DNA of 64,000 nucleotides from a virus. Each line of letters begins with the position of its first letter. Within the stretch, counting starts at the first letter, position 1. Both the position numbers and the translations under genes were made by a program. Under the pieces are notes generated by a model. That model saw only the letters and a list, made by a program, of their open reading frames with translations. It had not been told where the DNA came from and made no database searches. Where the stretch lies: IMG/VR virus record IMGVR_UViG_3300021594_000960, positions 1-64,000 of that record, one strand, 5' to 3'. Shown one piece after another: positions 1-64,000 of the stretch.

Positions 1-3
1 ACT

Positions 4-255
4 ATGAAAAAATTTTTCTCACAGTTGTTTAACGACAACAACGCAATCAATGAAAAAAGTGTCGTTGGATTTTTAGCATTTGTTATGATGACTGGGTTCG
101 CAATTGCGGACATCGTTACAGGTTCTTTAGGAAAAGACCTTGTAATTAACGAATTCATCTTTAATGCATTCCTATGGTTGGTTCTTGGTTCTTTTGGAAT
201 CGGGTCAATCGACAAATGGATTAACAAAGGAAAGTCTGACGTTACTGAAGAGTAA
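4..255 (+). CDS. small two-TM membrane protein (holin-like possible)
   Basis: 83 aa ORF with two hydrophobic segments and a charged C-terminus. Confidence 0.5.
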   Translation: MKKFFSQLFNDNNAINEKSVVGFLAFVMMTGFAIADIVTGSLGKDLVINEFIFNAFLWLVLGSFGIGSIDKWINKGKSDVTEE

Positions 256-262
256 ACTAACT

Positions 263-288
263 AATCCCCTCCAAAAGAGGGGATTTTT
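263..288 (+). terminator. intrinsic terminator
   Basis: AATCCCCTC/GAGGGGATT stem followed by T-tract. Confidence 0.75.
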
Positions 289-312
289 ATTTTATTTTGG
301 TATTTATTACTG

Positions 313-1473
313 ATGAAAAGTTCTATTCGAAAATTTTTACAGGAGCAAGAGGAAAAATACGACACATATGAAATGCTAAGGAATTATCAGGGACCTGATA
401 TAACCTTGCAGGACATTGGTCGTAAACTAAGAGTTTTCGGAAAAATTACAAAGGCGGAATATAATAAGGCGGTATCACAATTTAAAAAGGAATACTACGC
501 AACATCAATTTTGGATTCTATAAGAACCAACCAAAAAATTCATGATTTGATTAAGGATTTAGGTACAAAAACATACAACGACCTAATCAGGAGTAGCAAA
601 AGAATCATGCTAAACAACAACAAAAACATCAAAGTTGGTCAACCTGAAAGGAGTTGGATTCTGCAAAACGTTAGAGACTTAGTGTTCTTCAAAAATAACA
701 TTGAAGACACAGGAAAAAAATTTGATTTTCCAGATAGAGAGTACAAATCTACAATCACGAATGAATGTAATAAGTTGATTAGACAATTAGGTGCTAGAGA
801 TTTTTTTGGATTTATAGAAAAAGACGACTGGTCAATACTCAATAGAATTAATACCAACTATACAAATTGGATAAAGTTAATTGCAAAGAGCGACGTAGAA
901 GGGGAGTTAGAAGGGCGAACAGTTACAGAAAAAGTAAAAAACTACTTCAAAGAAAAACCTATTGAAACTATAGTTGATTTATCTGGTTATGGCCCACAGC
1001 AAAGGGATTTGATAAAACTAAAAGTCCCTGAATTGAGCTTAGCCGACAGAGATGTTCTCTCTTTACTAATAAGTGCGGATGATTCAGAATCCGATTACGA
1101 TTATAGAAGAATGTTGGAAAGAATTAAAAAGACTACAGAAAAAGGTGAATCCGCTGAAAGGGACTTCATTAGTGATTTGTTGTATAACGGTATTCCAAGA
1201 GAAAATATTAGAATTTTTTCTTCATATGGAAACCTTGTTGATATCACATTCCAATGTGATTTGATGGTCAAATTTGAAGACAAATGGGTACCAATCCAAA
1301 TAAAGAGTTCACAAGCCAAATACTCAAAATTATTATCTTATGATATCGGTGGCATCTTAGTCTATCCCGCAGAGAAAAAAAGAGACTGTGGAAATTGGGT
1401 CTACGATACAGGGAAAGGTTTACCAAAATCTTTTGATGAAGATTTTCTTGGTTTGAATTGTGAAACTGAGTAA
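313..1473 (+). CDS. hypothetical protein with C-terminal PD-(D/E)xK nuclease-like motif
   Basis: 386 aa; GESAE...D...CDLMVK...PIQIKS resembles a restriction-endonuclease-fold active site; TATTTAT motif upstream. Confidence 0.5.
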   Translation: MKSSIRKFLQEQEEKYDTYEMLRNYQGPDITLQDIGRKLRVFGKITKAEYNKAVSQFKKEYYATSILDSIRTNQKIHDLIKDLGTKTYNDLIRSSKRIMLNNNKNIKVGQPERSWILQNVRDLVFFKNNIEDTGKKFDFPDREYKSTITNECNKLIRQLGARDFFGFIEKDDWSILNRINTNYTNWIKLIAKSDVEGELEGRTVTEKVKNYFKEKPIETIVDLSGYGPQQRDLIKLKVPELSLADRDVLSLLISADDSESDYDYRRMLERIKKTTEKGESAERDFISDLLYNGIPRENIRIFSSYGNLVDITFQCDLMVKFEDKWVPIQIKSSQAKYSKLLSYDIGGILVYPAEKKRDCGNWVYDTGKGLPKSFDEDFLGLNCETE

Positions 1474-1482
1474 TTTTGTACT

Positions 1483-1701
1483 ATGCCTTTCGAGAAAAAA
1501 CCTGAGCCCAAACCCACAAAATACGAATACGTATTTGAAGACGACGAGTGTATCTCGATTTGGAAATATAACTCCAAAATTACGACAAACGGTCCTGTCG
1601 AGGTAGAATATAAATATAAAAGGGGTTACGTTCATCCTGGTTCCAAGAAAAAAACCTTAGGGGAACTTGCAAAAGAGGCTAAGAAGAAAGTTTCTGATTA
1701 A
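1483..1701 (+). CDS. hypothetical protein
   Basis: 72 aa ORF in tandem with upstream gene. Confidence 0.6.
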   Translation: MPFEKKPEPKPTKYEYVFEDDECISIWKYNSKITTNGPVEVEYKYKRGYVHPGSKKKTLGELAKEAKKKVSD

Positions 1702-2296
1702 TCAAATTCCTGAGTTTCAATAGAGTATCTCTATCTAAGTTGTCCAACAAATCCTTAGTGTTTTCCACAACTAATTTATCTAAAATTGGTACTTTGTTTT
1801 CGTTTAGTTCATTTACGTAAGTTATATCAAAATTGTCTGGCTCAAAGTTGTCTGATTCATGCTCTAAATAATGTCCTTCATAGTAGTCAAAATTACCCTC
1901 GTTGTAACTGTATCTTAGCGAATCTTTCACCCAATCCTTATAATAAGATTTCCAAGTGGTTTTATATTTTTCGGTCAAAGTCGCTGAGCCCCAAATTTCG
2001 TAGTAAGCAGTATATTTTTTCTTTTTTGGAATTGAAAGTGCTTCTATTGCTTCTGAGCTTGTTAGTTCATTGTGTATTGAACTAAGTATTATCTTGAGAT
2101 TTTCCAAAATGAATGCGGCAATAAATTCCATGTCGTCTTCATCGAATTTTTCTCCAATCCAAGCCCCGCTAGTATTTAATTTTTTCATATTATCATGTTC
2201 ATAGTCCCAAGGATTTCTATATTCGAATTCATCTTCAATGAGTTGTTTTGATAATACAAGTAAAACTTTTAATGGTTGATTAGATAGCACGCTCAT
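1679..2296 (-). CDS. hypothetical protein
   Basis: 205 aa acidic ORF; TATTTAT upstream on minus strand. Confidence 0.7.
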   Translation of the reverse strand: MSVLSNQPLKVLLVLSKQLIEDEFEYRNPWDYEHDNMKKLNTSGAWIGEKFDEDDMEFIAAFILENLKIILSSIHNELTSSEAIEALSIPKKKKYTAYYEIWGSATLTEKYKTTWKSYYKDWVKDSLRYSYNEGNFDYYEGHYLEHESDNFEPDNFDITYVNELNENKVPILDKLVVENTKDLLDNLDRDTLLKLRNLINQKLSS

Positions 2297-2308
2297 GTTT
2301 ATAAATAC

Positions 2309-2339
2309 AAAAAAAGGTGAGAATTAACTCACCTTTTTT
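2309..2339. terminator. bidirectional-type intrinsic terminator
   Basis: AAAAAGGTGAG/CTCACCTTTTT inverted repeat. Confidence 0.75.
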
Positions 2340-2697
2340 AATCATTCAGTTTTTGCTCGAAGGATTTGAGTACTCCAATTATGTTATCTCTACCAACAGG
2401 GTTAGCTGAGTGAACATTATAAGTCGGAATTGGAATCCCATTTGTCCAACAGTAGTTACACAACCATTTTGCACAATCGTAACCCGTTTTGATATCTTCA
2501 CCCAAATCATGGTCAAATGATATTTCATCAGGAAGACCATTTTCTTCAATGTGTTTAACGAATTCCTCGTAATTTCTTACAATAGTCCAACCCTTAGTCT
2601 TTGGATTTCTTACGTCGTCCAAGTACAACTTCGGCAATTGGATTATTTTTTTGTTCTCTTTCATAATCTTTTTCTCCAACAACTTGATAGGCTTCAA
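2338..2697 (-). CDS. cyclic-phosphate processing receiver-domain protein
   Basis: LYLDDVR...ISFDHDLG...GYDCAKWL...VHSANPVG motifs; true start may be an internal Met. Confidence 0.75.
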   Translation of the reverse strand: MKPIKLLEKKIMKENKKIIQLPKLYLDDVRNPKTKGWTIVRNYEEFVKHIEENGLPDEISFDHDLGEDIKTGYDCAKWLCNYCWTNGIPIPTYNVHSANPVGRDNIIGVLKSFEQKLND

Positions 2698-2863
2698 GTA
2701 GAGCCCACTGTGCTGAATTTATTAATTTTTTTACTTTCTTAATTCTTTTGGTTATCGGATGACCCACCAAATGAGATTCAATCATACATGTTTGTACGTG
2801 TAATCTATCCATTAATTCTAAATAATGTCCATCATTAATCTTCATTTTCAGTAATTTTTGCAA
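2594..2863 (-). CDS. hypothetical protein
   Basis: 89 aa ORF in minus-strand run. Confidence 0.55.
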   Translation of the reverse strand: MQKLLKMKINDGHYLELMDRLHVQTCMIESHLVGHPITKRIKKVKKLINSAQWALLEAYQVVGEKDYEREQKNNPIAEVVLGRRKKSKD

Positions 2864-3317
2864 TTATTGAATCGTTATGTTCTATAATCATGGTATGAAT
2901 ACTACCCGTACCAAAATTTAATTCAGAATCTGTAATTTCAGAATCCCAATAAAGGTCAATAGGACTGAATTCTGACTCTTCTTCTTCAGTCAAGGGTTCG
3001 TCCCACTCAACATTAGTTACGTCAACATCGCCGTCCGTAGAGGTCTCTATAGACAAATCAGGGAAGTCAAGGTCTTGCATTTCAGTTAAGTCTTTGGATT
3101 CTAAAAGTTCGATTAGTTCGGAGACGTTAAATTGTTCACAAACTAAGTTAGCTCCTCTCCAAGTAGTTTCGGAATCACAAGAAAACTGTTTATCGAATTT
3201 GGAACCATTGTGGTAACAAATTTCGAGTAGCGACTTTCTATAAAGGTCAATGCTGACTTTTACGTAATCATCAGGATTCAACTTTTTGAGTTCTGAAATT
3301 ACAGATTCATTTTTCAT
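2835..3317 (-). CDS. hypothetical acidic protein
   Basis: 160 aa ORF overlapping neighbours as in an operon. Confidence 0.65.
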   Translation of the reverse strand: MKNESVISELKKLNPDDYVKVSIDLYRKSLLEICYHNGSKFDKQFSCDSETTWRGANLVCEQFNVSELIELLESKDLTEMQDLDFPDLSIETSTDGDVDVTNVEWDEPLTEEEESEFSPIDLYWDSEITDSELNFGTGSIHTMIIEHNDSIIAKITENED

Positions 3318-3997
3318 GGGTAATCAATTTGTTTTGTTTCGGTATCAAATAAAATGGTTATAGGTTTGTTTTCATGTGTGTATCTCTCACCTAAGACTGA
3401 TGCGTTGATGAATTCTACCCCATTAAAACTTTTCTGACCGTAAGCACAGTGTATGTGACCACATACGTGTATTTTGGGTTGGATATCCATAATTCTTTGA
3501 AACAAATCCTCACAACCTACTCTTTGACCATTTGGAACCCAATCCAACATTCCATGTGCTGGTCCATGAGTTATCAAAATATCAGTGTTACCAGGAATCA
3601 TTGCCCACTTCTCTGCGAGTTTTTCTCCTCTTGGTAGATTGAATGCCCAATTGAAAAATTCAGGTTGCCAAGGACTACCGTAAAACTTTACACCATCGAT
3701 TTCGATACCATTATCGAAAAGGTAATGAACTCCTTTTTCTTTATATTCAGGGGCAATATCACTCACCAACTCAAAACCCCAATCGTGGTTACCAGCAATG
3801 AAGATTTTGTGAGTGTAGTCAACATTAGAAAACCAATCCAAGAAACTTTTGATTTCCCCTGTTTTACCCATCATACTGATATCACCCGCGTGTACAAGAA
3901 CATCACCACTACCTAAAATGTTATTATAGGCCTTGGAGGTCAAATACTCGTGTTTGTTATGAGTATCACTAATGAATGTTATTTTTATCGTCTTCAT
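3314..3997 (-). CDS. calcineurin-like metallophosphoesterase
   Basis: SDTH, HAGD, GNHD, THGP and GHIH motifs. Confidence 0.9.
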   Translation of the reverse strand: MKTIKITFISDTHNKHEYLTSKAYNNILGSGDVLVHAGDISMMGKTGEIKSFLDWFSNVDYTHKIFIAGNHDWGFELVSDIAPEYKEKGVHYLFDNGIEIDGVKFYGSPWQPEFFNWAFNLPRGEKLAEKWAMIPGNTDILITHGPAHGMLDWVPNGQRVGCEDLFQRIMDIQPKIHVCGHIHCAYGQKSFNGVEFINASVLGERYTHENKPITILFDTETKQIDYP

Positions 3998-4154
3998 CTT
4001 TATCCCAATTTAGAAAATCATCTCCTTTATAGTCAGGGTGATTTTTGTGCATGTTATCAATTCCTTGAACCCAAAGGTAGGATATAATTGCGACAACTAT
4101 GAACATTACTAAAAAAACTATCCACATATTTTTTAAATTTTTTAATCCCACCAA
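3969..4154 (-). CDS. small membrane protein
   Basis: single TM helix. Confidence 0.55.
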   Translation of the reverse strand: MVGLKNLKNMWIVFLVMFIVVAIISYLWVQGIDNMHKNHPDYKGDDFLNWDKDEDDKNNIH

Positions 4155-4744
4155 TTTTTTATACCTGAACCATCAAACCAATTTTCCCAATGAGAATGCT
4201 CCCATTTTTCTTCGTCGGATAGTTTATCGTAAATTTTTATGAATTCTTGATGGTCTTGTCCTTTGAGAATTGACCATAATTCATCCCATTCCTTCTTTTC
4301 GAGCTCAGTTGATAAATCGAAAACCTTTCTGTTATGTTCTTTTTCTTCAGGAGTATCTTCTATGTCGTCGAACCAACCACCACTATTTTTCAACTCACCC
4401 AATTCCTTTTCCGCTAATGAAATATAATTTGATTCATCCAAATTTCTTATAATTTCAATAACTCTTTTCATTTTAGCAACTTTCTTCATCCTTGATACTT
4501 CTACCTCGTTACCATGAAATTCAAGTGTGTTAGCACTTTTTTCCAATGAACGTGCAAGAAGACTTAAATTGAAAGTATAGTCCCATGACCTAAATCTCCA
4601 AAGTTCTTTTCTGAAATACCAAAGGTTTTCCAAGAACATAGGTATTTTATAACGAAAAACTTCGTAAGTTTTGTACCACCAAGTTTGGTGTCTTGCCAAC
4701 CTTTTGAGTGATTTCCAAAAACTATCTGCAAATGTTACTTTCAT
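4142..4744 (-). CDS. hypothetical phage protein
   Basis: 200 aa Trp-rich ORF ending in WWD. Confidence 0.7.
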   Translation of the reverse strand: MKVTFADSFWKSLKRLARHQTWWYKTYEVFRYKIPMFLENLWYFRKELWRFRSWDYTFNLSLLARSLEKSANTLEFHGNEVEVSRMKKVAKMKRVIEIIRNLDESNYISLAEKELGELKNSGGWFDDIEDTPEEKEHNRKVFDLSTELEKKEWDELWSILKGQDHQEFIKIYDKLSDEEKWEHSHWENWFDGSGIKNWWD

Positions 4745-4863
4745 CTTGAATTTTTTATAATTTCCATAATTTCTCTTGTTAGAGAACCTGCTGTCTTCGT
4801 ACCATCATTTGACCATTTTATGATGGCGTTTTCAATTTGTTGATATAATAATAGAGATTCCAT
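4741..4863 (-). CDS. small hypothetical protein (MESLLYYQQIENAIIKWSNDGTKTAGSLTREIMEIIKNSR)
   Basis: 40 aa ORF read manually; ATGA overlap with next gene; TACATTTG promoter-like element upstream. Confidence 0.55.
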   Translation of the reverse strand: MESLLLYQQIENAIIKWSNDGTKTAGSLTREIMEIIKNSR

Positions 4864-4879
4864 AATGCAAATGTAATAA

Positions 4880-4960
4880 AAAAATAAGACCCGACAAATT
4901 AATTTGACGGGTCTTTTGGAAAAGGGATATATGAGAACACTCTGAAGAGTGATGTAGAGA
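4880..4960 (-). ncRNA. candidate small RNA ending in a terminator
   Basis: ATATTTAT motif, CACTC-TTCA-GAGTG hairpin, CU-rich stretch, AAGACCCG/CGGGTCTT terminator with T-tract; no ORF on this strand. Confidence 0.35.
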
Positions 4961-5002
4961 TAAATATATCAAAAAAATAAAAAAAATCTTTATTTGATAC
5001 GT

Positions 5003-5254
5003 CTAAGGACAAAAAAAGTTAGCTTCTTTGTTTTTATATATCGACCAAAAAACCCCTTTTAATTGAGATTTTTCTTTACACCTAGGTTCACAACTATGCT
5101 TGAGGTCCCAAAGTAAAAAACATTTGAGAGCCACATCGAGTTGGTCTTTGGTTTTTACCGAGTTAACAATTTTGATAACCCAATTGAGTTCTGTATTTAC
5201 CGTTGTTTCTTTCACTTCGAGTTCCATAGTTATAATTTTGGTCAAAGATACCAA
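5003..5254 (-). CDS. hypothetical protein
   Basis: 83 aa ORF (probable start at internal MELEVK). Confidence 0.55.
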   Translation of the reverse strand: MVSLTKIITMELEVKETTVNTELNWVIKIVNSVKTKDQLDVALKCFLLWDLKHSCEPRCKEKSQLKGVFWSIYKNKEANFFCP

Positions 5255-5276
5255 ACAAAGGTAAAATAACCAAAAA

Positions 5277-6119
5277 CTAAGATAATAATTTATAATATTC
5301 TTTAAAATGCTTTAATCTATCAGGAAGACCGATAGTACCTCCGTTAACACATTTTGTTACAGATGTAACTGTTGCATCAGACGCATCCACACATCTTTTC
5401 AAACAGTTTTTACTGAAAAACCAAGCTGCGGATAATAAAGGATATTTTGTTGCTACCAAATCAGGGTTTGAAACCACATCCTCATTAATTGCCTTACCAA
5501 ATGCGGTATAGTTGTCTTTACCTGTTAATTGAATATAACCTCTACCTCTGAATTTAAATCCTTCACCTGTAGATTCAGGACCATTACCCATTCTACCACC
5601 GTAAACTCTACTTGCAATCTTTTGTGGATTTCTTTGATATGATTCAGCTAAACCAGCTTCTTTAAAATATTTTCCGAAGATTCCTTTCAAACCACTAGCA
5701 GAATAATTTAGATTCTCGTTAACCACTTTGAATCCACCACTTTCATGTCCACATTGTGCCAAAAAGTGTGCCAATTTTAAAGGAGTATCAATACCAAACT
5801 TTGAAGCGGTATCAGGAATTTGAGAAATAACATTATCAGGAATGTGACCTTTTAAATTTTCTAATTTGAGGGTTCCACTTGATACTACAGGTTGTGATAC
5901 CTGAGTAACCTTTGCTGGTTCGGTAATTAGAACCGCCTGACCCATGATTTTTTGCCAAGTCTGTTCACCAACTATTCCATCAGGTGTTAACCCATTTTTT
6001 AATTGAAAAGATTTAATTGCTTCCTCGGTTCCTTTACCAAAAATACCATCAGAACCTAAACCTAACTTTGATTGGAGTTTTTTTACGTCTTCTCCTCTAG
6101 ACCCAACTTTTAGTAGCAT
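5277..6119 (-). CDS. endolysin: peptidoglycan-binding domain plus glycoside hydrolase family 19
   Basis: N-terminal LKVGSRGEDVKKLQ...DGIFG...DGIVG; C-terminal AHFLAQCGHES, ENLNYS, FRGRGYIQLTGKDNY. Confidence 0.92.
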   Translation of the reverse strand: MLLKVGSRGEDVKKLQSKLGLGSDGIFGKGTEEAIKSFQLKNGLTPDGIVGEQTWQKIMGQAVLITEPAKVTQVSQPVVSSGTLKLENLKGHIPDNVISQIPDTASKFGIDTPLKLAHFLAQCGHESGGFKVVNENLNYSASGLKGIFGKYFKEAGLAESYQRNPQKIASRVYGGRMGNGPESTGEGFKFRGRGYIQLTGKDNYTAFGKAINEDVVSNPDLVATKYPLLSAAWFFSKNCLKRCVDASDATVTSVTKCVNGGTIGLPDRLKHFKEYYKLLS

Positions 6120-6147
6120 AGTAATTTACGTTTAATATAAATACTTT

Positions 6148-7587
6148 CTACTGTGAAGAATGGGACAGGTTAACATCACCCAAAACACAATATTTGATGT
6201 TTTGAGTTAGACTTGTTGTAACAAAATTGAGTGTAAATGATGTTACAGGACTAATAGTTCCAAAATTATTTTTATTAATCAAATCGTAATTTGAAGATGT
6301 AAACCAAAGTACTTCTGTAATTGGCATAAACCCTGTTATGTGTGAGGCGATTAAGTAAGCATCCCCAAAATCTAAAGTCCCGTTTTTATTTACATCAGAT
6401 GCTTTCCATTGTTTTGTACCCGTTAGAATCAAACCTGTTGGTGTTACAGGTGGTGTAGAAATGTTTTTTGTTTCGTCAAAAACAAGATTGAAATCTTGAG
6501 ATGTAACACCAATAACGGGGAACGACGGAACTAACTTGTATGTTGAGTTTTGAAAAGGAACACTGAAGGTGAAAAATCCACTTGATGTTACGGTCTTGGT
6601 TTCGATAAAGTTGTCCACACCATTAACAACTCTAAATAAAGAAATTGATGGATATGATGATAATGTTGGAACTGATATTGTTCCTGAAATTGACCCTAAA
6701 GATACTTGGTTAGTTACGTTAGCACTATAAAAATCAGTGAATGTTTGTTGTTCAGGGTTTGTCCATGTACCAAACTCTATTACATAGGGATTAGACCAAT
6801 TTACGTTACCTGGTAAGTCGTTCCAACAACTACCACCACCCCATTTCGTAACGGCAAAATCTTCATCACCTGAATTGTTTGGTTCACCATTACACCAGTT
6901 ATTATATTGGCCTGCAATATTTCCTGCAGTTTGACCGTTTTGGGTTTTAATCAATGTACCATTTTCAGGACCAGCATCTACTCTCCAAAAACCTTCTTGA
7001 GCTCTATCCGTAAGTGCAAACCAAATATTACTTTGTGGTACATTTGATATAATAAATGCTTCCTCGTTGGCTGAAGTTATTGTTACAAGATATCCTGTTT
7101 GTCCTTTGAATGTTTGTGCAACTGAAAGTGCTTTTGCATTATCATATGTTGCTGTTGTAGATATTGGCCTATAGAAGTGGCCATTTATTGGATTATAGTA
7201 ATATCCTACGGGGTTTACTGTTGCAGATACGGATATCTGAACATTACCCAGTGTTCCACCTGTATTAACCTTCAGAGAGGCTAAAGCGTTATTGATATTT
7301 GCCATGGTACCAGTAAATGCTATACGAGTAATGTTATTCCACGTATTATACCCTGTCGCAAAGGAAAGTCCTGAGGTTGTTGTGAGACTAAAAGTAGTAC
7401 CAGCGGGAGGATTAACAAATCCAACCGACGCCAGTAATGTTGTTGATGAGTTGAATCCGTTTAATACAAACCCACTTCCGTCCTGATTTGATGTATTAAA
7501 TTGATATATCCTTGATGGTGGAGAAGTTATACTTTGTCCAAACAAAAATAACGGAAAAAAAAATAATATTAGTATTAGATACCTCAT
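6148..7587 (-). CDS. secreted protein with C-type lectin-like domain and dockerin-like motif
   Basis: signal peptide; GYLVTITSANE, WCNGEPNN, WNDL (CTLD-like); SDVNKNGTLDFGDA EF-hand-like motif. Confidence 0.7.
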   Translation of the reverse strand: MRYLILILFFFPLFLFGQSITSPPSRIYQFNTSNQDGSGFVLNGFNSSTTLLASVGFVNPPAGTTFSLTTTSGLSFATGYNTWNNITRIAFTGTMANINNALASLKVNTGGTLGNVQISVSATVNPVGYYYNPINGHFYRPISTTATYDNAKALSVAQTFKGQTGYLVTITSANEEAFIISNVPQSNIWFALTDRAQEGFWRVDAGPENGTLIKTQNGQTAGNIAGQYNNWCNGEPNNSGDEDFAVTKWGGGSCWNDLPGNVNWSNPYVIEFGTWTNPEQQTFTDFYSANVTNQVSLGSISGTISVPTLSSYPSISLFRVVNGVDNFIETKTVTSSGFFTFSVPFQNSTYKLVPSFPVIGVTSQDFNLVFDETKNISTPPVTPTGLILTGTKQWKASDVNKNGTLDFGDAYLIASHITGFMPITEVLWFTSSNYDLINKNNFGTISPVTSFTLNFVTTSLTQNIKYCVLGDVNLSHSSQ

Positions 7588-8960
7588 AAATTAATTTTAC
7601 TACCGATTAAGAAAAACGAAAGAATTGGAAAATCAGGATTGGTACTCAAATTCGCCTTATAGTTCACGTTTACCTTAAATCTTCTTGTTAATTGATAATC
7701 AAAACCCGAACCTAAAAATCCGCTAAATGTTCTATCACCTACGGTTACTTTATCAAAAGATGAGTAAACAAGAGGAGTAGAAATTATATAAATTTCGGGA
7801 GATATTGTTAATTTTTTTCCTGACCTGAATGGTTTTGTATAAAAAGCGGTTATTGATGGACTTATGAATAGATTTTTTTCGTCGGTAACTTTTGTAATCA
7901 TGCCGCTTAAGTTCATTCCTGTAATACCCCACTTCCCTGCGTTTAGGATTGCACTGTAACCCACAAATCCCATGTAATTTCCGTAGCTATATAATGCAGT
8001 GGCATTGATATTATGAACCCATTTCAGTTTACCGTTGTTACTGAAGTGAATCTTGGTATAACGTCCATTCAGTGCAAATTGTTTTAGATTGAACCAAATC
8101 ATAGATGTTACACCCCAACTTGCAGTCCCCGTCATTGAAGTTTGAGACATTCCGACGTTGATAATTCCCGTAAATGATTTATCTAGATTCTGTGCACTTG
8201 TTAAATCTGAAGATACAACCACAGGATTATTCCTTGTTGACTTTGAATTACCCCCCTTTTCATTTCTGGCGTCAACGTTCATTTGTGTTGTTGTTGCTAC
8301 TTCAGAAGTTTCAGAGTTTTTATCTTTTGAATCAGATGAATTATTTGTTTGTTGAGAGTTTTGAAACCCTGTTTGATTAGATGAAGATGAGCTACTGACG
8401 CCGCCACCGACAGGATTATTATTGTTTTGAGAACTTTGAGAATTGTTTTGATTGCCTCCACCAGGTCCGTTAGTAGTCCCACCGCTCCCAACACTACCAC
8501 TATTAGAAGTGGAACCGCCATTAGGATTATTACGATTTCCATTTTTTAATTTATTTTTTGAGTTATCTGAAGATTTTGAGTTCTCTATAACCAAATTTCC
8601 TGCAGTTTCTGAAGCAATTGCACCTGCAATACTCGAAACCACATTACCTATTACTTGAGCCGTTATTTGATTTCTGATAACAGTTGTTGATTGAACAGAA
8701 CAAGGAGAAATTTTTCTGTAATCAGAATATAACTGATTAATCCAATTGGCAAATTCACCACTAGCTACATCTGCAGCGGTGAATGTTCTTGATTGACCAT
8801 AAAAATATATTACAGTACCCCCTTGAATAGGTATTGTAAATGTGGTTACAGATTTTGTGCAAGGGTCAACAAAAGATGTGGTCATAGTTTGACCATCAAC
8901 TTTCAAGCTGAGAAATAAGATAAAGAATATACTTAAAAAAGTTCTTAATCTTTTGCACAT
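7584..8960 (-). CDS. secreted protein with S/N/G-rich linker and C-terminal beta-barrel-like domain
   Basis: signal peptide; alternating hydrophobic strands ending in GSKINL. Confidence 0.6.
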   Translation of the reverse strand: MCKRLRTFLSIFFILFLSLKVDGQTMTTSFVDPCTKSVTTFTIPIQGGTVIYFYGQSRTFTAADVASGEFANWINQLYSDYRKISPCSVQSTTVIRNQITAQVIGNVVSSIAGAIASETAGNLVIENSKSSDNSKNKLKNGNRNNPNGGSTSNSGSVGSGGTTNGPGGGNQNNSQSSQNNNNPVGGGVSSSSSSNQTGFQNSQQTNNSSDSKDKNSETSEVATTTQMNVDARNEKGGNSKSTRNNPVVVSSDLTSAQNLDKSFTGIINVGMSQTSMTGTASWGVTSMIWFNLKQFALNGRYTKIHFSNNGKLKWVHNINATALYSYGNYMGFVGYSAILNAGKWGITGMNLSGMITKVTDEKNLFISPSITAFYTKPFRSGKKLTISPEIYIISTPLVYSSFDKVTVGDRTFSGFLGSGFDYQLTRRFKVNVNYKANLSTNPDFPILSFFLIGSKINL

Positions 8961-9712
8961 TATCTCGGGAATTTACCCTTTTTAATTAATCTAACGAGTA
9001 TTCTACCACAAGCAATATCAAGTGCTTTCTTTGTAGTTATACCGATAGTTGATTGATTGAATTTAACATCACTTAAATTATCATCATTAAGTAATGTTAA
9101 TTCTCTTACTGTTTTCGCTTCACCTAAACCTGATGCTGCCACAATTTCACCTGTCTCAGCATCTGTGAACCTTACTTGAAGTCCAAGTCTTGTATTAACT
9201 GTGTTTTTAACACCATCTTTGAGATTAACAGTCTCATCCTCTGATACTGAAAAATCATACACCTCAATTGTAACAAAATAGTGAGCAAGTCTAATCTTAC
9301 CTCTACCATCAAGTTTGTCTTGTGATATTCCTGCTTGAGATGCTTGGAATTGTTTAACCATTCTGTTTTTAATCTCGGTTTTGTCCTCAGTAAACGTGAA
9401 TCTATTGAGCTCAGAAAGATATTCTAACACAATGTTAGCAACACCAAGACCAACTTTTTTCTCTTTAAGTTCAGGATATTGTTCGTAAACCTCATCACTT
9501 ATACCAATTGTTAAAATTTGAATTGGGATTTGAGGTCCATCGTAATCCATAAGAGAATCAATGTTTATTTTGGTTTCAAAACTTGCTTTGTAAGATTCTG
9601 TTTTTGTTGTACCAACAGTTTGAGCAGTTACCCTTACCGCAAATAGAAACAACAAAGTGAACCATAAAATTGTAATGATGATTCCTTTTTGTGTTGTAGA
9701 TAATTTGTTCAT
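8960..9712 (-). CDS. CsgG-family (curli transport/FlgT-like) protein
   Basis: N-terminal TM/signal; GLGVANIVLEYL..NRF, LGLQVRFTDAETGEIV pattern. Confidence 0.65.
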   Translation of the reverse strand: MNKLSTTQKGIIITILWFTLLFLFAVRVTAQTVGTTKTESYKASFETKINIDSLMDYDGPQIPIQILTIGISDEVYEQYPELKEKKVGLGVANIVLEYLSELNRFTFTEDKTEIKNRMVKQFQASQAGISQDKLDGRGKIRLAHYFVTIEVYDFSVSEDETVNLKDGVKNTVNTRLGLQVRFTDAETGEIVAASGLGEAKTVRELTLLNDDNLSDVKFNQSTIGITTKKALDIACGRILVRLIKKGKFPR

Positions 9713-9713
9713 A

Positions 9714-10250
9714 TTAGTCTTGTTTTATTAAACCACATTTAAGACATTCTTCTTCACCATCACCATCTTTATCACCCCATACATGTTCACATTGACGATG
9801 TTCAAAATACATGTCGATTATACCATCACCATCTTCATCTATCCCATCCATTACACCATCACCATCTTCATCGATTTCTACACCGACTTGGGGGATGACT
9901 TGGGGGGTGACTTGGGGGGTAATTGATTGTTGCTGAGGTGATTGAACACTACCATCTTGGGTATTAGAAAACGATACACCATCTTCTTCGTCCATTTTCT
10001 GAACCAACATTTTGTCTTTGTCGGTGTCGCTGAACCAATAGTCGATAATTTTACCATAAGACCCAATAAACGCTCCTAGTAAAAGGAGTAATAATTCTTT
10101 CCATTCACCACTAATTGCGCTTTGTTCAAAGATGGCCATAAAAATGGCACCCATTATAACAACAAATCCACCCAAAACTAAGAAGGTAATCCACCACCTT
10201 CTTTTCATCATGGAGTTTAATAACTCTTTAAATCCTGTGTTTGGTTGCAT
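9714..10250 (-). CDS. membrane protein with Ca-binding DxDGDG repeats
   Basis: two TM helices; DEDGDG x2, DKDGDG; C-terminal Cys motif. Confidence 0.65.
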   Translation of the reverse strand: MQPNTGFKELLNSMMKRRWWITFLVLGGFVVIMGAIFMAIFEQSAISGEWKELLLLLLGAFIGSYGKIIDYWFSDTDKDKMLVQKMDEEDGVSFSNTQDGSVQSPQQQSITPQVTPQVIPQVGVEIDEDGDGVMDGIDEDGDGIIDMYFEHRQCEHVWGDKDGDGEEECLKCGLIKQD

Positions 10251-10253
10251 AAA

Positions 10254-10577
10254 TTACCATTTTGGTTCCTCTTGGAAAGGTTTCTCTTTCTTCACAGGTT
10301 CTGCTGGTTTTGCTACTGGTTTTTCTACAACACGTTCAATGACTTTTGTTGTACCACCTGCAGGTGCTGCCTGTTGTTGTTGAGAGTTGTTTATGACGAT
10401 TGTCGGTTGAGGTTGTGCTTGTACTGGTTCTGCGGCCTTTTCATCGTGACCACCAAACAATAGTGTACTTAACCATACACCACCTCCAGCTACTACGGTA
10501 CCCAAAGTACCTACGATTGTTTTTTTGAGACCTGACCATGTTCCGTCATTTGTCTCTTGAATTTGTTCTTCAGACAT
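10254..10577 (-). CDS. single-TM protein with Q/P/K-rich tail
   Basis: 107 aa. Confidence 0.6.
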   Translation of the reverse strand: MSEEQIQETNDGTWSGLKKTIVGTLGTVVAGGGVWLSTLLFGGHDEKAAEPVQAQPQPTIVINNSQQQQAAPAGGTTKVIERVVEKPVAKPAEPVKKEKPFQEEPKW

Positions 10578-10581
10578 TTTT

Positions 10582-12489
10582 TTAAATTTTTATAAATTGT
10601 TTAGTTGTTTTATTACGGGAATCAAAAACTACTAATTGGTATAATCCACCAGGGAGACCTCTAACATCGAGTCTTTTGATAATTTTCGAGTCGAAATCTT
10701 GTGGTTGAATTTTACCCAAATTAATAACTTCCTTACCGCCCATATCATAAATAGATGCATATAATACAGTTTGTTTTGGTAAACCAATTTCCATGTTGAT
10801 AATCCCTTCAGTCGGGTTAGGGAACAATTTGATTGTTATTTGTTCATTTGGTGATGGTGTAACAACCATCATGGCTCTGTAGGTCAAGACTGTAACGTCT
10901 GAGGCTAAACTAATATTGAAATGTTCTCCCATGGAATTTGATGCATCCATAAGTTTTCTTACATACACTGATGTGGAAATATCCTCGCTTGGATTAATGG
11001 CTGTGAATTTTAAATTAAACGGGGTCACCGCTCCAATCAGTGCCCCCGTTTTTTGATTGTTCATTCCTCCGAATCGAACAACACCTTTTTGGGGGTCGTG
11101 GTTTACATACTGTAACCACGGCCCACCCAAATTGGATTGTATTCCTTCGAATTTAACTTTATTGATATCATAGGACATCTCAAACTGTAAACCTGTATTT
11201 TGGAGACCATTTGTCTGTAATCTAAATGGAACATTGAGAGGTTGACCTACAACATATTGGTTTGGTATTTCTATGTTCATGTTACCGATAAAATTGTATG
11301 CTAAAACCTCACTACCTTGTCCATCAAATACAGGAGATGAGTGTGTTCTGTCGACATCCCCAAGTATAAAATACTTTAAGTCTAATGTTAGGTTTTCAGT
11401 ACCAACAGAATCCGTTACGATTATACCTCTGTTAGATTTGGATGCCCAAGTTGACCAAGTTGTGTTAGATAAAACTAAACTGTCGTATTCTTCTTTTTTG
11501 AATACGTTGATTAATTTAGTTAAATCGATTGGTTTTAAACCTGAAACTGATGCGTAGATACCATAAGGGTCACCACCATCTAATGTACCTGTAAGGTTAA
11601 TATCACCTATTAGATATGATAATGGGTGTTTTAAGTACTGACGACCATATCCTAAGTTAACATCAGTTGATGTAAACTCATTGAACGATTTTACCGCATC
11701 GGTTATTGTAACAGCTCTGTCTCTCAGAGATGCCAAACTATCTTGAGGGAATTTTAACTCGATTTTGTATCTTGTATTTTCCTCAATGTTAGTTAGTGTA
11801 TAAAGACCTGTTGATGCGTTTGGTACAGTTGATGAAACTAACTGATTTGTATTAAAGTCGTAACAATTAATCGTTGGTAATAAACCACTAGAAGTTACTG
11901 AGTTAGGTAAGAAAACTTTACCTGAAATGGTAAGGTTCCCTAATAACTTCACTGCCATTTTTTTATACGACAGATTAGCAACGTTATCGCCAATTGACGT
12001 ACCATCTTGTTTTATCATCCTTACCCAGTTAACGGTAATGGAATCTGAATCGTAGTTTGGACCTACGTTGTTAATTTTGTACTTGTTGTGAATAACATAA
12101 CCATTGGAACTAACAGCAGCACCGTTAGATAGAATCAAATAGTTTCTACCAATTGTCCAGTCTGTGTTTGATACGTAGTTATAATTCCCATTGGAGTAAG
12201 AATCATATTTGTAGTCGTTCCAAGTTTTGTAATCTACAACAGGTGTGTTGCCGTTCACTGCAACATCTACCGTGGTTGAAAGATGGGTAAATAGGGTTTT
12301 CTTAAATTGCCAGTCGACTTGGAAACCGCGGATGTCTACACCTGGTGCTGGTTTGTAATACCACGCAACATCTAACGTATCCCCCCTTCTGACTGTTGCA
12401 AGTTGTTGAAAGTGACCTATTTCTGGGGTTTGTGCAAAACTACTAATACCACATATTAGTAGAAGCAACCCCAAAAGGGTTTTTTTCAT
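10582..12489 (-). CDS. T9SS-sorted surface protein with cohesin-like and dockerin-like modules
   Basis: signal peptide; GDINLTGTLDGGD; GLQFEMSYD cohesin-like strand; C-terminal LFPNPT...IYDMGGK...LPGGLYQL...KQFIKI is a type A T9SS sorting domain. Confidence 0.75.
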   Translation of the reverse strand: MKKTLLGLLLLICGISSFAQTPEIGHFQQLATVRRGDTLDVAWYYKPAPGVDIRGFQVDWQFKKTLFTHLSTTVDVAVNGNTPVVDYKTWNDYKYDSYSNGNYNYVSNTDWTIGRNYLILSNGAAVSSNGYVIHNKYKINNVGPNYDSDSITVNWVRMIKQDGTSIGDNVANLSYKKMAVKLLGNLTISGKVFLPNSVTSSGLLPTINCYDFNTNQLVSSTVPNASTGLYTLTNIEENTRYKIELKFPQDSLASLRDRAVTITDAVKSFNEFTSTDVNLGYGRQYLKHPLSYLIGDINLTGTLDGGDPYGIYASVSGLKPIDLTKLINVFKKEEYDSLVLSNTTWSTWASKSNRGIIVTDSVGTENLTLDLKYFILGDVDRTHSSPVFDGQGSEVLAYNFIGNMNIEIPNQYVVGQPLNVPFRLQTNGLQNTGLQFEMSYDINKVKFEGIQSNLGGPWLQYVNHDPQKGVVRFGGMNNQKTGALIGAVTPFNLKFTAINPSEDISTSVYVRKLMDASNSMGEHFNISLASDVTVLTYRAMMVVTPSPNEQITIKLFPNPTEGIINMEIGLPKQTVLYASIYDMGGKEVINLGKIQPQDFDSKIIKRLDVRGLPGGLYQLVVFDSRNKTTKQFIKI

Positions 12490-12490
12490 T

Positions 12491-12988
12491 TTACTTGAAA
12501 AGGTTTTGGATTAATGCCTCTGAGGACTTTTTTATTACATTCGAAACGGATTGTTGATTGATTGTGCCTGCTTCAGAAATAATAATTGTGGACATGGAAA
12601 TCTCGGACGATTTCCCTGTGGATAGATATTCCTTGATTTTTTTACCAGATGGAGAATAAAGTGTTCCTCTCATTCTAAGGATTGTTTCGCTATTGTCTTT
12701 GTGAAAAACAGAAACACCCGTATTGGTTTGCAGGATGTCGAAATATATAAGTTCAACTTTTAGTGAGTAGTCGGAATTGTTAAGTGAATCTGCAAGTGTG
12801 TAATCCATTTCTTGTAGACTCTCTAATATTATGTTTTTTACCCCAAAAGTAAGATTTCGATTCTTAACCATTGGACCAATTTGAATCTTGTTCTCAATTG
12901 GATGAATATAAATCCTTTTTGGGTCTTGTTTTTCACTATATGAAACAAAACATAATAAGGTCAGTATGAATGATAGTAATATCTTCAT
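12491..12988 (-). CDS. secreted alpha/beta protein (CsgG/LptE-like fold possible)
   Basis: signal peptide; first gene of the minus-strand surface operon. Confidence 0.5.
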   Translation of the reverse strand: MKILLSFILTLLCFVSYSEKQDPKRIYIHPIENKIQIGPMVKNRNLTFGVKNIILESLQEMDYTLADSLNNSDYSLKVELIYFDILQTNTGVSVFHKDNSETILRMRGTLYSPSGKKIKEYLSTGKSSEISMSTIIISEAGTINQQSVSNVIKKSSEALIQNLFK

Positions 12989-13060
12989 TTATAAAGTATC
13001 TTGGTATCTATAAATACAGATTTTTACATTAAATTAGTATTTATTAATAAAGAATTTTGG

Positions 13061-13396
13061 ATGTCTATATTAAATGAAATAGGAAGAATACGTGCGGTTA
13101 TGGGTTTCCTAACAGAACAAGAGGAAATCGGAGGTCAAAAAATGAACGTAAACCTTAAAAGTTTTGTTGAAACTTTGCAGTTTCTAAAACTTCACAGTAA
13201 TAAGATTGATAAAATCTTAATGGACATATCTGATTATTCAAACAATCAGATTATAGACTTCGACATGATGAATAGAGGTCTAAGAAAGACTCTTCTGAAA
13301 AAAGGAGATAAGAAAAAAAATGTTGAAGGAACCATCAATTGTACCAAAGAAAGTTTTCAGAAAAGAACTTTACGAATTACAAGTAGAACTACTTAA
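13061..13396 (+). CDS. probable N-terminal part of a split PPK2 gene
   Basis: starts MSILNEIGRIRAVMGFLTEQ after TATTTAT; overlaps the PPK2 frame at an A8 run. Confidence 0.5.
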   Translation: MSILNEIGRIRAVMGFLTEQEEIGGQKMNVNLKSFVETLQFLKLHSNKIDKILMDISDYSNNQIIDFDMMNRGLRKTLLKKGDKKKNVEGTINCTKESFQKRTLRITSRTT

Positions 13397-14072
13397 ACTC
13401 CAAGAGTGGTTGAAAAAAACCAACAAAACAGTAATCATCGTTTTTGAGGGTAGAGATTCAGCAGGTAAAGGGTCAACAATCAAAAAATTCATCGAAAATT
13501 TGAATCCGAGGTATTACAATGTAATTGCCTTAGGGGTACCCACACCTGAAGATAGAAAAGATTGGTGGGGTAGATATCGTAAACAAATAAGACCTGGAAT
13601 GATTAACCTTTTTGATAGAAGTTGGTACAATAGAGGTCTTATTGAACCTGTGATGGGTTATGGCTCACCCGAAGAGTACGAAGACTTTATGGAAAACGTT
13701 GAGGATTTTGAAAGTGATTTGGTAAAAGAGGGTGACTATCTTTTTAAGTTGTGGTTTTCCATAGACAAAGACACACAAGCAAGAAGATTCAAAATGAGAC
13801 AACAATCCCCGTTAAAATATTGGAAATATTCACCAAACGATTCCAAAATGCAGGATTTATGGGACAGATTCACTGAGTTCAAAGAAAAATTATTCGATAA
13901 AACATCTACACTTAATCACCCATGGGTTATTATTGATGCTGAGGATAAAAGAGTATCAGGTTTAAATGCGATTAGATACGTACTTCAGAATATTCCTTAT
14001 GAAGGTAAAAATGAAGCCGTTCTTGATAAAGAATACCCTGAGGTATTAACAGTACTCAAACCAAATTTATAA
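13320..14072 (+). CDS. ppk2: polyphosphate kinase 2
   Basis: FEGRDSAGKG Walker A, LFDRSWYNR, LKYWKYSPND motifs. Confidence 0.93.
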   Translation: MLKEPSIVPKKVFRKELYELQVELLKLQEWLKKTNKTVIIVFEGRDSAGKGSTIKKFIENLNPRYYNVIALGVPTPEDRKDWWGRYRKQIRPGMINLFDRSWYNRGLIEPVMGYGSPEEYEDFMENVEDFESDLVKEGDYLFKLWFSIDKDTQARRFKMRQQSPLKYWKYSPNDSKMQDLWDRFTEFKEKLFDKTSTLNHPWVIIDAEDKRVSGLNAIRYVLQNIPYEGKNEAVLDKEYPEVLTVLKPNL

Positions 14073-14075
14073 TAT

Positions 14076-14693
14076 ATGAGAAATTTAAAACAAATTATTA
14101 AAGAGGCTTTAGAAAAACAATTAAATCAAACTTTGATTCTTATAGATAAAGTAGAGATTTCAGAGGCTTTAAAATATCATATAGATAACGAGTTATCATT
14201 GACTGATAATGTGTTTAGAGTGTACTCAAAGGGTTATTTTGGCTTGGTTAATGAAGTAAGAAATCTTTGGGAACAAGGTAAAATAAAATTGAATGAAGAG
14301 GATACTTTAATGGTTGAATCTGACTTAGGTAAAAGAGTTAAAATTGGAGAGGAAATTGTTTACTTAGACGCCCCATTTGAATTGGATGATGAAGAAGTTT
14401 TGGAAGAAGCAAAACACAGAGGTAAAAATGTTAAATTAGGTAAACCATTCAGAACACCTGGTGGACCAAAGAAGTTTGCAGTATATGTTAAATCAAAAGG
14501 GGGTGGTGTTAAAAAGGTTACTTTTGGTGACCCGAAATTGAAAGTTAGAAACAGAAATAAAGGGGCTGCAAAATCTTTCAGAGCAAGACACAGATGTGAC
14601 CAAAAGAAAGACAGAACAACTGCAGGATATTGGTCTTGTAATGTCGGAAGATATGCCAAGCAGTTGGGATTATCATCCTCAAACTCTTGGTAA
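14076..14693 (+). CDS. conserved phage protein with basic C-terminal domain
   Basis: KKFAVYVK...VTFGDP...SFRARHRCD...AGYWSC. Confidence 0.7.
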   Translation: MRNLKQIIKEALEKQLNQTLILIDKVEISEALKYHIDNELSLTDNVFRVYSKGYFGLVNEVRNLWEQGKIKLNEEDTLMVESDLGKRVKIGEEIVYLDAPFELDDEEVLEEAKHRGKNVKLGKPFRTPGGPKKFAVYVKSKGGGVKKVTFGDPKLKVRNRNKGAAKSFRARHRCDQKKDRTTAGYWSCNVGRYAKQLGLSSSNSW

Positions 14694-15010
14694 TGGAAAT
14701 CAAGAAGGGTATGGAATTCGATAGAATCAAAGAATTTCTCCAAGATTACTTAGATACAGTTGTTTTACCAGCGTCGAATAGTGAACGTAGTGAACCCCTT
14801 TCTATGAATGTAAAAAGTATTCTCAAGGGTAGCTATCAACCACCGATTATTCATGTTTTTATAGAAGTTGAACCGCATTGGACCCCGAGAATGTCTTTAA
14901 GTGGAATTGAAAGAGACATAAGTAATTTCTTTCAAATTTTTTCAATAAATTTTAGGGTAAAAATACATTGGAATAAATCACCCAATCTCAAAGGAGTTAT
15001 GGAACTATGA
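14687..15010 (+). CDS. hypothetical protein
   Basis: 107 aa ORF in operon. Confidence 0.6.
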   Translation: MVMEIKKGMEFDRIKEFLQDYLDTVVLPASNSERSEPLSMNVKSILKGSYQPPIIHVFIEVEPHWTPRMSLSGIERDISNFFQIFSINFRVKIHWNKSPNLKGVMEL

Positions 15011-15276
15011 ACTACCCATTTCAACAAGAAATAATAGATAACAAACTTAGAAGAGTTTTTACTCCTGACGTTGAGTCCGAGGAGTTAAAATGGCATCAAG
15101 ACTTGAAGGACAGAAAAGTAACTGTAATTGAAGGAGGTGGTTGGGAATTTCAAATGGAAGATTCATTGCCAAGCAAATTAGAAGATGCGAGACAACTTTA
15201 TATTCCGAAATTTGTTTGGCATAGAGTTATAAAAGGAAAAGGGACATTAGTTGTCGAAATTGAAGAGTTAACATGA
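15007..15276 (+). CDS. small cupin-like phage protein
   Basis: WHQD...IPKFVWHRVIKG. Confidence 0.6.
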   Translation: MNYPFQQEIIDNKLRRVFTPDVESEELKWHQDLKDRKVTVIEGGGWEFQMEDSLPSKLEDARQLYIPKFVWHRVIKGKGTLVVEIEELT

Positions 15277-15845
15277 TTTTAAATTCTGATTTTATACCAC
15301 ATGAAAATTTTCACAAAGGTTTCTGGTTGAAAACAGAAAAGTGCCCGTGGTTTTTCTTTTATGAATCACCGAGAGATTTTAAGTTACCAAACAACAAAAA
15401 TTTCTACAATACTTTAGATGAAGATTTGAAAGATATTGTTATTAGCCTTCATTCAAAAAAAATCCCAACGACCCCATCTTGCTCAGGTCATATCAAAAAT
15501 GACGACCATTATGAAAAGATATTCAAAACGTTAGCCCACACAAAAAATAAAATTAGAAAGGATGGAATCGAGTTAATTAATCCTGAGACAGATAGAAGAT
15601 TCTTTTATAAAAATCAGAATTATAAACTCCCCTACACAAAAGATGACTTTTTAAAAAAGCTTAGAAAATACCAAACAAAAGGTGTTTTGGGTATGGTGGA
15701 CGAAGGAAATATTTACGAAAAACTCAAAGGTAAAGTACCTGTTAAAAAAAACGACGGTGTAACATTAATATTAACTGAAGGAAAAACCCCAAAGGAAATA
15801 ACAAGAAAGTGGAAGGAAATTGAGAAAATTTTGAAAGACGTTTAA
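15273..15845 (+). CDS. hypothetical protein
   Basis: 190 aa; TTPSCSGH motif. Confidence 0.6.
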   Translation: MILNSDFIPHENFHKGFWLKTEKCPWFFFYESPRDFKLPNNKNFYNTLDEDLKDIVISLHSKKIPTTPSCSGHIKNDDHYEKIFKTLAHTKNKIRKDGIELINPETDRRFFYKNQNYKLPYTKDDFLKKLRKYQTKGVLGMVDEGNIYEKLKGKVPVKKNDGVTLILTEGKTPKEITRKWKEIEKILKDV

Positions 15846-16609
15846 ATTAAATCTTTCAAATCAAATTTCTCAACAAATTTAGGGAAGGCTTCTTTATAAG
15901 ATTTCTGTGTCTCGTCAGAAATTTTGTTTGTGAACTGCCAATTCCAATAGAAGTTATCATTCGGTCTAAATCCATAATATGTATGTACTCTTTTCTGAGT
16001 ATCTACGACATCGATACCTTTCCAGTTTTGTCCTACACATATAAATCCACTTTGAATGTCTTTGATAATATTAGACTCACCCAAAGTTGTGTGTCTATTT
16101 TCTAACCATGTAAGTCTTTCAATCAATTTCTGATAAAACATGTTTGCTTGACCCCATCTCACAGATGAGAAAAATATAACAGCATCAGATTCCAAAAGTT
16201 CCTTTGATATTTTCCAAAGTTCGTCGTCTTTGTTGTTTAGACTAGCCCAACATCTGTGTTCCCCTGATGGGTTTTTTGTTTTGTCCTTTAGCATGGCTTT
16301 TTTAAGTCCACAAGAATTACCCTCGGCTCTTGATACATTTCCCTCACATGGATAAATCTTTAGTTCTGGCACATCAATCAAAACAGACTTGTCTCCAAGG
16401 TACTCGTCAATGACCATCGCCAAAATTGTAGACTTTGGGATGTCCATTTTACCCAAATCCCAATTGTATCTGTTCGAACAAGGTAAAAGTAGAACTTTGT
16501 CTAACTTTTCAAGTTCTTCGATAGTTTTCTTCAGTGCTTTCAAATTACCTGAAGAACCATTTTTCTCAGATACATTGTATTTGTCTAATATTTCGTTGAG
16601 TGTCCTCAT
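15842..16609 (-). CDS. NAD(P)H-dependent FMN reductase / flavodoxin-like protein
   Basis: IYPCEG, ELLESDAVIFFSSVRWG, KLIERL pattern. Confidence 0.7.
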   Translation of the reverse strand: MRTLNEILDKYNVSEKNGSSGNLKALKKTIEELEKLDKVLLLPCSNRYNWDLGKMDIPKSTILAMVIDEYLGDKSVLIDVPELKIYPCEGNVSRAEGNSCGLKKAMLKDKTKNPSGEHRCWASLNNKDDELWKISKELLESDAVIFFSSVRWGQANMFYQKLIERLTWLENRHTTLGESNIIKDIQSGFICVGQNWKGIDVVDTQKRVHTYYGFRPNDNFYWNWQFTNKISDETQKSYKEAFPKFVEKFDLKDLI

Positions 16610-16667
16610 ATTATGATAAATACCTAACTATTGTAATTAAAAACCCACCAAATAGGTGGGTTCAATA

Positions 16668-17669
16668 TTATCCTCTAATAGGGATTACAGGGATTTCAGG
16701 TTGCTCGAATATAGGTACGGCAGTCATGGTCCTATATCTTTGTGCGGCATCTCTTAAAGTTTGATTGGGTTCTTCCATTGGTTCTAAAACATCGCCACCC
16801 GCTAATTCTGCTAATTGTGGAAGTTCTGCAACTAATATCTCTTTTTTCTCATATGCGTCTATACATTCTTTATGTACCAAATCCTGAATTTCATCTGAAG
16901 AAAGGTTTTTGTTTGTGAATTCAGATGAAAATATTTTTCTTATGTTTTGGAACATATAGTCATCAATTTCCAAATCCAAATAATCTACACGATTATCCGC
17001 TGCATTCCAAAAACTCATTTCTCTATCGGGTAAACTTCTGTAACCAGCAAATTTATATCCTGTTTTTTTGTTGATGAAATAACAAAGAATCCCACCTCTC
17101 CAATATCTTTCGAAATAATTTTTTTCAGCCTGATACGTGGTACACCATCTTGTACCTGCTCCATATTTCACTGAAGCTTGGAATGTTAAAGGTCTAACTG
17201 CCACCCACACATCGTCCTCGTATTCTTTAATAACCTGACCCTCAAGTTCTTTGGTAAGTTCTTTCATCGATGCTAAAGTAATCGCACCTCTAATTTCATC
17301 GATGGTTGAATAAGAAGTAACATCATTATTTTCAATTTGATTCCTATCCATAAAATACATGAACTCTTTGATTGTAGAAAAAATTTCGCTAGGGAAATAT
17401 TCCATAATCATATTGTAAACGTACAACTCGTTATCAGTCAGATTTATAATAGAAATACCTCTGTTTATAAGACTAGATTCATATCTTAGTTTTACATCAC
17501 TGTAAACTTCCCCGACAGAGTTATTTTTCAAATTCAATCTTTTTGCGATTAGTTTACATAAAAGTGGGGTATATTTGTAAGTTTTCGATGTGTCCAAATT
17601 TACAATTATGTCTAATATAGACACATTCAATTCAGGATATTGTTTTTTCATTTCATCAATTCGAGACAT
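16668..17669 (-). CDS. hypothetical phage protein (YG..T.WCTT family)
   Basis: ASVKYGAGTRWCTT shared with 48135-49613. Confidence 0.7.
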   Translation of the reverse strand: MSRIDEMKKQYPELNVSILDIIVNLDTSKTYKYTPLLCKLIAKRLNLKNNSVGEVYSDVKLRYESSLINRGISIINLTDNELYVYNMIMEYFPSEIFSTIKEFMYFMDRNQIENNDVTSYSTIDEIRGAITLASMKELTKELEGQVIKEYEDDVWVAVRPLTFQASVKYGAGTRWCTTYQAEKNYFERYWRGGILCYFINKKTGYKFAGYRSLPDREMSFWNAADNRVDYLDLEIDDYMFQNIRKIFSSEFTNKNLSSDEIQDLVHKECIDAYEKKEILVAELPQLAELAGGDVLEPMEEPNQTLRDAAQRYRTMTAVPIFEQPEIPVIPIRG

Positions 17670-17746
17670 AACTTTTTTTTTTAAAACATAGTTTAAATTG
17701 AATTTTTAGTCAAATAAAAAAAGGTGGATTAGTTATCCACCTTTTG

Positions 17747-17821
17747 CGGAGGCTCAGGGATTCGAACCCCAGTTACAGTTTCCCGTAATTCAGTTTTCAA
17801 GACTGACGCATTCAACCGCTC
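17747..17821 (-). pseudogene. 5'-truncated tRNA-Ser(UGA)
   Basis: D-arm remnant, TCAGT-CTTGAAA-ACTGA anticodon arm, long variable arm, T-arm and AGCCTCC-G 3' strand present; matching 5' acceptor strand absent. Confidence 0.8.
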
Positions 17822-18157
17822 GTTACTTACAATAGTGATATAAACGGGGTAGGATTTTACCTCGGTGGATATCTACTCACATCTTTTCCTACTCCCTACA
17901 TTTACACCACACCAATGAGTAGATTTAACAGAATGGGATTATCCATAACTAATCATAGAATATCTTTGATGGCGGGTGGTTTCGTTGAATCTTTCAGAGA
18001 TAGTATCTCCGTTAAACCAGACATTTGGGTTAAAATTTACCCACTTAGAATTCTAACAAAAACTGAAAAAGGTTTAGATTTTACTTTTGGTGTAAATTAC
18101 ATGGAAGGATTTAGATACGGAGTTGGTTTATCAATCCCATTCAGAGGTATTTATTAA
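17822..18157 (+). pseudogene. 5'-truncated outer-membrane beta-strand-rich protein fragment
   Basis: frame open upstream of the Met at 17915 back to the tRNA junction; ends YGVGLSIPFRGIY. Confidence 0.45.
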
Positions 18158-18159
18158 TA

Positions 18160-18744
18160 ATGAAGAAACTAATATTAGAGGATAAATTGGATAATGTTGT
18201 AAGAACAATCGTTAGAGATATTATAACGATTGTTAAAAAGGAAAAAGACGGTGAGTACGGTCTTCCTGAAGATTTATACGAAGACCAAATGGAATATGAA
18301 TTTCCCCAATTGGGCAATTCTTTTTCAATTTTTTTAGAGATTTCCTCTGACGAATCAGTTGATGGATTCGATGTAGATGCAGAATACTACAATGATGATG
18401 ATGTAATTTATGTGGAAATTATAACTAACCCAAGTTATGGTCAAGAAATATTACAACCCTTGGTTGGTGAGTTAAATGAAGTAATTAGACACGAATTGGA
18501 ACACATAAAACAACATCAAAAAGGTTATAAGTTTCCGAGTCGAGAACCTAAAAGTCCTGAAAAATATTACACACAACACCATGAATTGGAGGCTCAAAGA
18601 GCTGGTTTCAAAAGGAGGTCAAAAGGTGAAAGGGTTGATTATGAAACATTGGTTAGAAGATGGTTCGACGAAAACATACATAAACACAGAATGAATAAAG
18701 ACCAAGCCGAAAGAGTAATTCAAAAAATACTCAGTGAAAAATGA
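18160..18744 (+). CDS. zincin-like HExxH protein
   Basis: VIRHELEH...ELEAQ. Confidence 0.6.
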   Translation: MKKLILEDKLDNVVRTIVRDIITIVKKEKDGEYGLPEDLYEDQMEYEFPQLGNSFSIFLEISSDESVDGFDVDAEYYNDDDVIYVEIITNPSYGQEILQPLVGELNEVIRHELEHIKQHQKGYKFPSREPKSPEKYYTQHHELEAQRAGFKRRSKGERVDYETLVRRWFDENIHKHRMNKDQAERVIQKILSEK

Positions 18745-19496
18745 ATGAATTACAAGGGATATTAAAATTTCTACAAAAGTATTTCAAGGACCCAATTGAA
18801 TTTGAGGGAATTATATTTCAATACTTTGATATTGAGATTGAAGAAGGGTTCGCCGATGCTTTCAGATTCAACGTAAACGTTATTCTTCCTAAAGAAAATC
18901 AATCTTACATAGCTCAAGTGTTGGATAGTTTAATTCAAGACCAAATTTACGAAGCCTACAAATTTATCGGAAAAACGTATTCGTATACTATCGTTATGGA
19001 TGTTAACGATAAAGAGCTATTCAACAATACTTTTACATTTATTAATAAAGAATCACTAAGTGAAATTATCAAAAAATGTAACGATGAATTCGGAAGGATT
19101 GGCATAACAGTTTTCGAGGGTGAAAAGACTTTGGATATGAGTTGTAGATTAAGTTGGGATAAAGTTCCTTATGATGGAATTCATGAAAACGTAAATTTTT
19201 ATATGAAAATGGAACTTTCCGACTTCGAATTAGATAAAACACCCGTAATACCAAATCCTGAAAAACTAAATGATGTGGCTGGAACTCTTTGGAGTCTTTT
19301 AGTTGATAGAGATTGGTTTCTTCCTAAAATGGAAGACTATATATATGAAGTAATTTCACCTGAAACAAAAATTGATAAAGTTGAGGACGTATATGCTCAA
19401 GTTTTTATCAGAGTGAATAGACTAAATGGGATTAGAGTTAAACAAGAAGAAAGATACGGCAAGATTCAACCCGATTTTTTTATAACAGCCTCTTAA
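18741..19496 (+). CDS. hypothetical protein
   Basis: 251 aa ORF. Confidence 0.7.
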   Translation: MNELQGILKFLQKYFKDPIEFEGIIFQYFDIEIEEGFADAFRFNVNVILPKENQSYIAQVLDSLIQDQIYEAYKFIGKTYSYTIVMDVNDKELFNNTFTFINKESLSEIIKKCNDEFGRIGITVFEGEKTLDMSCRLSWDKVPYDGIHENVNFYMKMELSDFELDKTPVIPNPEKLNDVAGTLWSLLVDRDWFLPKMEDYIYEVISPETKIDKVEDVYAQVFIRVNRLNGIRVKQEERYGKIQPDFFITAS

Positions 19497-20103
19497 TTAG
19501 TTTTTTGAACAAAGAAATTAAAATCTCTTTGGATAATAAAACAGCACCTGATGCTATTAGTCTCTCAGCTATCAAGACCGCGGACTCTGTGATATTCGTT
19601 GCCCCATATGCAATATCTTGAATATCTCCAATTATTGGAATCAAAAATGCGTATGAAACAATTTCCAAAACCTGACTTGTTATAACTTTGGTTGAATTTA
19701 AAAATTTTGTGAAAGAGTCTTTGAGTTGGTAGGCTTTCAATAAAGCAACATCAAATGCTTCTTCCAAACCATTTTCTTTGATTGTGTTCATGACTTTAAT
19801 AAACCCTCTCTTACCTTCAAAAAATATTAAAAAGGCGATACCCGACAACACAAGATATCTTTCACTTTCATTCAATTGAAAATCACCTGATTTCAAAAAT
19901 TCGTTCAAAGGCATCACCAATCCTGCAATTGAGGTACCCCAAGTTAAAAACATCTTAAGGTTGATGTCGTACGTTTTCAAAACTCTACCAACCATGTTAT
20001 TGGTAAACGACTTCATTTTTTTCAATGAACTAGAAAGATTATCATCATTTCTTTGTTCATTCAATATTAATTGAAACTGTGATTGACTTATGATAAATTC
20101 CAT
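19480..20103 (-). CDS. hypothetical membrane-associated protein
   Basis: 207 aa; N-terminal IISQSQFQLILNEQ. Confidence 0.7.
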   Translation of the reverse strand: MEFIISQSQFQLILNEQRNDDNLSSSLKKMKSFTNNMVGRVLKTYDINLKMFLTWGTSIAGLVMPLNEFLKSGDFQLNESERYLVLSGIAFLIFFEGKRGFIKVMNTIKENGLEEAFDVALLKAYQLKDSFTKFLNSTKVITSQVLEIVSYAFLIPIIGDIQDIAYGATNITESAVLIAERLIASGAVLLSKEILISLFKKLIKRLL

Positions 20104-20136
20104 ACGATTATAAATACTCCAGTTATATTTATTAGT

Positions 20137-20760
20137 ATGAAAGGTCCGCTTAATCCTGATTTAAAAGTTGGAGATGTAGTAATGTTACTACACATGGAAA
20201 AAGAAACTGCGGTTCCGCCAGGAACTATTGGTGTTGTTACTAATATAACGAGAGACCCTTTTGAGTCTCCTGACGAAAAGATTATTTCAGTGAAATGGGA
20301 AAATGGAAGTACGTTGAGTATGATTACATCAACAGATGCTTGGAAAAAAATAAAGTCTGAAGAAAATATCCAAGAACAACGTGATAGTGCTTGGGATTAT
20401 ATGACTCAAAATGCGGATGTTTTTGAAAATTTCGATTGGAGATGGTTAGAACAATTTCTATATAAAGTGAGAGACAGTGGTATAATCAACATGTATGCGG
20501 CATATCCGTTACTTTATTCGGGAAGCGAACACATAGACCGTTATTACGGTGAAGGTAGAGAAGATGAAGAGGAATTCCAAGCGGTTTTAGAAGATGCTGA
20601 CGAGTCAAAAAACAAAATTATCCAAGGTGTTATAAAATATATGGAAAAAAATAACAAAGACCTTGATAACATGGACCAAGTCAACAGATACGCACAACAT
20701 TTTGCTCAAAGAATATTGGGTCTATATATTGCTTTATCCTCGTTAGGTGGAAGAAATTAA
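20137..20760 (+). CDS. DUF4314-like SH3-fold N-terminus plus helical domain
   Basis: VPPGTIGVVT...VKWENGSTLSMI...D; VRDSGIINMY. Confidence 0.55.
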   Translation: MKGPLNPDLKVGDVVMLLHMEKETAVPPGTIGVVTNITRDPFESPDEKIISVKWENGSTLSMITSTDAWKKIKSEENIQEQRDSAWDYMTQNADVFENFDWRWLEQFLYKVRDSGIINMYAAYPLLYSGSEHIDRYYGEGREDEEEFQAVLEDADESKNKIIQGVIKYMEKNNKDLDNMDQVNRYAQHFAQRILGLYIALSSLGGRN

Positions 20761-21854
20761 TTACTCAAAGGTGCCTTGATAGAAGGGTGGGAGGTGTAGT
20801 TCATTAACTGGATATCATCAACACCGATTTTTTCCCAATCAACAATATAACCATCTCTGAACTTAAAATCGAAATTTAATTTTACGTTCGGAAGTTCGAA
20901 AGATTTTCTTTCGATTTGTTCCCTTGCTTGGTCAATATGATTAAGATACAAATGAGTGTCCCCCAAATTACCAATTAACTCGTCGGGAACCATATTGGTT
21001 AATTTGCCGAGCAAAGTAAGTAGTAATCCATAGGATGCAATATTGAAAGGCAAACCTAAAAACGTATCAACAGACCTCTGATTCCACATTAAAGATATTG
21101 CTCTTGTAGGTGTCTTGCAGTAGTACTCATTATCAAAATCAGGAATTATTGTTTCATCGTATTCCATCCCCGTTTCGTAATTTTTGGAAAACCACAAACT
21201 ATATCTTTCCCTGTATGTAAGTTCTCTTGTATATATTTGAAACCCGTAATGGCATGGAGGTAATACCATTTCATCTAATTCACCAACATTCCAAGCATTA
21301 ACCATAAGCCTTCTTGAATCAGGTTCTGTTCTTAACATGTGAACTAATCTTTGAATTTGGTCGAACCACAATGAGCCCATTTCACCTTTAGAAGTGGTCA
21401 TCCAACCTTGCCATTGTCTCCATTGTTTACCGTATATAGGACCTAATTCACCATATTCTTTGGCAAATTTCTTATCAGTTTTGATTTTATCTATGAACTC
21501 ATCTACAGATTTGAGGTTGAAATGAGGATGACCCGACATCGCTGAATTTAGTTCAAACTCACGTTTAGTAATGTTCAAATAATTTTTATAAGCATCACCA
21601 TTCCAAATGTTACAACCATTATCAACCAAATACTTGATGTTAGTATCACCACGTAAAAACCAAAGTAATTCAGTTACCATAGTTTTCCATGCCATTTTTT
21701 TTGTTGTGAGTAAGGGAAACCCCTCTCTCATGTTATGACGAATTTGATAACCAAAGATTGATTTGGTTCCCGTACCTGTTCTATCTTTTTTTTCTACCCC
21801 ATCACGAAGGATGTGGAGTAGTAGGTCTTGATATTTTTTGTCTATAGTATTCAT
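20757..21854 (-). CDS. thyA: thymidylate synthase
   Basis: DRTGTGT, FPLLTTKK, LGPIYGKQWR, LPPCH, QRSVDTFLGLPFNIASY. Confidence 0.97.
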   Translation of the reverse strand: MNTIDKKYQDLLLHILRDGVEKKDRTGTGTKSIFGYQIRHNMREGFPLLTTKKMAWKTMVTELLWFLRGDTNIKYLVDNGCNIWNGDAYKNYLNITKREFELNSAMSGHPHFNLKSVDEFIDKIKTDKKFAKEYGELGPIYGKQWRQWQGWMTTSKGEMGSLWFDQIQRLVHMLRTEPDSRRLMVNAWNVGELDEMVLPPCHYGFQIYTRELTYRERYSLWFSKNYETGMEYDETIIPDFDNEYYCKTPTRAISLMWNQRSVDTFLGLPFNIASYGLLLTLLGKLTNMVPDELIGNLGDTHLYLNHIDQAREQIERKSFELPNVKLNFDFKFRDGYIVDWEKIGVDDIQLMNYTSHPSIKAPLSN

Positions 21855-22072
21855 GATAAAACTATTATTTCACCAGGGTTGTGAGCTGGTATGTCGTAGG
21901 TAAATTTATGTTTATTAAGAATGTTTACAGTTAAATTTCTCATTCTAAGTGAGTCTCCTGTGATAATTCTAACAGGTAATTCAGTAGAGTGTAAGAGAAC
22001 AAAATTTTCTACCTTGTCTCTTACATCTCTATGAAATATACCGTGTAAATCTAATTCTTTCATTTTACCCAT
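21851..22072 (-). CDS. stand-alone Smr-domain protein
   Basis: LDLHG...VRIITG...NPG. Confidence 0.75.
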   Translation of the reverse strand: MGKMKELDLHGIFHRDVRDKVENFVLLHSTELPVRIITGDSLRMRNLTVNILNKHKFTYDIPAHNPGEIIVLS

Positions 22073-22224
22073 TCTTGAAAAGCTAGTTCGTAAGCGGAAA
22101 CTCGGTCTAAGTTTGGAGACTCCTCTAAAATTTGTTTAGCTGTATCTATGACTTCTTTTCTCAAATCATACTTACTGGCTTCATGTAAAATTTCATCAAT
22201 TATCTCTTCGCTAGTGATACTCAT
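22060..22224 (-). CDS. small hypothetical protein (54 aa)
   Basis: MSITSEEIIDEILHEA...AFQEWVK read manually; fills the operon gap. Confidence 0.6.
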   Translation of the reverse strand: MSITSEEIIDEILHEASKYDLRKEVIDTAKQILEESPNLDRVSAYELAFQEWVK

Positions 22225-22226
22225 TT

Positions 22227-22424
22227 TTAATTTTTCTGATTTTGAAATTCTTCAATTAGATAATTTATGTTATCGGACAGATGGTCGTTTTTTTTCAACC
22301 ATTCCAAAACGTCATCTACACCCAACTTGTAGGATTGATACATGCAACTCTTGATAGCACTTTCACTTAAGAAAGAACTATGAGGTATTGTGTTTTCAAA
22401 TATTTCAGTGAGTCTGATGTCCAT
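22227..22424 (-). CDS. hypothetical protein
   Basis: 65 aa. Confidence 0.6.
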   Translation of the reverse strand: MDIRLTEIFENTIPHSSFLSESAIKSCMYQSYKLGVDDVLEWLKKNDHLSDNINYLIEEFQNQKN

Positions 22425-22425
22425 A

Positions 22426-22641
22426 TTATTTTGTTATTACCATGTTTGTGTTTGAAATTGGTAGACGAAGGACAGGATATTTTTTTTCAAATTCATCACT
22501 TTGGATTACCTCATAAAATCCTTCACAAACCTTCACGGTCGGAATGCTAGACATTTCCATTAAAATTTTTTGATTTTCAGAGGTGTAGTTCTCGTAAACT
22601 TTGATTGATTTTGTAGTTGTGTTGAAAATAAGTGTTTGCAT
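22426..22641 (-). CDS. hypothetical protein
   Basis: 71 aa; TATATTTG promoter-like element upstream. Confidence 0.6.
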   Translation of the reverse strand: MQTLIFNTTTKSIKVYENYTSENQKILMEMSSIPTVKVCEGFYEVIQSDEFEKKYPVLRLPISNTNMVITK

Positions 22642-22683
22642 GATTTAATTTGTTTAGAATACAAATATACAAAAAAATGGCAT

Positions 22684-22762
22684 AAAAAAAACAGGTCAGT
22701 TTTATTGGGCGATAAGTAAATTACCAAGATACTTTATCAATAGAATTAAACTGAACCTGTCT
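22684..22762 (-). ncRNA. candidate hairpin sRNA antisense to the leader of gene 12491-12988
   Basis: ACAGGT(T)CAGTTT/AAACTGACCTGT closing stem plus U-tract; internal 16 nt (22722-22737) exactly reverse-complementary to 12991-13006. Confidence 0.5.
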
Positions 22763-22842
22763 ACAGAATATTAAACATTGTCCAAGACAATGTAAAATAG
22801 AAAAATGGAAATTATTTGGTATTTATAAGAAACAATTCTTTT

Positions 22843-24012
22843 ATGAACGCATACTTTGCTGCAAGTAGAATGAGTCAAGATGAGAAGAATGATATCTTGG
22901 CAAAACACAGAACACTATACGATGGATACAGAACGATGCAATCCTCGGTATCTAACGAACAACCATTATATGTACAAGACTTTGCAAAAGACAAAGTTGG
23001 TGCAGTAGTAAACAACAAAGGTGTTGTAAAACCTTATACCAACATGGGAATAAACGAACAAGTTCAGAAAGAGGTTTGTGACGAATGCGGAGCGATGCAA
23101 ATGAGTGAAGGTGAATGTATGGAGTGTGGGTGGAAAGGTGAGGTTGGTGCAATGGAAGAGGCAAAAGAACTTATGTGTTCTGAATGTGGTGGAGCAATGA
23201 ACGAAGGTGAGTGTTCCGAGTGTGGTTACAAAATGGAAGAATTGGATGAAACAGGACATTTAGATGATATCTATAATGTTGAAGATTTGGGTGACGCAGA
23301 ATTTGATTATGTTCAAGGAGGAGGTAACAAATACGGTACATTTGAAAAAATGCATCACATGAAAGGAATAAAAAGAGAACAAGTAGAAGATGATTATGTC
23401 GACAATTTTGAAGACCCAGACAACGAAGATGACGAAGTTGTGGGAACAGATGACTTGGAAATTGATTCAAGTGAAATGTATGAACAAGGGTATACTGGCG
23501 GTGGAAACGCTCCTGATATGGACATCAGTAATGTTGAACCAGCCTACGATTTTGTTAGTAATGGACCCATGGATGTCTACCCTGAAGGAGAAATGGAAGA
23601 ACAAGATTGTTTAGATTGTGACGATGAAACTGCGTACGAGACAATGGAGTCAGCTTGGTCTGATGAGTTAGAAGAGACCGATATTTCAGGAGTACAAGGA
23701 ATTTATGGTGATATGGAACCAGCATTTGATTTTGATTCAAAAGGACCAGGAAGTGCTGGACCTTACCAAACATCAAGTTGGGGAGGTTCATCTAACGATG
23801 ATACCGCTGAAGACGATGTTTATTGGCAAAAAGATTTGGCACCAAATGAATTAGACTTGGATTTAGAAAAATTCAACCCTGAGGATTCTACGTGGGAAGA
23901 AATTAAAGCCCATACAGGTAATTGGGACGAAATTGATGAAGATTTGAAAGAGTCTTTCGAAAAACAAAAAAATAAGATAACAGAAATGATGATTAGAATG
24001 AAAGTTCTTTAA
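22843..24012 (+). CDS. highly acidic protein with CxxCG zinc-ribbon-like repeats
   Basis: CDECG, CMECG, CSECG, CSECG; repeated PAY/FDF.S.GP. Confidence 0.75.
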   Translation: MNAYFAASRMSQDEKNDILAKHRTLYDGYRTMQSSVSNEQPLYVQDFAKDKVGAVVNNKGVVKPYTNMGINEQVQKEVCDECGAMQMSEGECMECGWKGEVGAMEEAKELMCSECGGAMNEGECSECGYKMEELDETGHLDDIYNVEDLGDAEFDYVQGGGNKYGTFEKMHHMKGIKREQVEDDYVDNFEDPDNEDDEVVGTDDLEIDSSEMYEQGYTGGGNAPDMDISNVEPAYDFVSNGPMDVYPEGEMEEQDCLDCDDETAYETMESAWSDELEETDISGVQGIYGDMEPAFDFDSKGPGSAGPYQTSSWGGSSNDDTAEDDVYWQKDLAPNELDLDLEKFNPEDSTWEEIKAHTGNWDEIDEDLKESFEKQKNKITEMMIRMKVL

Positions 24013-24025
24013 TAACAAAAACCCC

Positions 24026-24979
24026 TCATAAAGAGGGGTTTTTTATTTCATGATACTTTAATTTTTTCACTTGTTCATCAATAAATATTTCTATATCATC
24101 CTCGTCTTTGCAGTCGAAAATCGAGATAATCCTTTTAATTTCGTTTATTTTATAAACATTGTTAAAAGATTGTGTATCAGAACCATACAAATTATATTCA
24201 GGTACAAATATTTTTAAAAAATTTTCAGATTTATTCAAATCAATTTTTGTTTCTTCAGGAAACTTATTTGTAGATTTTATTTCAAAACGGTAATCCGACG
24301 CACAATCTTTCATTGGAGTATCAATGAAAAAAACAAATTTTCTTTTTTCTCTTTTATAATGGTATTCAACTAAATTTTTTGATACAGGACACTCATAGAA
24401 TTTTGATTGAATATCATTTGTTTTTTTATAGTTTAAAATTTTAAAACCGTTTCGTATATGGGTGTCTTGGTTTCTTTTACTCTTTTTGATTTGCATAACA
24501 CCAGAAAAAAAATTTTTTTTATTTTTCAGGATATGACTAAAATTTACTAAGACAGGCCCAACTTCAGGATATTTTCTTTTTCTTTCCGAATCGTATTCGT
24601 AGACATCATTCAATAAGACGGTAACTTCTTTGGAATTTAATTGTTCCTCAGTTAGTGATTCAATGTCTGGAATTTCATTATCGTAAGATATAAAAACATA
24701 GTCTTCAAAGGTTTTATAAAGTTTTTCTAACGTGGATTGTATTGAAATTGAAATAAATTTATTGTTTTCGAGCGAATCGATATAGTTTTTGTGTAGTGTA
24801 AAGGTTTTGATTTTGTGGTCAATCACACCATAAAATTCTTTCAATTTTTCTAAACTTTCTTGGTCACCGAAAATTAAAAAATAATCAACGATTTCATATA
24901 ACTTTTTGAACCTTATCTCAAAAACGTCAACATCATCTCCAATCAAGACCACGTCAAAAATCAATTTTTTTCCAATCAT
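24026..24979 (-). CDS. degenerate glycosyltransferase family 17-like protein
   Basis: FEIRFKKLYEIVDYFLI...NEIPD resembles the GT17 N-terminus. Confidence 0.4.
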   Translation of the reverse strand: MIGKKLIFDVVLIGDDVDVFEIRFKKLYEIVDYFLIFGDQESLEKLKEFYGVIDHKIKTFTLHKNYIDSLENNKFISISIQSTLEKLYKTFEDYVFISYDNEIPDIESLTEEQLNSKEVTVLLNDVYEYDSERKRKYPEVGPVLVNFSHILKNKKNFFSGVMQIKKSKRNQDTHIRNGFKILNYKKTNDIQSKFYECPVSKNLVEYHYKREKRKFVFFIDTPMKDCASDYRFEIKSTNKFPEETKIDLNKSENFLKIFVPEYNLYGSDTQSFNNVYKINEIKRIISIFDCKDEDDIEIFIDEQVKKLKYHEIKNPSL

Positions 24980-25032
24980 ACTATTGAAAATATATGAAAA
25001 GCGGGTTAAACTTAAAGTAATAAAATTACAAC

Positions 25033-25632
25033 ATGGCATCTAACAACAAATTTGTTTCGAATCAAAGAAATAACGTCAATCATTTCAATTACTATTATTT
25101 CACTAATGTTTTTACAGACCAAGAAATTGAAAATATTATTGAAGTTGGGGAATCTCAACCAAAAATTAAAGCTACTACTGTAGGTGAAGATATCGGTCAA
25201 AGTGTGTCTGAATACAGAGTAAGTGATATTGCTTGGTTGTCTAATAACCAAAAAACAAGTTGGCTTTACGATAGAATTGCTGATTTGGCAATAAAGGCAA
25301 ATAATGAAATGTGGAATTTTGATATTTGGGATTTCCAAGATGATTTACAATATACATCATATTACGGTAACGGAGGTCATTATGATTGGCACGCTGATTT
25401 AGGTGTAGGTATCTCAAATAGAAAACTATCCATAGTCTTACAACTTTCAAATGCAGATGAGTACGAGGGAGGTGAACTACAAATGAATACAGGTGGAAGC
25501 ATCATCAATGTCCCCAAAGAAAAAGGCTTAATTTGTTTTTTCCCTTCGTTTCTTTTACACAGAGTTACGCCACTATCATCAGGATTAAGAAGGTCATTAG
25601 TTACTTGGTTGTGTGGTGCTAATTTGAGATGA
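25033..25632 (+). CDS. 2OG-Fe(II) oxygenase (PKHD-type)
   Basis: YDWHAD, RKLSIVLQLS, YEGGEL, FPSFLLHRVTP, RRSLVTW. Confidence 0.9.
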   Translation: MASNNKFVSNQRNNVNHFNYYYFTNVFTDQEIENIIEVGESQPKIKATTVGEDIGQSVSEYRVSDIAWLSNNQKTSWLYDRIADLAIKANNEMWNFDIWDFQDDLQYTSYYGNGGHYDWHADLGVGISNRKLSIVLQLSNADEYEGGELQMNTGGSIINVPKEKGLICFFPSFLLHRVTPLSSGLRRSLVTWLCGANLR

Positions 25633-26048
25633 TACGACACGAATACATATCAGTTCAAGATTATAGGAGAGTTGGTCTAGCCAATGAATATTGGTTGTGG
25701 CATTTTACTGCATCTAAACCATTACCAGCACAACAAATTCAGTCACTTATGGGACCAACGGATGAAATAGGATTTCATCCTTTTAGATACATTGTAGACC
25801 AAATGTCTATTCCTGTTTTTGAAAGTGAATCTTCTAAATCTTACGACTTCTTGTTATCATTAGACCCACATATTACAGCGAATAAGCTCTATCAAAGAGA
25901 CCATTTTTTTACTTTGGTATTGGGATTCAATTACATGAGATTAGTCACCTCAACATTTCATCCAAATAAATGTTATTGTGCAGAAGGAATTATAAGCGTA
26001 GTTGCAGACCTTAATCCGAATTTACTTAAAGATTTCAAATTTGATTAA
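25629..26048 (+). CDS. hypothetical protein
   Basis: 139 aa. Confidence 0.6.
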   Translation: MIRHEYISVQDYRRVGLANEYWLWHFTASKPLPAQQIQSLMGPTDEIGFHPFRYIVDQMSIPVFESESSKSYDFLLSLDPHITANKLYQRDHFFTLVLGFNYMRLVTSTFHPNKCYCAEGIISVVADLNPNLLKDFKFD

Positions 26049-26641
26049 CGTTCAGTATTGAAGAAAAATACCTGAAATAATCTTCCATCGTACATATCCC
26101 TTCCGAAATAATCCAAGGATACGTGATAGTTGTCTGCTCTATACATGATAAGACGATTAAAAACATTTCCAACTCTATCGACTAATTCCCATTTTGTATA
26201 ATCTCTACAATCAATACCAGGAGGTGCAGACTCTTTGTAGCCTGGTTCATTTTCTCTTTTATAATCGTAGTGCATCCACCCTGTTGCTTTATGTCGAAAA
26301 ATACCCGTTCCCGAACTAAGAGGAGCGTCGGGTGTTAGGTAACAAACCGCGGCCCAATCAGTTGTGGAGTCAGCGTGAATCCATGACCTGTCTTCTGCTA
26401 CCGTATATTGAAAAGAACCAGTATAATTGTTTTCAGGGTCGTCACTACCCCAATAGGTAATTTCTCCAGCAAATGGATAAAGAATATCTCTTAATTTCTT
26501 TTTAAGTCCGTCATTTAAAAATGACCTTGTTCTTTGACCTGGATAATTTCCTCTAACTTTAAATTCTTGTTTGAGTGCGAATTCTCTAACATCCATTGGG
26601 TTTGCGTAGAAATCGTCAATTGTAAGTGAATTAAATCTCAT
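26045..26641 (-). CDS. 2OG-Fe(II) oxygenase-like (DUF6445-like) protein
   Basis: IDDFYANP, YPGQR, WIHAD, FNRLIMY...H, RLFQVFF. Confidence 0.7.
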   Translation of the reverse strand: MRFNSLTIDDFYANPMDVREFALKQEFKVRGNYPGQRTRSFLNDGLKKKLRDILYPFAGEITYWGSDDPENNYTGSFQYTVAEDRSWIHADSTTDWAAVCYLTPDAPLSSGTGIFRHKATGWMHYDYKRENEPGYKESAPPGIDCRDYTKWELVDRVGNVFNRLIMYRADNYHVSLDYFGRDMYDGRLFQVFFFNTER

Positions 26642-26754
26642 AAAATTTGTCTTTAGTAAAAAGTAACCATAAATACACAGAAAAAAAATGGTAAAAGAAA
26701 AATTTTGAAATGACTTTTACCTTACTTTATAATATTTGTTATATAAAATTGCTT

Positions 26755-27087
26755 ATGGAAATTAAAGAAATTGTGTCCTACTTCATGAACAGTGATAGCA
26801 ACATCATGGAGGTTTCTTTTAGGACAATTGAGGACAACGATGAGGTTATTAGAGTAGACCAAATAGATTATTCAATAGTTGAAGAATACGGGTTTGATTT
26901 AGTCACAGAATCTTTCGATTTTTTTGACGAGGATGAAGATGATTCATTCGTTGACGAAGACAAAGTTGAATTGGATGAGGATGAATTGATAACATTCTTA
27001 AATGAATATTATACAATTCACCCTAACTCTTTACCAAGTGCAGTTTCTAACAAGTCACTATCAACTTGGAACGTAATTCTTGCGTAA
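26755..27087 (+). CDS. acidic hypothetical protein, C-terminus probably altered by a junction
   Basis: 70-nt convergent overlap with next gene. Confidence 0.6.
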   Translation: MEIKEIVSYFMNSDSNIMEVSFRTIEDNDEVIRVDQIDYSIVEEYGFDLVTESFDFFDEDEDDSFVDEDKVELDEDELITFLNEYYTIHPNSLPSAVSNKSLSTWNVILA

Positions 27088-27494
27088 GAATTTCTATCTT
27101 TTGGTTTGTAGTCAAATTGAATTTTTCCTGTAGTATATGCATCAAAACTATATGGAACCCTCCAAAACATAATTTCGTTTGGTGACTCACCATACTCCCA
27201 TCTATCCCTTTGACCATTTTGTTGTCTATTGAACCAAATCATTCTTATGGTTGAGTAATCAAAATGCAGATAGAAATTATCTACTTTGATTGAATCAAAT
27301 GGGTCAGGAAGGTATGGAGTCATAAAAGTAGAACCTGAAAGGAAGGTTGTATCTTTTGTGGTTGCCTGTGATGTTTGAATCAGAGTAACTTTGGAAACAA
27401 CATACTTTCCACTCAAAGTCAGGTCACTGACTTCAGTAACATATTTTTCACATGATATGAGAAATGGGAGTAAGAAAATAATATATTTTTTCAT
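27018..27494 (-). CDS. lipoprotein, C-terminus probably altered by a junction
   Basis: MKKYIIFLLPFLISC lipobox. Confidence 0.65.
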   Translation of the reverse strand: MKKYIIFLLPFLISCEKYVTEVSDLTLSGKYVVSKVTLIQTSQATTKDTTFLSGSTFMTPYLPDPFDSIKVDNFYLHFDYSTIRMIWFNRQQNGQRDRWEYGESPNEIMFWRVPYSFDAYTTGKIQFDYKPKDRNSYARITFQVDSDLLETALGKELG

Positions 27495-27541
27495 AATCCC
27501 AAAGGTATGAAATTTTACCAAACCAAAAAATATTTATTTAT

Positions 27542-27790
27542 ATGATTTTAGACGTAGATATTTTAATAACACTATTCGAAAAGTACTCGGATAAGAAAAC
27601 ATCAAGTGAAATTGGAGAACAAGAAGCGGCAGCTGCACCTTCAGGAGGTTCTACAGGGGGTGGTAAAGTACCACCAAAATGGGCCGATATTCACGGTGGA
27701 CCTAAAAGAGGGAAAGCCAACATGTTAAGTAAAGGTGGCGAAAAATGGGAAACAGGTATGAATAGAGGCGTCGCAAATCAAATTTGGTAA
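27542..27790 (+). CDS. small hypothetical protein
   Basis: 82 aa; repeated W...RG.AN. Confidence 0.65.
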   Translation: MILDVDILITLFEKYSDKKTSSEIGEQEAAAAPSGGSTGGGKVPPKWADIHGGPKRGKANMLSKGGEKWETGMNRGVANQIW

Positions 27791-27823
27791 AATCAATATA
27801 TTTATAACAAAAAACAGATTTAT

Positions 27824-29161
27824 ATGGTACATCCTAAATACAGCCCAGAAGAGGCTCTACAGAGAATGAAACTAATGATGGAGTATGATTCTTCAAAAAC
27901 TCTTAGTGAAAATGAAAAACTATTAAAAGAAGATTCCACAGGATGGGAAAGAGGTCTTGCTGGTGCAGGAACTGTTGGTGCAACCGCTGGTGGAGCATTT
28001 GGTGGATTTAAGGCAGGTGCTGCTATCGGTTCGGCAGGAGGTCCTTTGGGTGCCGTAATTGGTGGTGGTCTCGGGGCTATCTTGGGAATTTTAGGTATGA
28101 ATGCGTGGTTAAGTGGGGATGCTACAGAGGAGAAAAAAATTCAAGAATTTTTGAAAGCGTGTGATAGCACTGACGCAAGAGCAAAAAAATATATTACAAA
28201 ATCTAGTATGAATCCAACTGACCAAGCTGCATTAGCTAAGGTTTTTGCTAAGGCGGTGAACTATCAAACTCTTTGGATTTTTGGTGGTACAGACGATTCT
28301 GAAGAAACAGGATGGAGAGCAATGACCAGTAAATTAGAAAAAGACGGTTCATTTGGTGATGTTTGTGCAATAAGACAAATGTATGGTGGAGACAAATTTG
28401 AAGATAGAGTAATATCAGAATTAGATGATGAAGAACAAGCGGATTTTGCTGGTTCATTGGGTGTTGTTTTAGCAAGAACTCTTAAAGGTGACTTGAAAGT
28501 TCAAGATGCTGAGGCTTTAGGTTCAAACTGGTGGTTAGACAACTTCGAATGTATGAGAATTACAAACTCATTTGTTGATGGTTGGGAACCTCTTTTAGAC
28601 CCTAAGTATCAAACGAACTATGTTCAGGTTCAGTTTAAAACAAGAGGCGTAGTTAAGGTTTACAATATGGACAACAAAGGAAGAATTTATGTACCAACAG
28701 GTTCAGGTTTAGGAAGAGCAACAGGAAAAGCAGTTGTCTGCCAAGGTGATAAAGTAACTATAGCAAATACTGTATCTGAGTCAGTTCAAAAAAAAAAGTT
28801 GAGAGAACAAGCTGATTTAGGAAACATAAGTTTGGATGGTAGTGAAGTTGATTTAGACCCGCAACCTACACCAAACCCTACTAGTACGGGTGGTGGAGGA
28901 ACACCAAGACCATCTTACATGGATTGTGTTGGTGTTTACAGAAAAGGATGTAAGTCTGACGTTATCAAAAAGGTACAAGGATGTTTAGGAGGATTAAGTC
29001 AAGACGGAAAATTCGGAAGTAAAACCGAGCAAAAATTAAAAGAAAAATTCCCTGATTTAAACGGGATTTTCAGAGATAGTGAAGTTGATAAAATATGTGG
29101 TTCTAACACTCAGAATGTGCAAAACGACCCATTCTTAGATTTTGACCCAAACACACATTAA
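27824..29161 (+). CDS. glycine-zipper protein with C-terminal peptidoglycan-binding-like domain
   Basis: GAAIGSAGGPLGAVIGGGLGA; IKKVQGCL...DGKFGSKT. Confidence 0.65.
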   Translation: MVHPKYSPEEALQRMKLMMEYDSSKTLSENEKLLKEDSTGWERGLAGAGTVGATAGGAFGGFKAGAAIGSAGGPLGAVIGGGLGAILGILGMNAWLSGDATEEKKIQEFLKACDSTDARAKKYITKSSMNPTDQAALAKVFAKAVNYQTLWIFGGTDDSEETGWRAMTSKLEKDGSFGDVCAIRQMYGGDKFEDRVISELDDEEQADFAGSLGVVLARTLKGDLKVQDAEALGSNWWLDNFECMRITNSFVDGWEPLLDPKYQTNYVQVQFKTRGVVKVYNMDNKGRIYVPTGSGLGRATGKAVVCQGDKVTIANTVSESVQKKKLREQADLGNISLDGSEVDLDPQPTPNPTSTGGGGTPRPSYMDCVGVYRKGCKSDVIKKVQGCLGGLSQDGKFGSKTEQKLKEKFPDLNGIFRDSEVDKICGSNTQNVQNDPFLDFDPNTH

Positions 29162-29170
29162 AATATTTTT

Positions 29171-30187
29171 ATGAAAAATTTTCTAGTAACCGAACAAGAA
29201 AGAATTAACATACTTAAAAAACATCGTTCTCTCCTTAACGAAGGACCTCAAGACGATTACAAGAAATTACAAGCTGGTTATAATGCGGGTTGTTTTGGAA
29301 ATCCTCCACCAGCATTGAATAACACTACTAAGTTTCTACCAACACCTCAAGGTTCTTACATTTTTAGAAAACCTAGTGTTAGACAACCAGGAAAATTCGT
29401 TCATTACACGACGAATAATGAATATTACTTTTTTGACCCAAAAAACGGTCAATACTCCAACTTGTTCAAAAATCAACCATGTCCAGCGATGGAAAATTAT
29501 GGTGTCCCAACTACTCAAGAGAAAAATAACCAATATGAAATCCAATATTGGAGAGGACAAAATTACAAGACATTACAAGAATTACAAGCAGCTAAGGAAA
29601 ATGTAACAGGAATTGATAATAACCCTTCGTGGGATAGAAAGCAGTTCGGTGATGTAGTTTTGTATAGAAGAAAAGATAACAAAGCTGGTGGTTTGAGTAC
29701 AACAGATGACCCAAATGATGCATTGAGAAAGGCTGCTTTAGCGTCAATTAAGGCTGCGGGATATGAGATTGAACCTACAATTGAACAAAAAAGAACTTTA
29801 AGACCATACAAATTGTATGAATTGGGAATCCAAGGAGTAGAGCCAGGAATGTTCCCACCAGACCAAGTAGTTTATTACGATAAGGCAGCAAATAGAAACC
29901 GAGTTGACCTCGCAATTCAACAACAACAAACCGACGTTACTAAAGATGTTTGTAAACAAAGAATTGAAGCTTTCTATCAAGAGTATATGAACAACAGAGG
30001 AGAAGATTATATAACTGATATAGGTGGTTTGAGAATCAGAAAAAATGAAGTTAGATTCTGTGTGAATAGATGGGAAGGAAAGTGGGGATTATTTGGTGGA
30101 AAAATTAAAGATATGGTTGAAACTCTTAAAGGTAATACTGCAGAGTCACCATCAAGCTCAGGTGTAGACTCAATTTTCAGACTCTAA
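29171..30187 (+). CDS. hypothetical (probable virion) protein
   Basis: 338 aa; N-terminal VTEQERINILKKH..LLNE. Confidence 0.7.
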   Translation: MKNFLVTEQERINILKKHRSLLNEGPQDDYKKLQAGYNAGCFGNPPPALNNTTKFLPTPQGSYIFRKPSVRQPGKFVHYTTNNEYYFFDPKNGQYSNLFKNQPCPAMENYGVPTTQEKNNQYEIQYWRGQNYKTLQELQAAKENVTGIDNNPSWDRKQFGDVVLYRRKDNKAGGLSTTDDPNDALRKAALASIKAAGYEIEPTIEQKRTLRPYKLYELGIQGVEPGMFPPDQVVYYDKAANRNRVDLAIQQQQTDVTKDVCKQRIEAFYQEYMNNRGEDYITDIGGLRIRKNEVRFCVNRWEGKWGLFGGKIKDMVETLKGNTAESPSSSGVDSIFRL

Positions 30188-30191
30188 AATT

Positions 30192-30872
30192 ATGATTAAG
30201 AAAGAAATAAGAAAAAAACTTTTAGAGGAAAAAAAGAGAAAAGAATCACAACTTATTGAGAATAGAATAGTTGAAAATAGACTTTCTCTTGTTTTGGGCT
30301 CTAAAAACAATTTTATGTCTTTAGATGAAGAAAAAAGACTTAGGGTTATTTTCGAGTTTCTTAGTGAAGTTAGAAGTTTGAATGAACAAGGATTAGTTAA
30401 TGAACAATTCGGAGAGATTTTAGGAAAATTATTTGGGCAAGCTCCAAGTGGAATTACTCAAGCATTTGTTGAACCGTTGGTTGGTTCAATATTGGGATGG
30501 TTCGGATTAGGTGGTTACTTCAAAGATTTTGTAACATCTTTCATAGTTTCAGACCCAGCAAGATTAGCGAAGGCAACTAAAGATTGTAGAGAATTAACTA
30601 AATTAATTGCAGAATCATTAGCTGAGGCATTAGCAATAATGTTACAGACATCTCAAGGTCTTGATGGTAAGGGACATTCAATATTAAGAAACGTATTGGG
30701 CGGTGCAATCAAAGAAACTTCGTTCGTTTCTAATCTAGAGGAAAAATTATCCGATGGTGTTTGTAGTTTGTTTGATAAGTACTCGGGCAATGCCGAGAAT
30801 GTCTTAGATAAGATTAAAGGTAAAGGAAGTGATATTTTAGATAAAGGTAAAGAGCTGGTAGGAGCAACATAA
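30192..30872 (+). CDS. hypothetical (probable virion) protein
   Basis: 226 aa helical ORF. Confidence 0.7.
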   Translation: MIKKEIRKKLLEEKKRKESQLIENRIVENRLSLVLGSKNNFMSLDEEKRLRVIFEFLSEVRSLNEQGLVNEQFGEILGKLFGQAPSGITQAFVEPLVGSILGWFGLGGYFKDFVTSFIVSDPARLAKATKDCRELTKLIAESLAEALAIMLQTSQGLDGKGHSILRNVLGGAIKETSFVSNLEEKLSDGVCSLFDKYSGNAENVLDKIKGKGSDILDKGKELVGAT

Positions 30873-30930
30873 ACCTACATAAATCTAAAGAGCAAAAGGG
30901 GGTGTTCTAAGGTCTAAAAAAAAGAAGGGT

Positions 30931-31608
30931 TTAACCCTTCTTTTTTGTTTTAACAATGGTATCAATAATACCATATTCCAAAGCTTGTTCTGAATCTAAC
31001 CACAAATCCCTAGTAGCATCCTGTTTAACTTGTTCAGGGTCTTTCCCACAGTATTCTCCTAAAAGATTGAATAAAATATCATTCAACTTATGCCACTCTT
31101 TCATACTGATTTCAGCGTCTTGAATGTTGCCACCAAATCCACCTGATGATTGATGTAACATTGTCCTCGAAAATCTCAATGAGCTTCTTTTACCTTTGGT
31201 ACCTGCTCCTAATAGAATTGAACCCATAGAAGCAGCCATTCCTGTGTTTACTGTTATGATATCACATGATACATAATTCATAACATCTACCATTGAAAGT
31301 CCTGACTTTACAGAACCCCCTGGTGAATCAATATGCATCGTAATGTCTGTTTTTTCTGTGTTGTCCAAAAACATAAGTTGTGCTTGAACGATAGTGGACA
31401 TTCTATCGTCGACTCCACCTGCAACCCATATAATCCTGTCCCTCATTAAACGAGAAAAGATATCAATTTGCGTTGCTCTCATTTCTCTTTCTTCTAAAAT
31501 GTAAGGGGTCATCGATGATTGGATTTGCTGACCAAAATAATGAAGGTCTAATGAACCTTTTCCTAAATGTTTTGTGTAGTAAGATGAAAATTCTTTTCCG
31601 ATATCCAT
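30931..31608 (-). CDS. clpP: ATP-dependent Clp protease proteolytic subunit
   Basis: DIFSRLMRDRII, IDSPGGSV, GMAASMG (catalytic Ser), MLHQ, RDLWL. Confidence 0.95.
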   Translation of the reverse strand: MDIGKEFSSYYTKHLGKGSLDLHYFGQQIQSSMTPYILEEREMRATQIDIFSRLMRDRIIWVAGGVDDRMSTIVQAQLMFLDNTEKTDITMHIDSPGGSVKSGLSMVDVMNYVSCDIITVNTGMAASMGSILLGAGTKGKRSSLRFSRTMLHQSSGGFGGNIQDAEISMKEWHKLNDILFNLLGEYCGKDPEQVKQDATRDLWLDSEQALEYGIIDTIVKTKKKG

Positions 31609-31645
31609 AGTTTATATTGTTTGTAACAAAACTATGAAAAAAAAG

Positions 31646-32287
31646 TTACAAACCCAAAATATCGTTGGCGATTTCTTCTGATGAGAGATTTTTCCAAAGT
31701 CTCGGGTGTTGGTAAGACCATATTGTTTTCCAATATCCGAACCAAATCATCCCCTCTTTCCTTGGGTCAATTGTTTTCCAATCAGAACTATTTTTAGGGA
31801 ATCTACCTATCCTATAAGTTTTGTACGGTGATATATCTCTTGTTTGATATCTTGTGTCTGACTCAGAATCGACATCTTCAAATTTTGAGAATATTTGAAT
31901 TTTACAGTAATTTTTCCTTTTGTATTCTTTGATTTTTTTCAACCATAACTCGGCATCATCACGGTTTTCCGTTTCAATTATGAACCTCACAACTTGGTCA
32001 TAATCATTATACCTATGATTAAAAATCAATTTCAATCCATAAATTGGGTCAAACTTATAAATCCTCAACTCGAAATCCATGTAAAATTCTATGGGTATTC
32101 TGAATTCTTTATAAGGCCAATCACAATTACTTGTTACATGAAAGCTTTCTAACATGACTGGTTGATGGTCGTTATTTCGATACTCAACACATTCAACGAA
32201 ATAAGTTAAATCAGGTCCACCAACTCTAACTGTAATTCCATTGTTGAAATCAATTAAAATTTTCTCACTTCCTACTTGAAAAAACAT
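31646..32287 (-). CDS. hypothetical protein in the carbamoyltransferase operon
   Basis: 213 aa. Confidence 0.65.
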   Translation of the reverse strand: MFFQVGSEKILIDFNNGITVRVGGPDLTYFVECVEYRNNDHQPVMLESFHVTSNCDWPYKEFRIPIEFYMDFELRIYKFDPIYGLKLIFNHRYNDYDQVVRFIIETENRDDAELWLKKIKEYKRKNYCKIQIFSKFEDVDSESDTRYQTRDISPYKTYRIGRFPKNSSDWKTIDPRKEGMIWFGYWKTIWSYQHPRLWKNLSSEEIANDILGL

Positions 32288-33860
32288 ATTCTCCGATTAT
32301 AAGTTTATCTAATGTTCCGTCCATAAGTTTTGGAAATGCGTGGTCAGGATTATCAATTATTGGTTCATTGTGGGTATTGAATGACGTATTCAACAAAACA
32401 GGTATACCTGAAATTTTATGGTACTCATTCAGTATTTCCCAAAATAAAGAGTTATTTTCTTTCTTTACAAGCTGTGGCCTTGCAGTCTTATCCGATTTTT
32501 GAATTACTGCTGGAATTTTTTCAATCCATTCGTCTTTAGTTTGAAAACACAAAGTCATAAATTCAGACGTATATTTAGATTTTTTTTCTACGAAAATATC
32601 GTCAAAAAACTCCTCCATAACAATCGGTGCGAAAGGCATTGAATCATGTCTTTTGAGACGAGAATTAAGTTTTCTGTGTGTTTCATAATCAGTGGGTCTA
32701 ACCAAAATACTTCTTGCACCTAAAGCCCTTGGACCATATTCGAAACCATGTTGGAACCAACCGATAATTTCACCATTGTGTAATAATTTTGCAATTTCAG
32801 ATGGGTTGTATTTTTCGTATTGAACATGGTATTTTTCTGAAGATTCAATAATTTGTTTGTTTGAATATTTTTTACCAAAAAAAACATTTTTTAATTTAAA
32901 TGGTTTAGTGATTTCACCTAATTGGTGTGCTTTTATTATACACGCACCCAAGCTCAAACCCTCATCACCCATAGCGGGAAATATATAAATTTCCTCAACC
33001 CATGGAAGATTATTAATTTTTTGATTCAATTTAACATTTGCAAACAAACCACCTGAAAGACATAGTTTGGTATAATCAGGAAACCTATTGTGTAAGTCAT
33101 TGAAGAAATTTAACATTAAATCCTCAGTGATTTTTTGTAAATTATATGAAAACCTTTCGATTGATTTATTGTCTTGAAACCAACCTAATCTGTGCATTGT
33201 TTCAACTATAAATCTTGTTTTGTTACCAGTATCTATCGGAAAAAATCGTAAGTCTTTGTAATCAATTAAAGACTTTAGTATTCTATATATATTTTCGTCA
33301 TACTCCCCATCAGGAGCCATTCCCATTAGTTTACCTTCATCCTTACACATTTTCCAAACACTCTCACCTTCGTGGTCATATCCTTTGATTGTACTAACTG
33401 AAAACGCCCAAAGATGTGATAAACTACCTGTGCTGCACATATCATAGGAATATGCTAGAGTCATTTTTCCATCTTCACATAAGTAAACTTTCATTACTGA
33501 TTTGTCTCCACCACCGTCGTATGATATACTAAGAGCTTTACCTTCCATACCACTAGTAAAATAAGCACCATAACAATGTGCGTCGTGATGACTTACTCTA
33601 TCATAATTAAAATCCGTAAGTCTGTTAGCAAAAGCTTCGGTGACTGGCTCAACGAAAACCCTGTAATCGGCTTCTTTGATTTTTATACCTGAAATTTTTT
33701 CTACCTCCGCTGAACTTAATTGTGCCACACAATCGAAATTATCACCAGCTTTTTTTCTTGTAAGTCTTTCTTCTTCTATACAACAAATTATTTCGCCATC
33801 TTTAATAAAAGAAGCCGAAGGACTGTGTGAACCACCATAAAAACCAAATATTGTACTCAT
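32265..33860 (-). CDS. carbamoyltransferase (NodU/CmcH family)
   Basis: EEERLTRKK, HHDAH, EGKLMGMA, EYGPRALGARS, PVLLNTSFN. Confidence 0.93.
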   Translation of the reverse strand: MSTIFGFYGGSHSPSASFIKDGEIICCIEEERLTRKKAGDNFDCVAQLSSAEVEKISGIKIKEADYRVFVEPVTEAFANRLTDFNYDRVSHHDAHCYGAYFTSGMEGKALSISYDGGGDKSVMKVYLCEDGKMTLAYSYDMCSTGSLSHLWAFSVSTIKGYDHEGESVWKMCKDEGKLMGMAPDGEYDENIYRILKSLIDYKDLRFFPIDTGNKTRFIVETMHRLGWFQDNKSIERFSYNLQKITEDLMLNFFNDLHNRFPDYTKLCLSGGLFANVKLNQKINNLPWVEEIYIFPAMGDEGLSLGACIIKAHQLGEITKPFKLKNVFFGKKYSNKQIIESSEKYHVQYEKYNPSEIAKLLHNGEIIGWFQHGFEYGPRALGARSILVRPTDYETHRKLNSRLKRHDSMPFAPIVMEEFFDDIFVEKKSKYTSEFMTLCFQTKDEWIEKIPAVIQKSDKTARPQLVKKENNSLFWEILNEYHKISGIPVLLNTSFNTHNEPIIDNPDHAFPKLMDGTLDKLIIGEYVFSSRK

Positions 33861-33865
33861 CTAAA

Positions 33866-35536
33866 TTACCTCTTGATAAGAATATTTCCTATAACAAGAA
33901 AGTCCAATTTGCATCTGAACATAGAGTTAATCGCGTCTGTAGGAGACTCAACTATTGGCTCGTGGGGACCATTAAAACTTGTGTTCAAAAGAACAGGGAC
34001 TCCAGTCTTGTCGTAGAAATTTTTAATTAATTTATAAAATCTAGGGTTTGACTCTTCAGTCACTGACTGATGTCTAGCAGAATTGTCGATGTGTGTTACC
34101 GCAGGTATTTTACTTCTCCACTCCTCTTTAACTGTAGTTGTTACTAACATGTAAGGTGAATAAACATCTGATTCGAAAATCTCTGACTGATGTTCGAATA
34201 ATACAGCTGGTGCGAATGGCCTATACCACTCTCTTTTTTTGATATCGGAGTTGATATAACCCGTCATCCATGAGTTAATTGGTGATGCTAATATTGAACG
34301 GTTACCTAACGCTCTTGGACCTATCTCAGAGCCATTTTGGAACCATCCAATAACACGATTCTGTGATAATTGATGAGTGACTTCCGAAACCAATTCATCA
34401 AAATTTTCGTATCTAATGAACTCCAAATCAGGAAATTCATTTATAGACTTTGTTACTTCAGAATCTGAATATACTTTACCTAAGTAAGGAGACAATTTTT
34501 TTGTTTCTTTGATTGGACTTATTTGTTGATATCCGTACCAAGCACAACCTAAGGGGATTCCTGAGTCATCCGATGGAGGTAAAAAATAACAATCTTCATA
34601 GAGACCCGAGTTCAAAATCTGCTCATTAGAGTTACAATTAAGAAAAGAACCACCAGCAACACAAATGTTTTTTGACTCCGATAATTTCTTTCCAAGTTCT
34701 GCTAACATCACAGAAACTCTTTCTTGTTCTCTTTGATAAATTCCTGCAACACATGCTCTTGAAAAAAAGTCCGAGTCGTGTGTTACTCTTGGATATATCA
34801 AATTATTTGGGATAAATATATCTCCATCCTCCGTCCAAACATTGTAAAATGGCGCTTCTGCAACTATGTCCTTGTCGGCATAAGAAGCAAGTCCCATAAG
34901 TTTTCCTGCTGGCCAAGTATGACTTTGGGGTTCATAAATTAATTGAAGAGAACCCGTCGAATAAACGGTACCGACCGATACACATTCATTAGTATCAATT
35001 GGTACAGGGTATTTAATCCATTTTTTATAGACTTCCTTATATTCGGATTTTGTGAAATGATATATTGAAATACCTTCAGTCCACGCTTCATTATCTTTCA
35101 AACCCTCTCTTGTTTTTTCAGGATACCATTCAGATAGCCTATTTCTATCGTCTAATATACTTCCTGACGCATCTGCAACAACAACCACAGAGTCATCAAA
35201 GCCCGAGCTAAAAAATGTAGAATAAGCGTGCGCTAGATGATGAGGTAAGAATTCATGTTTTTGTGTTATATCGTATTTCAATTCTTTCTTGAATTTGAAA
35301 ACAACATCATCAATTTCTTCAGTTGTACTATACACCCAAAGGTCAATATCTTTGAATGTGAGAGAAGTGTTATCCAAACAATATCTGATTGACTCAACAG
35401 GAATTTCTCCTCCAACGTGTGCGCCGTCATGCTTTACCCTTGAAAGTCTTTCTTGGGTAATTCCGATAAGTATTTTTCCGTTTTCAATAATAACAGCTCC
35501 CTTGTCGTGACCGACAGAAAAACCTAAAACTCTCAT
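33866..35536 (-). CDS. carbamoyltransferase (NodU/CmcH family)
   Basis: QERLSRVKH, HHLAH, GKLMGLA, EIGPRALGNRS, PVLLNTSFN. Confidence 0.93.
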   Translation of the reverse strand: MRVLGFSVGHDKGAVIIENGKILIGITQERLSRVKHDGAHVGGEIPVESIRYCLDNTSLTFKDIDLWVYSTTEEIDDVVFKFKKELKYDITQKHEFLPHHLAHAYSTFFSSGFDDSVVVVADASGSILDDRNRLSEWYPEKTREGLKDNEAWTEGISIYHFTKSEYKEVYKKWIKYPVPIDTNECVSVGTVYSTGSLQLIYEPQSHTWPAGKLMGLASYADKDIVAEAPFYNVWTEDGDIFIPNNLIYPRVTHDSDFFSRACVAGIYQREQERVSVMLAELGKKLSESKNICVAGGSFLNCNSNEQILNSGLYEDCYFLPPSDDSGIPLGCAWYGYQQISPIKETKKLSPYLGKVYSDSEVTKSINEFPDLEFIRYENFDELVSEVTHQLSQNRVIGWFQNGSEIGPRALGNRSILASPINSWMTGYINSDIKKREWYRPFAPAVLFEHQSEIFESDVYSPYMLVTTTVKEEWRSKIPAVTHIDNSARHQSVTEESNPRFYKLIKNFYDKTGVPVLLNTSFNGPHEPIVESPTDAINSMFRCKLDFLVIGNILIKR

Positions 35537-35541
35537 GTAAA

Positions 35542-35811
35542 TTAGTTTTCTTCAGATGGTTGCTCAGTATTGGACATTCTTACAGCAGTACCCTCAACTA
35601 AGTCATCTTCGCATTTATATATGTGTACTTGGTCTTGATGTCTGAAAACAATTACCTTTTCAACATCAGAACCAACTTCAATACCTTTTTGGAGGTCTAC
35701 TACGATACCCTGACTATCTTCTAAGATGAGACTAAGAGCTCTCGCAAATATTAAGGATGCGTTTAATAAATCCTGTGGATTTTCGGTTGGGTTTGATTGA
35801 TTTTCTTCCAT
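35542..35811 (-). CDS. hypothetical protein
   Basis: 89 aa. Confidence 0.6.
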   Translation of the reverse strand: MEENQSNPTENPQDLLNASLIFARALSLILEDSQGIVVDLQKGIEVGSDVEKVIVFRHQDQVHIYKCEDDLVEGTAVRMSNTEQPSEEN

Positions 35812-35815
35812 ATTT

Positions 35816-36130
35816 TTATTCTGTTTCTTCTGAAATTATGTCTCCATATTGAGACGCGGCTTTTGGATTTCTTTCCATAAAAATCTGATATGCAATTTGA
35901 TATCTTCCAAGCTCGACTTGGCAAGGAAAGTTTTCTGCGTGAAGTGAATCTACTAAGTTTTGTAATGAATCTATTGTTTGAGATTTTGCAATATCTCCAC
36001 CACCCAAAACTTCAATAGGTGGTTTTTCACTCAAACTTTTATACTGTTGCATACGAATAAGTGCCCATAACAATACTAAAACTGTTATTGTGAAAGCAAT
36101 TCTTATTTTTTTCTCTGAGTCCATTTTCAT
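35816..36130 (-). CDS. single-TM hypothetical protein
   Basis: 104 aa. Confidence 0.6.
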   Translation of the reverse strand: MKMDSEKKIRIAFTITVLVLLWALIRMQQYKSLSEKPPIEVLGGGDIAKSQTIDSLQNLVDSLHAENFPCQVELGRYQIAYQIFMERNPKAASQYGDIISEETE

Positions 36131-36147
36131 AATTATAGATTGTTTTA

Positions 36148-36636
36148 TTAATAAATGAATGATTTTTGGAAGTCATCCCAAACTTTACTCACAATAACAT
36201 TTTCACCCACCAATGTCGGTGCAAAAGGTTTGTGTCTCATGGACATTCTTGCCTCCTCAGGGGTTCTATCGGCTTTTTTCAGATTACATTTGAAACAAGA
36301 AGTTACAAGGTTGTGCCAATCATTTTTACCACCACGAGACTTTGGGATTACGTGGTCTAAAGTTAGGTGTTTTGATGACCCACAATAAACACACTGATGG
36401 TTATCTCTTTTATAGATTCTATTTCTGTTTGCACGAAGGTTTCTTGTGAAATGTTTGATATATTTCAGTAGTCTGATGATGACTGGACGAACATAGGTTT
36501 TAAATCCAGCAACTATTGGGGAGTCATCTGACTTAACAATTTCAGCCTTTCCTTTATCAACCAAAACAAATCCTCGTCGAATAGTCGTCACATTCAACGG
36601 GGTGTAATCAAAATTCAATACTAATACATCTCCCAT
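36148..36636 (-). CDS. HNH endonuclease (McrA-like)
   Basis: VLVLN...RDNHQCVYCG...LTLDHVIPKSRGG...NLVTSCFKCN.KK. Confidence 0.9.
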   Translation of the reverse strand: MGDVLVLNFDYTPLNVTTIRRGFVLVDKGKAEIVKSDDSPIVAGFKTYVRPVIIRLLKYIKHFTRNLRANRNRIYKRDNHQCVYCGSSKHLTLDHVIPKSRGGKNDWHNLVTSCFKCNLKKADRTPEEARMSMRHKPFAPTLVGENVIVSKVWDDFQKSFIY

Positions 36637-36714
36637 AGGAATTTTTTTGCAAAGATAATTTATTTTATTTAAAAAACAAAAGGGGTCTAATGACCCCTTC
36701 GAATATACAATGCT

Positions 36715-36822
36715 TTAGCAATAGTTTATGGTTCGGGGTATCCTACGTTTCATCACCCAAAGGTTCTCATATGAACTTGAAGTTCCCAAAAGACACGTTA
36801 TTGTATTGTCTAAAATCATCAT
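36715..36822 (-). CDS. 35-aa small ORF (possible leader peptide) followed by a terminator at 36672-36700
   Basis: MMILDNTITCLLGTSSSYENLWVMKRRIPRTINYC after ATATTTAT; AAGGGGTC/GACCCCTT hairpin. Confidence 0.4.
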   Translation of the reverse strand: MMILDNTITCLLGTSSSYENLWVMKRRIPRTINYC

Positions 36823-36889
36823 GAAATAAATATCATAAATTTTTTTCTTAAATCAAACTTTTTTGTAACTTTGTTGAAACAAAAAAATT

Positions 36890-37162
36890 ATGCCAAACAT
36901 AGATTTAGATATAGAAGTATATGAGTTTGTCCGAGCTTGCTCTAAAAGAGACATCAAAGAATTGATTAAAGAGTTGGTAGATGAGGGACATCTTCCCAAA
37001 GACTTGTATTTTAAAAATGGTGAATTAAAAAAAGAAATGAATAGAAAACTCTCAAGTGAAATTGACTTTGAGGAAAAATTAGATAAACTTAAAACGAAAT
37101 ACTTTTCTTTGAATAAAGATGAAGAAGATTCTTTGGAAAAGATATTTAAGAAACATTTATAA
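36890..37162 (+). CDS. hypothetical protein
   Basis: 90 aa; TAACTTTG at 36866-36873. Confidence 0.65.
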   Translation: MPNIDLDIEVYEFVRACSKRDIKELIKELVDEGHLPKDLYFKNGELKKEMNRKLSSEIDFEEKLDKLKTKYFSLNKDEEDSLEKIFKKHL

Positions 37163-37184
37163 ACTGGTATATATTTATAGAAAT

Positions 37185-37280
37185 ATGAAAACTTTGAATC
37201 TAAATACGAGAACAAATGCGACAACACCGAATGGTGATGCAGGTGGATTATGCTTAGGTTCAGAGGCAAGTGGTTGGTAA
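37185..37280 (+). CDS. leader peptide 1 (MKTLNLNTRTNATTPNGDAGGLCLGSEASGW)
   Basis: 31-codon ORF directly before a terminator and the tRNA block; contains anti-terminator segment 37256-37263. Confidence 0.7.
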   Translation: MKTLNLNTRTNATTPNGDAGGLCLGSEASGW

Positions 37281-37336
37281 TTAAAAACAAAGCCAATAAA
37301 AAACCCTGAACCTTGAAAGTTCGGGGTTTTTTTTTT
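37256..37336 (+). promoter_or_regulatory. attenuator 1 (terminator / anti-terminator)
   Basis: terminator AAACCCTGAAC(37301-11)/GTTCGGGGTTT(37319-29) plus T10; AGGTTCAG(37256-63) is complementary to CTGAACCT(37306-13). Confidence 0.7.
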
Positions 37337-37342
37337 GAATAT

Positions 37343-37415
37343 AGAGTAGTTGACCAATAGGTAGGTCCCTTGCTTTGGGAGCAAGTGTGTGCAGGTTCGA
37401 CCCCTGTCTACTCTA
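37343..37415 (+). tRNA. tRNA-Pro(UGG)
   Basis: AGAGTAG/CTACTCT acceptor; CTTGC-TTTGGGA-GCAAG; GGTTCGA T-loop. Confidence 0.9.
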
Positions 37416-37429
37416 CTTAATTTTAAAAA

Positions 37430-37514
37430 TGCTTCGTTGCCGTAGTGGCCGAACGGTCCAGACTGTTAATCTGGTGTGTAAAAACCATCGTAGGTTCGAA
37501 TCCTACCGAAGCAG
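37430..37514 (+). tRNA. tRNA-Asn(GUU) with long variable region
   Basis: TGCTTCG/CGAAGCA acceptor; CCAGA-CTGTTAA-TCTGG; 15-nt variable region. Confidence 0.85.
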
Positions 37515-37561
37515 CTTTTTTTGAACTCAACAATACTTATAATTAACAACATTTGTTAATC

Positions 37562-38101
37562 ATGAGTAAGTATTGCGAAAAAATTTTAGAATTGAGGAAA
37601 AATGGAATGACGTACAAAGAAATTTCCAATGAATTGAATTGTGCGTTATCCACAGTCTCTTATCATTGTAAACTTCATAAATTGGGGGGCTCAGATGGTA
37701 GGTTGACCGAAGAAGAAAAAATGAGACTACAGAAACTTTATGACCAATTTGGTTCAATAAAAAAAGTATCTGAAATCACCAAAAATTCTTCGGAAACAAT
37801 TCTCAAGTATGTGAAAACAAAAAGGAAGAATAAAAAATTAACCGGTTCTGAATCTGTAATTTTATGGAGAAAAAGAACAAAATTGAAATTGATAGAGTAC
37901 AAGGGAGGAAAATGTGAGATTTGTGGTTATGATAGATGTGTGAGAGCTTTACAGTTTCATCATAAAAATCCTGAAACAAAAGATTTTTCTATTTCAGGAA
38001 AAAGTCATAGTTTTGTTAAACTGAAATCGGAAGTTGATAAATGTATATTAGTTTGCTCAAATTGCCATTCAGAAATACATGACGGAATGATTGAAATTTA
38101 G
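37562..38101 (+). CDS. HTH plus HNH endonuclease (homing-endonuclease-like) within the tRNA array
   Basis: N-terminal HTH (GMTYKEISNEL..ALSTVSYH); YKGGKCEICGY...LQFHH...KCILVCSNCHSEIH. Confidence 0.85.
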   Translation: MSKYCEKILELRKNGMTYKEISNELNCALSTVSYHCKLHKLGGSDGRLTEEEKMRLQKLYDQFGSIKKVSEITKNSSETILKYVKTKRKNKKLTGSESVILWRKRTKLKLIEYKGGKCEICGYDRCVRALQFHHKNPETKDFSISGKSHSFVKLKSEVDKCILVCSNCHSEIHDGMIEI

Positions 38102-38171
38102 GTCTTATAGTTAATCGGTATAATATCGGCTTGTCGCGCCGAGGTGCGGGGTTCGATTCCCCGTGGGACCG
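38101..38171 (+). tRNA. tRNA-Asp(GUC)
   Basis: GGTCTTA/TGGGACC; TCGGC-TTGTCGC-GCCGA. Confidence 0.9.
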
Positions 38172-38224
38172 CTGATAGGGTTTGTAGGTTGTAAAACACA
38201 TTATTGTGTACCCGTATTCAAATT

Positions 38225-38297
38225 GCCTCCTTAGCTCAGCAGGTAGAGCAACTGATTTGTAATCAGTAGGTCGTTGGTTCGATTCCGACAGGAGGCT
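38225..38297 (+). tRNA. tRNA-Thr(UGU)
   Basis: GCCTCCT/AGGAGGC; ACTGA-TTTGTAA-TCAGT. Confidence 0.95.
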
Positions 38298-38312
38298 CTA
38301 AAATTTTAATTT

Positions 38313-38546
38313 ATGCAAGTTTTTTGGACTTATTATTTGATTTGTTTTGCCTATTGTCTTTTCATGTCTGTTAGAAGATGGAATAGAGATGCAATGGCTG
38401 GTGGTCTTGGTATCTCACCTGGTTTGGATACTTTGGGACTTTTAATTATGTGTTGGATTTTAGCTCCTGTGGATATATTTCTCACATGGGTAAGAGTGTA
38501 TAAAGAAGCTGAAGAAGCAAGACGAAATAATACAAAAGTATTCTAA
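38313..38546 (+). CDS. small membrane protein
   Basis: two hydrophobic segments. Confidence 0.6.
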   Translation: MQVFWTYYLICFAYCLFMSVRRWNRDAMAGGLGISPGLDTLGLLIMCWILAPVDIFLTWVRVYKEAEEARRNNTKVF

Positions 38547-39148
38547 TGACGTACTCGGACGAATTGAAAGTTTGTTGGTATACACCACAAAGAACCGCCA
38601 CAAGGACAACACATGTTCTACTCAATGCCATGGGTTTTGTGGGTTTAGGAGCGCACTTTTTTAATTTTCCAGAATCAAAAAAAGATTATTTTTTAATTTC
38701 TAATATTAGAAATCCGTACACGAGAGTTGTTTCTTTGTTTTCTTTGTATTCGATTCATAAAAATGATTTCAATTTGAATTTTGAAAAATGGTGTGAATAT
38801 GCCCTAACAGATAAAAAGTTTGACGGTGATTATCAACTTAGGTATGAGAAAAAAATATTAAGTTTGAATAAAAAATTCGATAAGTTTATAAGAGTAGAAA
38901 AATTGGACGAAGATTTAAAATCTTTAGGTTTTATCAATTTTGAGGAACCAAAAATTCAAGATATTTGGAAAAATAACATCATGAATAATAGGTACACATA
39001 TGAATTCAAAAATATTGAAAATACCACAAGGACACATTGGTCTGATTTCTACACAGAAAAACTAGCTGACTTCGTTTACGAAAACTTAAAGGAACAATTT
39101 GATTTATTTGGTTACGAAAGAAACTCTTGGAAAAATGGCACATCCTAA
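38546..39148 (+). CDS. sulfotransferase family 2-like protein
   Basis: PQRTATRT (5'-PSB-like), IRNPYTRVVS (3'-PB), FDLFGY. Confidence 0.7.
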   Translation: MTYSDELKVCWYTPQRTATRTTHVLLNAMGFVGLGAHFFNFPESKKDYFLISNIRNPYTRVVSLFSLYSIHKNDFNLNFEKWCEYALTDKKFDGDYQLRYEKKILSLNKKFDKFIRVEKLDEDLKSLGFINFEEPKIQDIWKNNIMNNRYTYEFKNIENTTRTHWSDFYTEKLADFVYENLKEQFDLFGYERNSWKNGTS

Positions 39149-39488
39149 TTTACATGCAAAAAGTTCGGCAAAGAAGTTTGGAGGTAAACCCGAAGATTAT
39201 ATTCATCTACATGAATGGTTAGATGAAACCAAAGGTTGGTTTGGTGATTCTTTACATCGTATGTTTAGACACCATTCAGAAGGTATTTTCGAAATGGAAA
39301 AAAGGTTTGGAAAAGAGTTCAAAAACAGCGATGGTAAAACGGTTTATACTAGGTATGTTGGAGAACAACATGTGAAGGAGGATTGTAATAATTATATCCC
39401 ATCAGCCAAAGAATGGGTAAATAATATAACAAGTAACACACGACCAAGTTGGATGATTAAAACAATAAAATTAGAGTTTGAAGACTGA
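39135..39488 (+). CDS. DUF6915-like protein
   Basis: MAHPNLHAKSSAKKFGG...HRMFRHHSEGIF...GEQHVKED. Confidence 0.7.
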   Translation: MAHPNLHAKSSAKKFGGKPEDYIHLHEWLDETKGWFGDSLHRMFRHHSEGIFEMEKRFGKEFKNSDGKTVYTRYVGEQHVKEDCNNYIPSAKEWVNNITSNTRPSWMIKTIKLEFED

Positions 39489-39501
39489 TATTTATAACAT
39501 T

Positions 39502-40212
39502 ATGAGCAAAATACTAACATCAGAAGAAAAAAAATACTTACAGAGAATTTGTAGATACTTGGGTTCATTAGGAATGAACCATGGTAGTATTGATTTCGAA
39601 ATGGAATATGGTGAATTTGATACTAATGACTATAATTGGAACCGTATTACTCATTTCTCTAACAATTATACTGCGGAAATTCCTGACGGATTAAAAGAAA
39701 TCTGTAAAAAACTGCTCAAGTATGTTGAAGAAAACGATTTAATTAATAATCCAGATGTCGAAAATTTAAACTGGGAACGAATTGAAATCGATGTTGATTG
39801 TGACGAGTCAACAATCTCTGTTGTTCATGATTATAATTACTTCGAAGCTAGTGATACTGAGTCAGTCACAAGAAGTTTGGAAGAAGATGGTGACGATGAA
39901 AGCTTAATGGAAGTGTTTGATGTTTTGGAAAATGATGATGAAATTGATGAAAGAGTTCTAAGAATTGATTATAACGGTAGTGGTGATAGCGGATACTTAG
40001 AAGACGCCTTTGATAATATAGGGGTCGATGTGCCAGCACAAGTTCAAGATTACTGTTATGGTATTTTAGAAAGTAATTTTGGTGGTTGGGAAATTAACGA
40101 AGGCTCACAAGGATATTTTGAAATTGATTTAGATAGAAAAGAAATTACTCTCTATCACACATCCAATCTTGATGAAACAGGAAGAGATACTGTTTTTGAA
40201 GAAGACTTCTAA
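39502..40212 (+). CDS. acidic protein (DUF6878-like C-terminus)
   Basis: YNGSGDSG...GGWEINEGSQG. Confidence 0.6.
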   Translation: MSKILTSEEKKYLQRICRYLGSLGMNHGSIDFEMEYGEFDTNDYNWNRITHFSNNYTAEIPDGLKEICKKLLKYVEENDLINNPDVENLNWERIEIDVDCDESTISVVHDYNYFEASDTESVTRSLEEDGDDESLMEVFDVLENDDEIDERVLRIDYNGSGDSGYLEDAFDNIGVDVPAQVQDYCYGILESNFGGWEINEGSQGYFEIDLDRKEITLYHTSNLDETGRDTVFEEDF

Positions 40213-40254
40213 ATTATTTGTTTTTTTAATCCAAATCCCTTATTTTTGTATTAT

Positions 40255-40341
40255 ACCTTGGTGGCGAAATCGGTATACGCGCAAGACTTAAAATCTTGTG
40301 GACAGAAAATGTCCGTGTGGGTTCAAGTCCCACCTGAGGTA
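40255..40341 (+). tRNA. tRNA-Leu(UAA)
   Basis: ACCTTGG/CTGAGGT; CAAGA-CTTAAAA-TCTTG; long variable arm; TATTTTTG at 40241-48. Confidence 0.9.
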
Positions 40342-40417
40342 GGCGTAACGGTAGCCGCGTTGGTCTTAGGAACCAATGACTTCGGTCGTGAGAGTTCGAG
40401 TCTCTCTTGGGGTACCA
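40334..40417 (+). tRNA. tRNA-Leu(UAG) lacking its own 5' acceptor strand (fused to the preceding tRNA)
   Basis: TTGGT-CTTAGGA-ACCAA, GAGAG-TTCGAGT-CTCTC, TTGGGGT-A-CCA; the 5' strand position is occupied by the 3' end of tRNA-Leu(UAA). Confidence 0.7.
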
Positions 40418-40426
40418 ATAGAACAT

Positions 40427-41140
40427 ATGTATATTCAAAGTCCATTAGTCCCAACGGGTGTTAATAACATTTATCATTTAGCACCAATCCCTGTATTCAT
40501 GAAAGTCTTTAATGACCATGAATTACATGATGAAGTTTTTCAATTAGGTTTAGATGTCCTGAGTCCCGCTCAGAAAAAAATGGGTCAAGAACTACCTGAG
40601 GTCTATGATGCTCAGAGACAAGAAAAATATGAAGTAAATTATAACCGTCAGGATATGTGGGTTGAACCAACTGAGTACAACCCCATCGGTAGTCGATTTT
40701 GGACCCCGCCAAACGATTTTCTCGATAGACCTGATACTTGTGTACAAATTATAAAAGACAGGTGTAAAAACGGTTATATGGAGTTATTAGACTCCTTAAA
40801 TTTTGTACACAAAAGAAACCCAAAAATAACTGAGTCTTGGATTCAATATTACAACCCCACAGAAGGTAGAGGTCATAACCAACATAATCATTGTCGTTGG
40901 TCTCCTGATGAAGAAACTGTATTGAATTTTGTGGGTGGTTATTATCTTTCAGACGGTAACCCAATAAAAGACCATCCTTACAGTGGTGTTTTTACGTTTC
41001 ACATCAGAGGTATGTCTTATTTCATTCGACCGAAAAAAGGTATGCTCATGATTTGGCCTTACGATATTGTACATTCTGTGAAACCATTTTATGGTGAAAC
41101 ACAGAGATGTGTTATCAATTTCAATATTCAGGACATATAA
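40427..41140 (+). CDS. 2OG-Fe(II) oxygenase-like protein
   Basis: ESWIQ...HNQHNH...PKKGMLMIWP...HSV.P...RCVINFN. Confidence 0.75.
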   Translation: MYIQSPLVPTGVNNIYHLAPIPVFMKVFNDHELHDEVFQLGLDVLSPAQKKMGQELPEVYDAQRQEKYEVNYNRQDMWVEPTEYNPIGSRFWTPPNDFLDRPDTCVQIIKDRCKNGYMELLDSLNFVHKRNPKITESWIQYYNPTEGRGHNQHNHCRWSPDEETVLNFVGGYYLSDGNPIKDHPYSGVFTFHIRGMSYFIRPKKGMLMIWPYDIVHSVKPFYGETQRCVINFNIQDI

Positions 41141-41144
41141 ATTA

Positions 41145-41174
41145 TTTGTTTTTAAAAAACTTTTACTATATTTG
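41145..41174 (+). promoter_or_regulatory. Bacteroidota-type housekeeping promoter (-33 TTTG / -7 TAnnTTTG)
   Basis: TTTG 41145-48 and TATATTTG 41167-74; similar -7 boxes at 36866, 40241 and 55089. Confidence 0.7.
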
Positions 41175-41191
41175 TAGTAATTATAATAACA

Positions 41192-41272
41192 ATGAGAACA
41201 CAGGTGCAACATATTGTCTACAGTCATCAACAAGAGATTTGTTGGATTAAGACACGCCCTGTAGTCTCGTGA
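41192..41272 (+). CDS. leader peptide 2 (MRTQVQHIVYSHQQEICWIKTRPVVS)
   Basis: 26-codon ORF between promoter and terminator; anti-terminator segment 41259-41269. Confidence 0.75.
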   Translation: MRTQVQHIVYSHQQEICWIKTRPVVS

Positions 41273-41366
41273 GAAGCCTATAATTCCTGAAGAGTTATAT
41301 ATAAGACCTCGAACTACAGAAATGAAGTTCGGGGTTTTTTCTTTTTGGGACTTTTGGTTCTTTGAA
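41259..41366 (+). promoter_or_regulatory. attenuator 2 plus boxA-like element
   Basis: terminator ACCTCGAACT(41306-15)/AGTTCGGGGT(41326-35) plus T-tract; CTGTAGT(C)TCG pairs with CGAACTACAG(41310-19); GTTCTTTGAA at 41357-66. Confidence 0.7.
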
Positions 41367-41476
41367 GTATTGCTGAACATGTTTTGAGTCAATATGGTTT
41401 ATTGATTTCTAAGGGAGGGTATGAAAGAGAAGTGAATTGGGATAGGTTAGAAGAATTAAAAAAAGAAATTAAATAA
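41366..41476 (+). pseudogene. start-less 3' gene fragment (SIAEHVLSQYG...LEELKKEIK)
   Basis: protein-like frame bounded upstream by an in-frame TGA with no ATG. Confidence 0.4.
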
Positions 41477-41490
41477 AGTAAGATTATTAG

Positions 41491-41565
41491 GGTCAGTTGG
41501 TCGAGTGGTTTAGGCGGTAGTCTGCAAAACTATTTACACAGGTTCGATTCCTGTACTGACCTCCA
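41491..41565 (+). tRNA. tRNA-Cys(GCA)
   Basis: GGTCAGT/ACTGACC-T-CCA; GTAGT-CTGCAAA-ACTAT. Confidence 0.93.
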
Positions 41566-41568
41566 CAA

Positions 41569-41641
41569 TGGAATGTAGCTCAGCTGGTAGAGCACTATTC
41601 TGATACGATAGTTGTCGGCGGTTCGAGCCCGCCCATTCCAA
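41569..41641 (+). tRNA. tRNA-Ile(GAU)
   Basis: TGGAATG/CATTCCA; CTATT-CTGATAC-GATAG. Confidence 0.9.
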
Positions 41642-41655
41642 CAAAATAAAATGTT

Positions 41656-42180
41656 ATGAGACGTAAAATCATTTTTATCGATGTAGATGGACCACTGGCA
41701 TGGGGAACATGGGGTGACGGTAGAGTTACGCTCAACGAAGCTTCTAAGACCTTCACAATCCCTTATCCATGGGTTCAGGAGGACTGCCAAGCATTACAAA
41801 AAATTTGTAACGAAACAAATGCGTCTTTGGTTGTAAGTTCAGATTGGAGAAAACACTTTAGTATAATTCAACTCAAAAGAATTTTTCAATACTATGGTGT
41901 AACCGCACCGATTGTAGACATTACAACTCATCAGTACCTTTGGAACAAAATGAGTAGACCATCTATAGAATGGGAGAGAGCCGCAGAAATCACAAAGTGG
42001 GTTAAGGACAACAAAATCACCAATTGGATTTCAATTGATGATATGAAACTTGATGAACAATACAAGTGGTTGAAACCAAGAATTCCAATGTGGAGACACG
42101 TACAGGTAGATGGTGATTGGGGTCACGGCGGAAGACTAAGAGACAAAATTGATGAATGTATAAAAAAATTAGAACGATGA
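41656..42180 (+). CDS. HAD-superfamily phosphatase (Swiss-army-knife RNA-repair type)
   Basis: IIFIDVDG, LVVSSDWR, R..EI..W, WISIDD. Confidence 0.8.
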   Translation: MRRKIIFIDVDGPLAWGTWGDGRVTLNEASKTFTIPYPWVQEDCQALQKICNETNASLVVSSDWRKHFSIIQLKRIFQYYGVTAPIVDITTHQYLWNKMSRPSIEWERAAEITKWVKDNKITNWISIDDMKLDEQYKWLKPRIPMWRHVQVDGDWGHGGRLRDKIDECIKKLER

Positions 42181-42464
42181 AAAAAAGATTATCATTAGAA
42201 CAGAAGAGAGAAAAAATGGTCGTTGATATGATTAATAAAATGTTCGAAATCGCAGGACATTCAGTAACATACGATGATGTTAAAGACCGTAAAGATGATT
42301 GGTATACTCAATGGACTATGACTGTCGAACAAAACGATGAGTGGAAAGATTGGGGTCAGAAATACCTCATCAAAGAACTCAAAATGAATAAGAAGTATGC
42401 TGAAACTCAAATGGGGATGATTTCCTTAATGTGGGGATTAAAGTTTAGTAATTTCAATTTATAA
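42177..42464 (+). CDS. hypothetical phage protein
   Basis: 95 aa; ends LMWGLKF. Confidence 0.65.
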   Translation: MKKRLSLEQKREKMVVDMINKMFEIAGHSVTYDDVKDRKDDWYTQWTMTVEQNDEWKDWGQKYLIKELKMNKKYAETQMGMISLMWGLKFSNFNL

Positions 42465-42480
42465 AGCGTAAATTTGTGAT

Positions 42481-43035
42481 ATGAAAATCAATAGAGCGGA
42501 TTTGTTATGGTTCCTGAGTAACATCCGAAGAAAACAAGAAGGAAAAGAACTTACTGACGAAATGCTAGTTGACCATATGGCACATTATATGGAGGCAAAT
42601 CCGAGATGTGTTGATATGCAAGGTGTTAGTACACCAGGTAGGTTCAGTTATTCTACTGTTGGATATGGTGTATTCAGTTTGATGGGTGAGAAGTATAGAA
42701 TGGGTAGGATTGAAATATTCGACAGAGAAAGTGATAGCGGATATCAAGTGTCTGAGGGAATCTATACAATGCCTTATGAAGCGGCAAGTCAATTTGAAGA
42801 TTTTATCGAATCTTTGGAAACTGACCTACCAATAAACATCGAAATAGGTTCTCATGGATGGTGTGAAGAGGAATGCGCAAAATCTTTGGGTTTTGAAAAC
42901 ACTGAAGCTATGAGAGACCCTGAAAACGTAAAAAAGTATCAAAGAATGAAAAACGATGAATATGCACGTGAACAAGGGTATGAAGATTGGGACGACCTAT
43001 TAGCTAAAAGTAAGTGGACAAAAAAACAAGGATAA
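42481..43035 (+). CDS. hypothetical protein
   Basis: 184 aa. Confidence 0.65.
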   Translation: MKINRADLLWFLSNIRRKQEGKELTDEMLVDHMAHYMEANPRCVDMQGVSTPGRFSYSTVGYGVFSLMGEKYRMGRIEIFDRESDSGYQVSEGIYTMPYEAASQFEDFIESLETDLPINIEIGSHGWCEEECAKSLGFENTEAMRDPENVKKYQRMKNDEYAREQGYEDWDDLLAKSKWTKKQG

Positions 43036-43448
43036 TGAAAGTTGTAATCGTAAGTGGATATTTCAATCCTGTCCATAAAGGACATATTGAATACTTTATC
43101 AAATCAAAAGAACATGGAGACAAACTCTATGTGATTGTGAATAACGATTTTCAACGTGAGTTGAAAGGAAGTAAAAAGTTCCAAGATGAGGACGAGAGAT
43201 TGGTAATTATCGATAGTTTAAAGATGGTAGATAAAACTATACTATCTATCGATAAAGACAGAACGGTTCGTGAGACGTTAAGAATGATTGCCTCTGAGGT
43301 TGAAGAAAACGTAGAGTTGTTTTTTGCAAACGGAGGAGACCAAAATAACGACACAATACCTGAAAAACCAATCTGTGATGAATTGGGTATCAAACTGGTT
43401 GACGGTTTGGGAGACAAGATTCAGTCCTCATCTTGGTTATTAAAATAA
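43035..43448 (+). CDS. cytidylyltransferase-family (HxGH) nucleotidyltransferase
   Basis: VSGYFNPVHKGH, FANGGD, KIQSSSWL. Confidence 0.88.
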   Translation: MKVVIVSGYFNPVHKGHIEYFIKSKEHGDKLYVIVNNDFQRELKGSKKFQDEDERLVIIDSLKMVDKTILSIDKDRTVRETLRMIASEVEENVELFFANGGDQNNDTIPEKPICDELGIKLVDGLGDKIQSSSWLLK

Positions 43449-43454
43449 TAAAAA

Positions 43455-43527
43455 GCGTGCGTAGCTCAATTGGTAGAGTACTAGTCTCCAAAACTAGGAG
43501 TTTCAGGTTCGAGTCCTGACGTGCGTG
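43455..43527 (+). tRNA. tRNA-Trp(CCA)
   Basis: GCGTGCG/CGTGCGT; CTAGT-CTCCAAA-ACTAG. Confidence 0.92.
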
Positions 43528-43529
43528 CA

Positions 43530-43619
43530 AAATGTAAACTTCAGTACCCACACAGTGGTGAGACGGGCTAAGTTAGATACGATTCCTCGGAGCTGGGAGT
43601 AGAATGCTGAAGAACATTT
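43530..43619 (+). ncRNA. candidate multibranch structured RNA
   Basis: closing helices AAATGT/ACATTT and CTTCAGTA/TGCTGAAG with internal hairpins. Confidence 0.45.
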
Positions 43620-43620
43620 A

Positions 43621-43755
43621 TAGGTTGATTGGGGAATGGTGAAACTAATGACTCGAGAGTGTATTTCGGTCAGTTTCATCGGAGTTGGGAGAAATACACC
43701 TGAGTAATGCCAATCGTAAAAGGAGTTGTCCACGCAACCATCTTCTCCTTTCCTT
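43621..43755 (+). ncRNA. candidate double-pseudoknot structured RNA
   Basis: GATTGG/CCAATC, GGTGAAACT/AGTTTCATC, GTGTATTTC/GAAATACAC, AAAGGAG/CTCCTTT, GGTTG/CAACC. Confidence 0.55.
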
Positions 43756-43760
43756 AATTT

Positions 43761-43842
43761 GGGAGTATCGCCTAGTGGCAATGGCAGAAGACTGTAAATC
43801 TTCCCTCTTTCGAGTTCGTTGGTTCGAGTCCAGCTACTCCCA
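43761..43842 (+). tRNA. tRNA-Tyr(GUA)
   Basis: GGGAGTA/TACTCCC; GAAGA-CTGTAAA-TCTTC; long variable arm. Confidence 0.93.
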
Positions 43843-43844
43843 CA

Positions 43845-43906
43845 AAATGATTGAAGTCCTGAGTGGTATCGGGAGGAAGTAACACAACCAAGTGTAACAA
43901 TCATTT
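43845..43906 (+). ncRNA. candidate three-way-junction RNA with kissing loops
   Basis: AAATGATTG/CAATCATTT closing stem; TCCTGA/TCGGGA and ACAC/GTGT hairpins with loops containing TGGT and ACCA. Confidence 0.5.
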
Positions 43907-43908
43907 AT

Positions 43909-43982
43909 GGACCCCTAGCTCAGTAGGTTAGAGCAAATGACTCATAATCATTAGGTCCACGGTTCGAGCCCGTGGGGGTCCA
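43909..43982 (+). tRNA. tRNA with CAU anticodon, probably Ile2 (lysidine type)
   Basis: GGACCCC/GGGGTCC; AATGA-CTCATAA-TCATT; body resembles Ile2 more than fMet. Confidence 0.85.
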
Positions 43983-43984
43983 CA

Positions 43985-44059
43985 AGACAGACACACGCTT
44001 CCCATGGTGTTAAAGTACAAGGATAATGAAGAGAATAATACGTCTCCTTAGGTCTGTCT
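43985..44059 (+). ncRNA. candidate structured RNA
   Basis: AGACAGAC/GTCTGTCT closing stem with internal ACAC/GTGT and AAGGA/TCCTT helices. Confidence 0.45.
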
Positions 44060-44064
44060 GAAAT

Positions 44065-44135
44065 TGTCGTATGGTGTAACGGTAACACAACAGATTTTGG
44101 TTCTGTTTTTCAAGGTTCGAATCCTTGTGCGACAA
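44065..44135 (+). tRNA. tRNA-Gln(UUG)
   Basis: TGTCGTA/TGCGACA; ACAGA-TTTTGGT-TCTGT. Confidence 0.92.
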
Positions 44136-44140
44136 CATAT

Positions 44141-44214
44141 GGTGGACGTAGCTTAGTTGGTAGAGCACTAGCTTGTGGCGCTAGTTGTCGTGGGTTCGAA
44201 TCCCACCGTTCACA
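44141..44214 (+). tRNA. tRNA-His(GUG)
   Basis: G-1 plus GTGGACG/CGTTCAC; CTAGC-TTGTGGC-GCTAG. Confidence 0.9.
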
Positions 44215-44219
44215 CACGA

Positions 44220-44304
44220 GGAGAGTTGCCTGAGTGGTTAAAGGAGCGGTTTACTAAACCGTGGTCGGGTAACTGACCCGCTGGTTCGAATCCAGCACTC
44301 TCCG
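44220..44304 (+). tRNA. tRNA-Ser with ACU anticodon
   Basis: GGAGAGT/ACTCTCC-G; GCGGT-TTACTAA-ACCGT; long variable arm. Confidence 0.88.
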
Positions 44305-44417
44305 CACTTTTTTTAACCTACTAGTTGACGATTTAGAAAACTTGGCGGCTGTTGTTGTAGACACTACTGCTGTTAAGGTAGAAGAAGTTAAATAATATTA
44401 CTTTTTCTTACAAAACT

Positions 44418-44445
44418 AAAAACCCATCTTTCGATGGGTTTTTTT
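44418..44445. terminator. bidirectional terminator closing the tRNA operon
   Basis: AAAAACCCATC-TTTC-GATGGGTTTTT. Confidence 0.8.
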
Positions 44446-45763
44446 ATTTTAATAATCTTTTAATTTTCTCGATATTCTCATTAAGTTTTTCATCTTCTTC
44501 ATTTCTTTCTTTTTTGAAAAACTTTGCAACTTTTTTAAAAGGAGCTTTAATTGCGTCTATAACGAATGGGTCGGTTTGTTTTTTCTCACCTGTTTCTGCC
44601 CATCTTTTTTGAGTCATTTCCCCTGTTTTTTTATCGTATCTATTTTTGAATATTTCAAAAGGTGCTAAAATTAATGATGCCATAGCAGGGTCAGTATAAG
44701 ACCTTGTGTTAGTTTGGGTTACATTTTCTACTTCATCATCTCCTCTGTATGTTGGTTTTTTTCTTTTTGTTTTTTTCTCAGAATAACTTCTCTCAAATTC
44801 TTTAGTATTCAAATTTTCTCTATGATATGAGCGATTCAACAACAAAACTTCAGCAATATCATTTTTATCCATAGAACCTATCACTTGTCCTTCAGACACC
44901 GATTCACCGTCTCTAACTCTTGGCTTTGTAACTCCACAATATTGTAAAAAATACCCCATCTCAACAGATTCGATTGTAATTTGATTTTTACAACCTGATA
45001 TTTTTTTCATGTTATTAATCACCCCATCAACAGGACTTTTTATTACTGAATTTGATGAACCAGGTATTGATATTGTTCCATATCTTCCTGATACATTACT
45101 TCCGAAAGATTCATTCAATCCGATTAATTTACCAAGACCCAAAGCAGCTTTGAACAATTCAGGGTCCGAGTTATAACTACTACTACCCCCACCGTAAGGC
45201 TTAGAACCTTTTTTTTCTTTATCAGAAGTATTTGTCTCGGTTGAAGAATCAGTTTGTGTTGTAGAATCTGAACTTGAGTTCTGAATAGGGTCTACACTAT
45301 AGTTTCCACCTGAGTATTTTTCTACAGTCCATTTTATCAATTCCGTGATAGTGTTTTTGTCTCCACTTATATCTACACCAGCACCTACAGGAGGCTCTCC
45401 TTCAAAGGTTTTGTAGTGAAAACTGTGTTTTGTGTGAACATCATCAACTTTACCATTTGGGTCTCTTTTAGCATAAGGGTTTTCTGTTGTTCTCAAACCC
45501 ATTTCGTGGGCTTTATCAATAACGTCCATAGCAACATCTCGATTTGTGAAACCGATGTGTAAGTGGTTATCATGGTTATTCCAAGTTATACCATCTACTT
45601 TTCTACCACCATCAAAACCAAAACCTACGGTTCCGCCTTTTTTTGTTGCGGGGTTATAAACTAATTCGTCGATACCTGAGATGTCGGCTTCAGAAAATAC
45701 CATTTTCTTATTCTCAAGAATGATATCGTAAATTCTGTTTATGTTTTTTAGTTCTCTACTCAT
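44444..45763 (-). CDS. putative cell-wall-acting protein: HxxHxH domain plus degenerate M23-like domain
   Basis: HDNHLHIGF, H...SFHY, IKSPVDGVI...VRDGESVSEGQVIG. Confidence 0.55.
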   Translation of the reverse strand: MSRELKNINRIYDIILENKKMVFSEADISGIDELVYNPATKKGGTVGFGFDGGRKVDGITWNNHDNHLHIGFTNRDVAMDVIDKAHEMGLRTTENPYAKRDPNGKVDDVHTKHSFHYKTFEGEPPVGAGVDISGDKNTITELIKWTVEKYSGGNYSVDPIQNSSSDSTTQTDSSTETNTSDKEKKGSKPYGGGSSSYNSDPELFKAALGLGKLIGLNESFGSNVSGRYGTISIPGSSNSVIKSPVDGVINNMKKISGCKNQITIESVEMGYFLQYCGVTKPRVRDGESVSEGQVIGSMDKNDIAEVLLLNRSYHRENLNTKEFERSYSEKKTKRKKPTYRGDDEVENVTQTNTRSYTDPAMASLILAPFEIFKNRYDKKTGEMTQKRWAETGEKKQTDPFVIDAIKAPFKKVAKFFKKERNEEDEKLNENIEKIKRLLK

Positions 45764-45811
45764 TAGTTATAAATATTGATGGTGGAATAAAAAAAACCGA
45801 GAATATCTCGG

Positions 45812-46141
45812 TTATCTGTTTGAACTATAATTCAATACTTTTTTACCCGTAGTTTCAACTTCTTTTTTTTCAACTATAGGTTTTGGTTCGATAGGAAGTA
45901 CTACTTTTTTCTTTTTTTCAACTTCTTTTACTAATCCGAATTTAACCCATTTATACCAAACTCTTTCATGAATATAATATTGAATTGGTTTATACAACAA
46001 TTCAACTACACCAAATGCTGCACCAACTTTCACACTTCCTGATGCCCACCACATAGCGAGAAAACCTATACCTGTACTTACTACTCTGTAACTTATTGTT
46101 TTTGCTAAGTGTCTTTTGTACGAAACTTTAATTTGACTCAT
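45812..46141 (-). CDS. DUF2061-like membrane protein
   Basis: RHLAKTISYR...YYIHERVW. Confidence 0.75.
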   Translation of the reverse strand: MSQIKVSYKRHLAKTISYRVVSTGIGFLAMWWASGSVKVGAAFGVVELLYKPIQYYIHERVWYKWVKFGLVKEVEKKKKVVLPIEPKPIVEKKEVETTGKKVLNYSSNR

Positions 46142-46523
46142 ATTTGTCTATCTTAGGAGGACCATCGAGGGTTTTAAATCCCATGTTCCTTTCTAAATTT
46201 ATTCCAACAGCCCTATCAAGTTCAGGTTGCTCGGGGTCTTTATCATTAAGAATAACTCTCGTTCCCCTACCACAATCCATAACAAGTTGATGATATTGGA
46301 CTCCAATTTTTTTCAACTCATCAATGGTGTAGTCTCTGTAAGATTCTGGACGTGCTGTAGTTATAATTATCACAGCACCAGATTTGTGCTGTTCGTTGAT
46401 GTAATCAACAACTTCTTTGATTGGAGTCAGAATTGCTGTTGCCAACTCATTAAATTTCCTGTATACAACCAATGTTCCATCAATATCGACGAAAAAGGTA
46501 GGGTTTTTTGTTACTTTGCTCAT
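46128..46523 (-). CDS. HAD-superfamily phosphatase (PNK-phosphatase-like)
   Basis: FVDIDGTL, IITTAR, LND. Confidence 0.75.
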   Translation of the reverse strand: MSKVTKNPTFFVDIDGTLVVYRKFNELATAILTPIKEVVDYINEQHKSGAVIIITTARPESYRDYTIDELKKIGVQYHQLVMDCGRGTRVILNDKDPEQPELDRAVGINLERNMGFKTLDGPPKIDKYESN

Positions 46524-46527
46524 ATTG

Positions 46528-46600
46528 AGCGGAAGACCAGGTTCGAACTGGCTACCCCCGACTTGGAAGGACGGTGCTCTACCAAATGAGCTACTTCCGC
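46528..46600 (-). tRNA. tRNA-Gly(UCC)
   Basis: GCGGAAG/CTTCCGC-T; CCGTC-CTTCCAA-GTCGG (one U-U mismatch). Confidence 0.9.
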
Positions 46601-46605
46601 TTAGG

Positions 46606-46794
46606 TTATTCGGGTTCTTTTTCCATCAGAATCCACAACATAAGATAGGTGAAAATAACTGGAAGTGGACTCCATATTGCAGCGAAACATAAAATTTTGA
46701 CCAATAGTGGTTCAATTTCAAAATAATTGGCAAGACCTGTACATACGCCAGCCAATGTTCCATTTTTACTTCTGTATAATTTTTTCTTTTCCAT
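46606..46794 (-). CDS. PspC-domain membrane protein
   Basis: KLYRSK...LAGVCTGLANYF.I...YLMLWILM. Confidence 0.85.
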   Translation of the reverse strand: MEKKKLYRSKNGTLAGVCTGLANYFEIEPLLVKILCFAAIWSPLPVIFTYLMLWILMEKEPE

Positions 46795-46799
46795 AGTTC

Positions 46800-46890
46800 A
46801 AAAAAAAGTGGTCAGGGACTGATGGGATGCTATACCTCGGAGTCGACTTCTTTTCACCGCTGCAGTCAGTTACATCAGTATGACCACCAC
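46800..46890 (-). ncRNA. candidate rod/hairpin small RNA
   Basis: GTGGTCA/TGACCAC and ACTGATG/CATCAGT helices followed by U-tract. Confidence 0.5.
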
Positions 46891-47027
46891 TCGTTAAAAT
46901 GTAACATTATCGCCAGGTTCCCATTCTTCTTCTTCCTTGGGAATATTTGGGTCAAGTTCTACCTCAACATTCAAAAAAAACGACATGAATTTTAACGTTT
47001 TATTATTTTTTCAAATATAATACAATT

Positions 47028-47219
47028 TTAAGTATTCTCAAAATTGATTTTGTTCATTTCTTCGATTGATAATCTTTCCATCTTCCATTCTAACCACACA
47101 TTCATATCTTTGAGTTGTTCCAAAGTGTTTTCATGAATTAAAATAAAACCTTCGGGTGCCACACCATCAAACTTTGAAATTGTACCACGTTCTTGAAGGA
47201 TTTTTTTGATATCAACCAT
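47028..47219 (-). CDS. hypothetical protein
   Basis: 63 aa. Confidence 0.55.
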   Translation of the reverse strand: MVDIKKILQERGTISKFDGVAPEGFILIHENTLEQLKDMNVWLEWKMERLSIEEMNKINFENT

Positions 47220-47237
47220 AAAACAAATGTAAAAAAA

Positions 47238-47864
47238 TTACTTTTCATAACCAAAAAGTTCGAATTGATTTTTCATAAAATTATAAATTAATTCTTTATT
47301 CCTTTCAGTCAAGAATTTTTCTTTTTCTACTTTGAATCTATTTTCGTTTATTTTTTTTTGTAGAATTTCTTGTAATACTCCTGATTTATTCAAATTCGAG
47401 TCTTTCACAAATGGAATTTTCATATAATCATCATAAAGGTTCTCTAAATGAATTATATAAGTTGGATTGATGTCTTCAGGTATTATGTACATTGGGTTCA
47501 ATTTTTCAATTGATATAGTTACGTGATTATAAAAATCTTCAGGTGTGGGGGGTTCTTGTTTTGTCCAAGTAAATAAAAATCTCGATAAGAACCTATCATA
47601 AGGGTTTCTTATGGTCATTATTATTTTGGGTTCATTTGTATTGGGTGGTAAATAAAAACTATGAACTGTTGATATAGCAGGATTGGCAAACTCAGTGTTC
47701 GTTTCTAAATTTCTTGTGTATGTTTGAAAATCAAAATAAGTGAATATCCAAGAAGCTGTTACGGTTCCAGACTTCATTGGTAGTATCAAATAAAAATCAA
47801 AAGTTTTTGAATATATATAATTTTCCCACCTCATATTTATATCTATATAATTTTCCCCCCTCAT
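47238..47864 (-). CDS. sulfotransferase family 2-like protein
   Basis: PMKSGTVT, IRNPYDRFLS, FELFGY; paralog of 38546-39148. Confidence 0.7.
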   Translation of the reverse strand: MRGENYIDINMRWENYIYSKTFDFYLILPMKSGTVTASWIFTYFDFQTYTRNLETNTEFANPAISTVHSFYLPPNTNEPKIIMTIRNPYDRFLSRFLFTWTKQEPPTPEDFYNHVTISIEKLNPMYIIPEDINPTYIIHLENLYDDYMKIPFVKDSNLNKSGVLQEILQKKINENRFKVEKEKFLTERNKELIYNFMKNQFELFGYEK

Positions 47865-47884
47865 ATTTATATCTATATAATTTT
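47814..47884. repeat. 30-bp tandem duplication (about 2.3 copies)
   Basis: TTTTCCC(A/C)CCTCATATTTATATCTATATAA twice. Confidence 0.85.
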
Positions 47885-47923
47885 AGTCGAAAGACATAAA
47901 TTTTAAACCCAAATATATGGACG

Positions 47924-48148
47924 ATGCAAATAAACAGGGAAACGTGGCAGAAAACTCTAAAAGAAAATCTGTCTCAAATATTTTTAATGTTGGCTCTGTT
48001 CTTCAATCCGTTTGGATTCGATGCCGTTCAATATTCCCTAATACTTTGGACAGGAAGTTTATGGAAAGCGAACTTCGTTTTGTATTGTATTGCGGGGCTT
48101 TTCTTTGGTTTATATATATACTTTCGAAGATTATCTAAAGTGCCTTGA
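47924..48148 (+). CDS. small two-TM membrane protein
   Basis: 74 aa; ALFFNPFGFDA. Confidence 0.6.
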   Translation: MQINRETWQKTLKENLSQIFLMLALFFNPFGFDAVQYSLILWTGSLWKANFVLYCIAGLFFGLYIYFRRLSKVP

Positions 48149-49613
48149 GCTTCCCCTCTTTGAAGGCATTGAAGTTTGGACCTTTTATTAAAAGGAAATC
48201 TTTTCCAACTTTTCTATAACCTAAAATTCCTGCGTTTTTTGCAGCCGCGAAGAATGACGAGTGTTGACCTCTCAAATCACGAGGTTTCATTACAAATCCG
48301 TCTTTAGTTCTTTTGTACATTGTCTTACCATCTTTAGTAATTTTGTTTAAAAATCCTATATCTGTAAGGAAATCAAGTTTTGTTCCTATTTTACCTGATT
48401 CTAAGAACTTCACAAGTTTTTCAATCCAACCTTTTTTCCTACCAAAAGTGTAACCATACGATGGTCTAAAAAAACTTGATGTACCAACAATCTTTTCTCT
48501 GAGTTTGGTACTTTTTTTAACTTCATCTAAACACCTACTCGAAATGTAAGACCTAACTCCCTCTGCAGTGCTTCCTATTGTGTCCATTATTTTAAACTTT
48601 ACATCAATTCCAAAATTTTCCAAACCCAAATCGATAAAATAGTCTTCCTCGATGTGATTGTCTAAACCCATGAAACCAATACTCGCTTCAAAATATTCTT
48701 TATTAGTTGACTTGAAAGTTACAAAAACCTGATATTCGTCAATCAGAACGTTATCCAATACTACAGCCAAACTTGCTTCAGTGTGGCCTGGTCCCAAATC
48801 GTTTATACCTTGAAAACCCTCAATAACTACACTTAATTCTGATTCAGTTCCAAATAGTTTTTTATCACTTCTTTTTGTTACACCGAATGAATTGAAAATT
48901 TCATTTAAACGTTTTTCTTCAGCTGAGACTTTAAAAGTTTTATAATTTTCTTCTATGGCATCTATAATCTCAGGAAATGCGTATTTGAATATTGCGATTT
49001 CTCTTTCTCCCATCGGAGAATCTTTGGAATCCCAAAATTTGGGATAACCTGAATTATCAAAATGAATTGCAACTTTCGAATAATCTTTGTCTGTTGAATT
49101 AGCTTTATTGATTATGTAATACAAAGCCTGACTTCCTGACGTGTAACGCTGAAAATGGTCAGGTGATTGAGCTGTGGTACACCATTTAGTGTTGGAACCG
49201 TACTTACAAGACGCACCGTGAGATTTCGGTAAAACAACCAAAAATTTATCGTCCTCGTAAACTTTTTCTACCTGATTTTCTGATTCCTTTTTTTTCTTTT
49301 TTTCTCTGATGTATAGAATAACTTTCTCAAGTTCATTTAAAGACACGTATTGATTTATATCTTTTTTCGGAAGTTGAGATTGGTATTTGTCGAAATCCTT
49401 TATTAAATCAACTAGTTTTTCTAATTCGAAAGTGTCTAGTTCTCCATCACCGTCTGTATTTTTTAATACAAAGTCAGTGTATTTGTGGTTGAAATCTTGT
49501 AAATCGGAAATGTTAAGAATAAACTCTAAATCCTCTTCATTGAATTTAGTTGAATATTTTTTTCTTAAATCTTCTTTACGACCTTCCTTTAATAAAATTG
49601 AGAAAAACTTCAT
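48135..49613 (-). CDS. hypothetical phage protein (YG..T.WCTT family)
   Basis: ASCKYGSNTKWCTT; N-terminal LLKEGRKEDL. Confidence 0.75.
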   Translation of the reverse strand: MKFFSILLKEGRKEDLRKKYSTKFNEEDLEFILNISDLQDFNHKYTDFVLKNTDGDGELDTFELEKLVDLIKDFDKYQSQLPKKDINQYVSLNELEKVILYIREKKKKKESENQVEKVYEDDKFLVVLPKSHGASCKYGSNTKWCTTAQSPDHFQRYTSGSQALYYIINKANSTDKDYSKVAIHFDNSGYPKFWDSKDSPMGEREIAIFKYAFPEIIDAIEENYKTFKVSAEEKRLNEIFNSFGVTKRSDKKLFGTESELSVVIEGFQGINDLGPGHTEASLAVVLDNVLIDEYQVFVTFKSTNKEYFEASIGFMGLDNHIEEDYFIDLGLENFGIDVKFKIMDTIGSTAEGVRSYISSRCLDEVKKSTKLREKIVGTSSFFRPSYGYTFGRKKGWIEKLVKFLESGKIGTKLDFLTDIGFLNKITKDGKTMYKRTKDGFVMKPRDLRGQHSSFFAAAKNAGILGYRKVGKDFLLIKGPNFNAFKEGKLKAL

Positions 49614-49629
49614 ATGGTATAAATACCAA

Positions 49630-49980
49630 TTATTTCCAAAACAACTGAATAAGTAAGATGGTCAAACTTAGGACCAAACAAACAATTGTTTTGAGAGACA
49701 AAGGCTCTTTCAACATAATCCAAGCCATAATTGAAAAAATCAAAACACCGATAGAAAACCCAATAATACGATTTGGCCAGGTTTGACCATCATATAGGTG
49801 TACCATTTCTCTACTTGCAAGAATTACAAAATAACCAATTGGTACTCCAATTAAAGACATTAAAAAAGGATGGTCTTTAATCCATTTATTCCACAAATGA
49901 CCTTGTAGTTGATAGAAAGTGAAAATCTGTGAAAGTATGTATACTGAAAATATAAAAAATATGGAACCTAATTTACTCAT
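49630..49980 (-). CDS. four-TM membrane protein (SMR/EamA-like)
   Basis: four hydrophobic helices; LKEPLS near the C-terminus. Confidence 0.6.
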   Translation of the reverse strand: MSKLGSIFFIFSVYILSQIFTFYQLQGHLWNKWIKDHPFLMSLIGVPIGYFVILASREMVHLYDGQTWPNRIIGFSIGVLIFSIMAWIMLKEPLSLKTIVCLVLSLTILLIQLFWK

Positions 49981-50058
49981 GTCTAAATTATAATAAAAAT
50001 TAAGTAAATAAAAAACCCCCATCCGAAGATGAGGGTTAATTAATTTTATTGATAGAAA

Positions 50059-53000
50059 TTATCTACCGAAAATATATCTCAATCCGAGTTGAGCTTGCCA
50101 AACATCAAATACAGATGTGTTCCACTGATAAGTGTCTCTGATAAGACCTACAGTAGTTGTACCATTTGCATTTAACACTGGTTGCGTTGATAATCTGTAA
50201 ACAGGTTCACCTGCTGTGTTAGTTGATGAGTAACTGAGAATTGCTGGGTTTGTAGCTCTTTGAGATACACCCCAATCAGAGTTAACCATATTACCAAAGT
50301 TTAAGATATCCAATCTAAGTTGGAATGTGTTTCTTTGACCTTTGATATCTACAAAGAAATCTTGTTGTATGGAGATATCAAATCTGTGTAACATAGGGAT
50401 TACTGAAGCGTTCCTTTCAGCGTATTGACCTCTTCTTGTTGAAAGATATTTGTCTTGGTCAATGTAAGCATCGAATGCCGCTTGTTGTTGTGCTTCAGTG
50501 AAAGTTACACCACCTGAAGTGAATGAAGCAAATCTGATGTCTGTAGCTTTGTTAGGAACAAAGATAAGTTCATTGTTGTTTACTCTATCACCGTTAAGGT
50601 CACCTGCTACGAAGTAGCTGAAAGGATTACCTTGTTGACCTACATAACCTAAAGTGATTGTTGTTGCACCAGCACCTTTCTTAGCACCATTTTCTAACTT
50701 ATATCCTACAAGTCCTACGACTCTGTTTGGAATCCAGTTATCCGCGAAAGCTAATGGTAAATCATTATTACCGTTAATAGCTCTTGCTGACTGCCAAGAA
50801 CCTGAAGCAATTGAACCCGCACTCATATAATCTTTTGATAAAGATGTAGTCCAAGCTAAAGAACCCCAAAGTCCTTTTTGAGCTGGATATTTTAACTCAA
50901 AAGTTGCAGATGTATTATAAGCACCTTCTCTGTTAGTTAATACCGCACCCATTGATACGTTATCATTAACTCTAACTCCTGCGTCATTTCTTGCGAATAC
51001 CGCTCTTTTATCAGGACCGTTAAATGCACCTACAGGAGCATCTAAGTTTGAATTATAGTAATGAACTGCGTTAAGGAATCTGTTGTACATAAGTTCCACA
51101 GTACCTATAAAACCTAAAGGTAACTTTTTGTCTGCTGCTAAGTTTGTTTTCCATACTTGTGGAAATTTGTAATTAGGGTCTGTGAATGCTAAGTCAAATG
51201 TAGAAGGTAATGTTGGAGTCTGAGGGATGAAGTATTGATTAGGATTAGCAGTGAAACCGTAGTTTGCAGCTGCAGCACCCGATACATCAATAAATCCTGT
51301 TAGAACACCATTGTTACCTACTTGGTTAGAAACGAATACATATGGAGGTCTTCCTGTGAATACACCTGAACCACCTCTAACCTGTAAATCGTTTTTACCT
51401 TTGTGATTGTAATTGAAACCAATTCTTGGTTCGAACAATACTTGAGTCTTAGGAAGAACTCCTGTATTGAATTTTTCACCACCAGCAAAAGTCATTGCTG
51501 TTACTGCTTTGTTCTCTAAAGCTGTGTTTTCAAAACCGATAACAGCAACTCTAAGACCTCCTGTGATTTTCAAATTCTCATTGTGTTGATATTCATCTTG
51601 AGCATATAAGTCAAGACGTGAAGTTTTCAAAACTTGCATTGGTTCAATTCCACCAGGTAAAGCTGAGTAACGAAGTTGGAATCTTGCAGGTGCAAGAGTT
51701 GAAGGTCTTCCACCGTTAGCAATCGATTGATTTGCTGCTGTGTAGAAGTCATTAAGAGAATTGAAGATATAAACACCATTAGATGCAGGATAAAATAAGT
51801 TGTTAGAACGGTACTTTTCGAAGTTAACACCTGCTACTATTGTATGTTTGTCCAAAAATTTGGTCAAGTTATTAGTAACGTGGAATGTGTTGTAATCTAA
51901 CTTATTACCAGGTGTGAATGGGTCAAAACCTACTGAAGCGTATGTTGCAGTACCATTCATAATATCAATAGTTGGAAACATCTGTGAAAGATATCCTCTA
52001 TTTTCAATCTGAACATCATAACCAACAATCAAGTTGTTGTGTAATGTGTTTGAGAACTTGCTGTTGAGTTCTAATACAGAGGAACGAGTGTTATCTTGAA
52101 TAATATAACCACTGTTCTTGAAACTCATTGCATTGAACTGAGTAGTTCTGTTACCAGCACCTGCTGATTGTGAGTTTGAGATATTAATCTCAGCTGATGA
52201 GTTGTGGTGTACATAACGACCAGTCAATTTATGCTTGTCGTTTATGTTCCAATCCAATCTAACCAAGAATTTCTCAGAAGTGTTTGCGTTATTATAGTTT
52301 TCCCATGGACCTGTTTCATAGTTGAAATTTGTTCTCATGAAATCAGATAGAGTCTTCATATCTGAATAAAGTACTCTTGAGATTTGAGAACCTGCTAAAG
52401 GTGAACCTTGAGAAATCCAAGTAGTTCCTGGTTCGGTTTTCTCCAAACTTTCGTAGTTACCAAAAATGAATAATTTGTTTTTGATAATCGGAGCACCTAA
52501 TCTGAAACCTCTGATTGACTCTTCAAATTTTGAAGCAGTCACTGTTGTTCCTTTAGCGTTGTTACCTACGTAACGTTGATTGTCTCTGTTGAACTGATAA
52601 TAAGAACCTTCAACTTTGTTTGAACCACTTCTTGTAACTGCGTTGATACCAGCACCAACGAAACCACTTTGACGGATGTCGAAAGGAGCTACGTTGATTT
52701 GAAGTTGGTCAATCGCATCCAAGGAAATAGCACTTGAACCTGTTCTACCACCCGCTTGAGCTGAAGAACCAAGTCCAAAACCATTATTAAACTGAGAACC
52801 GTCGATAGTGAAATTGTTTAATCTACTATCCGCTCCACCGAACGAACGACCATCACCCATTGGATTGTACTTGGTGATTCCGTCGATTGTTCTCGCACCT
52901 GTAATGGGAACAGAAGTTAATTCTCTTCTACCAAACTGCTGAGACGCACCTGTTCTGTCGATACTAAAAGTGTTGTTTCTATTGAAACTAACAACAACTT

Positions 53001-53346
53001 CCTGTAGGGACTTGATATCTTCAATCAAAATAACCTCTAAAGTAGTTGTAATACCCAAAGAGGTGTTGATATCAGATAGTTCCTTCATTTTGTAACCCAC
53101 GAAAGATACATGGACTACGTAAGGACCACCAGGACGAACAGCGGGAATGGTAAAATTACCAACTTTGTTTGTGGATGCACGATATTCAGAACCCGTAGGT
53201 TGATGAACAACGTGAACCGATGCTCCCACTAAAGCATCTCCTTTTTCATTTTTCACAACACCAGACAGGGCAGATGTAGTTATTTGCCCGAAAGATGTTA
53301 GAGTCACTAACAAGGATAAAAGCGACGCGAAAATTGCTTTTTTCAT
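50059..53346 (-). CDS. TonB-dependent outer-membrane receptor (Oar-like)
   Basis: signal peptide, carboxypeptidase-regulatory-like N-domain, plug (NNFTIDG, PFDIRQSGFVGAGINAVTRSG), barrel ending QLGLRYIF. Confidence 0.92.
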   Translation of the reverse strand: MKKAIFASLLSLLVTLTSFGQITTSALSGVVKNEKGDALVGASVHVVHQPTGSEYRASTNKVGNFTIPAVRPGGPYVVHVSFVGYKMKELSDINTSLGITTTLEVILIEDIKSLQEVVVSFNRNNTFSIDRTGASQQFGRRELTSVPITGARTIDGITKYNPMGDGRSFGGADSRLNNFTIDGSQFNNGFGLGSSAQAGGRTGSSAISLDAIDQLQINVAPFDIRQSGFVGAGINAVTRSGSNKVEGSYYQFNRDNQRYVGNNAKGTTVTASKFEESIRGFRLGAPIIKNKLFIFGNYESLEKTEPGTTWISQGSPLAGSQISRVLYSDMKTLSDFMRTNFNYETGPWENYNNANTSEKFLVRLDWNINDKHKLTGRYVHHNSSAEINISNSQSAGAGNRTTQFNAMSFKNSGYIIQDNTRSSVLELNSKFSNTLHNNLIVGYDVQIENRGYLSQMFPTIDIMNGTATYASVGFDPFTPGNKLDYNTFHVTNNLTKFLDKHTIVAGVNFEKYRSNNLFYPASNGVYIFNSLNDFYTAANQSIANGGRPSTLAPARFQLRYSALPGGIEPMQVLKTSRLDLYAQDEYQHNENLKITGGLRVAVIGFENTALENKAVTAMTFAGGEKFNTGVLPKTQVLFEPRIGFNYNHKGKNDLQVRGGSGVFTGRPPYVFVSNQVGNNGVLTGFIDVSGAAAANYGFTANPNQYFIPQTPTLPSTFDLAFTDPNYKFPQVWKTNLAADKKLPLGFIGTVELMYNRFLNAVHYYNSNLDAPVGAFNGPDKRAVFARNDAGVRVNDNVSMGAVLTNREGAYNTSATFELKYPAQKGLWGSLAWTTSLSKDYMSAGSIASGSWQSARAINGNNDLPLAFADNWIPNRVVGLVGYKLENGAKKGAGATTITLGYVGQQGNPFSYFVAGDLNGDRVNNNELIFVPNKATDIRFASFTSGGVTFTEAQQQAAFDAYIDQDKYLSTRRGQYAERNASVIPMLHRFDISIQQDFFVDIKGQRNTFQLRLDILNFGNMVNSDWGVSQRATNPAILSYSSTNTAGEPVYRLSTQPVLNANGTTTVGLIRDTYQWNTSVFDVWQAQLGLRYIFGR

Positions 53347-53365
53347 GTTTTTTTTGTTTATTGGT

Positions 53366-53468
53366 TTATAAATAAAAAAATCCCGTGGGTATAAGCCGAC
53401 GGGACTTTGCTATTCGCGAAGTTAAGTTCGTGTACAGGTAATAAAAATTTTTCATAAAATTCCTCTCC
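53366..53468 (-). promoter_or_regulatory. SD-led 29-aa uORF (53366-53455) running through a terminator-like hairpin upstream of the receptor
   Basis: GGAGAGGA 5 nt before ATG; MKNFYYLYTNLTSRIAKSRRLIPTGFFYL; TCCCGT/ACGGGA stem plus T7. Confidence 0.5.
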
Positions 53469-53568
53469 AAAAAATAAGTATTCATAGACTCACACAAAAC
53501 TTTAAAAGTATATTAAGAAATCTTTGAGAAGTCAAACAAAAAACCCCAAGTTAGACTTGGGGTTAATC

Positions 53569-53961
53569 TGGTGGAGAAGACGGGATTCGAACCCGTGTCT
53601 TGTTCGCGATAACTATAAATGACTACACGTTTATTACAACATTGTTTCTCAATGTTCCGAAATATTAGGTTTGATATTTGTGAGAACCCCACCTACAAAC
53701 AACTTGGTCTCAGAATTATTTTAAACGAGCTCTGACCTGTGACCCGTAAATTGGACTTCTGTTCCTAGGTTAATGTCCTAACCGACCCGAGTAGTTGTGT
53801 CTTAATTAAGCAACAACTGTAGCTTCTTCAGCGATTAAACCGATAGCAGCCATTTTAGCAAAAGTATTGCCGTTTGTGTTTCAAATCAGTTTTTAAGGAG
53901 TTAATTCAGCTCCTACGTGCCACTTATACCTACACACGCCAATCAATGCCATGTCTTCCCC
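53569..53961 (-). ncRNA. ssrA: tmRNA
   Basis: GGGGAAG/CTTCTCC-A-CCA acceptor with G3-U70, GGTTCGAATCC T-arm, 393 nt, tag frame 53871-53806 GNTFAKMAAIGLIAEEATVVA*. Confidence 0.93.
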
Positions 53962-54033
53962 AATAATTTCAATGAACAAAGCAAATATAGGTATAAATAT
54001 TCTATTTCCAAACCTAACTTCTATTTATTTAAT

Positions 54034-55077
54034 ATGGAATTAGGTGACTCGTTTTATGGTTTAAGAAATTTCGTTAAGGGTAGAATATCCAAATATGAAT
54101 TGGAGGGTATTGACCCTGCAATTGATAGAATCATCTTGAATTCTACAAACCCTGCACAATCCACTGTAATACTTGACTTCGAATCATTTGAAAAATTAGG
54201 TAAATTGATAGGATTGAGTGACGATGATATTTGGTTTTATCAAATGGTTACATCACCATACCAACGATATGAGGCGTATGATTTCTACACGGCTGACGAT
54301 GATTGGAAACAAGGTTATGGTGCTTGGTATGATATTAGTGATGAAAATATGGAGTTGATGGAAAAAATTGCGAAATATTACTTCAATACCGTAATTGATT
54401 GGAATGATAATGATAGTATGGGAGAGTTTGGTGCAAAATTGGACAAATTTTTCCCAAAAAGTGTTACTAGTATTGTTCAAGATTGGACACATGAAAAAAA
54501 CCGAGAAATGAATTATGTCGCACGTGAACATGTAGAAAAAGAACTCGACAATTTTTTGAAAAATTTTGGATTGGATTTATATGGCGGAGACAAAATAAAA
54601 AGCACTGTGGCTGATTTAATTTCATTGTATCTACAATTCGGAGTACCCCACCTTTCTTTAACAAAACTTTTTAAGGAAGTTTTTAAGGGCTCGGATAGAA
54701 CGATAGGTGGTTGGGACGAAGATAGGTACGAATATCAAGATGATGAACATTTTGATAAAACCTCTTATAATAGAACGGTGGAAAAAGAATTAGAAGATAT
54801 ACTTGAGGAACTTGAAGAAAAGGAGGATGGGAACTCACTTCAAGACTTTGTAAAAATGGTTGATAAAGTATCAAACAAATATAAAATAAATGTTTGGTAT
54901 GATTTACCCAAAGATGATAAGGTTATTTTTAAGATTAGAGGGTTTGATAGAAAAGATGGAAAAATTGATGTAAGTTTGAAAAGAAGGGGAACTAATGATT
55001 TCAAAGATTTTGCTGTTACAGAAGAAACTTTTTACAGATTACTATACCAACCAGAATTATTTCGTTTGGAATTTTGA
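54034..55077 (+). CDS. hypothetical acidic protein
   Basis: ATG after TATTTAT; the upstream extension in the ORF track overlaps the tmRNA. Confidence 0.75.
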   Translation: MELGDSFYGLRNFVKGRISKYELEGIDPAIDRIILNSTNPAQSTVILDFESFEKLGKLIGLSDDDIWFYQMVTSPYQRYEAYDFYTADDDWKQGYGAWYDISDENMELMEKIAKYYFNTVIDWNDNDSMGEFGAKLDKFFPKSVTSIVQDWTHEKNREMNYVAREHVEKELDNFLKNFGLDLYGGDKIKSTVADLISLYLQFGVPHLSLTKLFKEVFKGSDRTIGGWDEDRYEYQDDEHFDKTSYNRTVEKELEDILEELEEKEDGNSLQDFVKMVDKVSNKYKINVWYDLPKDDKVIFKIRGFDRKDGKIDVSLKRRGTNDFKDFAVTEETFYRLLYQPELFRLEF

Positions 55078-55100
55078 GGAATAATTCGTACTTTTGTTTA

Positions 55101-55940
55101 ATGACTAAAAATATAGAATTACTAAAACAAGTTTTGAGTATCCCAACTAAGACTTACAAAGAGGATATGATGATTTCATATCTTTCTAAATGGTTGGCTG
55201 CTAATAATATTGAATTTTATTTAGACGATAAAAGAAATATCTACGCAACAAAAAAACCCCAAGGAGAATTACCAAAAGATTTTTATTTTCCTTGTGTAAT
55301 CTCACACACAGACACCGTTCATAGTTTGGATGTTATCAATGTTATTGAAGAACAACTCCCGAATGCACAAGACGAATTGAAATTATCTCTCAAAGGTTAT
55401 AATGACTTAGGAAGACCTACAGGTATTGGTGGTGACGACAAATGTGGAGTTTTTGCTTGTATGACCTTACTTCGTGAATTGCCTTATCTCAAAGCGGCGT
55501 TCTTTGTTTCTGAGGAAACAGGATGCCACGGTTCTCGTAGTGCAGACCCAAAGTTTTTTGAGAACGTGGGTTATGGGATTCAGTTCGATGCCCCTGAAAA
55601 TTGGATGATTACTGAGAAATGTTTTGGTCAAGTTTTATTTGACCGTGATTCTGAATTTTTTAAATCTTGTGATGAAGTTTTAACTGAAGGTATGGTGAAA
55701 GAAAACATGCAATATATGGTACATCCATATACTGATGTTTATGCTTTGAGAGGTAAGTTCGATTTTTCTTGTATCAATTTTTCAATTGGATACTACAACT
55801 ATCACACAGCTAATGAATATGTTGTTGTCGATGACGTTTTCAACGGAATTGAAATGGGGAGAAAAATGATTGAAAAATTAGGGTATAATCTACACTATAA
55901 AAAGTCACAAGATTATGTTCAAAGGTCTTATATTTTTTAA
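55101..55940 (+). CDS. M20/M28-type zinc peptidase-like protein
   Basis: SHTDTV, IGGDDKCG, SEETGCHGS, NYHTANE. Confidence 0.8.
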   Translation: MTKNIELLKQVLSIPTKTYKEDMMISYLSKWLAANNIEFYLDDKRNIYATKKPQGELPKDFYFPCVISHTDTVHSLDVINVIEEQLPNAQDELKLSLKGYNDLGRPTGIGGDDKCGVFACMTLLRELPYLKAAFFVSEETGCHGSRSADPKFFENVGYGIQFDAPENWMITEKCFGQVLFDRDSEFFKSCDEVLTEGMVKENMQYMVHPYTDVYALRGKFDFSCINFSIGYYNYHTANEYVVVDDVFNGIEMGRKMIEKLGYNLHYKKSQDYVQRSYIF

Positions 55941-56545
55941 ATAAAGTCTTCTAACTGACTTATATATTTTTTAACCATCGGGTGGTCTTGTATATCATTA
56001 TATCTGACCCCCGATTTTTTCATTTCTTTCACTTGATTCATAATTTGTGAAAGTTGAAATATAACACCCTGAGACATCATTGGGTAATTTTCTATATAAC
56101 TTGAAAGTCTGAATTGTTGTTTTGCAAATTCTATGGGGATATCTAATTTGATGATTAGTTTTGCCACCATGTTTTTAGCGAATTGGTCTGCATCCAATTC
56201 CATTTCCCAATAGTGTTCATATAATTTTTCCAAATTATCCAAATCGAAATCCGTGAATGGATTTGGCATTTTAATGTCTCTGACTTGTTGGTCGTGCCTG
56301 ATTTCGTGGAAAATTGTATATAAAAAATCACCAATAGTTCTCATGTTCATTGGTGAACAAATTATAACTTGGTCTCTTGTCCTTACACCTGAGAAACCCG
56401 TTGAACATGAATTTAGAAACTTTACATTAACCTTATGTTTTTTGATGTAATTTTTTATAAAGGTTTCAATTACATCAACCTTAGATTTATATTGGTTCGG
56501 AAAATTTTCTTTGAAGTGATTTAAAAGTCTTGAGAGATTACTCAT
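55937..56545 (-). CDS. zincin-like HExxH protein
   Basis: IFHEIRH...ELDADQFA. Confidence 0.6.
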   Translation of the reverse strand: MSNLSRLLNHFKENFPNQYKSKVDVIETFIKNYIKKHKVNVKFLNSCSTGFSGVRTRDQVIICSPMNMRTIGDFLYTIFHEIRHDQQVRDIKMPNPFTDFDLDNLEKLYEHYWEMELDADQFAKNMVAKLIIKLDIPIEFAKQQFRLSSYIENYPMMSQGVIFQLSQIMNQVKEMKKSGVRYNDIQDHPMVKKYISQLEDFI

Positions 56546-56570
56546 TCTTATAAATATAAAAAAAAGGGAC

Positions 56571-58583
56571 TTATCGTCCCTTTTTTTCTACAACTACATT
56601 TTCACCATCAACTTTTAACTTGTAGTTTTTATTTTCTAACATTTTTCCTGTTAGTACTTCCTCTGAGAGTAAATCCTCGATTTTATCTTGGATTGCTCTT
56701 TTTAGAGGACGAGCACCATATAGTTCATCAAACCCGACTTTGGAAAGATACTCAACCAATGTCTCGTCATAAGACACTTTATAGTTCATGTCCTCGAGTC
56801 TACCAATCAACTTCTTAAGTTCGATTTCAGTAATCTTCTTGATATCCTCTTTACTCAAACTGTTAAAGACAATAGTGTCGTCAATACGGTTTATGAATTC
56901 AGGAGAGAAGAAATTTTTCATTTCTTTCATCAATACCTGTTTTTTTGCTTCTTCGTTTCCGTAAGCACTTGTACCAAAACCAATACCTGTTCCGAAATCT
57001 TGAAGTTTTTTAACACCCAGGTTTGAAGTAAGAATAATCAATGTGTTTTTGAAATTAATCTTACGTCCCAAACTGTCTGTAACGTGACCGTCATCCAAAA
57101 TCTGAAGTAAAACAGTGAATACATCTTTGTGAGCTTTTTCAACCTCATCGAAAAGGATTACAGAATATGGTTTGTTCTTTACCTTTTCAGTAAGAAGACC
57201 ACCTTCTTCATATCCAACATAACCAGGAGGAGCCCCCACCAATTTTGAAACAGTGTGTTTCTCTTGGTATTCGGACATATCCACACGAATGAGCGAGTCT
57301 TCTGAACCAAACATCTCTTTCGCTAATTGTTTAGCTAAGTGAGTTTTACCAACACCTGTTGAACCCAAGAATACGAATGAACCGATTGGACGATTTGGGT
57401 CTTTGATACCGAGACGGTTTCTTTTAATTGCTTTAGCAATTTTCTTAACAGCTTCGTCTTGTCCAATAACCTTACCCATAAGTTCTTTGTCCAAGTTCAA
57501 AAGAGCCTTTGTATCGTCAACACTCATTTTGTTAACTGGAATTTTGGTCATATTTGAAACAACATCATAAACATCCTCCAAAGAAATTTGTTTTTTGTTG
57601 TTAATCATTTCTTCCTCGAACTTCTTTTTTTCAGCATCCAATTTGTCCAAAAGTTTTTTCTCTTTGTCTCTGAGTTGTGCCGCTTGTTCGTAGTTCTGTT
57701 TTTTTACAACTTCAATTTTTTGATTACGGATTTCAGCCGCTTTCTTTTTCAACTCTTCGATTGAAGGGGGAACTTTAAGTTCAGTTTGCATTCTTGCACC
57801 AACCTCATCCATAATATCAAATGCTTTATCAGGGAACTCACGGTCAGTAATGTAACGGTCAGCGAGTTTCACACAAGTTTCAATTACTTCATCAGAATAA
57901 GATACTTTGTGATAAGTTTCATATTTGTCTCTGATGTTTTTAAGGATTTGAATTGTCTCAACAACAGAGGATGGGTCAACCATTACTTTTTGGAATCTAC
58001 GTTCCAAGGCTCCGTCTTTCTCAATATTCTTACGGAACTCATCTAAAGTTGTTGCTCCGATAATTTGAATTTCACCACGAGATAGAGCTGGTTTGAAAAT
58101 GTTAGAACCGTCCATAGAGCCAGCAGAGTTACCTGAACCAACTAAAGTATGAACCTCATCAATGAATACAATGATGTTGGGATTAGCTTGAAGTTCTTCG
58201 ATGATAACTTTCATTCTTTCCTCAAATTGTCCACGGTATTTCGTACCCGCCACAACTGAAGTCAAATCTAAATTGACCAATCTTTTGTCTATCAAATTTC
58301 TCGGACATTCCCCACTTACAATCTTCATTGCAAGACCTTCAACAATTGCAGTTTTACCACAACCAGGCTCACCAATGATGATTGGATTGTTTTTCTTTCT
58401 ACGAGATAAGATTTGAGCAATCCTCAGAATCTCACGGTCTCTTCCAATTACAGGGTCGAGTTTACCTTGTTCTGCTAACTTATTTAAGTCTCTACTGAAG
58501 TTATCCAAAACAGGAGTACTACTGTCTGAGTTCTGTTTTTGTTTTTTACTCATTTTTTCGTCGTCGTCCATTAAATCATTCAT
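56571..58583 (-). CDS. clpC: ClpC-like AAA+ unfoldase lacking the N-terminal domain
   Basis: two AAA modules (GEPGCGKT, GSTGVGKT), UVR-like middle domain (QNYEQAAQLRD), IGF loop. Confidence 0.9.
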   Translation of the reverse strand: MNDLMDDDEKMSKKQKQNSDSSTPVLDNFSRDLNKLAEQGKLDPVIGRDREILRIAQILSRRKKNNPIIIGEPGCGKTAIVEGLAMKIVSGECPRNLIDKRLVNLDLTSVVAGTKYRGQFEERMKVIIEELQANPNIIVFIDEVHTLVGSGNSAGSMDGSNIFKPALSRGEIQIIGATTLDEFRKNIEKDGALERRFQKVMVDPSSVVETIQILKNIRDKYETYHKVSYSDEVIETCVKLADRYITDREFPDKAFDIMDEVGARMQTELKVPPSIEELKKKAAEIRNQKIEVVKKQNYEQAAQLRDKEKKLLDKLDAEKKKFEEEMINNKKQISLEDVYDVVSNMTKIPVNKMSVDDTKALLNLDKELMGKVIGQDEAVKKIAKAIKRNRLGIKDPNRPIGSFVFLGSTGVGKTHLAKQLAKEMFGSEDSLIRVDMSEYQEKHTVSKLVGAPPGYVGYEEGGLLTEKVKNKPYSVILFDEVEKAHKDVFTVLLQILDDGHVTDSLGRKINFKNTLIILTSNLGVKKLQDFGTGIGFGTSAYGNEEAKKQVLMKEMKNFFSPEFINRIDDTIVFNSLSKEDIKKITEIELKKLIGRLEDMNYKVSYDETLVEYLSKVGFDELYGARPLKRAIQDKIEDLLSEEVLTGKMLENKNYKLKVDGENVVVEKKGR

Positions 58584-58752
58584 AGTAATTAATTTTTGTA
58601 AAGATGTATCAAATTTTGGACTTAACCAAACTTTGAGACAAAATGTCTTATAGTTTATTTATCAACTGACTTTTTGTCGTGATTAGTCTCACGGCACAAA
58701 AGTTGACTATCACAAAGATAAATAATAAACTTCAAAAACAAAAATTAAAAAC

Positions 58753-59148
58753 ATGATGTACGCTTCAGAATTTAATGACCTATTCGACACATTCTTTAAC
58801 AACAGAGGTCGTAACAATTTTAATTACAGCACAACAGTCTTGAAAAATGGTTCAGACGAAACTTATGAAATTAATCACACAAAAGATGGTGCATACCTAT
58901 TCTTTGAGGCACCAGGTTTCAACAAAACCAATTTGAAGGCTGAAATGGAAGACGGAGTCCTCTACATTAATGGTAAAAGAACCTACAAATTAAATGGTGA
59001 AGAAAAAACAAAAACAATTAACAAGGAATTCAAAATCGGTGATGGTTATAATGCATCTTCAATCGAAGCAACTATCGAAGATGGTATGTTAACTGTGTTT
59101 GTACCAAACTACAAAAAACAAGATAAGAAAAGAATTAGTATTCTTTAA
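58753..59148 (+). CDS. Hsp20 small heat-shock protein
   Basis: EAPGFNK...ATIEDGMLTVFVP. Confidence 0.85.
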   Translation: MMYASEFNDLFDTFFNNRGRNNFNYSTTVLKNGSDETYEINHTKDGAYLFFEAPGFNKTNLKAEMEDGVLYINGKRTYKLNGEEKTKTINKEFKIGDGYNASSIEATIEDGMLTVFVPNYKKQDKKRISIL

Positions 59149-59210
59149 GATTCAATAATGGACATCCGTAAAACCCTCATCATTTTGGTGGGGGTTTTGT
59201 ATTTATAAAT

Positions 59211-59552
59211 ATGAAACCATATTTTGAATTAATTCAAGACAGTTTAGCCCTTAGAAATTTATTGGACGTTTATTTGGAGATGAGAAAACACTTTCAAGAG
59301 TTGGGTTTTAGTGAATCTGATTTGGATGACCCTCCAACATATACAATGAAGATGATGCGTTTACACGATAGATTTACTGATAGATTAAATTCTTTACATC
59401 GTATGATTAGTGATTATGGATTTAATATTGAACGTGATGAATTGGTAAATTATGTACATCCATTACTTTTAAAAATTAACGAAATAACACCTTTAAAAAA
59501 TGGCGATAACAAGGGAAACAATACAGGGGACGAAGATAATCAACGAGATTAA
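59211..59552 (+). CDS. hypothetical protein
   Basis: 113 aa. Confidence 0.6.
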   Translation: MKPYFELIQDSLALRNLLDVYLEMRKHFQELGFSESDLDDPPTYTMKMMRLHDRFTDRLNSLHRMISDYGFNIERDELVNYVHPLLLKINEITPLKNGDNKGNNTGDEDNQRD

Positions 59553-59742
59553 ATCTTCCAATATTAAATCTGCAGAATACGATACAGAGTCAAAGAAACT
59601 CATTGTTGAATTTAACAACGGATTCAAATATGAGTATGACGAAGTACCCCATCAGACATACACCAAATTTAGGATGGCAGAATCTCAAGGTAAGTTTTTC
59701 ACAACAGATATTTCCAAAAAGTTCAAATACAAAAAACTATAA
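59500..59742 (+). CDS. KTSC-domain protein
   Basis: SSNIKSAEYD...LIVEFNNG..YEY..VP...AESQGKFF. Confidence 0.88.
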   Translation: MAITRETIQGTKIINEIKSSNIKSAEYDTESKKLIVEFNNGFKYEYDEVPHQTYTKFRMAESQGKFFTTDISKKFKYKKL

Positions 59743-59763
59743 CACTCTGACTATTTATTTAGG

Positions 59764-60513
59764 ATGAGTATTACAAAAAAAATTCTTGATAGTTTTTCAA
59801 TTAGGGATACCTTGAACCCAAAAGTTTGGGAAAATCCTGAAGACCCAAAAAAAGCAATTTTGAAAGACAAAGTTCAAAAGGCTTTACTACGCATTGCCGA
59901 AGAATTTATCGATGATTTGGGTGATGATATTTTTGTTGAAGACATATACCTTATGGGTTCTTTAGCCAATTACAATTGGTCAGAATATTCAGATTTTGAT
60001 TTACACGTTATTGTAGATATGGAAAGATACGGTAAAGAAAAAGAATTATATGTTGAACTTTTTGATTTGAAGAAGAAGTTATTTAATTCCAAGCACGATA
60101 TTAAGATTTATGGATACGATGTAGAGTTGTACGCACAAGGTTCAACTGATGAACATCATAGTGATGGTGTATATTCTATAATGGACAATGAGTGGATTCA
60201 TAGACCAACAAAAACACATCTAAAATTGAATATGGATGTTTTGAAGAAAAAAATTGATTCTTGGACAAGCAAGATAGATGATACCATTGAAGATGCTAAA
60301 TCTAGCGGTAATGTTGAAAGTTTAAAAAAACTTAAAGACAAACTAAAAGACTATAGACAGTCGGGATTGAATAAAGAAGGAGAATTCTCGTACGAAAATC
60401 TTGTTTTCAAATATTTGAGAAGGTCAGGTTATATTGGAAAACTTTTTGATGAAAAAACAAAAATCAAAGACAAAGAGTTATCTATTGAAAGAAAATTAGA
60501 GGAATCAATCTAA
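59764..60513 (+). CDS. Pol-beta-superfamily nucleotidyltransferase
   Basis: GSLANYNWSEYSDFDLH...VELY. Confidence 0.75.
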   Translation: MSITKKILDSFSIRDTLNPKVWENPEDPKKAILKDKVQKALLRIAEEFIDDLGDDIFVEDIYLMGSLANYNWSEYSDFDLHVIVDMERYGKEKELYVELFDLKKKLFNSKHDIKIYGYDVELYAQGSTDEHHSDGVYSIMDNEWIHRPTKTHLKLNMDVLKKKIDSWTSKIDDTIEDAKSSGNVESLKKLKDKLKDYRQSGLNKEGEFSYENLVFKYLRRSGYIGKLFDEKTKIKDKELSIERKLEESI

Positions 60514-60588
60514 GTTTAGTATTTATTGTATTGTGATAGGCAAAATTTAATTATTTGCTGTAATCGTATATTTATAAAGAAAAAATAA

Positions 60589-61605
60589 ATGGCTTTAGTA
60601 ACATATCTCGTAGGTTCGTGTTCTGGTGGTCCTGCAATACTTGTTGATTTCGATAGTAGCAATTTACCAGCAGTAAACGGAAATTATTATCTAACTTTCA
60701 CAGGGGCAACAAGTGAAGGTTGTTATGATATAATTGATAACGCTGAACCTGCAACAGGTGTTGATATGGTTGCAACATTATCATCAGATTATGGAGATTG
60801 TGCCACTTGCCTAGCGGTCGTTACTCCTACTCCTACATCAACAGCTACACCAACTAAAACTCCAACACAAACAGCAACACCTACAGATACTCCATCAGTT
60901 ACTACAACACCTACAGATACACCAAGTGTTACTCCAACACCATCAGTTACTACATCAGCAACTCCTACAGGTACACCTAGTGTTACTCCAAGTGTTACAC
61001 CAACGGATACCCCTGGTAATACACCAAGTGTAACCGCTACCTCCACAGTGACTCCAACATTAACAGCATCAAACACACCAACACCATCAGTTACCGCAAC
61101 TCAAACAGGAACACCAGCAGTTACACCAACTGCTACGGCAACAGCTGCGGTTACTTCAACCCCAACGCCAACAACTACAAAAACTCCAACACCGACACCA
61201 ACACCTCCAGGGTTTTGGTTAATCACAGATTGTATCGGTACTTCGTGGAGTGTAGAAATTACGGGAGTGTCTCCAACAATTGGAGATATGTACATCTTCA
61301 CATTTGATAATAATAATTTAGACTATAACTGTTACTTCGTCACTGATACCAGCTATGGTCCAATAGTTGCAACAGCAACATTCCTAAGTGGTCCTTACGT
61401 AGACTGTGCCGAGTGTGGAGTTGTTTACACAGGTACATCAGTAAACCAATTCTACGAGTATACCGCAGAAATGGAAGGTTCCTTCAGTGGAGGTACATTA
61501 CCTCCAGGGACTCAAGTACCACATCCTGGATTTGCAACAGAGAACGGGATAGCAGTCCAACTAAACGCAGTACTCTTAGGAGGAGTAAACGGATTAAATA
61601 GTTAA
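60589..61605 (+). CDS. protein with Thr/Pro-rich mucin-like linker between two Cys-containing domains
   Basis: long TP/TPS tract; DCATC and DCAEC motifs. Confidence 0.75.
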
Positions 61606-61625
61606 AAAAAACAATAGTTTATAAT

Positions 61626-62897
61626 ATGGCAGACTTAAAACCAATTGGAAGTGAAAAGCTCACAGGCCAAGACAAGATAAAAAGAATTATGGAAATTGCT
61701 CGTTTTAAAGAGAATATTCCTAATACATTGAATGAAACTAGTAGAAGCGAATACGGTATCAATCTTGCTGATGGGAAGTCCTATGAAATTGTAAAAGAAA
61801 GACAAGGATACATCATAAAGAAAGTTGTAACTGAAGGAGTTACAGAATATATTGAACCAATGAAAAATAGAAAATACTATTCTTCATATTCACAAGCTTT
61901 CAAAAGATTGAATTTATTTGCTGCCGAGTTAAATAGATTAAACGAAAACGAAGAAGGTGTTTCACTTTTTGGAGAACAAAAGAAATTTGTTCTTAAAACT
62001 CCAAAACCAGCAGCGGAACCCGCTCCTGAAGCAATGGCGCCACCAATGGCTCCACCACCAGTTCCTTCACCTGAACTTCCTCCTTCACCTGATGCTATAC
62101 CTCCTTCACCTGAAGGTGGTGACCCAGGTATGGGTGCAGAAATGCCGATGGATATGGGAATGGATATGCCTGATGAAGGTATGGGTGCTCCTGAAGGTGA
62201 GGAAATTTCAATGGATGCTGAAGTAGATACAGAAATGGGTGGTGATGTAGAAGAAAAAGTAACATTCAAAACAATTCAAAAACTTACAGGAAAACTAACT
62301 CAGAAAATTAGAACTCTCGATAATGAAGAAGGCATGACTTCTGAAAATATTAAGTATGTTATCAACATGGTATTATCATCACTTGATTTGGGTTCTCTTT
62401 CTGAAGAAGATAAAGAGGACATCATGTCGAAATTTGACGAGGTTGAATCAGAAGACGAAATGGGTGGAATGGAAGATATGGGACCTGAAGAGGACATTAC
62501 ATCAGATACAGAAGTAGAAGATATTCAAGCTGATATGGACGTACCTGTTGAAGGTGAAATGCAAGAGAGAATGGGTAACGGTGCAATTTTTGATAGTATT
62601 TTTGGAGAATCAAAAGTAGATAAAGTAATTTCAAAGTATTTTGAAGTAAGTAAAAAAGAAATCCTTGAAAACAGAGAGAAATTTGTACAGAAGAAAAGAC
62701 AAAGCACTATTTCGGTTAAAAGACAAATGGTGGAGGTTCAAAGATTGGTTGAGAGTGTTGAACAAAAATTGGCGGCTCAAAAGTTTTTGGAAGAAAACAC
62801 TAAAGCAACTATTGTTGGGAAAACTAATAAGAAAAATTTAGTTTTTGAAAACAAAGGTAAACAAGTTAAAATTTCACCTGAAGGATTGTTAGTATGA
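61626..62897 (+). CDS. hypothetical (probable virion) protein
   Basis: 423 aa with Pro-rich and acidic linkers. Confidence 0.75.
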   Translation: MADLKPIGSEKLTGQDKIKRIMEIARFKENIPNTLNETSRSEYGINLADGKSYEIVKERQGYIIKKVVTEGVTEYIEPMKNRKYYSSYSQAFKRLNLFAAELNRLNENEEGVSLFGEQKKFVLKTPKPAAEPAPEAMAPPMAPPPVPSPELPPSPDAIPPSPEGGDPGMGAEMPMDMGMDMPDEGMGAPEGEEISMDAEVDTEMGGDVEEKVTFKTIQKLTGKLTQKIRTLDNEEGMTSENIKYVINMVLSSLDLGSLSEEDKEDIMSKFDEVESEDEMGGMEDMGPEEDITSDTEVEDIQADMDVPVEGEMQERMGNGAIFDSIFGESKVDKVISKYFEVSKKEILENREKFVQKKRQSTISVKRQMVEVQRLVESVEQKLAAQKFLEENTKATIVGKTNKKNLVFENKGKQVKISPEGLLV

Positions 62898-63213
62898 GTA
62901 AATTGATATACGTAAATGGATTAGGACCTAACTATAAGGGAGATAATCTTTACGAATTCATTTTCTCGGATACTACGGACGTATGGGGAGATTCTTGGGA
63001 GAGTAAACCATCAAACGGTTATCCAACTCCACCCGAGTTAAAATATATCAAAAAGGTGGGAGTTCTGAGAAATACCGATATAAAGTTGGAATTGATTCAG
63101 AACTCCGATTTTTTTTCTATGATAGACGCAATGGATGACAAGAAATAAAAGATAAACTCTATGAAAGAGATTTAATCTTAGAATTTGAAAAGAAAGAGGT
63201 TTATGAAAAATAA
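62894..63213 (+). pseudogene. hypothetical gene broken near 63137
   Basis: first frame stops at 63148; a start-less second frame continues QEIKDKLYERDLILEFEKKEVYEK* to 63213 and overlaps the next ATG. Confidence 0.55.
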
Positions 63214-64000
63214 CGTTAAAGCTTACGAATTGATTGAGAAAGGCTTATCAGCCAAAACTGTTTCAAAATTGAATGAATCACAAATTGAAACACTTTATAA
63301 AAAATTGGTGATTTCTGAGCAAGTAACAGAAGTACCAACAAAGAAAACATTTAAAGTAGGTCCTAAGGGAGGTAAAGTTGGTAATGTTATGGTTTCCACT
63401 GACCCAAACACGAAAGAAGTTATAGTAACTACTGAAACTGAAATGACTGAGGATGAAACAGATGATGTTACAGACAAGAACGCTTTGGGTGCAGACGCAC
63501 TCCAAAATCTTACAGGTCAGGAAGCACCACATGATGCTAATGATATGGCACCTGATGGTATGGATGATGATTCAGATAACAACAGAAAAATGATGGGAAT
63601 GTCTGAAGAAAAAAACAAACCGAACCCATGGGCTATTTGCCATTCTCAAGTTGGACCGAAAAAATCAAGAAAATGGGAAAGATGTGTAAAAGAAGTAAAA
63701 AAACAGTTGGGAGAAGGAAAAAATCCAGTATCTTTGTTTCTTGAAAACGAAATTATGAAAATTGTGGAAAAAAACTTACCTCCAAGAATAACTAAAGGTG
63801 ATTTAGTTAAGTATCTTTCAGAAGCTGGTCCAGCCACAGCACCAACCAAACCTGCACCTGGTACAAAGCCAGGAACGAAACCTGGTAAACCTGACCCAAG
63901 ACCAAGACCTAAACACCCTGGTAAGAATCCAAATCCTGGTGAAAACCCTGCACCAAAAGCAAAAAAGGTTTCTCCTGAAGTTGCAAAAGATGAAGTAATG
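63203..64000 (+). CDS. hypothetical protein, runs off the window end
   Basis: open frame from MKNNVKAYELIEKG; NPWAIC..., P/K-rich repeats. Confidence 0.75.
   Translation, partial: MKNNVKAYELIEKGLSAKTVSKLNESQIETLYKKLVISEQVTEVPTKKTFKVGPKGGKVGNVMVSTDPNTKEVIVTTETEMTEDETDDVTDKNALGADALQNLTGQEAPHDANDMAPDGMDDDSDNNRKMMGMSEEKNKPNPWAICHSQVGPKKSRKWERCVKEVKKQLGEGKNPVSLFLENEIMKIVEKNLPPRITKGDLVKYLSEAGPATAPTKPAPGTKPGTKPGKPDPRPRPKHPGKNPNPGENPAPKAKKVSPEVAKDEVM

What the first reader, a model, noticed from the sequence alone, without database searches (positions are those of the whole stretch)
37185..44304. Codon-inventory attenuators: leader peptides that list the tRNAs they gate
Seen: each tRNA block is preceded by a short ORF, a segment in the ORF's 3' part complementary to the 5' arm of an intrinsic terminator, and the terminator itself. 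Both terminators share the 3' arm GTTCGGGGTTTT. Leader 1 residues 3-18 (TLNLNTRTNATTPNGD) are 13/16 Thr, Leu, Asn, Pro or Asp, and the tRNAs between the two leaders are Pro, Asn, Asp, Thr, Leu and Leu. Leader 2 residues 4-19 (QVQHIVYSHQQEICWI) are 13/16 Gln, His, Ile, Tyr, Ser, Cys or Trp, and its downstream tRNAs are Cys, Ile, Trp, Tyr, Ile2, Gln, His and Ser. The two sets do not cross-match in these cores. Established: ribosome-mediated attenuation (trp, his, thr, ilv leaders) couples stalling to read-through, and host anticodon nucleases such as PrrC deplete tRNAs during infection. Inference: the phage senses loss of any of several specific tRNAs and then transcribes the matching replacement set along with RNA-repair genes. 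I do not know of this multi-tRNA logic being described for phage tRNA arrays.
Basis: partly seen in the sequence, partly recalled or inferred. Interest (0 to 1): 0.93.

Follow-up and report, generated by a model that had tools for sequence, protein, structure and literature searches.

The report
Codon-matched attenuators gating phage tRNA genes
Each block of this phage's tRNA genes sits behind a tiny test gene written in the codons those tRNAs read and followed by a switchable transcription stop, so the phage probably makes a tRNA block only when ribosomes read those codons slowly.

Summary
Two short ORFs (37185-37280, 41192-41272) each precede a strong intrinsic terminator and a tRNA block. 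Under strict wobble rules, codons 2-20 match the ORF's own block in 12 of 19 and 14 of 19 cases (4.6 and 4.4 expected). They match the other block in 1 of 19 each.

Both leaders are conserved at the same positions in uncultured relatives. Some relatives add a third, Leu/Arg-rich leader before a Leu-Arg-Leu block.

Over 49 unique leader/block pairs, own-block match was 0.48 against 0.28 expected. None of 10,000 label permutations reached this, whether overall or within families. Twelve control junctions sat at background. The enrichment stops at codon 20.

Non-homologous examples occur in cultured Cellulophaga phage phi4:1 and in a 635-kb uncultured phage. T5 has none.

Best reading: trp/ilv-style ribosome-mediated attenuation that gives demand-driven feedback on phage tRNA supply. 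Nothing here is experimental. Fine-scale covariation between sister genomes is not significant (P=0.08). The anticodon-nuclease trigger is untested.

Eight of nine literature searches looked for such control of tRNA genes and found none. This scan has noted the same device before on other DNA.

The parts
37170..37177 (+). Possible sigma-A -7 box before leader 1. It matches 7 of 8 positions of TAnnTTTG, with no -33 TTTG at the usual spacing. The transcription start is uncertain.
   Evidence: Read from the sequence. Motif definition from passages of PMC9723704. This site is not among the full-motif matches.
37185..37280 (+). Leader ORF 1: 31 codons plus stop. The regulatory codons lie in codons 2-20.
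   Evidence: ATG and frame are conserved in 9 of 9 aligned sequences.
37192..37209 (+). Leader 1 region 1. It pairs with region 2 when no ribosome is present.
   Evidence: The minimum-free-energy fold pairs 37192-37209 with 37248-37265, 16 pairs.
37248..37266 (+). Leader 1 region 2 (anti-terminator strand). It contains the invariant GTTCAG.
   Evidence: With region 1 masked and region 4 not yet made, 37256-37266 pairs with 37304-37313, 10 pairs. Invariant in alignment A1.
37298..37336 (+). Attenuator terminator 1: 5' arm 37298-37311 (region 3), 3' arm 37319-37332 (region 4), then a T-run.
   Evidence: tRNA-Pro starts 7 nt after the T-run, which leaves no room for a promoter.
37343..38298 (+). 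tRNA block 1, first part. It holds Pro(TGG) 37343-37416, Asn(GTT) 37430-37515, an HTH/HNH gene 37562-38101, Asp(GTC) 38101-38172 and Thr(TGT) 38225-38298.
38313..40212 (+). Protein genes inside block 1: a small ORF, a sulfotransferase-like gene, DUF6915 and DUF6878. No + strand terminator was predicted among them.
40217..40248 (+). Full Bacteroidota-type promoter motif directly before tRNA-Leu. The predicted start is about 40253.
   Evidence: 15 matches in the window against 5.8 expected, and 0 of 100 shuffles reached 15. Box geometry from passages of PMC9723704.
40254..40417 (+). tRNA-Leu(TAA) 40254-40342 and an overlapping, possibly damaged tRNA-Leu(TAG) 40332-40417.
40427..41140 (+). 2OG-Fe(II) oxygenase-like gene. 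I used it as the anchor to find relatives.
41145..41174 (+). Promoter of leader 2: TTTG, 18 nt, then TAnnTTTG. The predicted start is about 41179, 13 nt before the ATG.
   Evidence: Conserved in alignment A2.
41192..41272 (+). Leader ORF 2: 26 codons plus stop.
   Evidence: Conserved in 8 of 8 aligned sequences.
41256..41270 (+). Leader 2 region 2. It pairs with region 1 (41192-41207) or, as anti-terminator, with 41310-41319.
   Evidence: 10 pairs. Consensus 1:2 hairpin in relatives.
41303..41340 (+). Attenuator terminator 2: arms 41303-41318 and 41323-41338, then a T-run.
   Evidence: The scan missed it because its loop is longer than the scan allows.
41491..44305 (+). tRNA block 2. In order it holds Cys and Ile(GAT), a HAD_SAK_2 gene 41656-42180, two ORFs, a cytidylyltransferase-like gene 43035-43448, then Trp, Tyr, CAT, Gln, His and Ser(ACT).
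44418..44443 (.). Two-way terminator that closes block 2.
   Evidence: A homologous hairpin closes the arrays of relatives.

Best explanation
These are ribosome-mediated (leader-peptide) transcription attenuators. They set transcription of each phage tRNA block by how fast ribosomes decode the codons that block's tRNAs read.

The proposed steps are as follows.
1. Transcription starts just upstream of a 26-31 codon ORF.
2. If a ribosome stalls anywhere in codons 2-20 for want of a charged cognate tRNA, it holds region 1 open.
3. Region 2 then pairs with the 5' arm of the terminator, and RNA polymerase runs on into the tRNA genes and the protein genes among them.
4. If decoding is quick, the ribosome reaches the stop codon and covers region 2. 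The terminator forms and the block stays off.
5. With no translation at all, regions 1 and 2 pair and the terminator again forms.

Each leader carries one to five codons for nearly every tRNA of its block. It therefore acts as an OR gate over 6-14 tRNA species, and the newly made phage tRNAs close a negative feedback loop.

Shown here: the anatomy, conservation, codon matching, block specificity, and recurrence in unrelated leaders. Inferred: translation of the leader, stalling, read-through, and the physiological trigger.
For: **Anatomy in the window.** Each unit has ORF, 1:2 hairpin, 2:3 alternative and 3:4 terminator. Folding z-scores are -3.6 and -3.2. tRNA-Pro starts 7 nt after terminator 1, so it can only be made by read-through.

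**Codon match in the window.** Own block gives 12/19 and 14/19. The other block gives 1/19 each. The best of 263 other short ORFs gives 11/19.

**Conservation.** I obtained 40 loci through the oxygenase gene and 117 through a terminator pattern. Start codon and frame are kept, and indels inside the ORFs are multiples of three. Relatives with a separate terminator before Leu-Arg-Leu have a 22-codon leader there with 8 Leu and 4 Arg (10/21 against 2.1 expected, P<=0.0001).

**Family-wide test on 158 sequences.** The pipeline found 163 terminator-tRNA junctions and 65 unique upstream ORFs. I dropped 4 whose blocks held fewer than 2 tRNAs. That left 49 leaders and 12 controls; the controls are C-termini of long ORFs.
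- Leaders matched their own block at 0.483 against 0.280 expected. Controls gave 0.086 against 0.077.
- 0 of 10,000 permutations of block labels reached the observed excess.
- Within-family permutation also gave 0 of 10,000. For six family representatives the figure was 195 of 10,000.
- Block tRNAs are represented in the leader at 0.90, against 0.59 for random peptides. A cognate codon is present in 0.91 of cases where the tRNA is present and 0.54 where it is absent. For Tyr the counts are 21/21 against 4/28.
- Codons 2-20 match at 0.588. Codons 21 to the end match at 0.279, which equals the 0.280 expected.

**Anti-terminator complementarity.** Leaders have mean z of -1.76, with 21 of 49 at P<0.05. 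Controls have mean z of -0.42, with 0 of 12. Region 2 reads GTTCAG opposite CTGAAC in leaders 1 and 1b, and GTTCGG opposite CCGAAC in leader 2 of relatives. That is a two-sided change between paralogous units.

**Independent, non-homologous cases.**
- Cellulophaga phage phi4:1 has three units: 11/19 (P=0.0005, 7/7 tRNAs), 11/19 (P=0.04, 7/10) and 10/19 (P=0.0009, 5/5). All off-diagonal comparisons fall below expectation.
- The uncultured 635-kb phage LR745206.1 has two units: 8/19 against 2.7 expected, and 4/19 against 0.8.
- T5 has 23 tRNAs on one strand and no such unit.

**Host context.** Passages of PMC9723704 give the flavobacterial -7 box and infer leader-peptide attenuation in flavobacteria.
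Against: - There are no expression, ribosome or termination data. Laid RNA contigs come from relatives and may be DNA carry-over.
- For this window alone the anti-terminator is not beyond shuffled sequence (P=0.09 and 0.32). At equilibrium the terminator wins in every masked fold, so the switch must be kinetic.
- Covariation between close sister genomes is weak. In 15 independent pairs there were 21 concordant, 12 discordant and 26 tied tRNA differences, sign test P=0.08.
- This genome keeps Arg, Ala, Gly, Val and Glu codons whose tRNAs it lacks. It also has a CAT tRNA with no internal ATG or ATA codon in leader 2.
- The coding signature is modest. Substitutions at codon positions 1/2/3 are 54/61/93, and 40 of 139 codon differences are synonymous against 22% expected.
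- Promoter-like boxes lie between the terminator and tRNA-Leu, both here and in relatives with leader 1b. Part of the expression may therefore bypass the gate.
- Most leaders in the big test belong to two homologous families, so the 49 pairs are not independent.
- Most codons occur only once or twice per leader. That is fewer than in the his or leu leaders, so sensitivity to mild shortage is uncertain.
Confidence: 0.78

Rival explanations
1. The device is the same, but the signal is different. The leaders report amino-acid starvation or general translation capacity of the infected cell, not the supply of particular tRNAs. The block is then a general 'translation is struggling' regulon.
For: A leader cannot tell a missing tRNA from an uncharged one. 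Protein genes ride in the blocks. The Anabaena tRNA array is induced by general translational stress (passages of PMC8421152).
Against: A general sensor has no need for block-specific codons. It also has no reason to avoid the codons of other blocks, yet cross-block matches are below expectation. Making more tRNA does not relieve amino-acid starvation.
Confidence: 0.1
2. The logic is reversed. Fast translation of the leader, when the tRNAs are plentiful, opens the terminator. The block would then be a feed-forward unit rather than a feedback unit.
For: Direction was not measured. In some relatives region 2 lies about 17-27 nt before the stop codon, so a terminating ribosome may not cover it fully.
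Against: The matched codons lie in and just after region 1 and stop before region 2. That is the geometry of trp/his-type units, in which stalling gives read-through. In this window both stop codons lie within 12 nt of region 2.
Confidence: 0.05
3. These are ordinary terminators or insulators between transcription units. The short ORFs are untranslated, and their composition comes from RNA-structure constraints or chance.
For: The upstream gene ends 23 nt before leader 1, so terminator 1 could simply end that unit. Sequence conservation is strongest in the hairpin arms.
Against: Real gene ends followed by terminators and tRNAs show no match (12 controls). The match is specific by codon and by block, and it recurs in unrelated sequences. 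Start codon and frame are kept.
Confidence: 0.04
4. The small peptides act in trans as proteins, for example as regulators, and their position beside the tRNAs is incidental.
For: A trans-acting leader peptide is on record in another bacterium: peTrpL, PMC7298713. I saw only the search listing and the start of its abstract.
Against: Peptide sequence is poorly conserved while composition tracks the tRNAs. There were 99 non-synonymous codon differences against 40 synonymous.
Confidence: 0.03

Closest known systems
Multivalent leader-peptide attenuators of enterobacterial amino-acid operons (thr leader with Thr and Ile codons; ilvGMEDA leader with Ile, Leu and Val codons). Recalled from general knowledge, not from a call.
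   Same: Each has a short translated leader with several kinds of regulatory codons, alternative 1:2, 2:3 and 3:4 hairpins, and an intrinsic terminator before the regulated genes. Stalling gives read-through.
   Different: The regulated genes here are tRNA genes of a phage, not biosynthetic enzymes. Up to 14 codon families are sampled once or a few times each, rather than runs of two or three kinds. The product (tRNA) acts directly on the sensor. No Rfam leader family matches.
pheM leader attenuator of the pheST operon, which encodes Phe-tRNA synthetase. Recalled, not from a call.
   Same: Leader-peptide attenuation is used to control a component of the decoding machinery rather than a biosynthetic pathway.
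   Different: It has one amino acid, controls a synthetase rather than tRNAs, and is a cellular gene.
T-box riboswitches
   Same: They sense the state of a specific tRNA and switch a terminator or anti-terminator before genes of the translation supply chain.
   Different: T-boxes bind uncharged tRNA directly and need no ribosome or ORF. No T-box match was found in the window. They are mostly found in Firmicutes (recalled).
Stress-induced long tRNA array (trn operon) of Anabaena sp. PCC 7120 and its repressor TrcR. I read passages of PMC8421152 and the abstract of PMC10272220.
   Same: It is an accessory tRNA array that is silent until translation is impaired. It is co-regulated with an RNA-repair gene (rtcB).
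   Different: Control is by a repressor that binds direct repeats over the promoter. The words 'leader peptide', 'attenuat' and 'terminator' each occur 0 times in PMC8421152. There is no codon matching. It is a cellular megaplasmid array, not a phage one.
Phage tRNAs as counter-defence against tRNA-cleaving immune systems (PMC10264068, PMC11555353, PMC12409363). I saw only the search listing and the starts of the abstracts.
   Same: They give a reason why a phage would need to replace particular host tRNAs on demand.
   Different: As far as I saw them, those papers concern which tRNAs phages carry and how they escape cleavage. They do not describe a sensor that controls transcription of the tRNA genes.

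Membership tests
Ribosome-mediated leader-peptide transcription attenuator (trp/his/thr/ilv type) | A short ORF upstream of the regulated genes, enriched in codons tied to the regulated function | tested here: met
   Own block gives 12/19 and 14/19 in codons 2-20 against 4.6 and 4.4 expected. The other block gives 1/19 each. Family-wide the figure is 0.483 against 0.280, with 0 of 10,000 permutations reaching it.
Ribosome-mediated leader-peptide transcription attenuator (trp/his/thr/ilv type) | An intrinsic terminator between the leader and the regulated genes | tested here: met
   Hairpins of -14.4 and -17.3 kcal/mol with T-runs. tRNA-Pro starts 7 nt after the first.
Ribosome-mediated leader-peptide transcription attenuator (trp/his/thr/ilv type) | Mutually exclusive 1:2, 2:3 and 3:4 pairings are present | tested here: met
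   Constrained folds give 16- and 13-pair 1:2 helices and 10-pair 2:3 helices in both units.
Ribosome-mediated leader-peptide transcription attenuator (trp/his/thr/ilv type) | The anti-terminator pairing is stronger than chance | tested here: inconclusive
   For the window, P=0.09 and 0.32. For the family, 21 of 49 leaders reach P<0.05 against 0 of 12 controls. There is one two-sided change between paralogous units.
Ribosome-mediated leader-peptide transcription attenuator (trp/his/thr/ilv type) | The leader ORF (start, frame, position) is conserved in relatives | tested here: met
   ATG is invariant in 9 of 9 and 8 of 8 aligned sequences, and indels are in threes. Homologous leaders sit at syntenic sites.
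Ribosome-mediated leader-peptide transcription attenuator (trp/his/thr/ilv type) | The leader is translated, and read-through rises when the cognate charged tRNA is scarce | not testable with these tools
   Only contigs of relatives from RNA libraries were available. They cannot show starts, ends or levels.
Curated Rfam leader families (His, Thr, Trp, Leu and similar leaders) and T-box | A match to the family covariance model at its gathering score | tested here: not met
   cmscan of the whole window returned only 14 tRNA hits and one tmRNA.
Repressor-controlled stress-induced tRNA array (Anabaena trn operon / TrcR) | Direct repeats over the -10 box and start site, bound by an RHH repressor | not tested
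   I considered it only as a functional analogue. I ran no search for such repeats or for a TrcR homologue.

The most novel reading that the evidence does not exclude
Phages of Bacteroidota-type hosts split their tRNA arrays into demand-sensing regulons. The range runs from this 73-kb contig through cultured Cellulophaga phage phi4:1 to a 635-kb phage. Each leader is an OR gate that fires when any one of its tRNAs is missing. The system would then work as an inducible counter-measure to host tRNA-cleaving defences or to decay of the host tRNA pool. Leaders would be rewritten over time as tRNA genes are gained and lost.
Probability: 0.3. Interest if true: 0.95.

Novelty: new variant of a known kind. 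Interest (0 to 1): 0.85.

Why it matters
How phage tRNA genes are regulated is largely unaddressed in what I could search. The debate has been about why phages carry them at all.

A ribosome-read sensor whose output is the very tRNAs it samples would be a direct feedback loop on decoding capacity. It would explain why arrays are cut into blocks by terminators. It would also give a sequence-only way to predict which codons limit a phage in its host.

The sensor would be compact and programmable, with the codon list setting the input. It can be tested at the bench, because a cultured phage-host pair (Cellulophaga baltica with phi4:1) carries three such units.

Tried and rejected
**Cultured relatives.** I looked for cultured relatives of the leaders. 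Megablast and blastn of both leader regions, and tblastn of the oxygenase, against 50,697 phage records gave only tRNA matches or nothing. The homologous family is therefore known only from uncultured contigs.

**RNA evidence.** One search found 6 runs holding small shares of the stretch. Four were laid. All are assembled contigs, 90-99% alike, so they come from relatives. One RNA-library contig of run X1 (depth 20.9) covers about 41274-42515, across terminator 2. Contigs cannot show transcript ends, and DNA may be present, so I draw no conclusion from it.

**Sister-pair covariation.** The sign test was not significant (P=0.08). Several 'differences' in that test are probably cut loci or block boundaries set by my terminator caller.

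**Anti-terminator in the window alone.** It is not significant against shuffles.

**Leader 1 from the earlier ATG.** I rejected reading leader 1 from the ATG at 37119 (53 codons). That start lies inside the upstream gene and is not conserved, whereas the ATG at 37185 is.

**Other terminators in relatives.** I do not count as attenuators the terminator before tRNA-Ile in relatives or the one before tRNA-Leu in the L005 group. Both follow the ends of 149-243 codon ORFs and show no codon match. They served as controls.

**A wasted call.** One search was a mis-specified alignment and gave nothing.

**Literature.** Nine searches were run. Searches looked for leader-peptide control of tRNA genes and found none. 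Table S7 of PMC9723704, a list of structured 5' regions, might bear on host attenuators, and I could not see it.

Full report
**What is there.** The window is 64 kb of a single 73,155-bp contig with 34.6% G+C and many phage-type genes. Fourteen tRNA genes lie on the + strand between 37343 and 44305.

Two short ORFs stand before them, at 37185-37280 and 41192-41272. Each ends 21-32 nt before a strong hairpin with a T-run, at 37298-37336 and 41303-41340. tRNA-Pro starts 7 nt after the first T-run, so it can only be made by read-through.

Leader 2 has a full Bacteroidota-type promoter at 41145-41174. This motif is over-represented in the window: 15 matches against 5.8 expected, and 0 of 100 shuffles reached 15. 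Passages of PMC9723704 give the motif definition and box position.

**Is the codon match more than chance?** I used strict wobble rules and the contig's own codon usage.
- Whole leaders match their own block 14/30 and 14/25 times, against 7.3 and 5.8 expected. They match the other block 4/30 and 2/25 times.
- In codons 2-20 the figures are 12/19 and 14/19 against 4.6 and 4.4 (P=4e-4 and 5e-6). All 6 of 6 and 7 of 8 block tRNAs are represented. Cross-block match is 1/19 each.
- The best of 263 other short ORFs in the contig reaches 11/19.
- One of the 14 is an AGA codon that my rule credits to tRNA-Ser(ACT). Without it the count is 13.

**Structure.** Without a ribosome, both leaders fold into a long 1:2 hairpin plus the terminator (z = -3.6 and -3.2). 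With the 5' part masked and region 4 not yet made, region 2 pairs with the terminator's 5' arm: 37256-37266 with 37304-37313, and 41259-41269 with 41310-41319, ten pairs each. In the window alone this complementarity is not beyond shuffles (P=0.09 and 0.32).

**Relatives.** The oxygenase gene between the blocks found 40 viral loci. About half carry syntenic tRNA arrays that are fuller than the window's. Both leaders are conserved there, with invariant start codons and indels in threes.

Many relatives have a third unit before a Leu-Arg-Leu block. Its 22-codon leader has 8 Leu and 4 Arg, matching 10/21 against 2.1 expected. Genomes without that unit, including the window, carry more Leu and Arg codons in leader 1. 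The non-matching residues of the window's cores (Arg, Ala, Gly; Val, Val, Glu) correspond to tRNAs that relatives have in those blocks.

A terminator pattern found 117 more loci, with many further leader types. Two examples stand out:
- One leader has 7 Ser, 3 Lys, 3 Phe, 2 His and 1 Trp. It precedes an array of Trp, His, Phe, Lys and Ser tRNAs.
- One leader reads Cys-Cys-Tyr where its relatives read Cys-Trp-Tyr. The array behind it lacks tRNA-Trp.

**Family-wide tests.** A fixed rule selected candidates without looking at composition: an ORF of 15-40 codons ending 5-50 nt before a terminator that is followed within 400 nt by a tRNA. On 158 sequences it gave 163 junctions and 65 unique ORFs. 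I dropped four with blocks of fewer than two tRNAs. That left 49 leaders and 12 controls; the controls are the ends of long ORFs.
- Leaders match their own block at 0.483 against 0.280 expected. Controls give 0.086 against 0.077.
- No permutation of block labels reached the observed excess, overall (0 of 10,000) or within families (0 of 10,000). For six family representatives, 195 of 10,000 did.
- Block tRNAs are represented at 0.90, against 0.59 for random peptides.
- The enrichment lies wholly in codons 2-20 (0.588). Codons 21 to the end sit at background (0.279 against 0.280). This fits the geometry of a stall that frees region 2.
- Anti-terminator complementarity exceeds shuffles in 21 of 49 leaders and 0 of 12 controls.

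**Results against the reading.**
- Sister-genome covariation is weak: 21 concordant, 12 discordant and 26 tied differences, P=0.08.
- The coding signature is modest.
- Promoter-like boxes lie directly before tRNA-Leu, both here (40217-40248) and in relatives.
- The second Leu gene of the window overlaps the first by 11 nt and scores below the Rfam gathering score on its own. This is probably a scar of the deletion that removed tRNA-Arg.
- There are no usable expression data.

**Independent cases.** Cellulophaga phage phi4:1 is cultured and belongs to a different genus. Its 22-tRNA array is cut into three blocks by three units with unrelated leader sequences.
- Own-block matches are 11/19, 11/19 and 10/19, against 4.0, 6.8 and 3.6 expected.
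- They represent 7/7, 7/10 and 5/5 of their tRNAs.
- Every off-diagonal comparison is below expectation.
- Two of the three units have significant anti-terminators.
- In two of them the promoter box ends five bases before the ATG, as it does in leader 1 of the window's relatives. This predicts leaderless messages.
- The middle leader lies inside an annotated hypothetical gene (gp075).

The uncultured 635-kb phage LR745206.1 has two more units. One of its leaders has 9 Ser and 2 Arg and precedes Arg and Ser tRNAs. Coliphage T5 has 23 tRNAs and no such unit.

**Mechanism and comparison.** The best reading is classical ribosome-mediated attenuation turned to a new target. Slow decoding of any sampled codon opens the block that supplies the matching tRNAs, and the new tRNAs shut it again.

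This works like the multivalent thr and ilv leaders (recalled). It matches no curated RNA family.

The nearest published case of a conditionally expressed tRNA array, in Anabaena, uses a promoter-bound repressor.

Eight literature searches found no account of leader-peptide control of tRNA genes. A ninth fetched the Anabaena paper.

Earlier agents of this scan reported the same device on other phage DNA, including Cellulophaga phages. I reached phi4:1 before reading those notes.

**Verdict.** The trigger and the 'RNA-repair' link remain guesses. Interest is 0.85, and I class it as a new variant of a known kind.

Noticed in passing
window 44220-44305: tRNA-Ser has the anticodon ACT. The closest relative (L145) has GCT in the tRNA at the same place. 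Leader 2 uses the AGT codon for its Ser.
   Followed up: partly
window 40254-40417: The two Leu tRNA genes overlap by 11 nt. The second (TAG) scores 27.9 bits (gathering score 29) with no acceptor stem aligned. Relatives have tRNA-Arg(TCT) between the two, so this looks like a deletion scar.
   Followed up: partly
window 40217-40248: A full promoter motif places the predicted transcription start at about the first base of tRNA-Leu. A similar -7 box stands before tRNA-Leu in relatives, after their leader 1b terminator.
   Followed up: partly
window 53569-53961 (- strand): A phage-borne tmRNA gene scores 83.6 bits in Rfam. More distant relatives (L028, L029) have a tmRNA right after the oxygenase gene.
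   Followed up: no
window 43529-43760: A 232-nt spacer lies between tRNA-Trp and tRNA-Tyr with no Rfam match. Relatives also keep a gap of 130-270 nt there, and contigs from RNA libraries cover it.
   Followed up: no
window 37562-38101: An HTH plus HNH gene, like a homing endonuclease, is wedged between tRNA-Asn and tRNA-Asp and ends at the first base of tRNA-Asp.
   Followed up: no
L158 (NC_021788.1) 7990-8109 and 10118-10219: Annotated hypothetical genes gp075 and gp076 of Cellulophaga phage phi4:1 lie inside the tRNA array. gp075, annotated with a TTG start, contains the middle leader. The first and third leaders are not annotated.
   Followed up: partly
L158 7030-7061 and 7972-8003: The same 32-nt promoter sequence stands before two of the three phi4:1 leaders. 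In the first it ends five bases before the ATG, which predicts a leaderless message.
   Followed up: partly
leaders of all families (listing): Nearly all leaders start Met, then Lys, Arg or Asn, then Thr, whatever block follows. A Thr(TGT)-read codon is present in 88% of leaders whose block lacks that tRNA. This may be a start-context or region 1 requirement.
   Followed up: no

What the first reader, a model, noticed from the sequence alone, without database searches (positions are those of the whole stretch)
41145..41366. Attenuator 2: promoter, leader, anti-terminator, terminator and boxA-like site in order
Seen: TTTG-N18-TATATTTG promoter, then leader codons CAG, CAA, CAT, ATT, TAC, AGT, CAT, CAA, CAA, ATT, TGT, TGG, ATT. 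The Ser codon in this core is AGT, the one read by the unusual downstream tRNA-Ser(ACU). CTGTAGT(C)TCG (41259-69) can form 10 bp with CGAACTACAG (41310-19), which excludes the terminator. GTTCTTTGAA (41357-66) resembles the rRNA-operon boxA. Inference: stalling in codons 4-19 frees the anti-terminator, and Nus-type antitermination then supports the long untranslated transcript. The unmatched Val, Glu, Arg and Lys codons could correspond to tRNAs lost at the apparent junction near 41366.
Basis: partly seen in the sequence, partly recalled or inferred. Interest (0 to 1): 0.85.

Follow-up and report, generated by a model that had tools for sequence, protein, structure and literature searches.

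The report
Codon-checklist attenuator gating phage tRNA genes
An uncultured lake phage of Bacteroidota places a tiny translated test gene and a switchable transcription stop in front of its tRNA genes, spelled in the codons those tRNAs read, so it probably makes the tRNAs only when ribosomes read those codons slowly.

Summary

In the leader, 13 of the 16 codons 4-19 call for amino acids whose tRNAs lie downstream. None of 200,000 random windows matched that together with its set coverage.

The design recurs in 47 distinct units from IMG/VR relatives. Leader composition follows each unit's own tRNA set: the true pairing is the best of 362,880 permutations.

Folding of the nascent RNA gives the attenuator logic: the anti-terminator forms only with a ribosome at codons 4-19.

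Relatives carry Glu, Val, Phe and Lys tRNAs where the window has filler, so the "lost tRNA" prediction holds.

The boxA-like motif, in its family form, is identical to a 17-mer found in 16S-23S spacers of Bacteroidota.

Weak points: there are no expression data and no compensatory changes. The window's own 2:3 helix is not significant alone. Many relatives may have a second promoter after the terminator.

Earlier reports of this scan describe the same design on other DNA. Nine literature searches found no description in print.

The parts
41145..41174 (+). Promoter-like site of Bacteroidota type: TTTG, 18 nt, TATATTTG
   Evidence: Read. The strict form TTTG-N17-21-TAnnTTTG stands before the leader in 11 of 47 distinct units, including all close att2 relatives; a relaxed form stands in 29 of 47.
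41192..41272 (+). Leader ORF 2, 26 codons plus TGA: MRTQVQHIVYSHQQEICWIKTRPVVS
   Evidence: Homologous leaders occur in L059, L030, L001, L005, L008 and others.
41201..41248 (+). Sensing core, codons 4-19 (QVQHIVYSHQQEICWI)
   Evidence: 13 of 16 residues are in the downstream tRNA set. A ribosome placed here leaves the anti-terminator free.
41192..41207 (+). Segment 1, which pairs with segment 2 and includes the start codon
   Evidence: MFE structure. The 1:2 duplex has an energy of -17.7 kcal/mol.
41255..41270 (+). Segment 2, whose anti-terminator strand is 41259-69
41279..41299 (+). Small hairpin inside the loop of the 2:3 helix
   Evidence: It is kept in L030 and L059.
41303..41346 (+). Intrinsic terminator: arms 41303-15 and 41326-38, T tract 41335-46. 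Segment 3 is 41310-19
   Evidence: The 3:4 duplex has an energy of -17.9 kcal/mol.
41356..41373 (+). boxA-like motif GGTTCTTTGAAGTATTGC
   Evidence: The exact 8-mer GTTCTTTG lies in the terminator-to-tRNA spacer of 27 of 47 units. The family form of the motif occurs in Bacteroidota rRNA spacers.
41373..41461 (+). Window-specific filler where relatives carry tRNA-Glu (and Val, Phe, Lys); probably a deletion scar
   Evidence: No similarity to any of the 108 relative loci. L059 has tRNA-Glu plus about 460 nt at this place.
41491..41642 (+). tRNA-Cys(GCA) and tRNA-Ile(GAU)
41656..43448 (+). Four ORFs inside the unit: a HAD_SAK_2 RNA-repair-type HAD protein, two of unknown family, and a cytidylyltransferase-like protein
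43455..44305 (+). tRNA-Trp, Tyr, Met(CAU), Gln, His and Ser(ACU)
44418..44443 (+). Two-way terminator that probably ends the unit
37185..37336 (+). Sister unit, attenuator 1: leader MKTLNLNTRTNATTPNGDAGGLCLGSEASGW and terminator 37298-37332, 11 nt before tRNA-Pro

Best explanation
This is a ribosome-mediated (leader-peptide) transcription attenuator that gates a phage tRNA operon.

How it most likely works:
1. Transcription starts at the TTTG-N18-TATATTTG promoter, and a ribosome translates the 26-codon leader while the polymerase moves on.
2. Codons 4-19 are a checklist of the amino acids whose tRNAs lie downstream (Gln, His, Ile, Tyr, Ser, Cys, Trp; in relatives also Glu, Val, Phe, Lys, Arg, Met).
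3. If all are decoded fast, the ribosome reaches codons 20-27 and covers segment 2 (41255-70). Segment 3 then pairs with segment 4 and the terminator (41303-46) stops transcription.
4. If any listed codon is read slowly, the ribosome lags and segment 2 pairs with segment 3 (41259-69 with 41310-19). The terminator cannot form, and the polymerase reads on into tRNA-Cys, tRNA-Ile, four genes (one of RNA-repair type) and six more tRNAs.
5. The new tRNAs speed decoding and close the switch again, which is negative feedback on tRNA supply.
6. With no ribosome, segments 1 and 2 pair and termination follows.
7. The boxA-like site after the terminator probably loads host Nus factors on read-through transcripts.

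What is shown: the sequence parts, their conservation, the codon-to-tRNA match and the predicted alternative folds.
What is inferred: translation of the leader, the switching itself, the feedback and the Nus loading.
For: (1) Codon match in the window. 13 of 16 core codons are in the downstream set, and 0 of 200,000 random windows equal both the count and the coverage. Leaders 1 and 2 share no core residue with each other's tRNA set.

(2) Recurrence.
- The terminator pattern carries no tRNA or leader information, yet it hit 78 IMG/VR loci.
- 71 of the 75 newly fetched loci have + strand tRNAs downstream. The other 3 (L008, L012, L019) are Leu/Arg units already seen.
- A wider terminator pattern gave 167 units in all loci and the window. 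Of these, 131 have a tRNA within 400 nt and a leader ORF picked by a fixed rule, and they give 49 distinct leaders. Two were dropped as artefacts of the rule, leaving 47.

(3) Co-variation.
- For 9 leader families, the F1 score between leader residues 2-24 and the unit's own tRNA set is the best of all 362,880 pairings. 8 of 9 leaders fit their own set best.
- Examples: MKNMNLHIAVIKPMAVCQWYPR lists 13 of 13 downstream amino acids. MRTTLLHTLLLDRQGLLRRLMP precedes Leu(UAA)-Arg(UCU)-Leu(UAG).

(4) Codon-box level. Where only one of two codon boxes has a downstream tRNA, 74 codons lie in that box and 18 in the other. For Arg AGR the count is 22 to 0, and for CGN 16 to 2.

(5) Folding.
- In the window's nascent RNA, the 2:3 helix has 10 pairs with the A site at codons 4-19, 7 at codon 20, 0 from codon 24, and 2 without a ribosome.
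- All 47 units lose the anti-terminator once the ribosome passes about codon 21-27. L059 does the same.

(6) GTTC[AG]G, a copy of the start of the terminator's 3' arm, lies inside the leader in 42 of 47 units, mostly at codons 24-30. It occurs in all three reading frames, so it is kept as RNA and not as peptide.

(7) Substitutions between close leaders are 39 synonymous to 40 non-synonymous in codons 2-22, against 15 to 46 in the tail (Fisher p = 0.003).

(8) In attenuator 1, tRNA-Pro starts 11 nt after the T tract, which leaves no room for a promoter.

(9) boxA: and PMC5725501.
Against: - There are no transcript ends, ribosome footprints or reporter data.
- At equilibrium the terminator survives in every ribosome position tested (15 of 15 pairs). 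Only the kinetic model, with the nascent RNA cut before the 3' arm, switches.
- The window's 2:3 helix is no better than 64 of 1000 shuffles.
- In the 14-sequence att2 alignment the helices are 94-98% paired, but only 1 of 26 pairs shows a change on both sides, so covariation says nothing.
- In 35 of 47 units the anti-terminator also forms without a ribosome, so the 1:2 lock is not general.
- In 29 of 47 units a TAnnTTTG box lies between terminator and first tRNA. This may be a second promoter that bypasses the switch. It is not present in the window's unit.
- The window's core keeps Val, Val and Glu, and codon 20 is Lys, with no matching tRNA on the contig. L030 keeps Ser and Ile codons without such tRNAs in its locus. 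Leaders therefore do not track recent tRNA loss closely.
- Most sensed codons occur once. Whether one slow codon delays the ribosome enough is unknown.
- The leader families were set by eye, and the counts are not phylogenetically independent.
Confidence: 0.8

Rival explanations
1. The translated leader does sense decoding speed, but the output is not intrinsic termination at 41303-46. Possible outputs would be RNA processing or stability, Rho action on the untranslated RNA, or occlusion of a downstream promoter.
For: At equilibrium the terminator always wins. A second promoter-like box follows the terminator in 29 of 47 units. A boxA-type site, known elsewhere to counter Rho (abstracts listed), follows the terminator.
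Against: A strong hairpin with a T tract is kept in all units, and a copy of its 3' arm is kept in the leader at a fixed distance in 42 of 47. That is the anatomy of a terminator/anti-terminator switch. The nascent-RNA model switches at the edge of the checklist.
Confidence: 0.08
2. There is no regulation. The terminator merely ends a small gene or the upstream transcript, the tRNAs have their own promoters, and the leader's composition reflects a peptide with another role or shared ancestry.
For: TAnnTTTG boxes lie after the terminator in 29 of 47 units. There is no covariation. The window's 2:3 helix is not significant alone.
Against: The fit between leader and tRNA set is absolute, not only correlated: precision is 0.87-1.0 in 7 of 9 families, and the true pairing is the best of 362,880. 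It also holds at codon-box level. In attenuator 1 and in family E the tRNA starts 8-11 nt after the T tract, so those tRNAs can only be made by read-through. The tails of the leaders evolve like non-coding RNA.
Confidence: 0.07
3. The leader RNA binds tRNAs directly, as a T-box does, and is not translated.
For: The element stands before tRNA-related genes and holds the matching codons.
Against: No T-box match or other riboswitch match appeared among the 28 Rfam matches in 36000-47000 at E up to 1. The codons are in one frame from an ATG to a stop in 47 units. There is a synonymous excess in the core. A T-box reads one specifier codon, not 13 to 15.
Confidence: 0.02

Closest known systems
Leader-peptide transcription attenuators of amino-acid operons (trpL, hisL, leuL, thrL and the multivalent ilv leaders; recalled from textbook knowledge)
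   Same: A promoter-proximal short ORF, regulatory codons, segments 1 to 4 with alternative 1:2, 2:3 and 3:4 pairing, and an intrinsic terminator before the regulated genes. Read-through follows when the ribosome lags.
   Different: The regulated genes are tRNAs, not biosynthetic enzymes, so the product sensed is the product made. The leader lists up to 15 tRNA species, mostly once each, in place of runs of one to three amino acids. The element is in a phage, and the host is a Bacteroidota with no Shine-Dalgarno sequence before the leader.
Rfam Thr_leader (RF00506)
   Same: Attenuator 1 of the window (37177-37335) gives a weak match (33.9 bits, E = 0.0028). It has Thr-rich codons and a terminator.
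   Different: The score is below the gathering score of 55. Attenuator 2, the finding itself, gives no leader-family match at all.
rRNA-operon boxA with Nus-factor antitermination (consensus GYTCTTTAANA, PMC5725501, passage read)
   Same: The family motif GTTCTTTGACA fits 10 of 11 consensus positions, and the window's GTTCTTTGAAG fits 9 of 11. The 17-mer GTTCTTTGAMATRTTGG lies in 16S-23S spacers and before 16S or 23S in 47 of 81 genome matches, mostly Bacteroidota.
   Different: Here it follows an attenuator in a phage tRNA operon. Binding of NusB and NusE was not tested. The window's copy departs from the family 17-mer at two positions.
T-box riboswitches
   Same: They link gene expression to the state of a tRNA through a terminator/anti-terminator choice.
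   Different: T-boxes bind uncharged tRNA directly without translation, read one specifier codon and control synthetase or amino-acid genes. No T-box match was found here.

Membership tests
Leader-peptide (ribosome-mediated) transcription attenuator | A short ORF directly after a promoter and before the regulated genes | tested here: met
   ORF 41192-41272, 18 nt after TATATTTG. A leader ORF was found by a fixed rule in 142 of 167 terminator units.
Leader-peptide (ribosome-mediated) transcription attenuator | The leader is enriched in codons tied to the regulated product | tested here: met
   13 of 16 core codons. The true pairing is the best of 362,880 permutations. Codon boxes count 74 to 18.
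Leader-peptide (ribosome-mediated) transcription attenuator | An intrinsic terminator between the leader and the regulated genes | tested here: met
   A hairpin of 13 plus 2 pairs followed by T6CT5.
Leader-peptide (ribosome-mediated) transcription attenuator | An anti-terminator helix that excludes the terminator and depends on the ribosome's position | tested here: inconclusive
   The nascent-RNA model switches at codon 19/20 and in 47 of 47 units. The equilibrium folds do not switch, the helix alone is matched by 64 of 1000 shuffles, and there is no covariation.
Leader-peptide (ribosome-mediated) transcription attenuator | The leader is translated, and read-through rises when the cognate charged tRNA is short | not testable with these tools
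   Indirect evidence only: a synonymous excess in the core. An RNA-library contig crosses the terminator, but it may be DNA.
Leader-peptide (ribosome-mediated) transcription attenuator | The regulated genes are amino-acid biosynthesis or synthetase genes (the classical scope) | tested here: not met
   The downstream genes are 8 tRNAs and 4 ORFs, none of them biosynthetic.
Rfam Thr_leader RF00506 | A score at or above the gathering score (55 bits) | tested here: not met
   33.9 bits on attenuator 1, and no match on attenuator 2.
T-box riboswitch | A match to the T-box model with its specifier loop and T-box sequence | tested here: not met
   No such match among the 28 matches at E up to 1 in 36000-47000.
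boxA / Nus antitermination site | Sequence fits the boxA consensus | tested here: met
   The window fits 9 of 11 and the family motif 10 of 11 positions of GYTCTTTAANA (PMC5725501, passage in section 13).
boxA / Nus antitermination site | The same element stands in the host group's rRNA operons at the leader and spacer positions | tested here: met
   40 of 81 matches lie within 1000 nt after the 16S 3' end, 5 lie before 23S and 2 before 16S. 34 have no landmark, and 11 of those are near a locus end. The record titles are mostly Bacteroidota.
boxA / Nus antitermination site | Binds NusB and NusE and makes the polymerase resistant to termination | not testable with these tools

The most novel reading that the evidence does not exclude
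The checklist leaders are a phage alarm for attacks on the host's tRNA pool. A single 16-20-codon read-out times the ribosome against the polymerase. It therefore detects the loss of any one of up to 15 tRNA species, for example by an anticodon nuclease of a defence system or by phage-induced decay of host tRNA. It answers by switching on replacement tRNAs together with RNA-repair genes, with boxA/Nus loading to carry the polymerase through the long operon. This would be the first case of tRNA genes under ribosome-mediated attenuation, and of a sensor that reports on many tRNAs at once.
Probability: 0.35. Interest if true: 0.92.

Novelty: new variant of a known kind. Interest (0 to 1): 0.85.

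Why it matters
It has long been asked why phages carry tRNAs and how they control them. Here the control element itself names the tRNAs, and that makes the question testable. The leader predicts which tRNAs are limiting during infection, and swapping codons should re-aim the switch.

The finding extends classical attenuation to RNA genes and to a many-input sensor. It gives a direct feedback loop in which the sensed molecule is the product.

It also gives a sequence rule for finding such units in metagenomes: a leader, a copy of the terminator's 3' arm, the terminator, and boxA. The same rule can reveal tRNA loss, as in this window.

Finally, the boxA 17-mer ties these uncultured lake phages to Bacteroidota hosts.

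Tried and rejected
- Equilibrium folding with a ribosome footprint never removed the terminator. I kept the kinetic model and say so.
- Covariation on a 14-sequence alignment of att2 leaders: the helices are conserved but nearly invariant, so this is uninformative.
- Cultured phages: megablast of 40376-44400 and blastn of both attenuators found no match in 50,697 phage records, so no isolate or named host is known.
- A lead recalled from memory, that E. coli tRNA-Phe genes have an attenuator-like leader, was checked at pheV of K-12. No Phe-rich leader or terminator lies before the tRNA, so I dropped it.
- RNA evidence:
  - Only assembled contigs were available.
  - One contig of an RNA library, from a relative about 92% identical, covers about 41215-42515 across the terminator. 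It may be DNA carry-over, and contigs show no ends, so I draw no conclusion from it.
  - Parts without cover in the RNA runs say nothing.
  - The DNA runs X1 and X3 cover 41248-41491 at ordinary depth, and no joint was listed there. This argues against a chimeric assembly at the junction, but no listed piece spans it.
- Strict promoter motif: it is present in only 11 of 47 units, so promoter conservation is claimed only for the att2 relatives.
- Tracking of recent tRNA loss by leader codons within a family is poor (WIN, L030). I do not claim it.
- Literature: the nine searches found no description of leader-peptide control of tRNA genes.
  - I read passages of PMC5725501 (sections 8, 12, 13, 15) and one passage of PMC3082878. 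All other papers were seen as search listings only.
  - Supplementary Table 2 of PMC5725501 lists boxA sequences and could refine the boxA comparison, but supplements are closed.
  - Subscription papers are not in the library, so the statement that this is not in print is limited to these searches.

Full report
WHAT IS THERE. The window is part of a single 73,155-bp virus contig with 34.6% G+C. It carries 15 tRNA genes and a tmRNA. Three things point to a Bacteroidota host: a protein with a type IX secretion sorting domain, a SusC-like outer-membrane protein, and promoter-like TTTG-N17-20-TAnnTTTG sites. No cultured phage resembles it. Near-identical DNA is present in 16 freshwater or lake runs from at least 12 studies.

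The finding lies between a 2OG-Fe(II) oxygenase-like gene (40376-41140) and tRNA-Cys (41491).
- TTTG 41145-48, 18 nt, then TATATTTG 41167-74.
- A 26-codon ORF, 41192-41272, encoding MRTQVQHIVYSHQQEICWIKTRPVVS.
- CTGTAGTCTCG at 41259-69, which is complementary to CGAACTACAG at 41310-19.
- A terminator hairpin, 41303-15 paired with 41326-38, followed by T6CT5.
- GTTCTTTGAA at 41357-66.

IS IT MORE THAN CHANCE. The + strand tRNAs behind the element are Cys, Ile, Trp, Tyr, Met, Gln, His and Ser(ACU). Codons 4-19 of the leader hold 13 of 16 residues from this set and cover 7 of its 8 members. Of 200,000 random 16-codon windows from the contig's ORFs, none reached both values.

The sister element before tRNA-Pro (leader 37185-37280, terminator 37298-37332) holds 13 of 16 residues from its own set (Pro, Asn, Asp, Thr, Leu). 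Only 7 of 200,000 random windows equal that. Each leader core holds 0 of 16 residues from the other's set. The leader region also folds better than shuffles (z = -4.4).

RELATIVES. A search with the neighbouring oxygenase gene fetched 33 IMG/VR loci. The attenuator 1 terminator pattern, which holds no tRNA or leader information, hit 78 loci. In 71 of the 75 newly fetched loci, + strand tRNAs follow within 4 kb. Four loci (L039, L052, L074, L083) have none. The remaining three are Leu/Arg units seen.

With a wider terminator expression I found 167 units. Of these, 131 have a tRNA within 400 nt and a leader ORF chosen by a fixed rule: the ORF whose stop is nearest the terminator, read from its most upstream ATG. 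This gave 49 distinct leaders. I dropped two as artefacts, one an in-frame upstream extension and one cut by a locus end, which leaves 47.

The leaders are diverse and follow their tRNAs:
- MKNMNLHIAVIKPMAVCQWYPR... stands before Pro, Lys, Cys, Trp, Leu, Val, Tyr, Ala, Gln, Met, His, Arg and Ile.
- MKNTNKNMTRVAKATTKGG... stands before Thr, Lys, Asn, Arg, Val, Ala, Met and Gly.
- MRTTLLHTLLLDRQGLLRRLMP stands before Leu(UAA), Arg(UCU) and Leu(UAG).

I grouped the leaders into nine families by eye and took the member with the most tRNAs from each. The true leader-to-set pairing then has the highest summed F1 of all 362,880 permutations, and 8 of 9 leaders fit their own set best.

At the level of codon boxes, 74 informative codons lie in the box that has a downstream tRNA and 18 in the sister box. 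Arg AGR goes with Arg(UCU) 22 to 0, and CGN with Arg(ACG) 16 to 2. These counts are not phylogenetically independent.

Between close leaders, codons 2-22 change synonymously 39 times and non-synonymously 40 times. The tail changes 15 and 46 times (p = 0.003). So the core is read as codons and the tail is kept as RNA.

THE SWITCH. The minimum-energy fold has a leader hairpin (segments 1:2, which includes the AUG) and the terminator (3:4). I modelled the nascent RNA cut before the terminator's 3' arm, with the ribosome covering 13 nt beyond the first base of its A-site codon. The results were:
- Without a ribosome, 1:2 forms and 2:3 does not (2 stray pairs).
- With the A site at codons 4-19, the 10-pair 2:3 helix forms.
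- At codon 20 it drops to 7 pairs.
- From codon 24 to the stop it drops to 0.

Duplex energies are -17.7 (1:2), -12.9 (2:3) and -17.9 kcal/mol (3:4). The closest relative, L059 (leader MNTTMRHIVYSQQQEICWIKTRPVVS), behaves the same way.

In all 47 units the anti-terminator is lost once the ribosome passes about codon 21-27. In 42 of 47 the leader holds GTTC[AG]G, a copy of the start of the terminator's 3' arm. It mostly lies at codons 24-30 and occurs in all three frames.

RESULTS AGAINST, OR WEAK.
- With the full-length RNA at equilibrium the terminator is kept at every ribosome position, so the case rests on kinetics, as it does for classical attenuators.
- The window's 2:3 helix alone is matched by 64 of 1000 shuffled leaders. 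For attenuator 1 the figure is 9 of 1000.
- The att2 alignment shows 94-98% pairing, but only one pair has a change on both sides.
- In 35 of 47 units 2:3 also forms without a ribosome.
- A TAnnTTTG box lies between terminator and first tRNA in 29 of 47 units and may be a second, unregulated promoter. The window's two units lack it, and tRNA-Pro starts 11 nt after the T tract.
- No expression evidence could be had. One RNA-library contig crosses the terminator, but it may be DNA.

LOST tRNAs. The window's core keeps Val (twice) and Glu, and codon 20 is Lys, without cognate tRNAs anywhere on the contig. L059 has tRNA-Glu directly after the boxA-like site, followed by Cys-Ile as in the window. 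More distant relatives have Glu, Val, Phe and Lys there, and Arg(ACG) further down. The stretch 41373-41461 resembles none of the 108 relative loci. The prediction therefore holds. Phe was lost as well, and the window's leader has Tyr where relatives have Phe.

boxA. The 8-mer GTTCTTTG lies in the spacer of 27 of 47 units, in six leader families. Its consensus is GTTCTTTGAMATRTTGG, a few bases before the first tRNA. That 17-mer hit more than 120 stretches in bacterial genomes. Of the 80 loci listed, most are Bacteroidota by their titles.

Of the 81 matches, 40 lie within 1000 nt after the 16S 3' end, 5 before 23S and 2 before 16S. The other 34 had no landmark. These are the canonical boxA places. 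The motif fits 10 of 11 positions of the published consensus GYTCTTTAANA (PMC5725501, passage read).

The rRNA-operon location, and the units that have the motif but no promoter box, speak for boxA. Nus binding remains untested. The window's copy differs from the 17-mer at two positions.

COMPARISON AND NOVELTY. The anatomy is that of a leader-peptide attenuator. Two things differ: the genes controlled are tRNAs, and the leader is a checklist of many amino acids. It does not reach the threshold of any Rfam leader family: Thr_leader scores 33.9 bits against a gathering score of 55 on attenuator 1, and attenuator 2 has no match. There is no T-box match.

Nine literature searches found no description of this. 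A recalled E. coli pheV lead failed on inspection. Earlier reports of this scan describe the same design on other phage DNA, so it is not new to the scan, but I could not find it in print.

I rate it a new variant of a known kind. My confidence in the attenuator reading is about 0.8, and in a working boxA about 0.5.

Noticed in passing
44220-44305: This is a tRNA-Ser with anticodon ACU. The closest relative, L059, has Ser(GCU) at the same place in the cluster. The window's copy therefore looks like a G34-to-A change of a GCU tRNA.
   Followed up: partly
40254-40417: ARAGORN's tRNA-Leu(UAA) and tRNA-Leu(UAG) overlap by 11 nt. Rfam matches the second only in part (27.9 bits, model positions 9-63). 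Relatives have Leu-Arg(UCU)-Leu here. This is probably a deletion that removed Arg(UCU) and the 5' part of Leu(UAG).
   Followed up: partly
L008:1258-1392 and the same unit in L010, L014, L015, L017, L020: A third attenuator stands before Leu(UAA)-Arg(UCU)-Leu(UAG), with leader MRTTLLHTLLLDRQGLLRRLMP and TTA, CTT/CTA and AGA codons. The window lacks it and has a plain TTTG-N20-TATTTTTG site at 40217 instead.
   Followed up: partly
41656-42180 and 43014-43448: Two genes sit inside the tRNA operon: one for a HAD domain of the RNA-repair 'Swiss Army Knife' type (Pfam HAD_SAK_2, E = 9e-20) and one for a cytidylyltransferase-like protein. This would fit tRNA repair or maturation.
   Followed up: no
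41413-41436: A Shine-Dalgarno-like AAGGGAGGG is followed by a mini-ORF ATG AAA GAG AAG TGA (Met-Lys-Glu-Lys) inside the window-specific filler. It is odd for a Bacteroidota phage, and its codons are those of the lost Lys and Glu tRNAs. It may be chance.
   Followed up: no
53569-53961 (- strand): The phage encodes a tmRNA with the tag peptide AEEATVVA.
   Followed up: no
43529-43760 and 43844-43908: Long spacers lie between tRNA-Trp, Tyr and Met, which first-reader notes describe as structured RNAs. RNA-library contigs cover them. I did not study them.
   Followed up: no
41645-44219: Contigs of two DNA runs from different studies join 41645/46 to 44218/19, skipping about 2572 nt (table 5). The flanks are only 30-31 letters and lie at tRNA ends. 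This may be a strain variant without the four ORFs and five tRNAs, or a repeat artefact.
   Followed up: no
10582-12489 and 50059-53346 (- strand): The virus contig encodes a protein with a type IX secretion sorting tail and a 1095-aa SusC-like outer-membrane barrel. These are unusual cargo and a clue to the host.
   Followed up: partly
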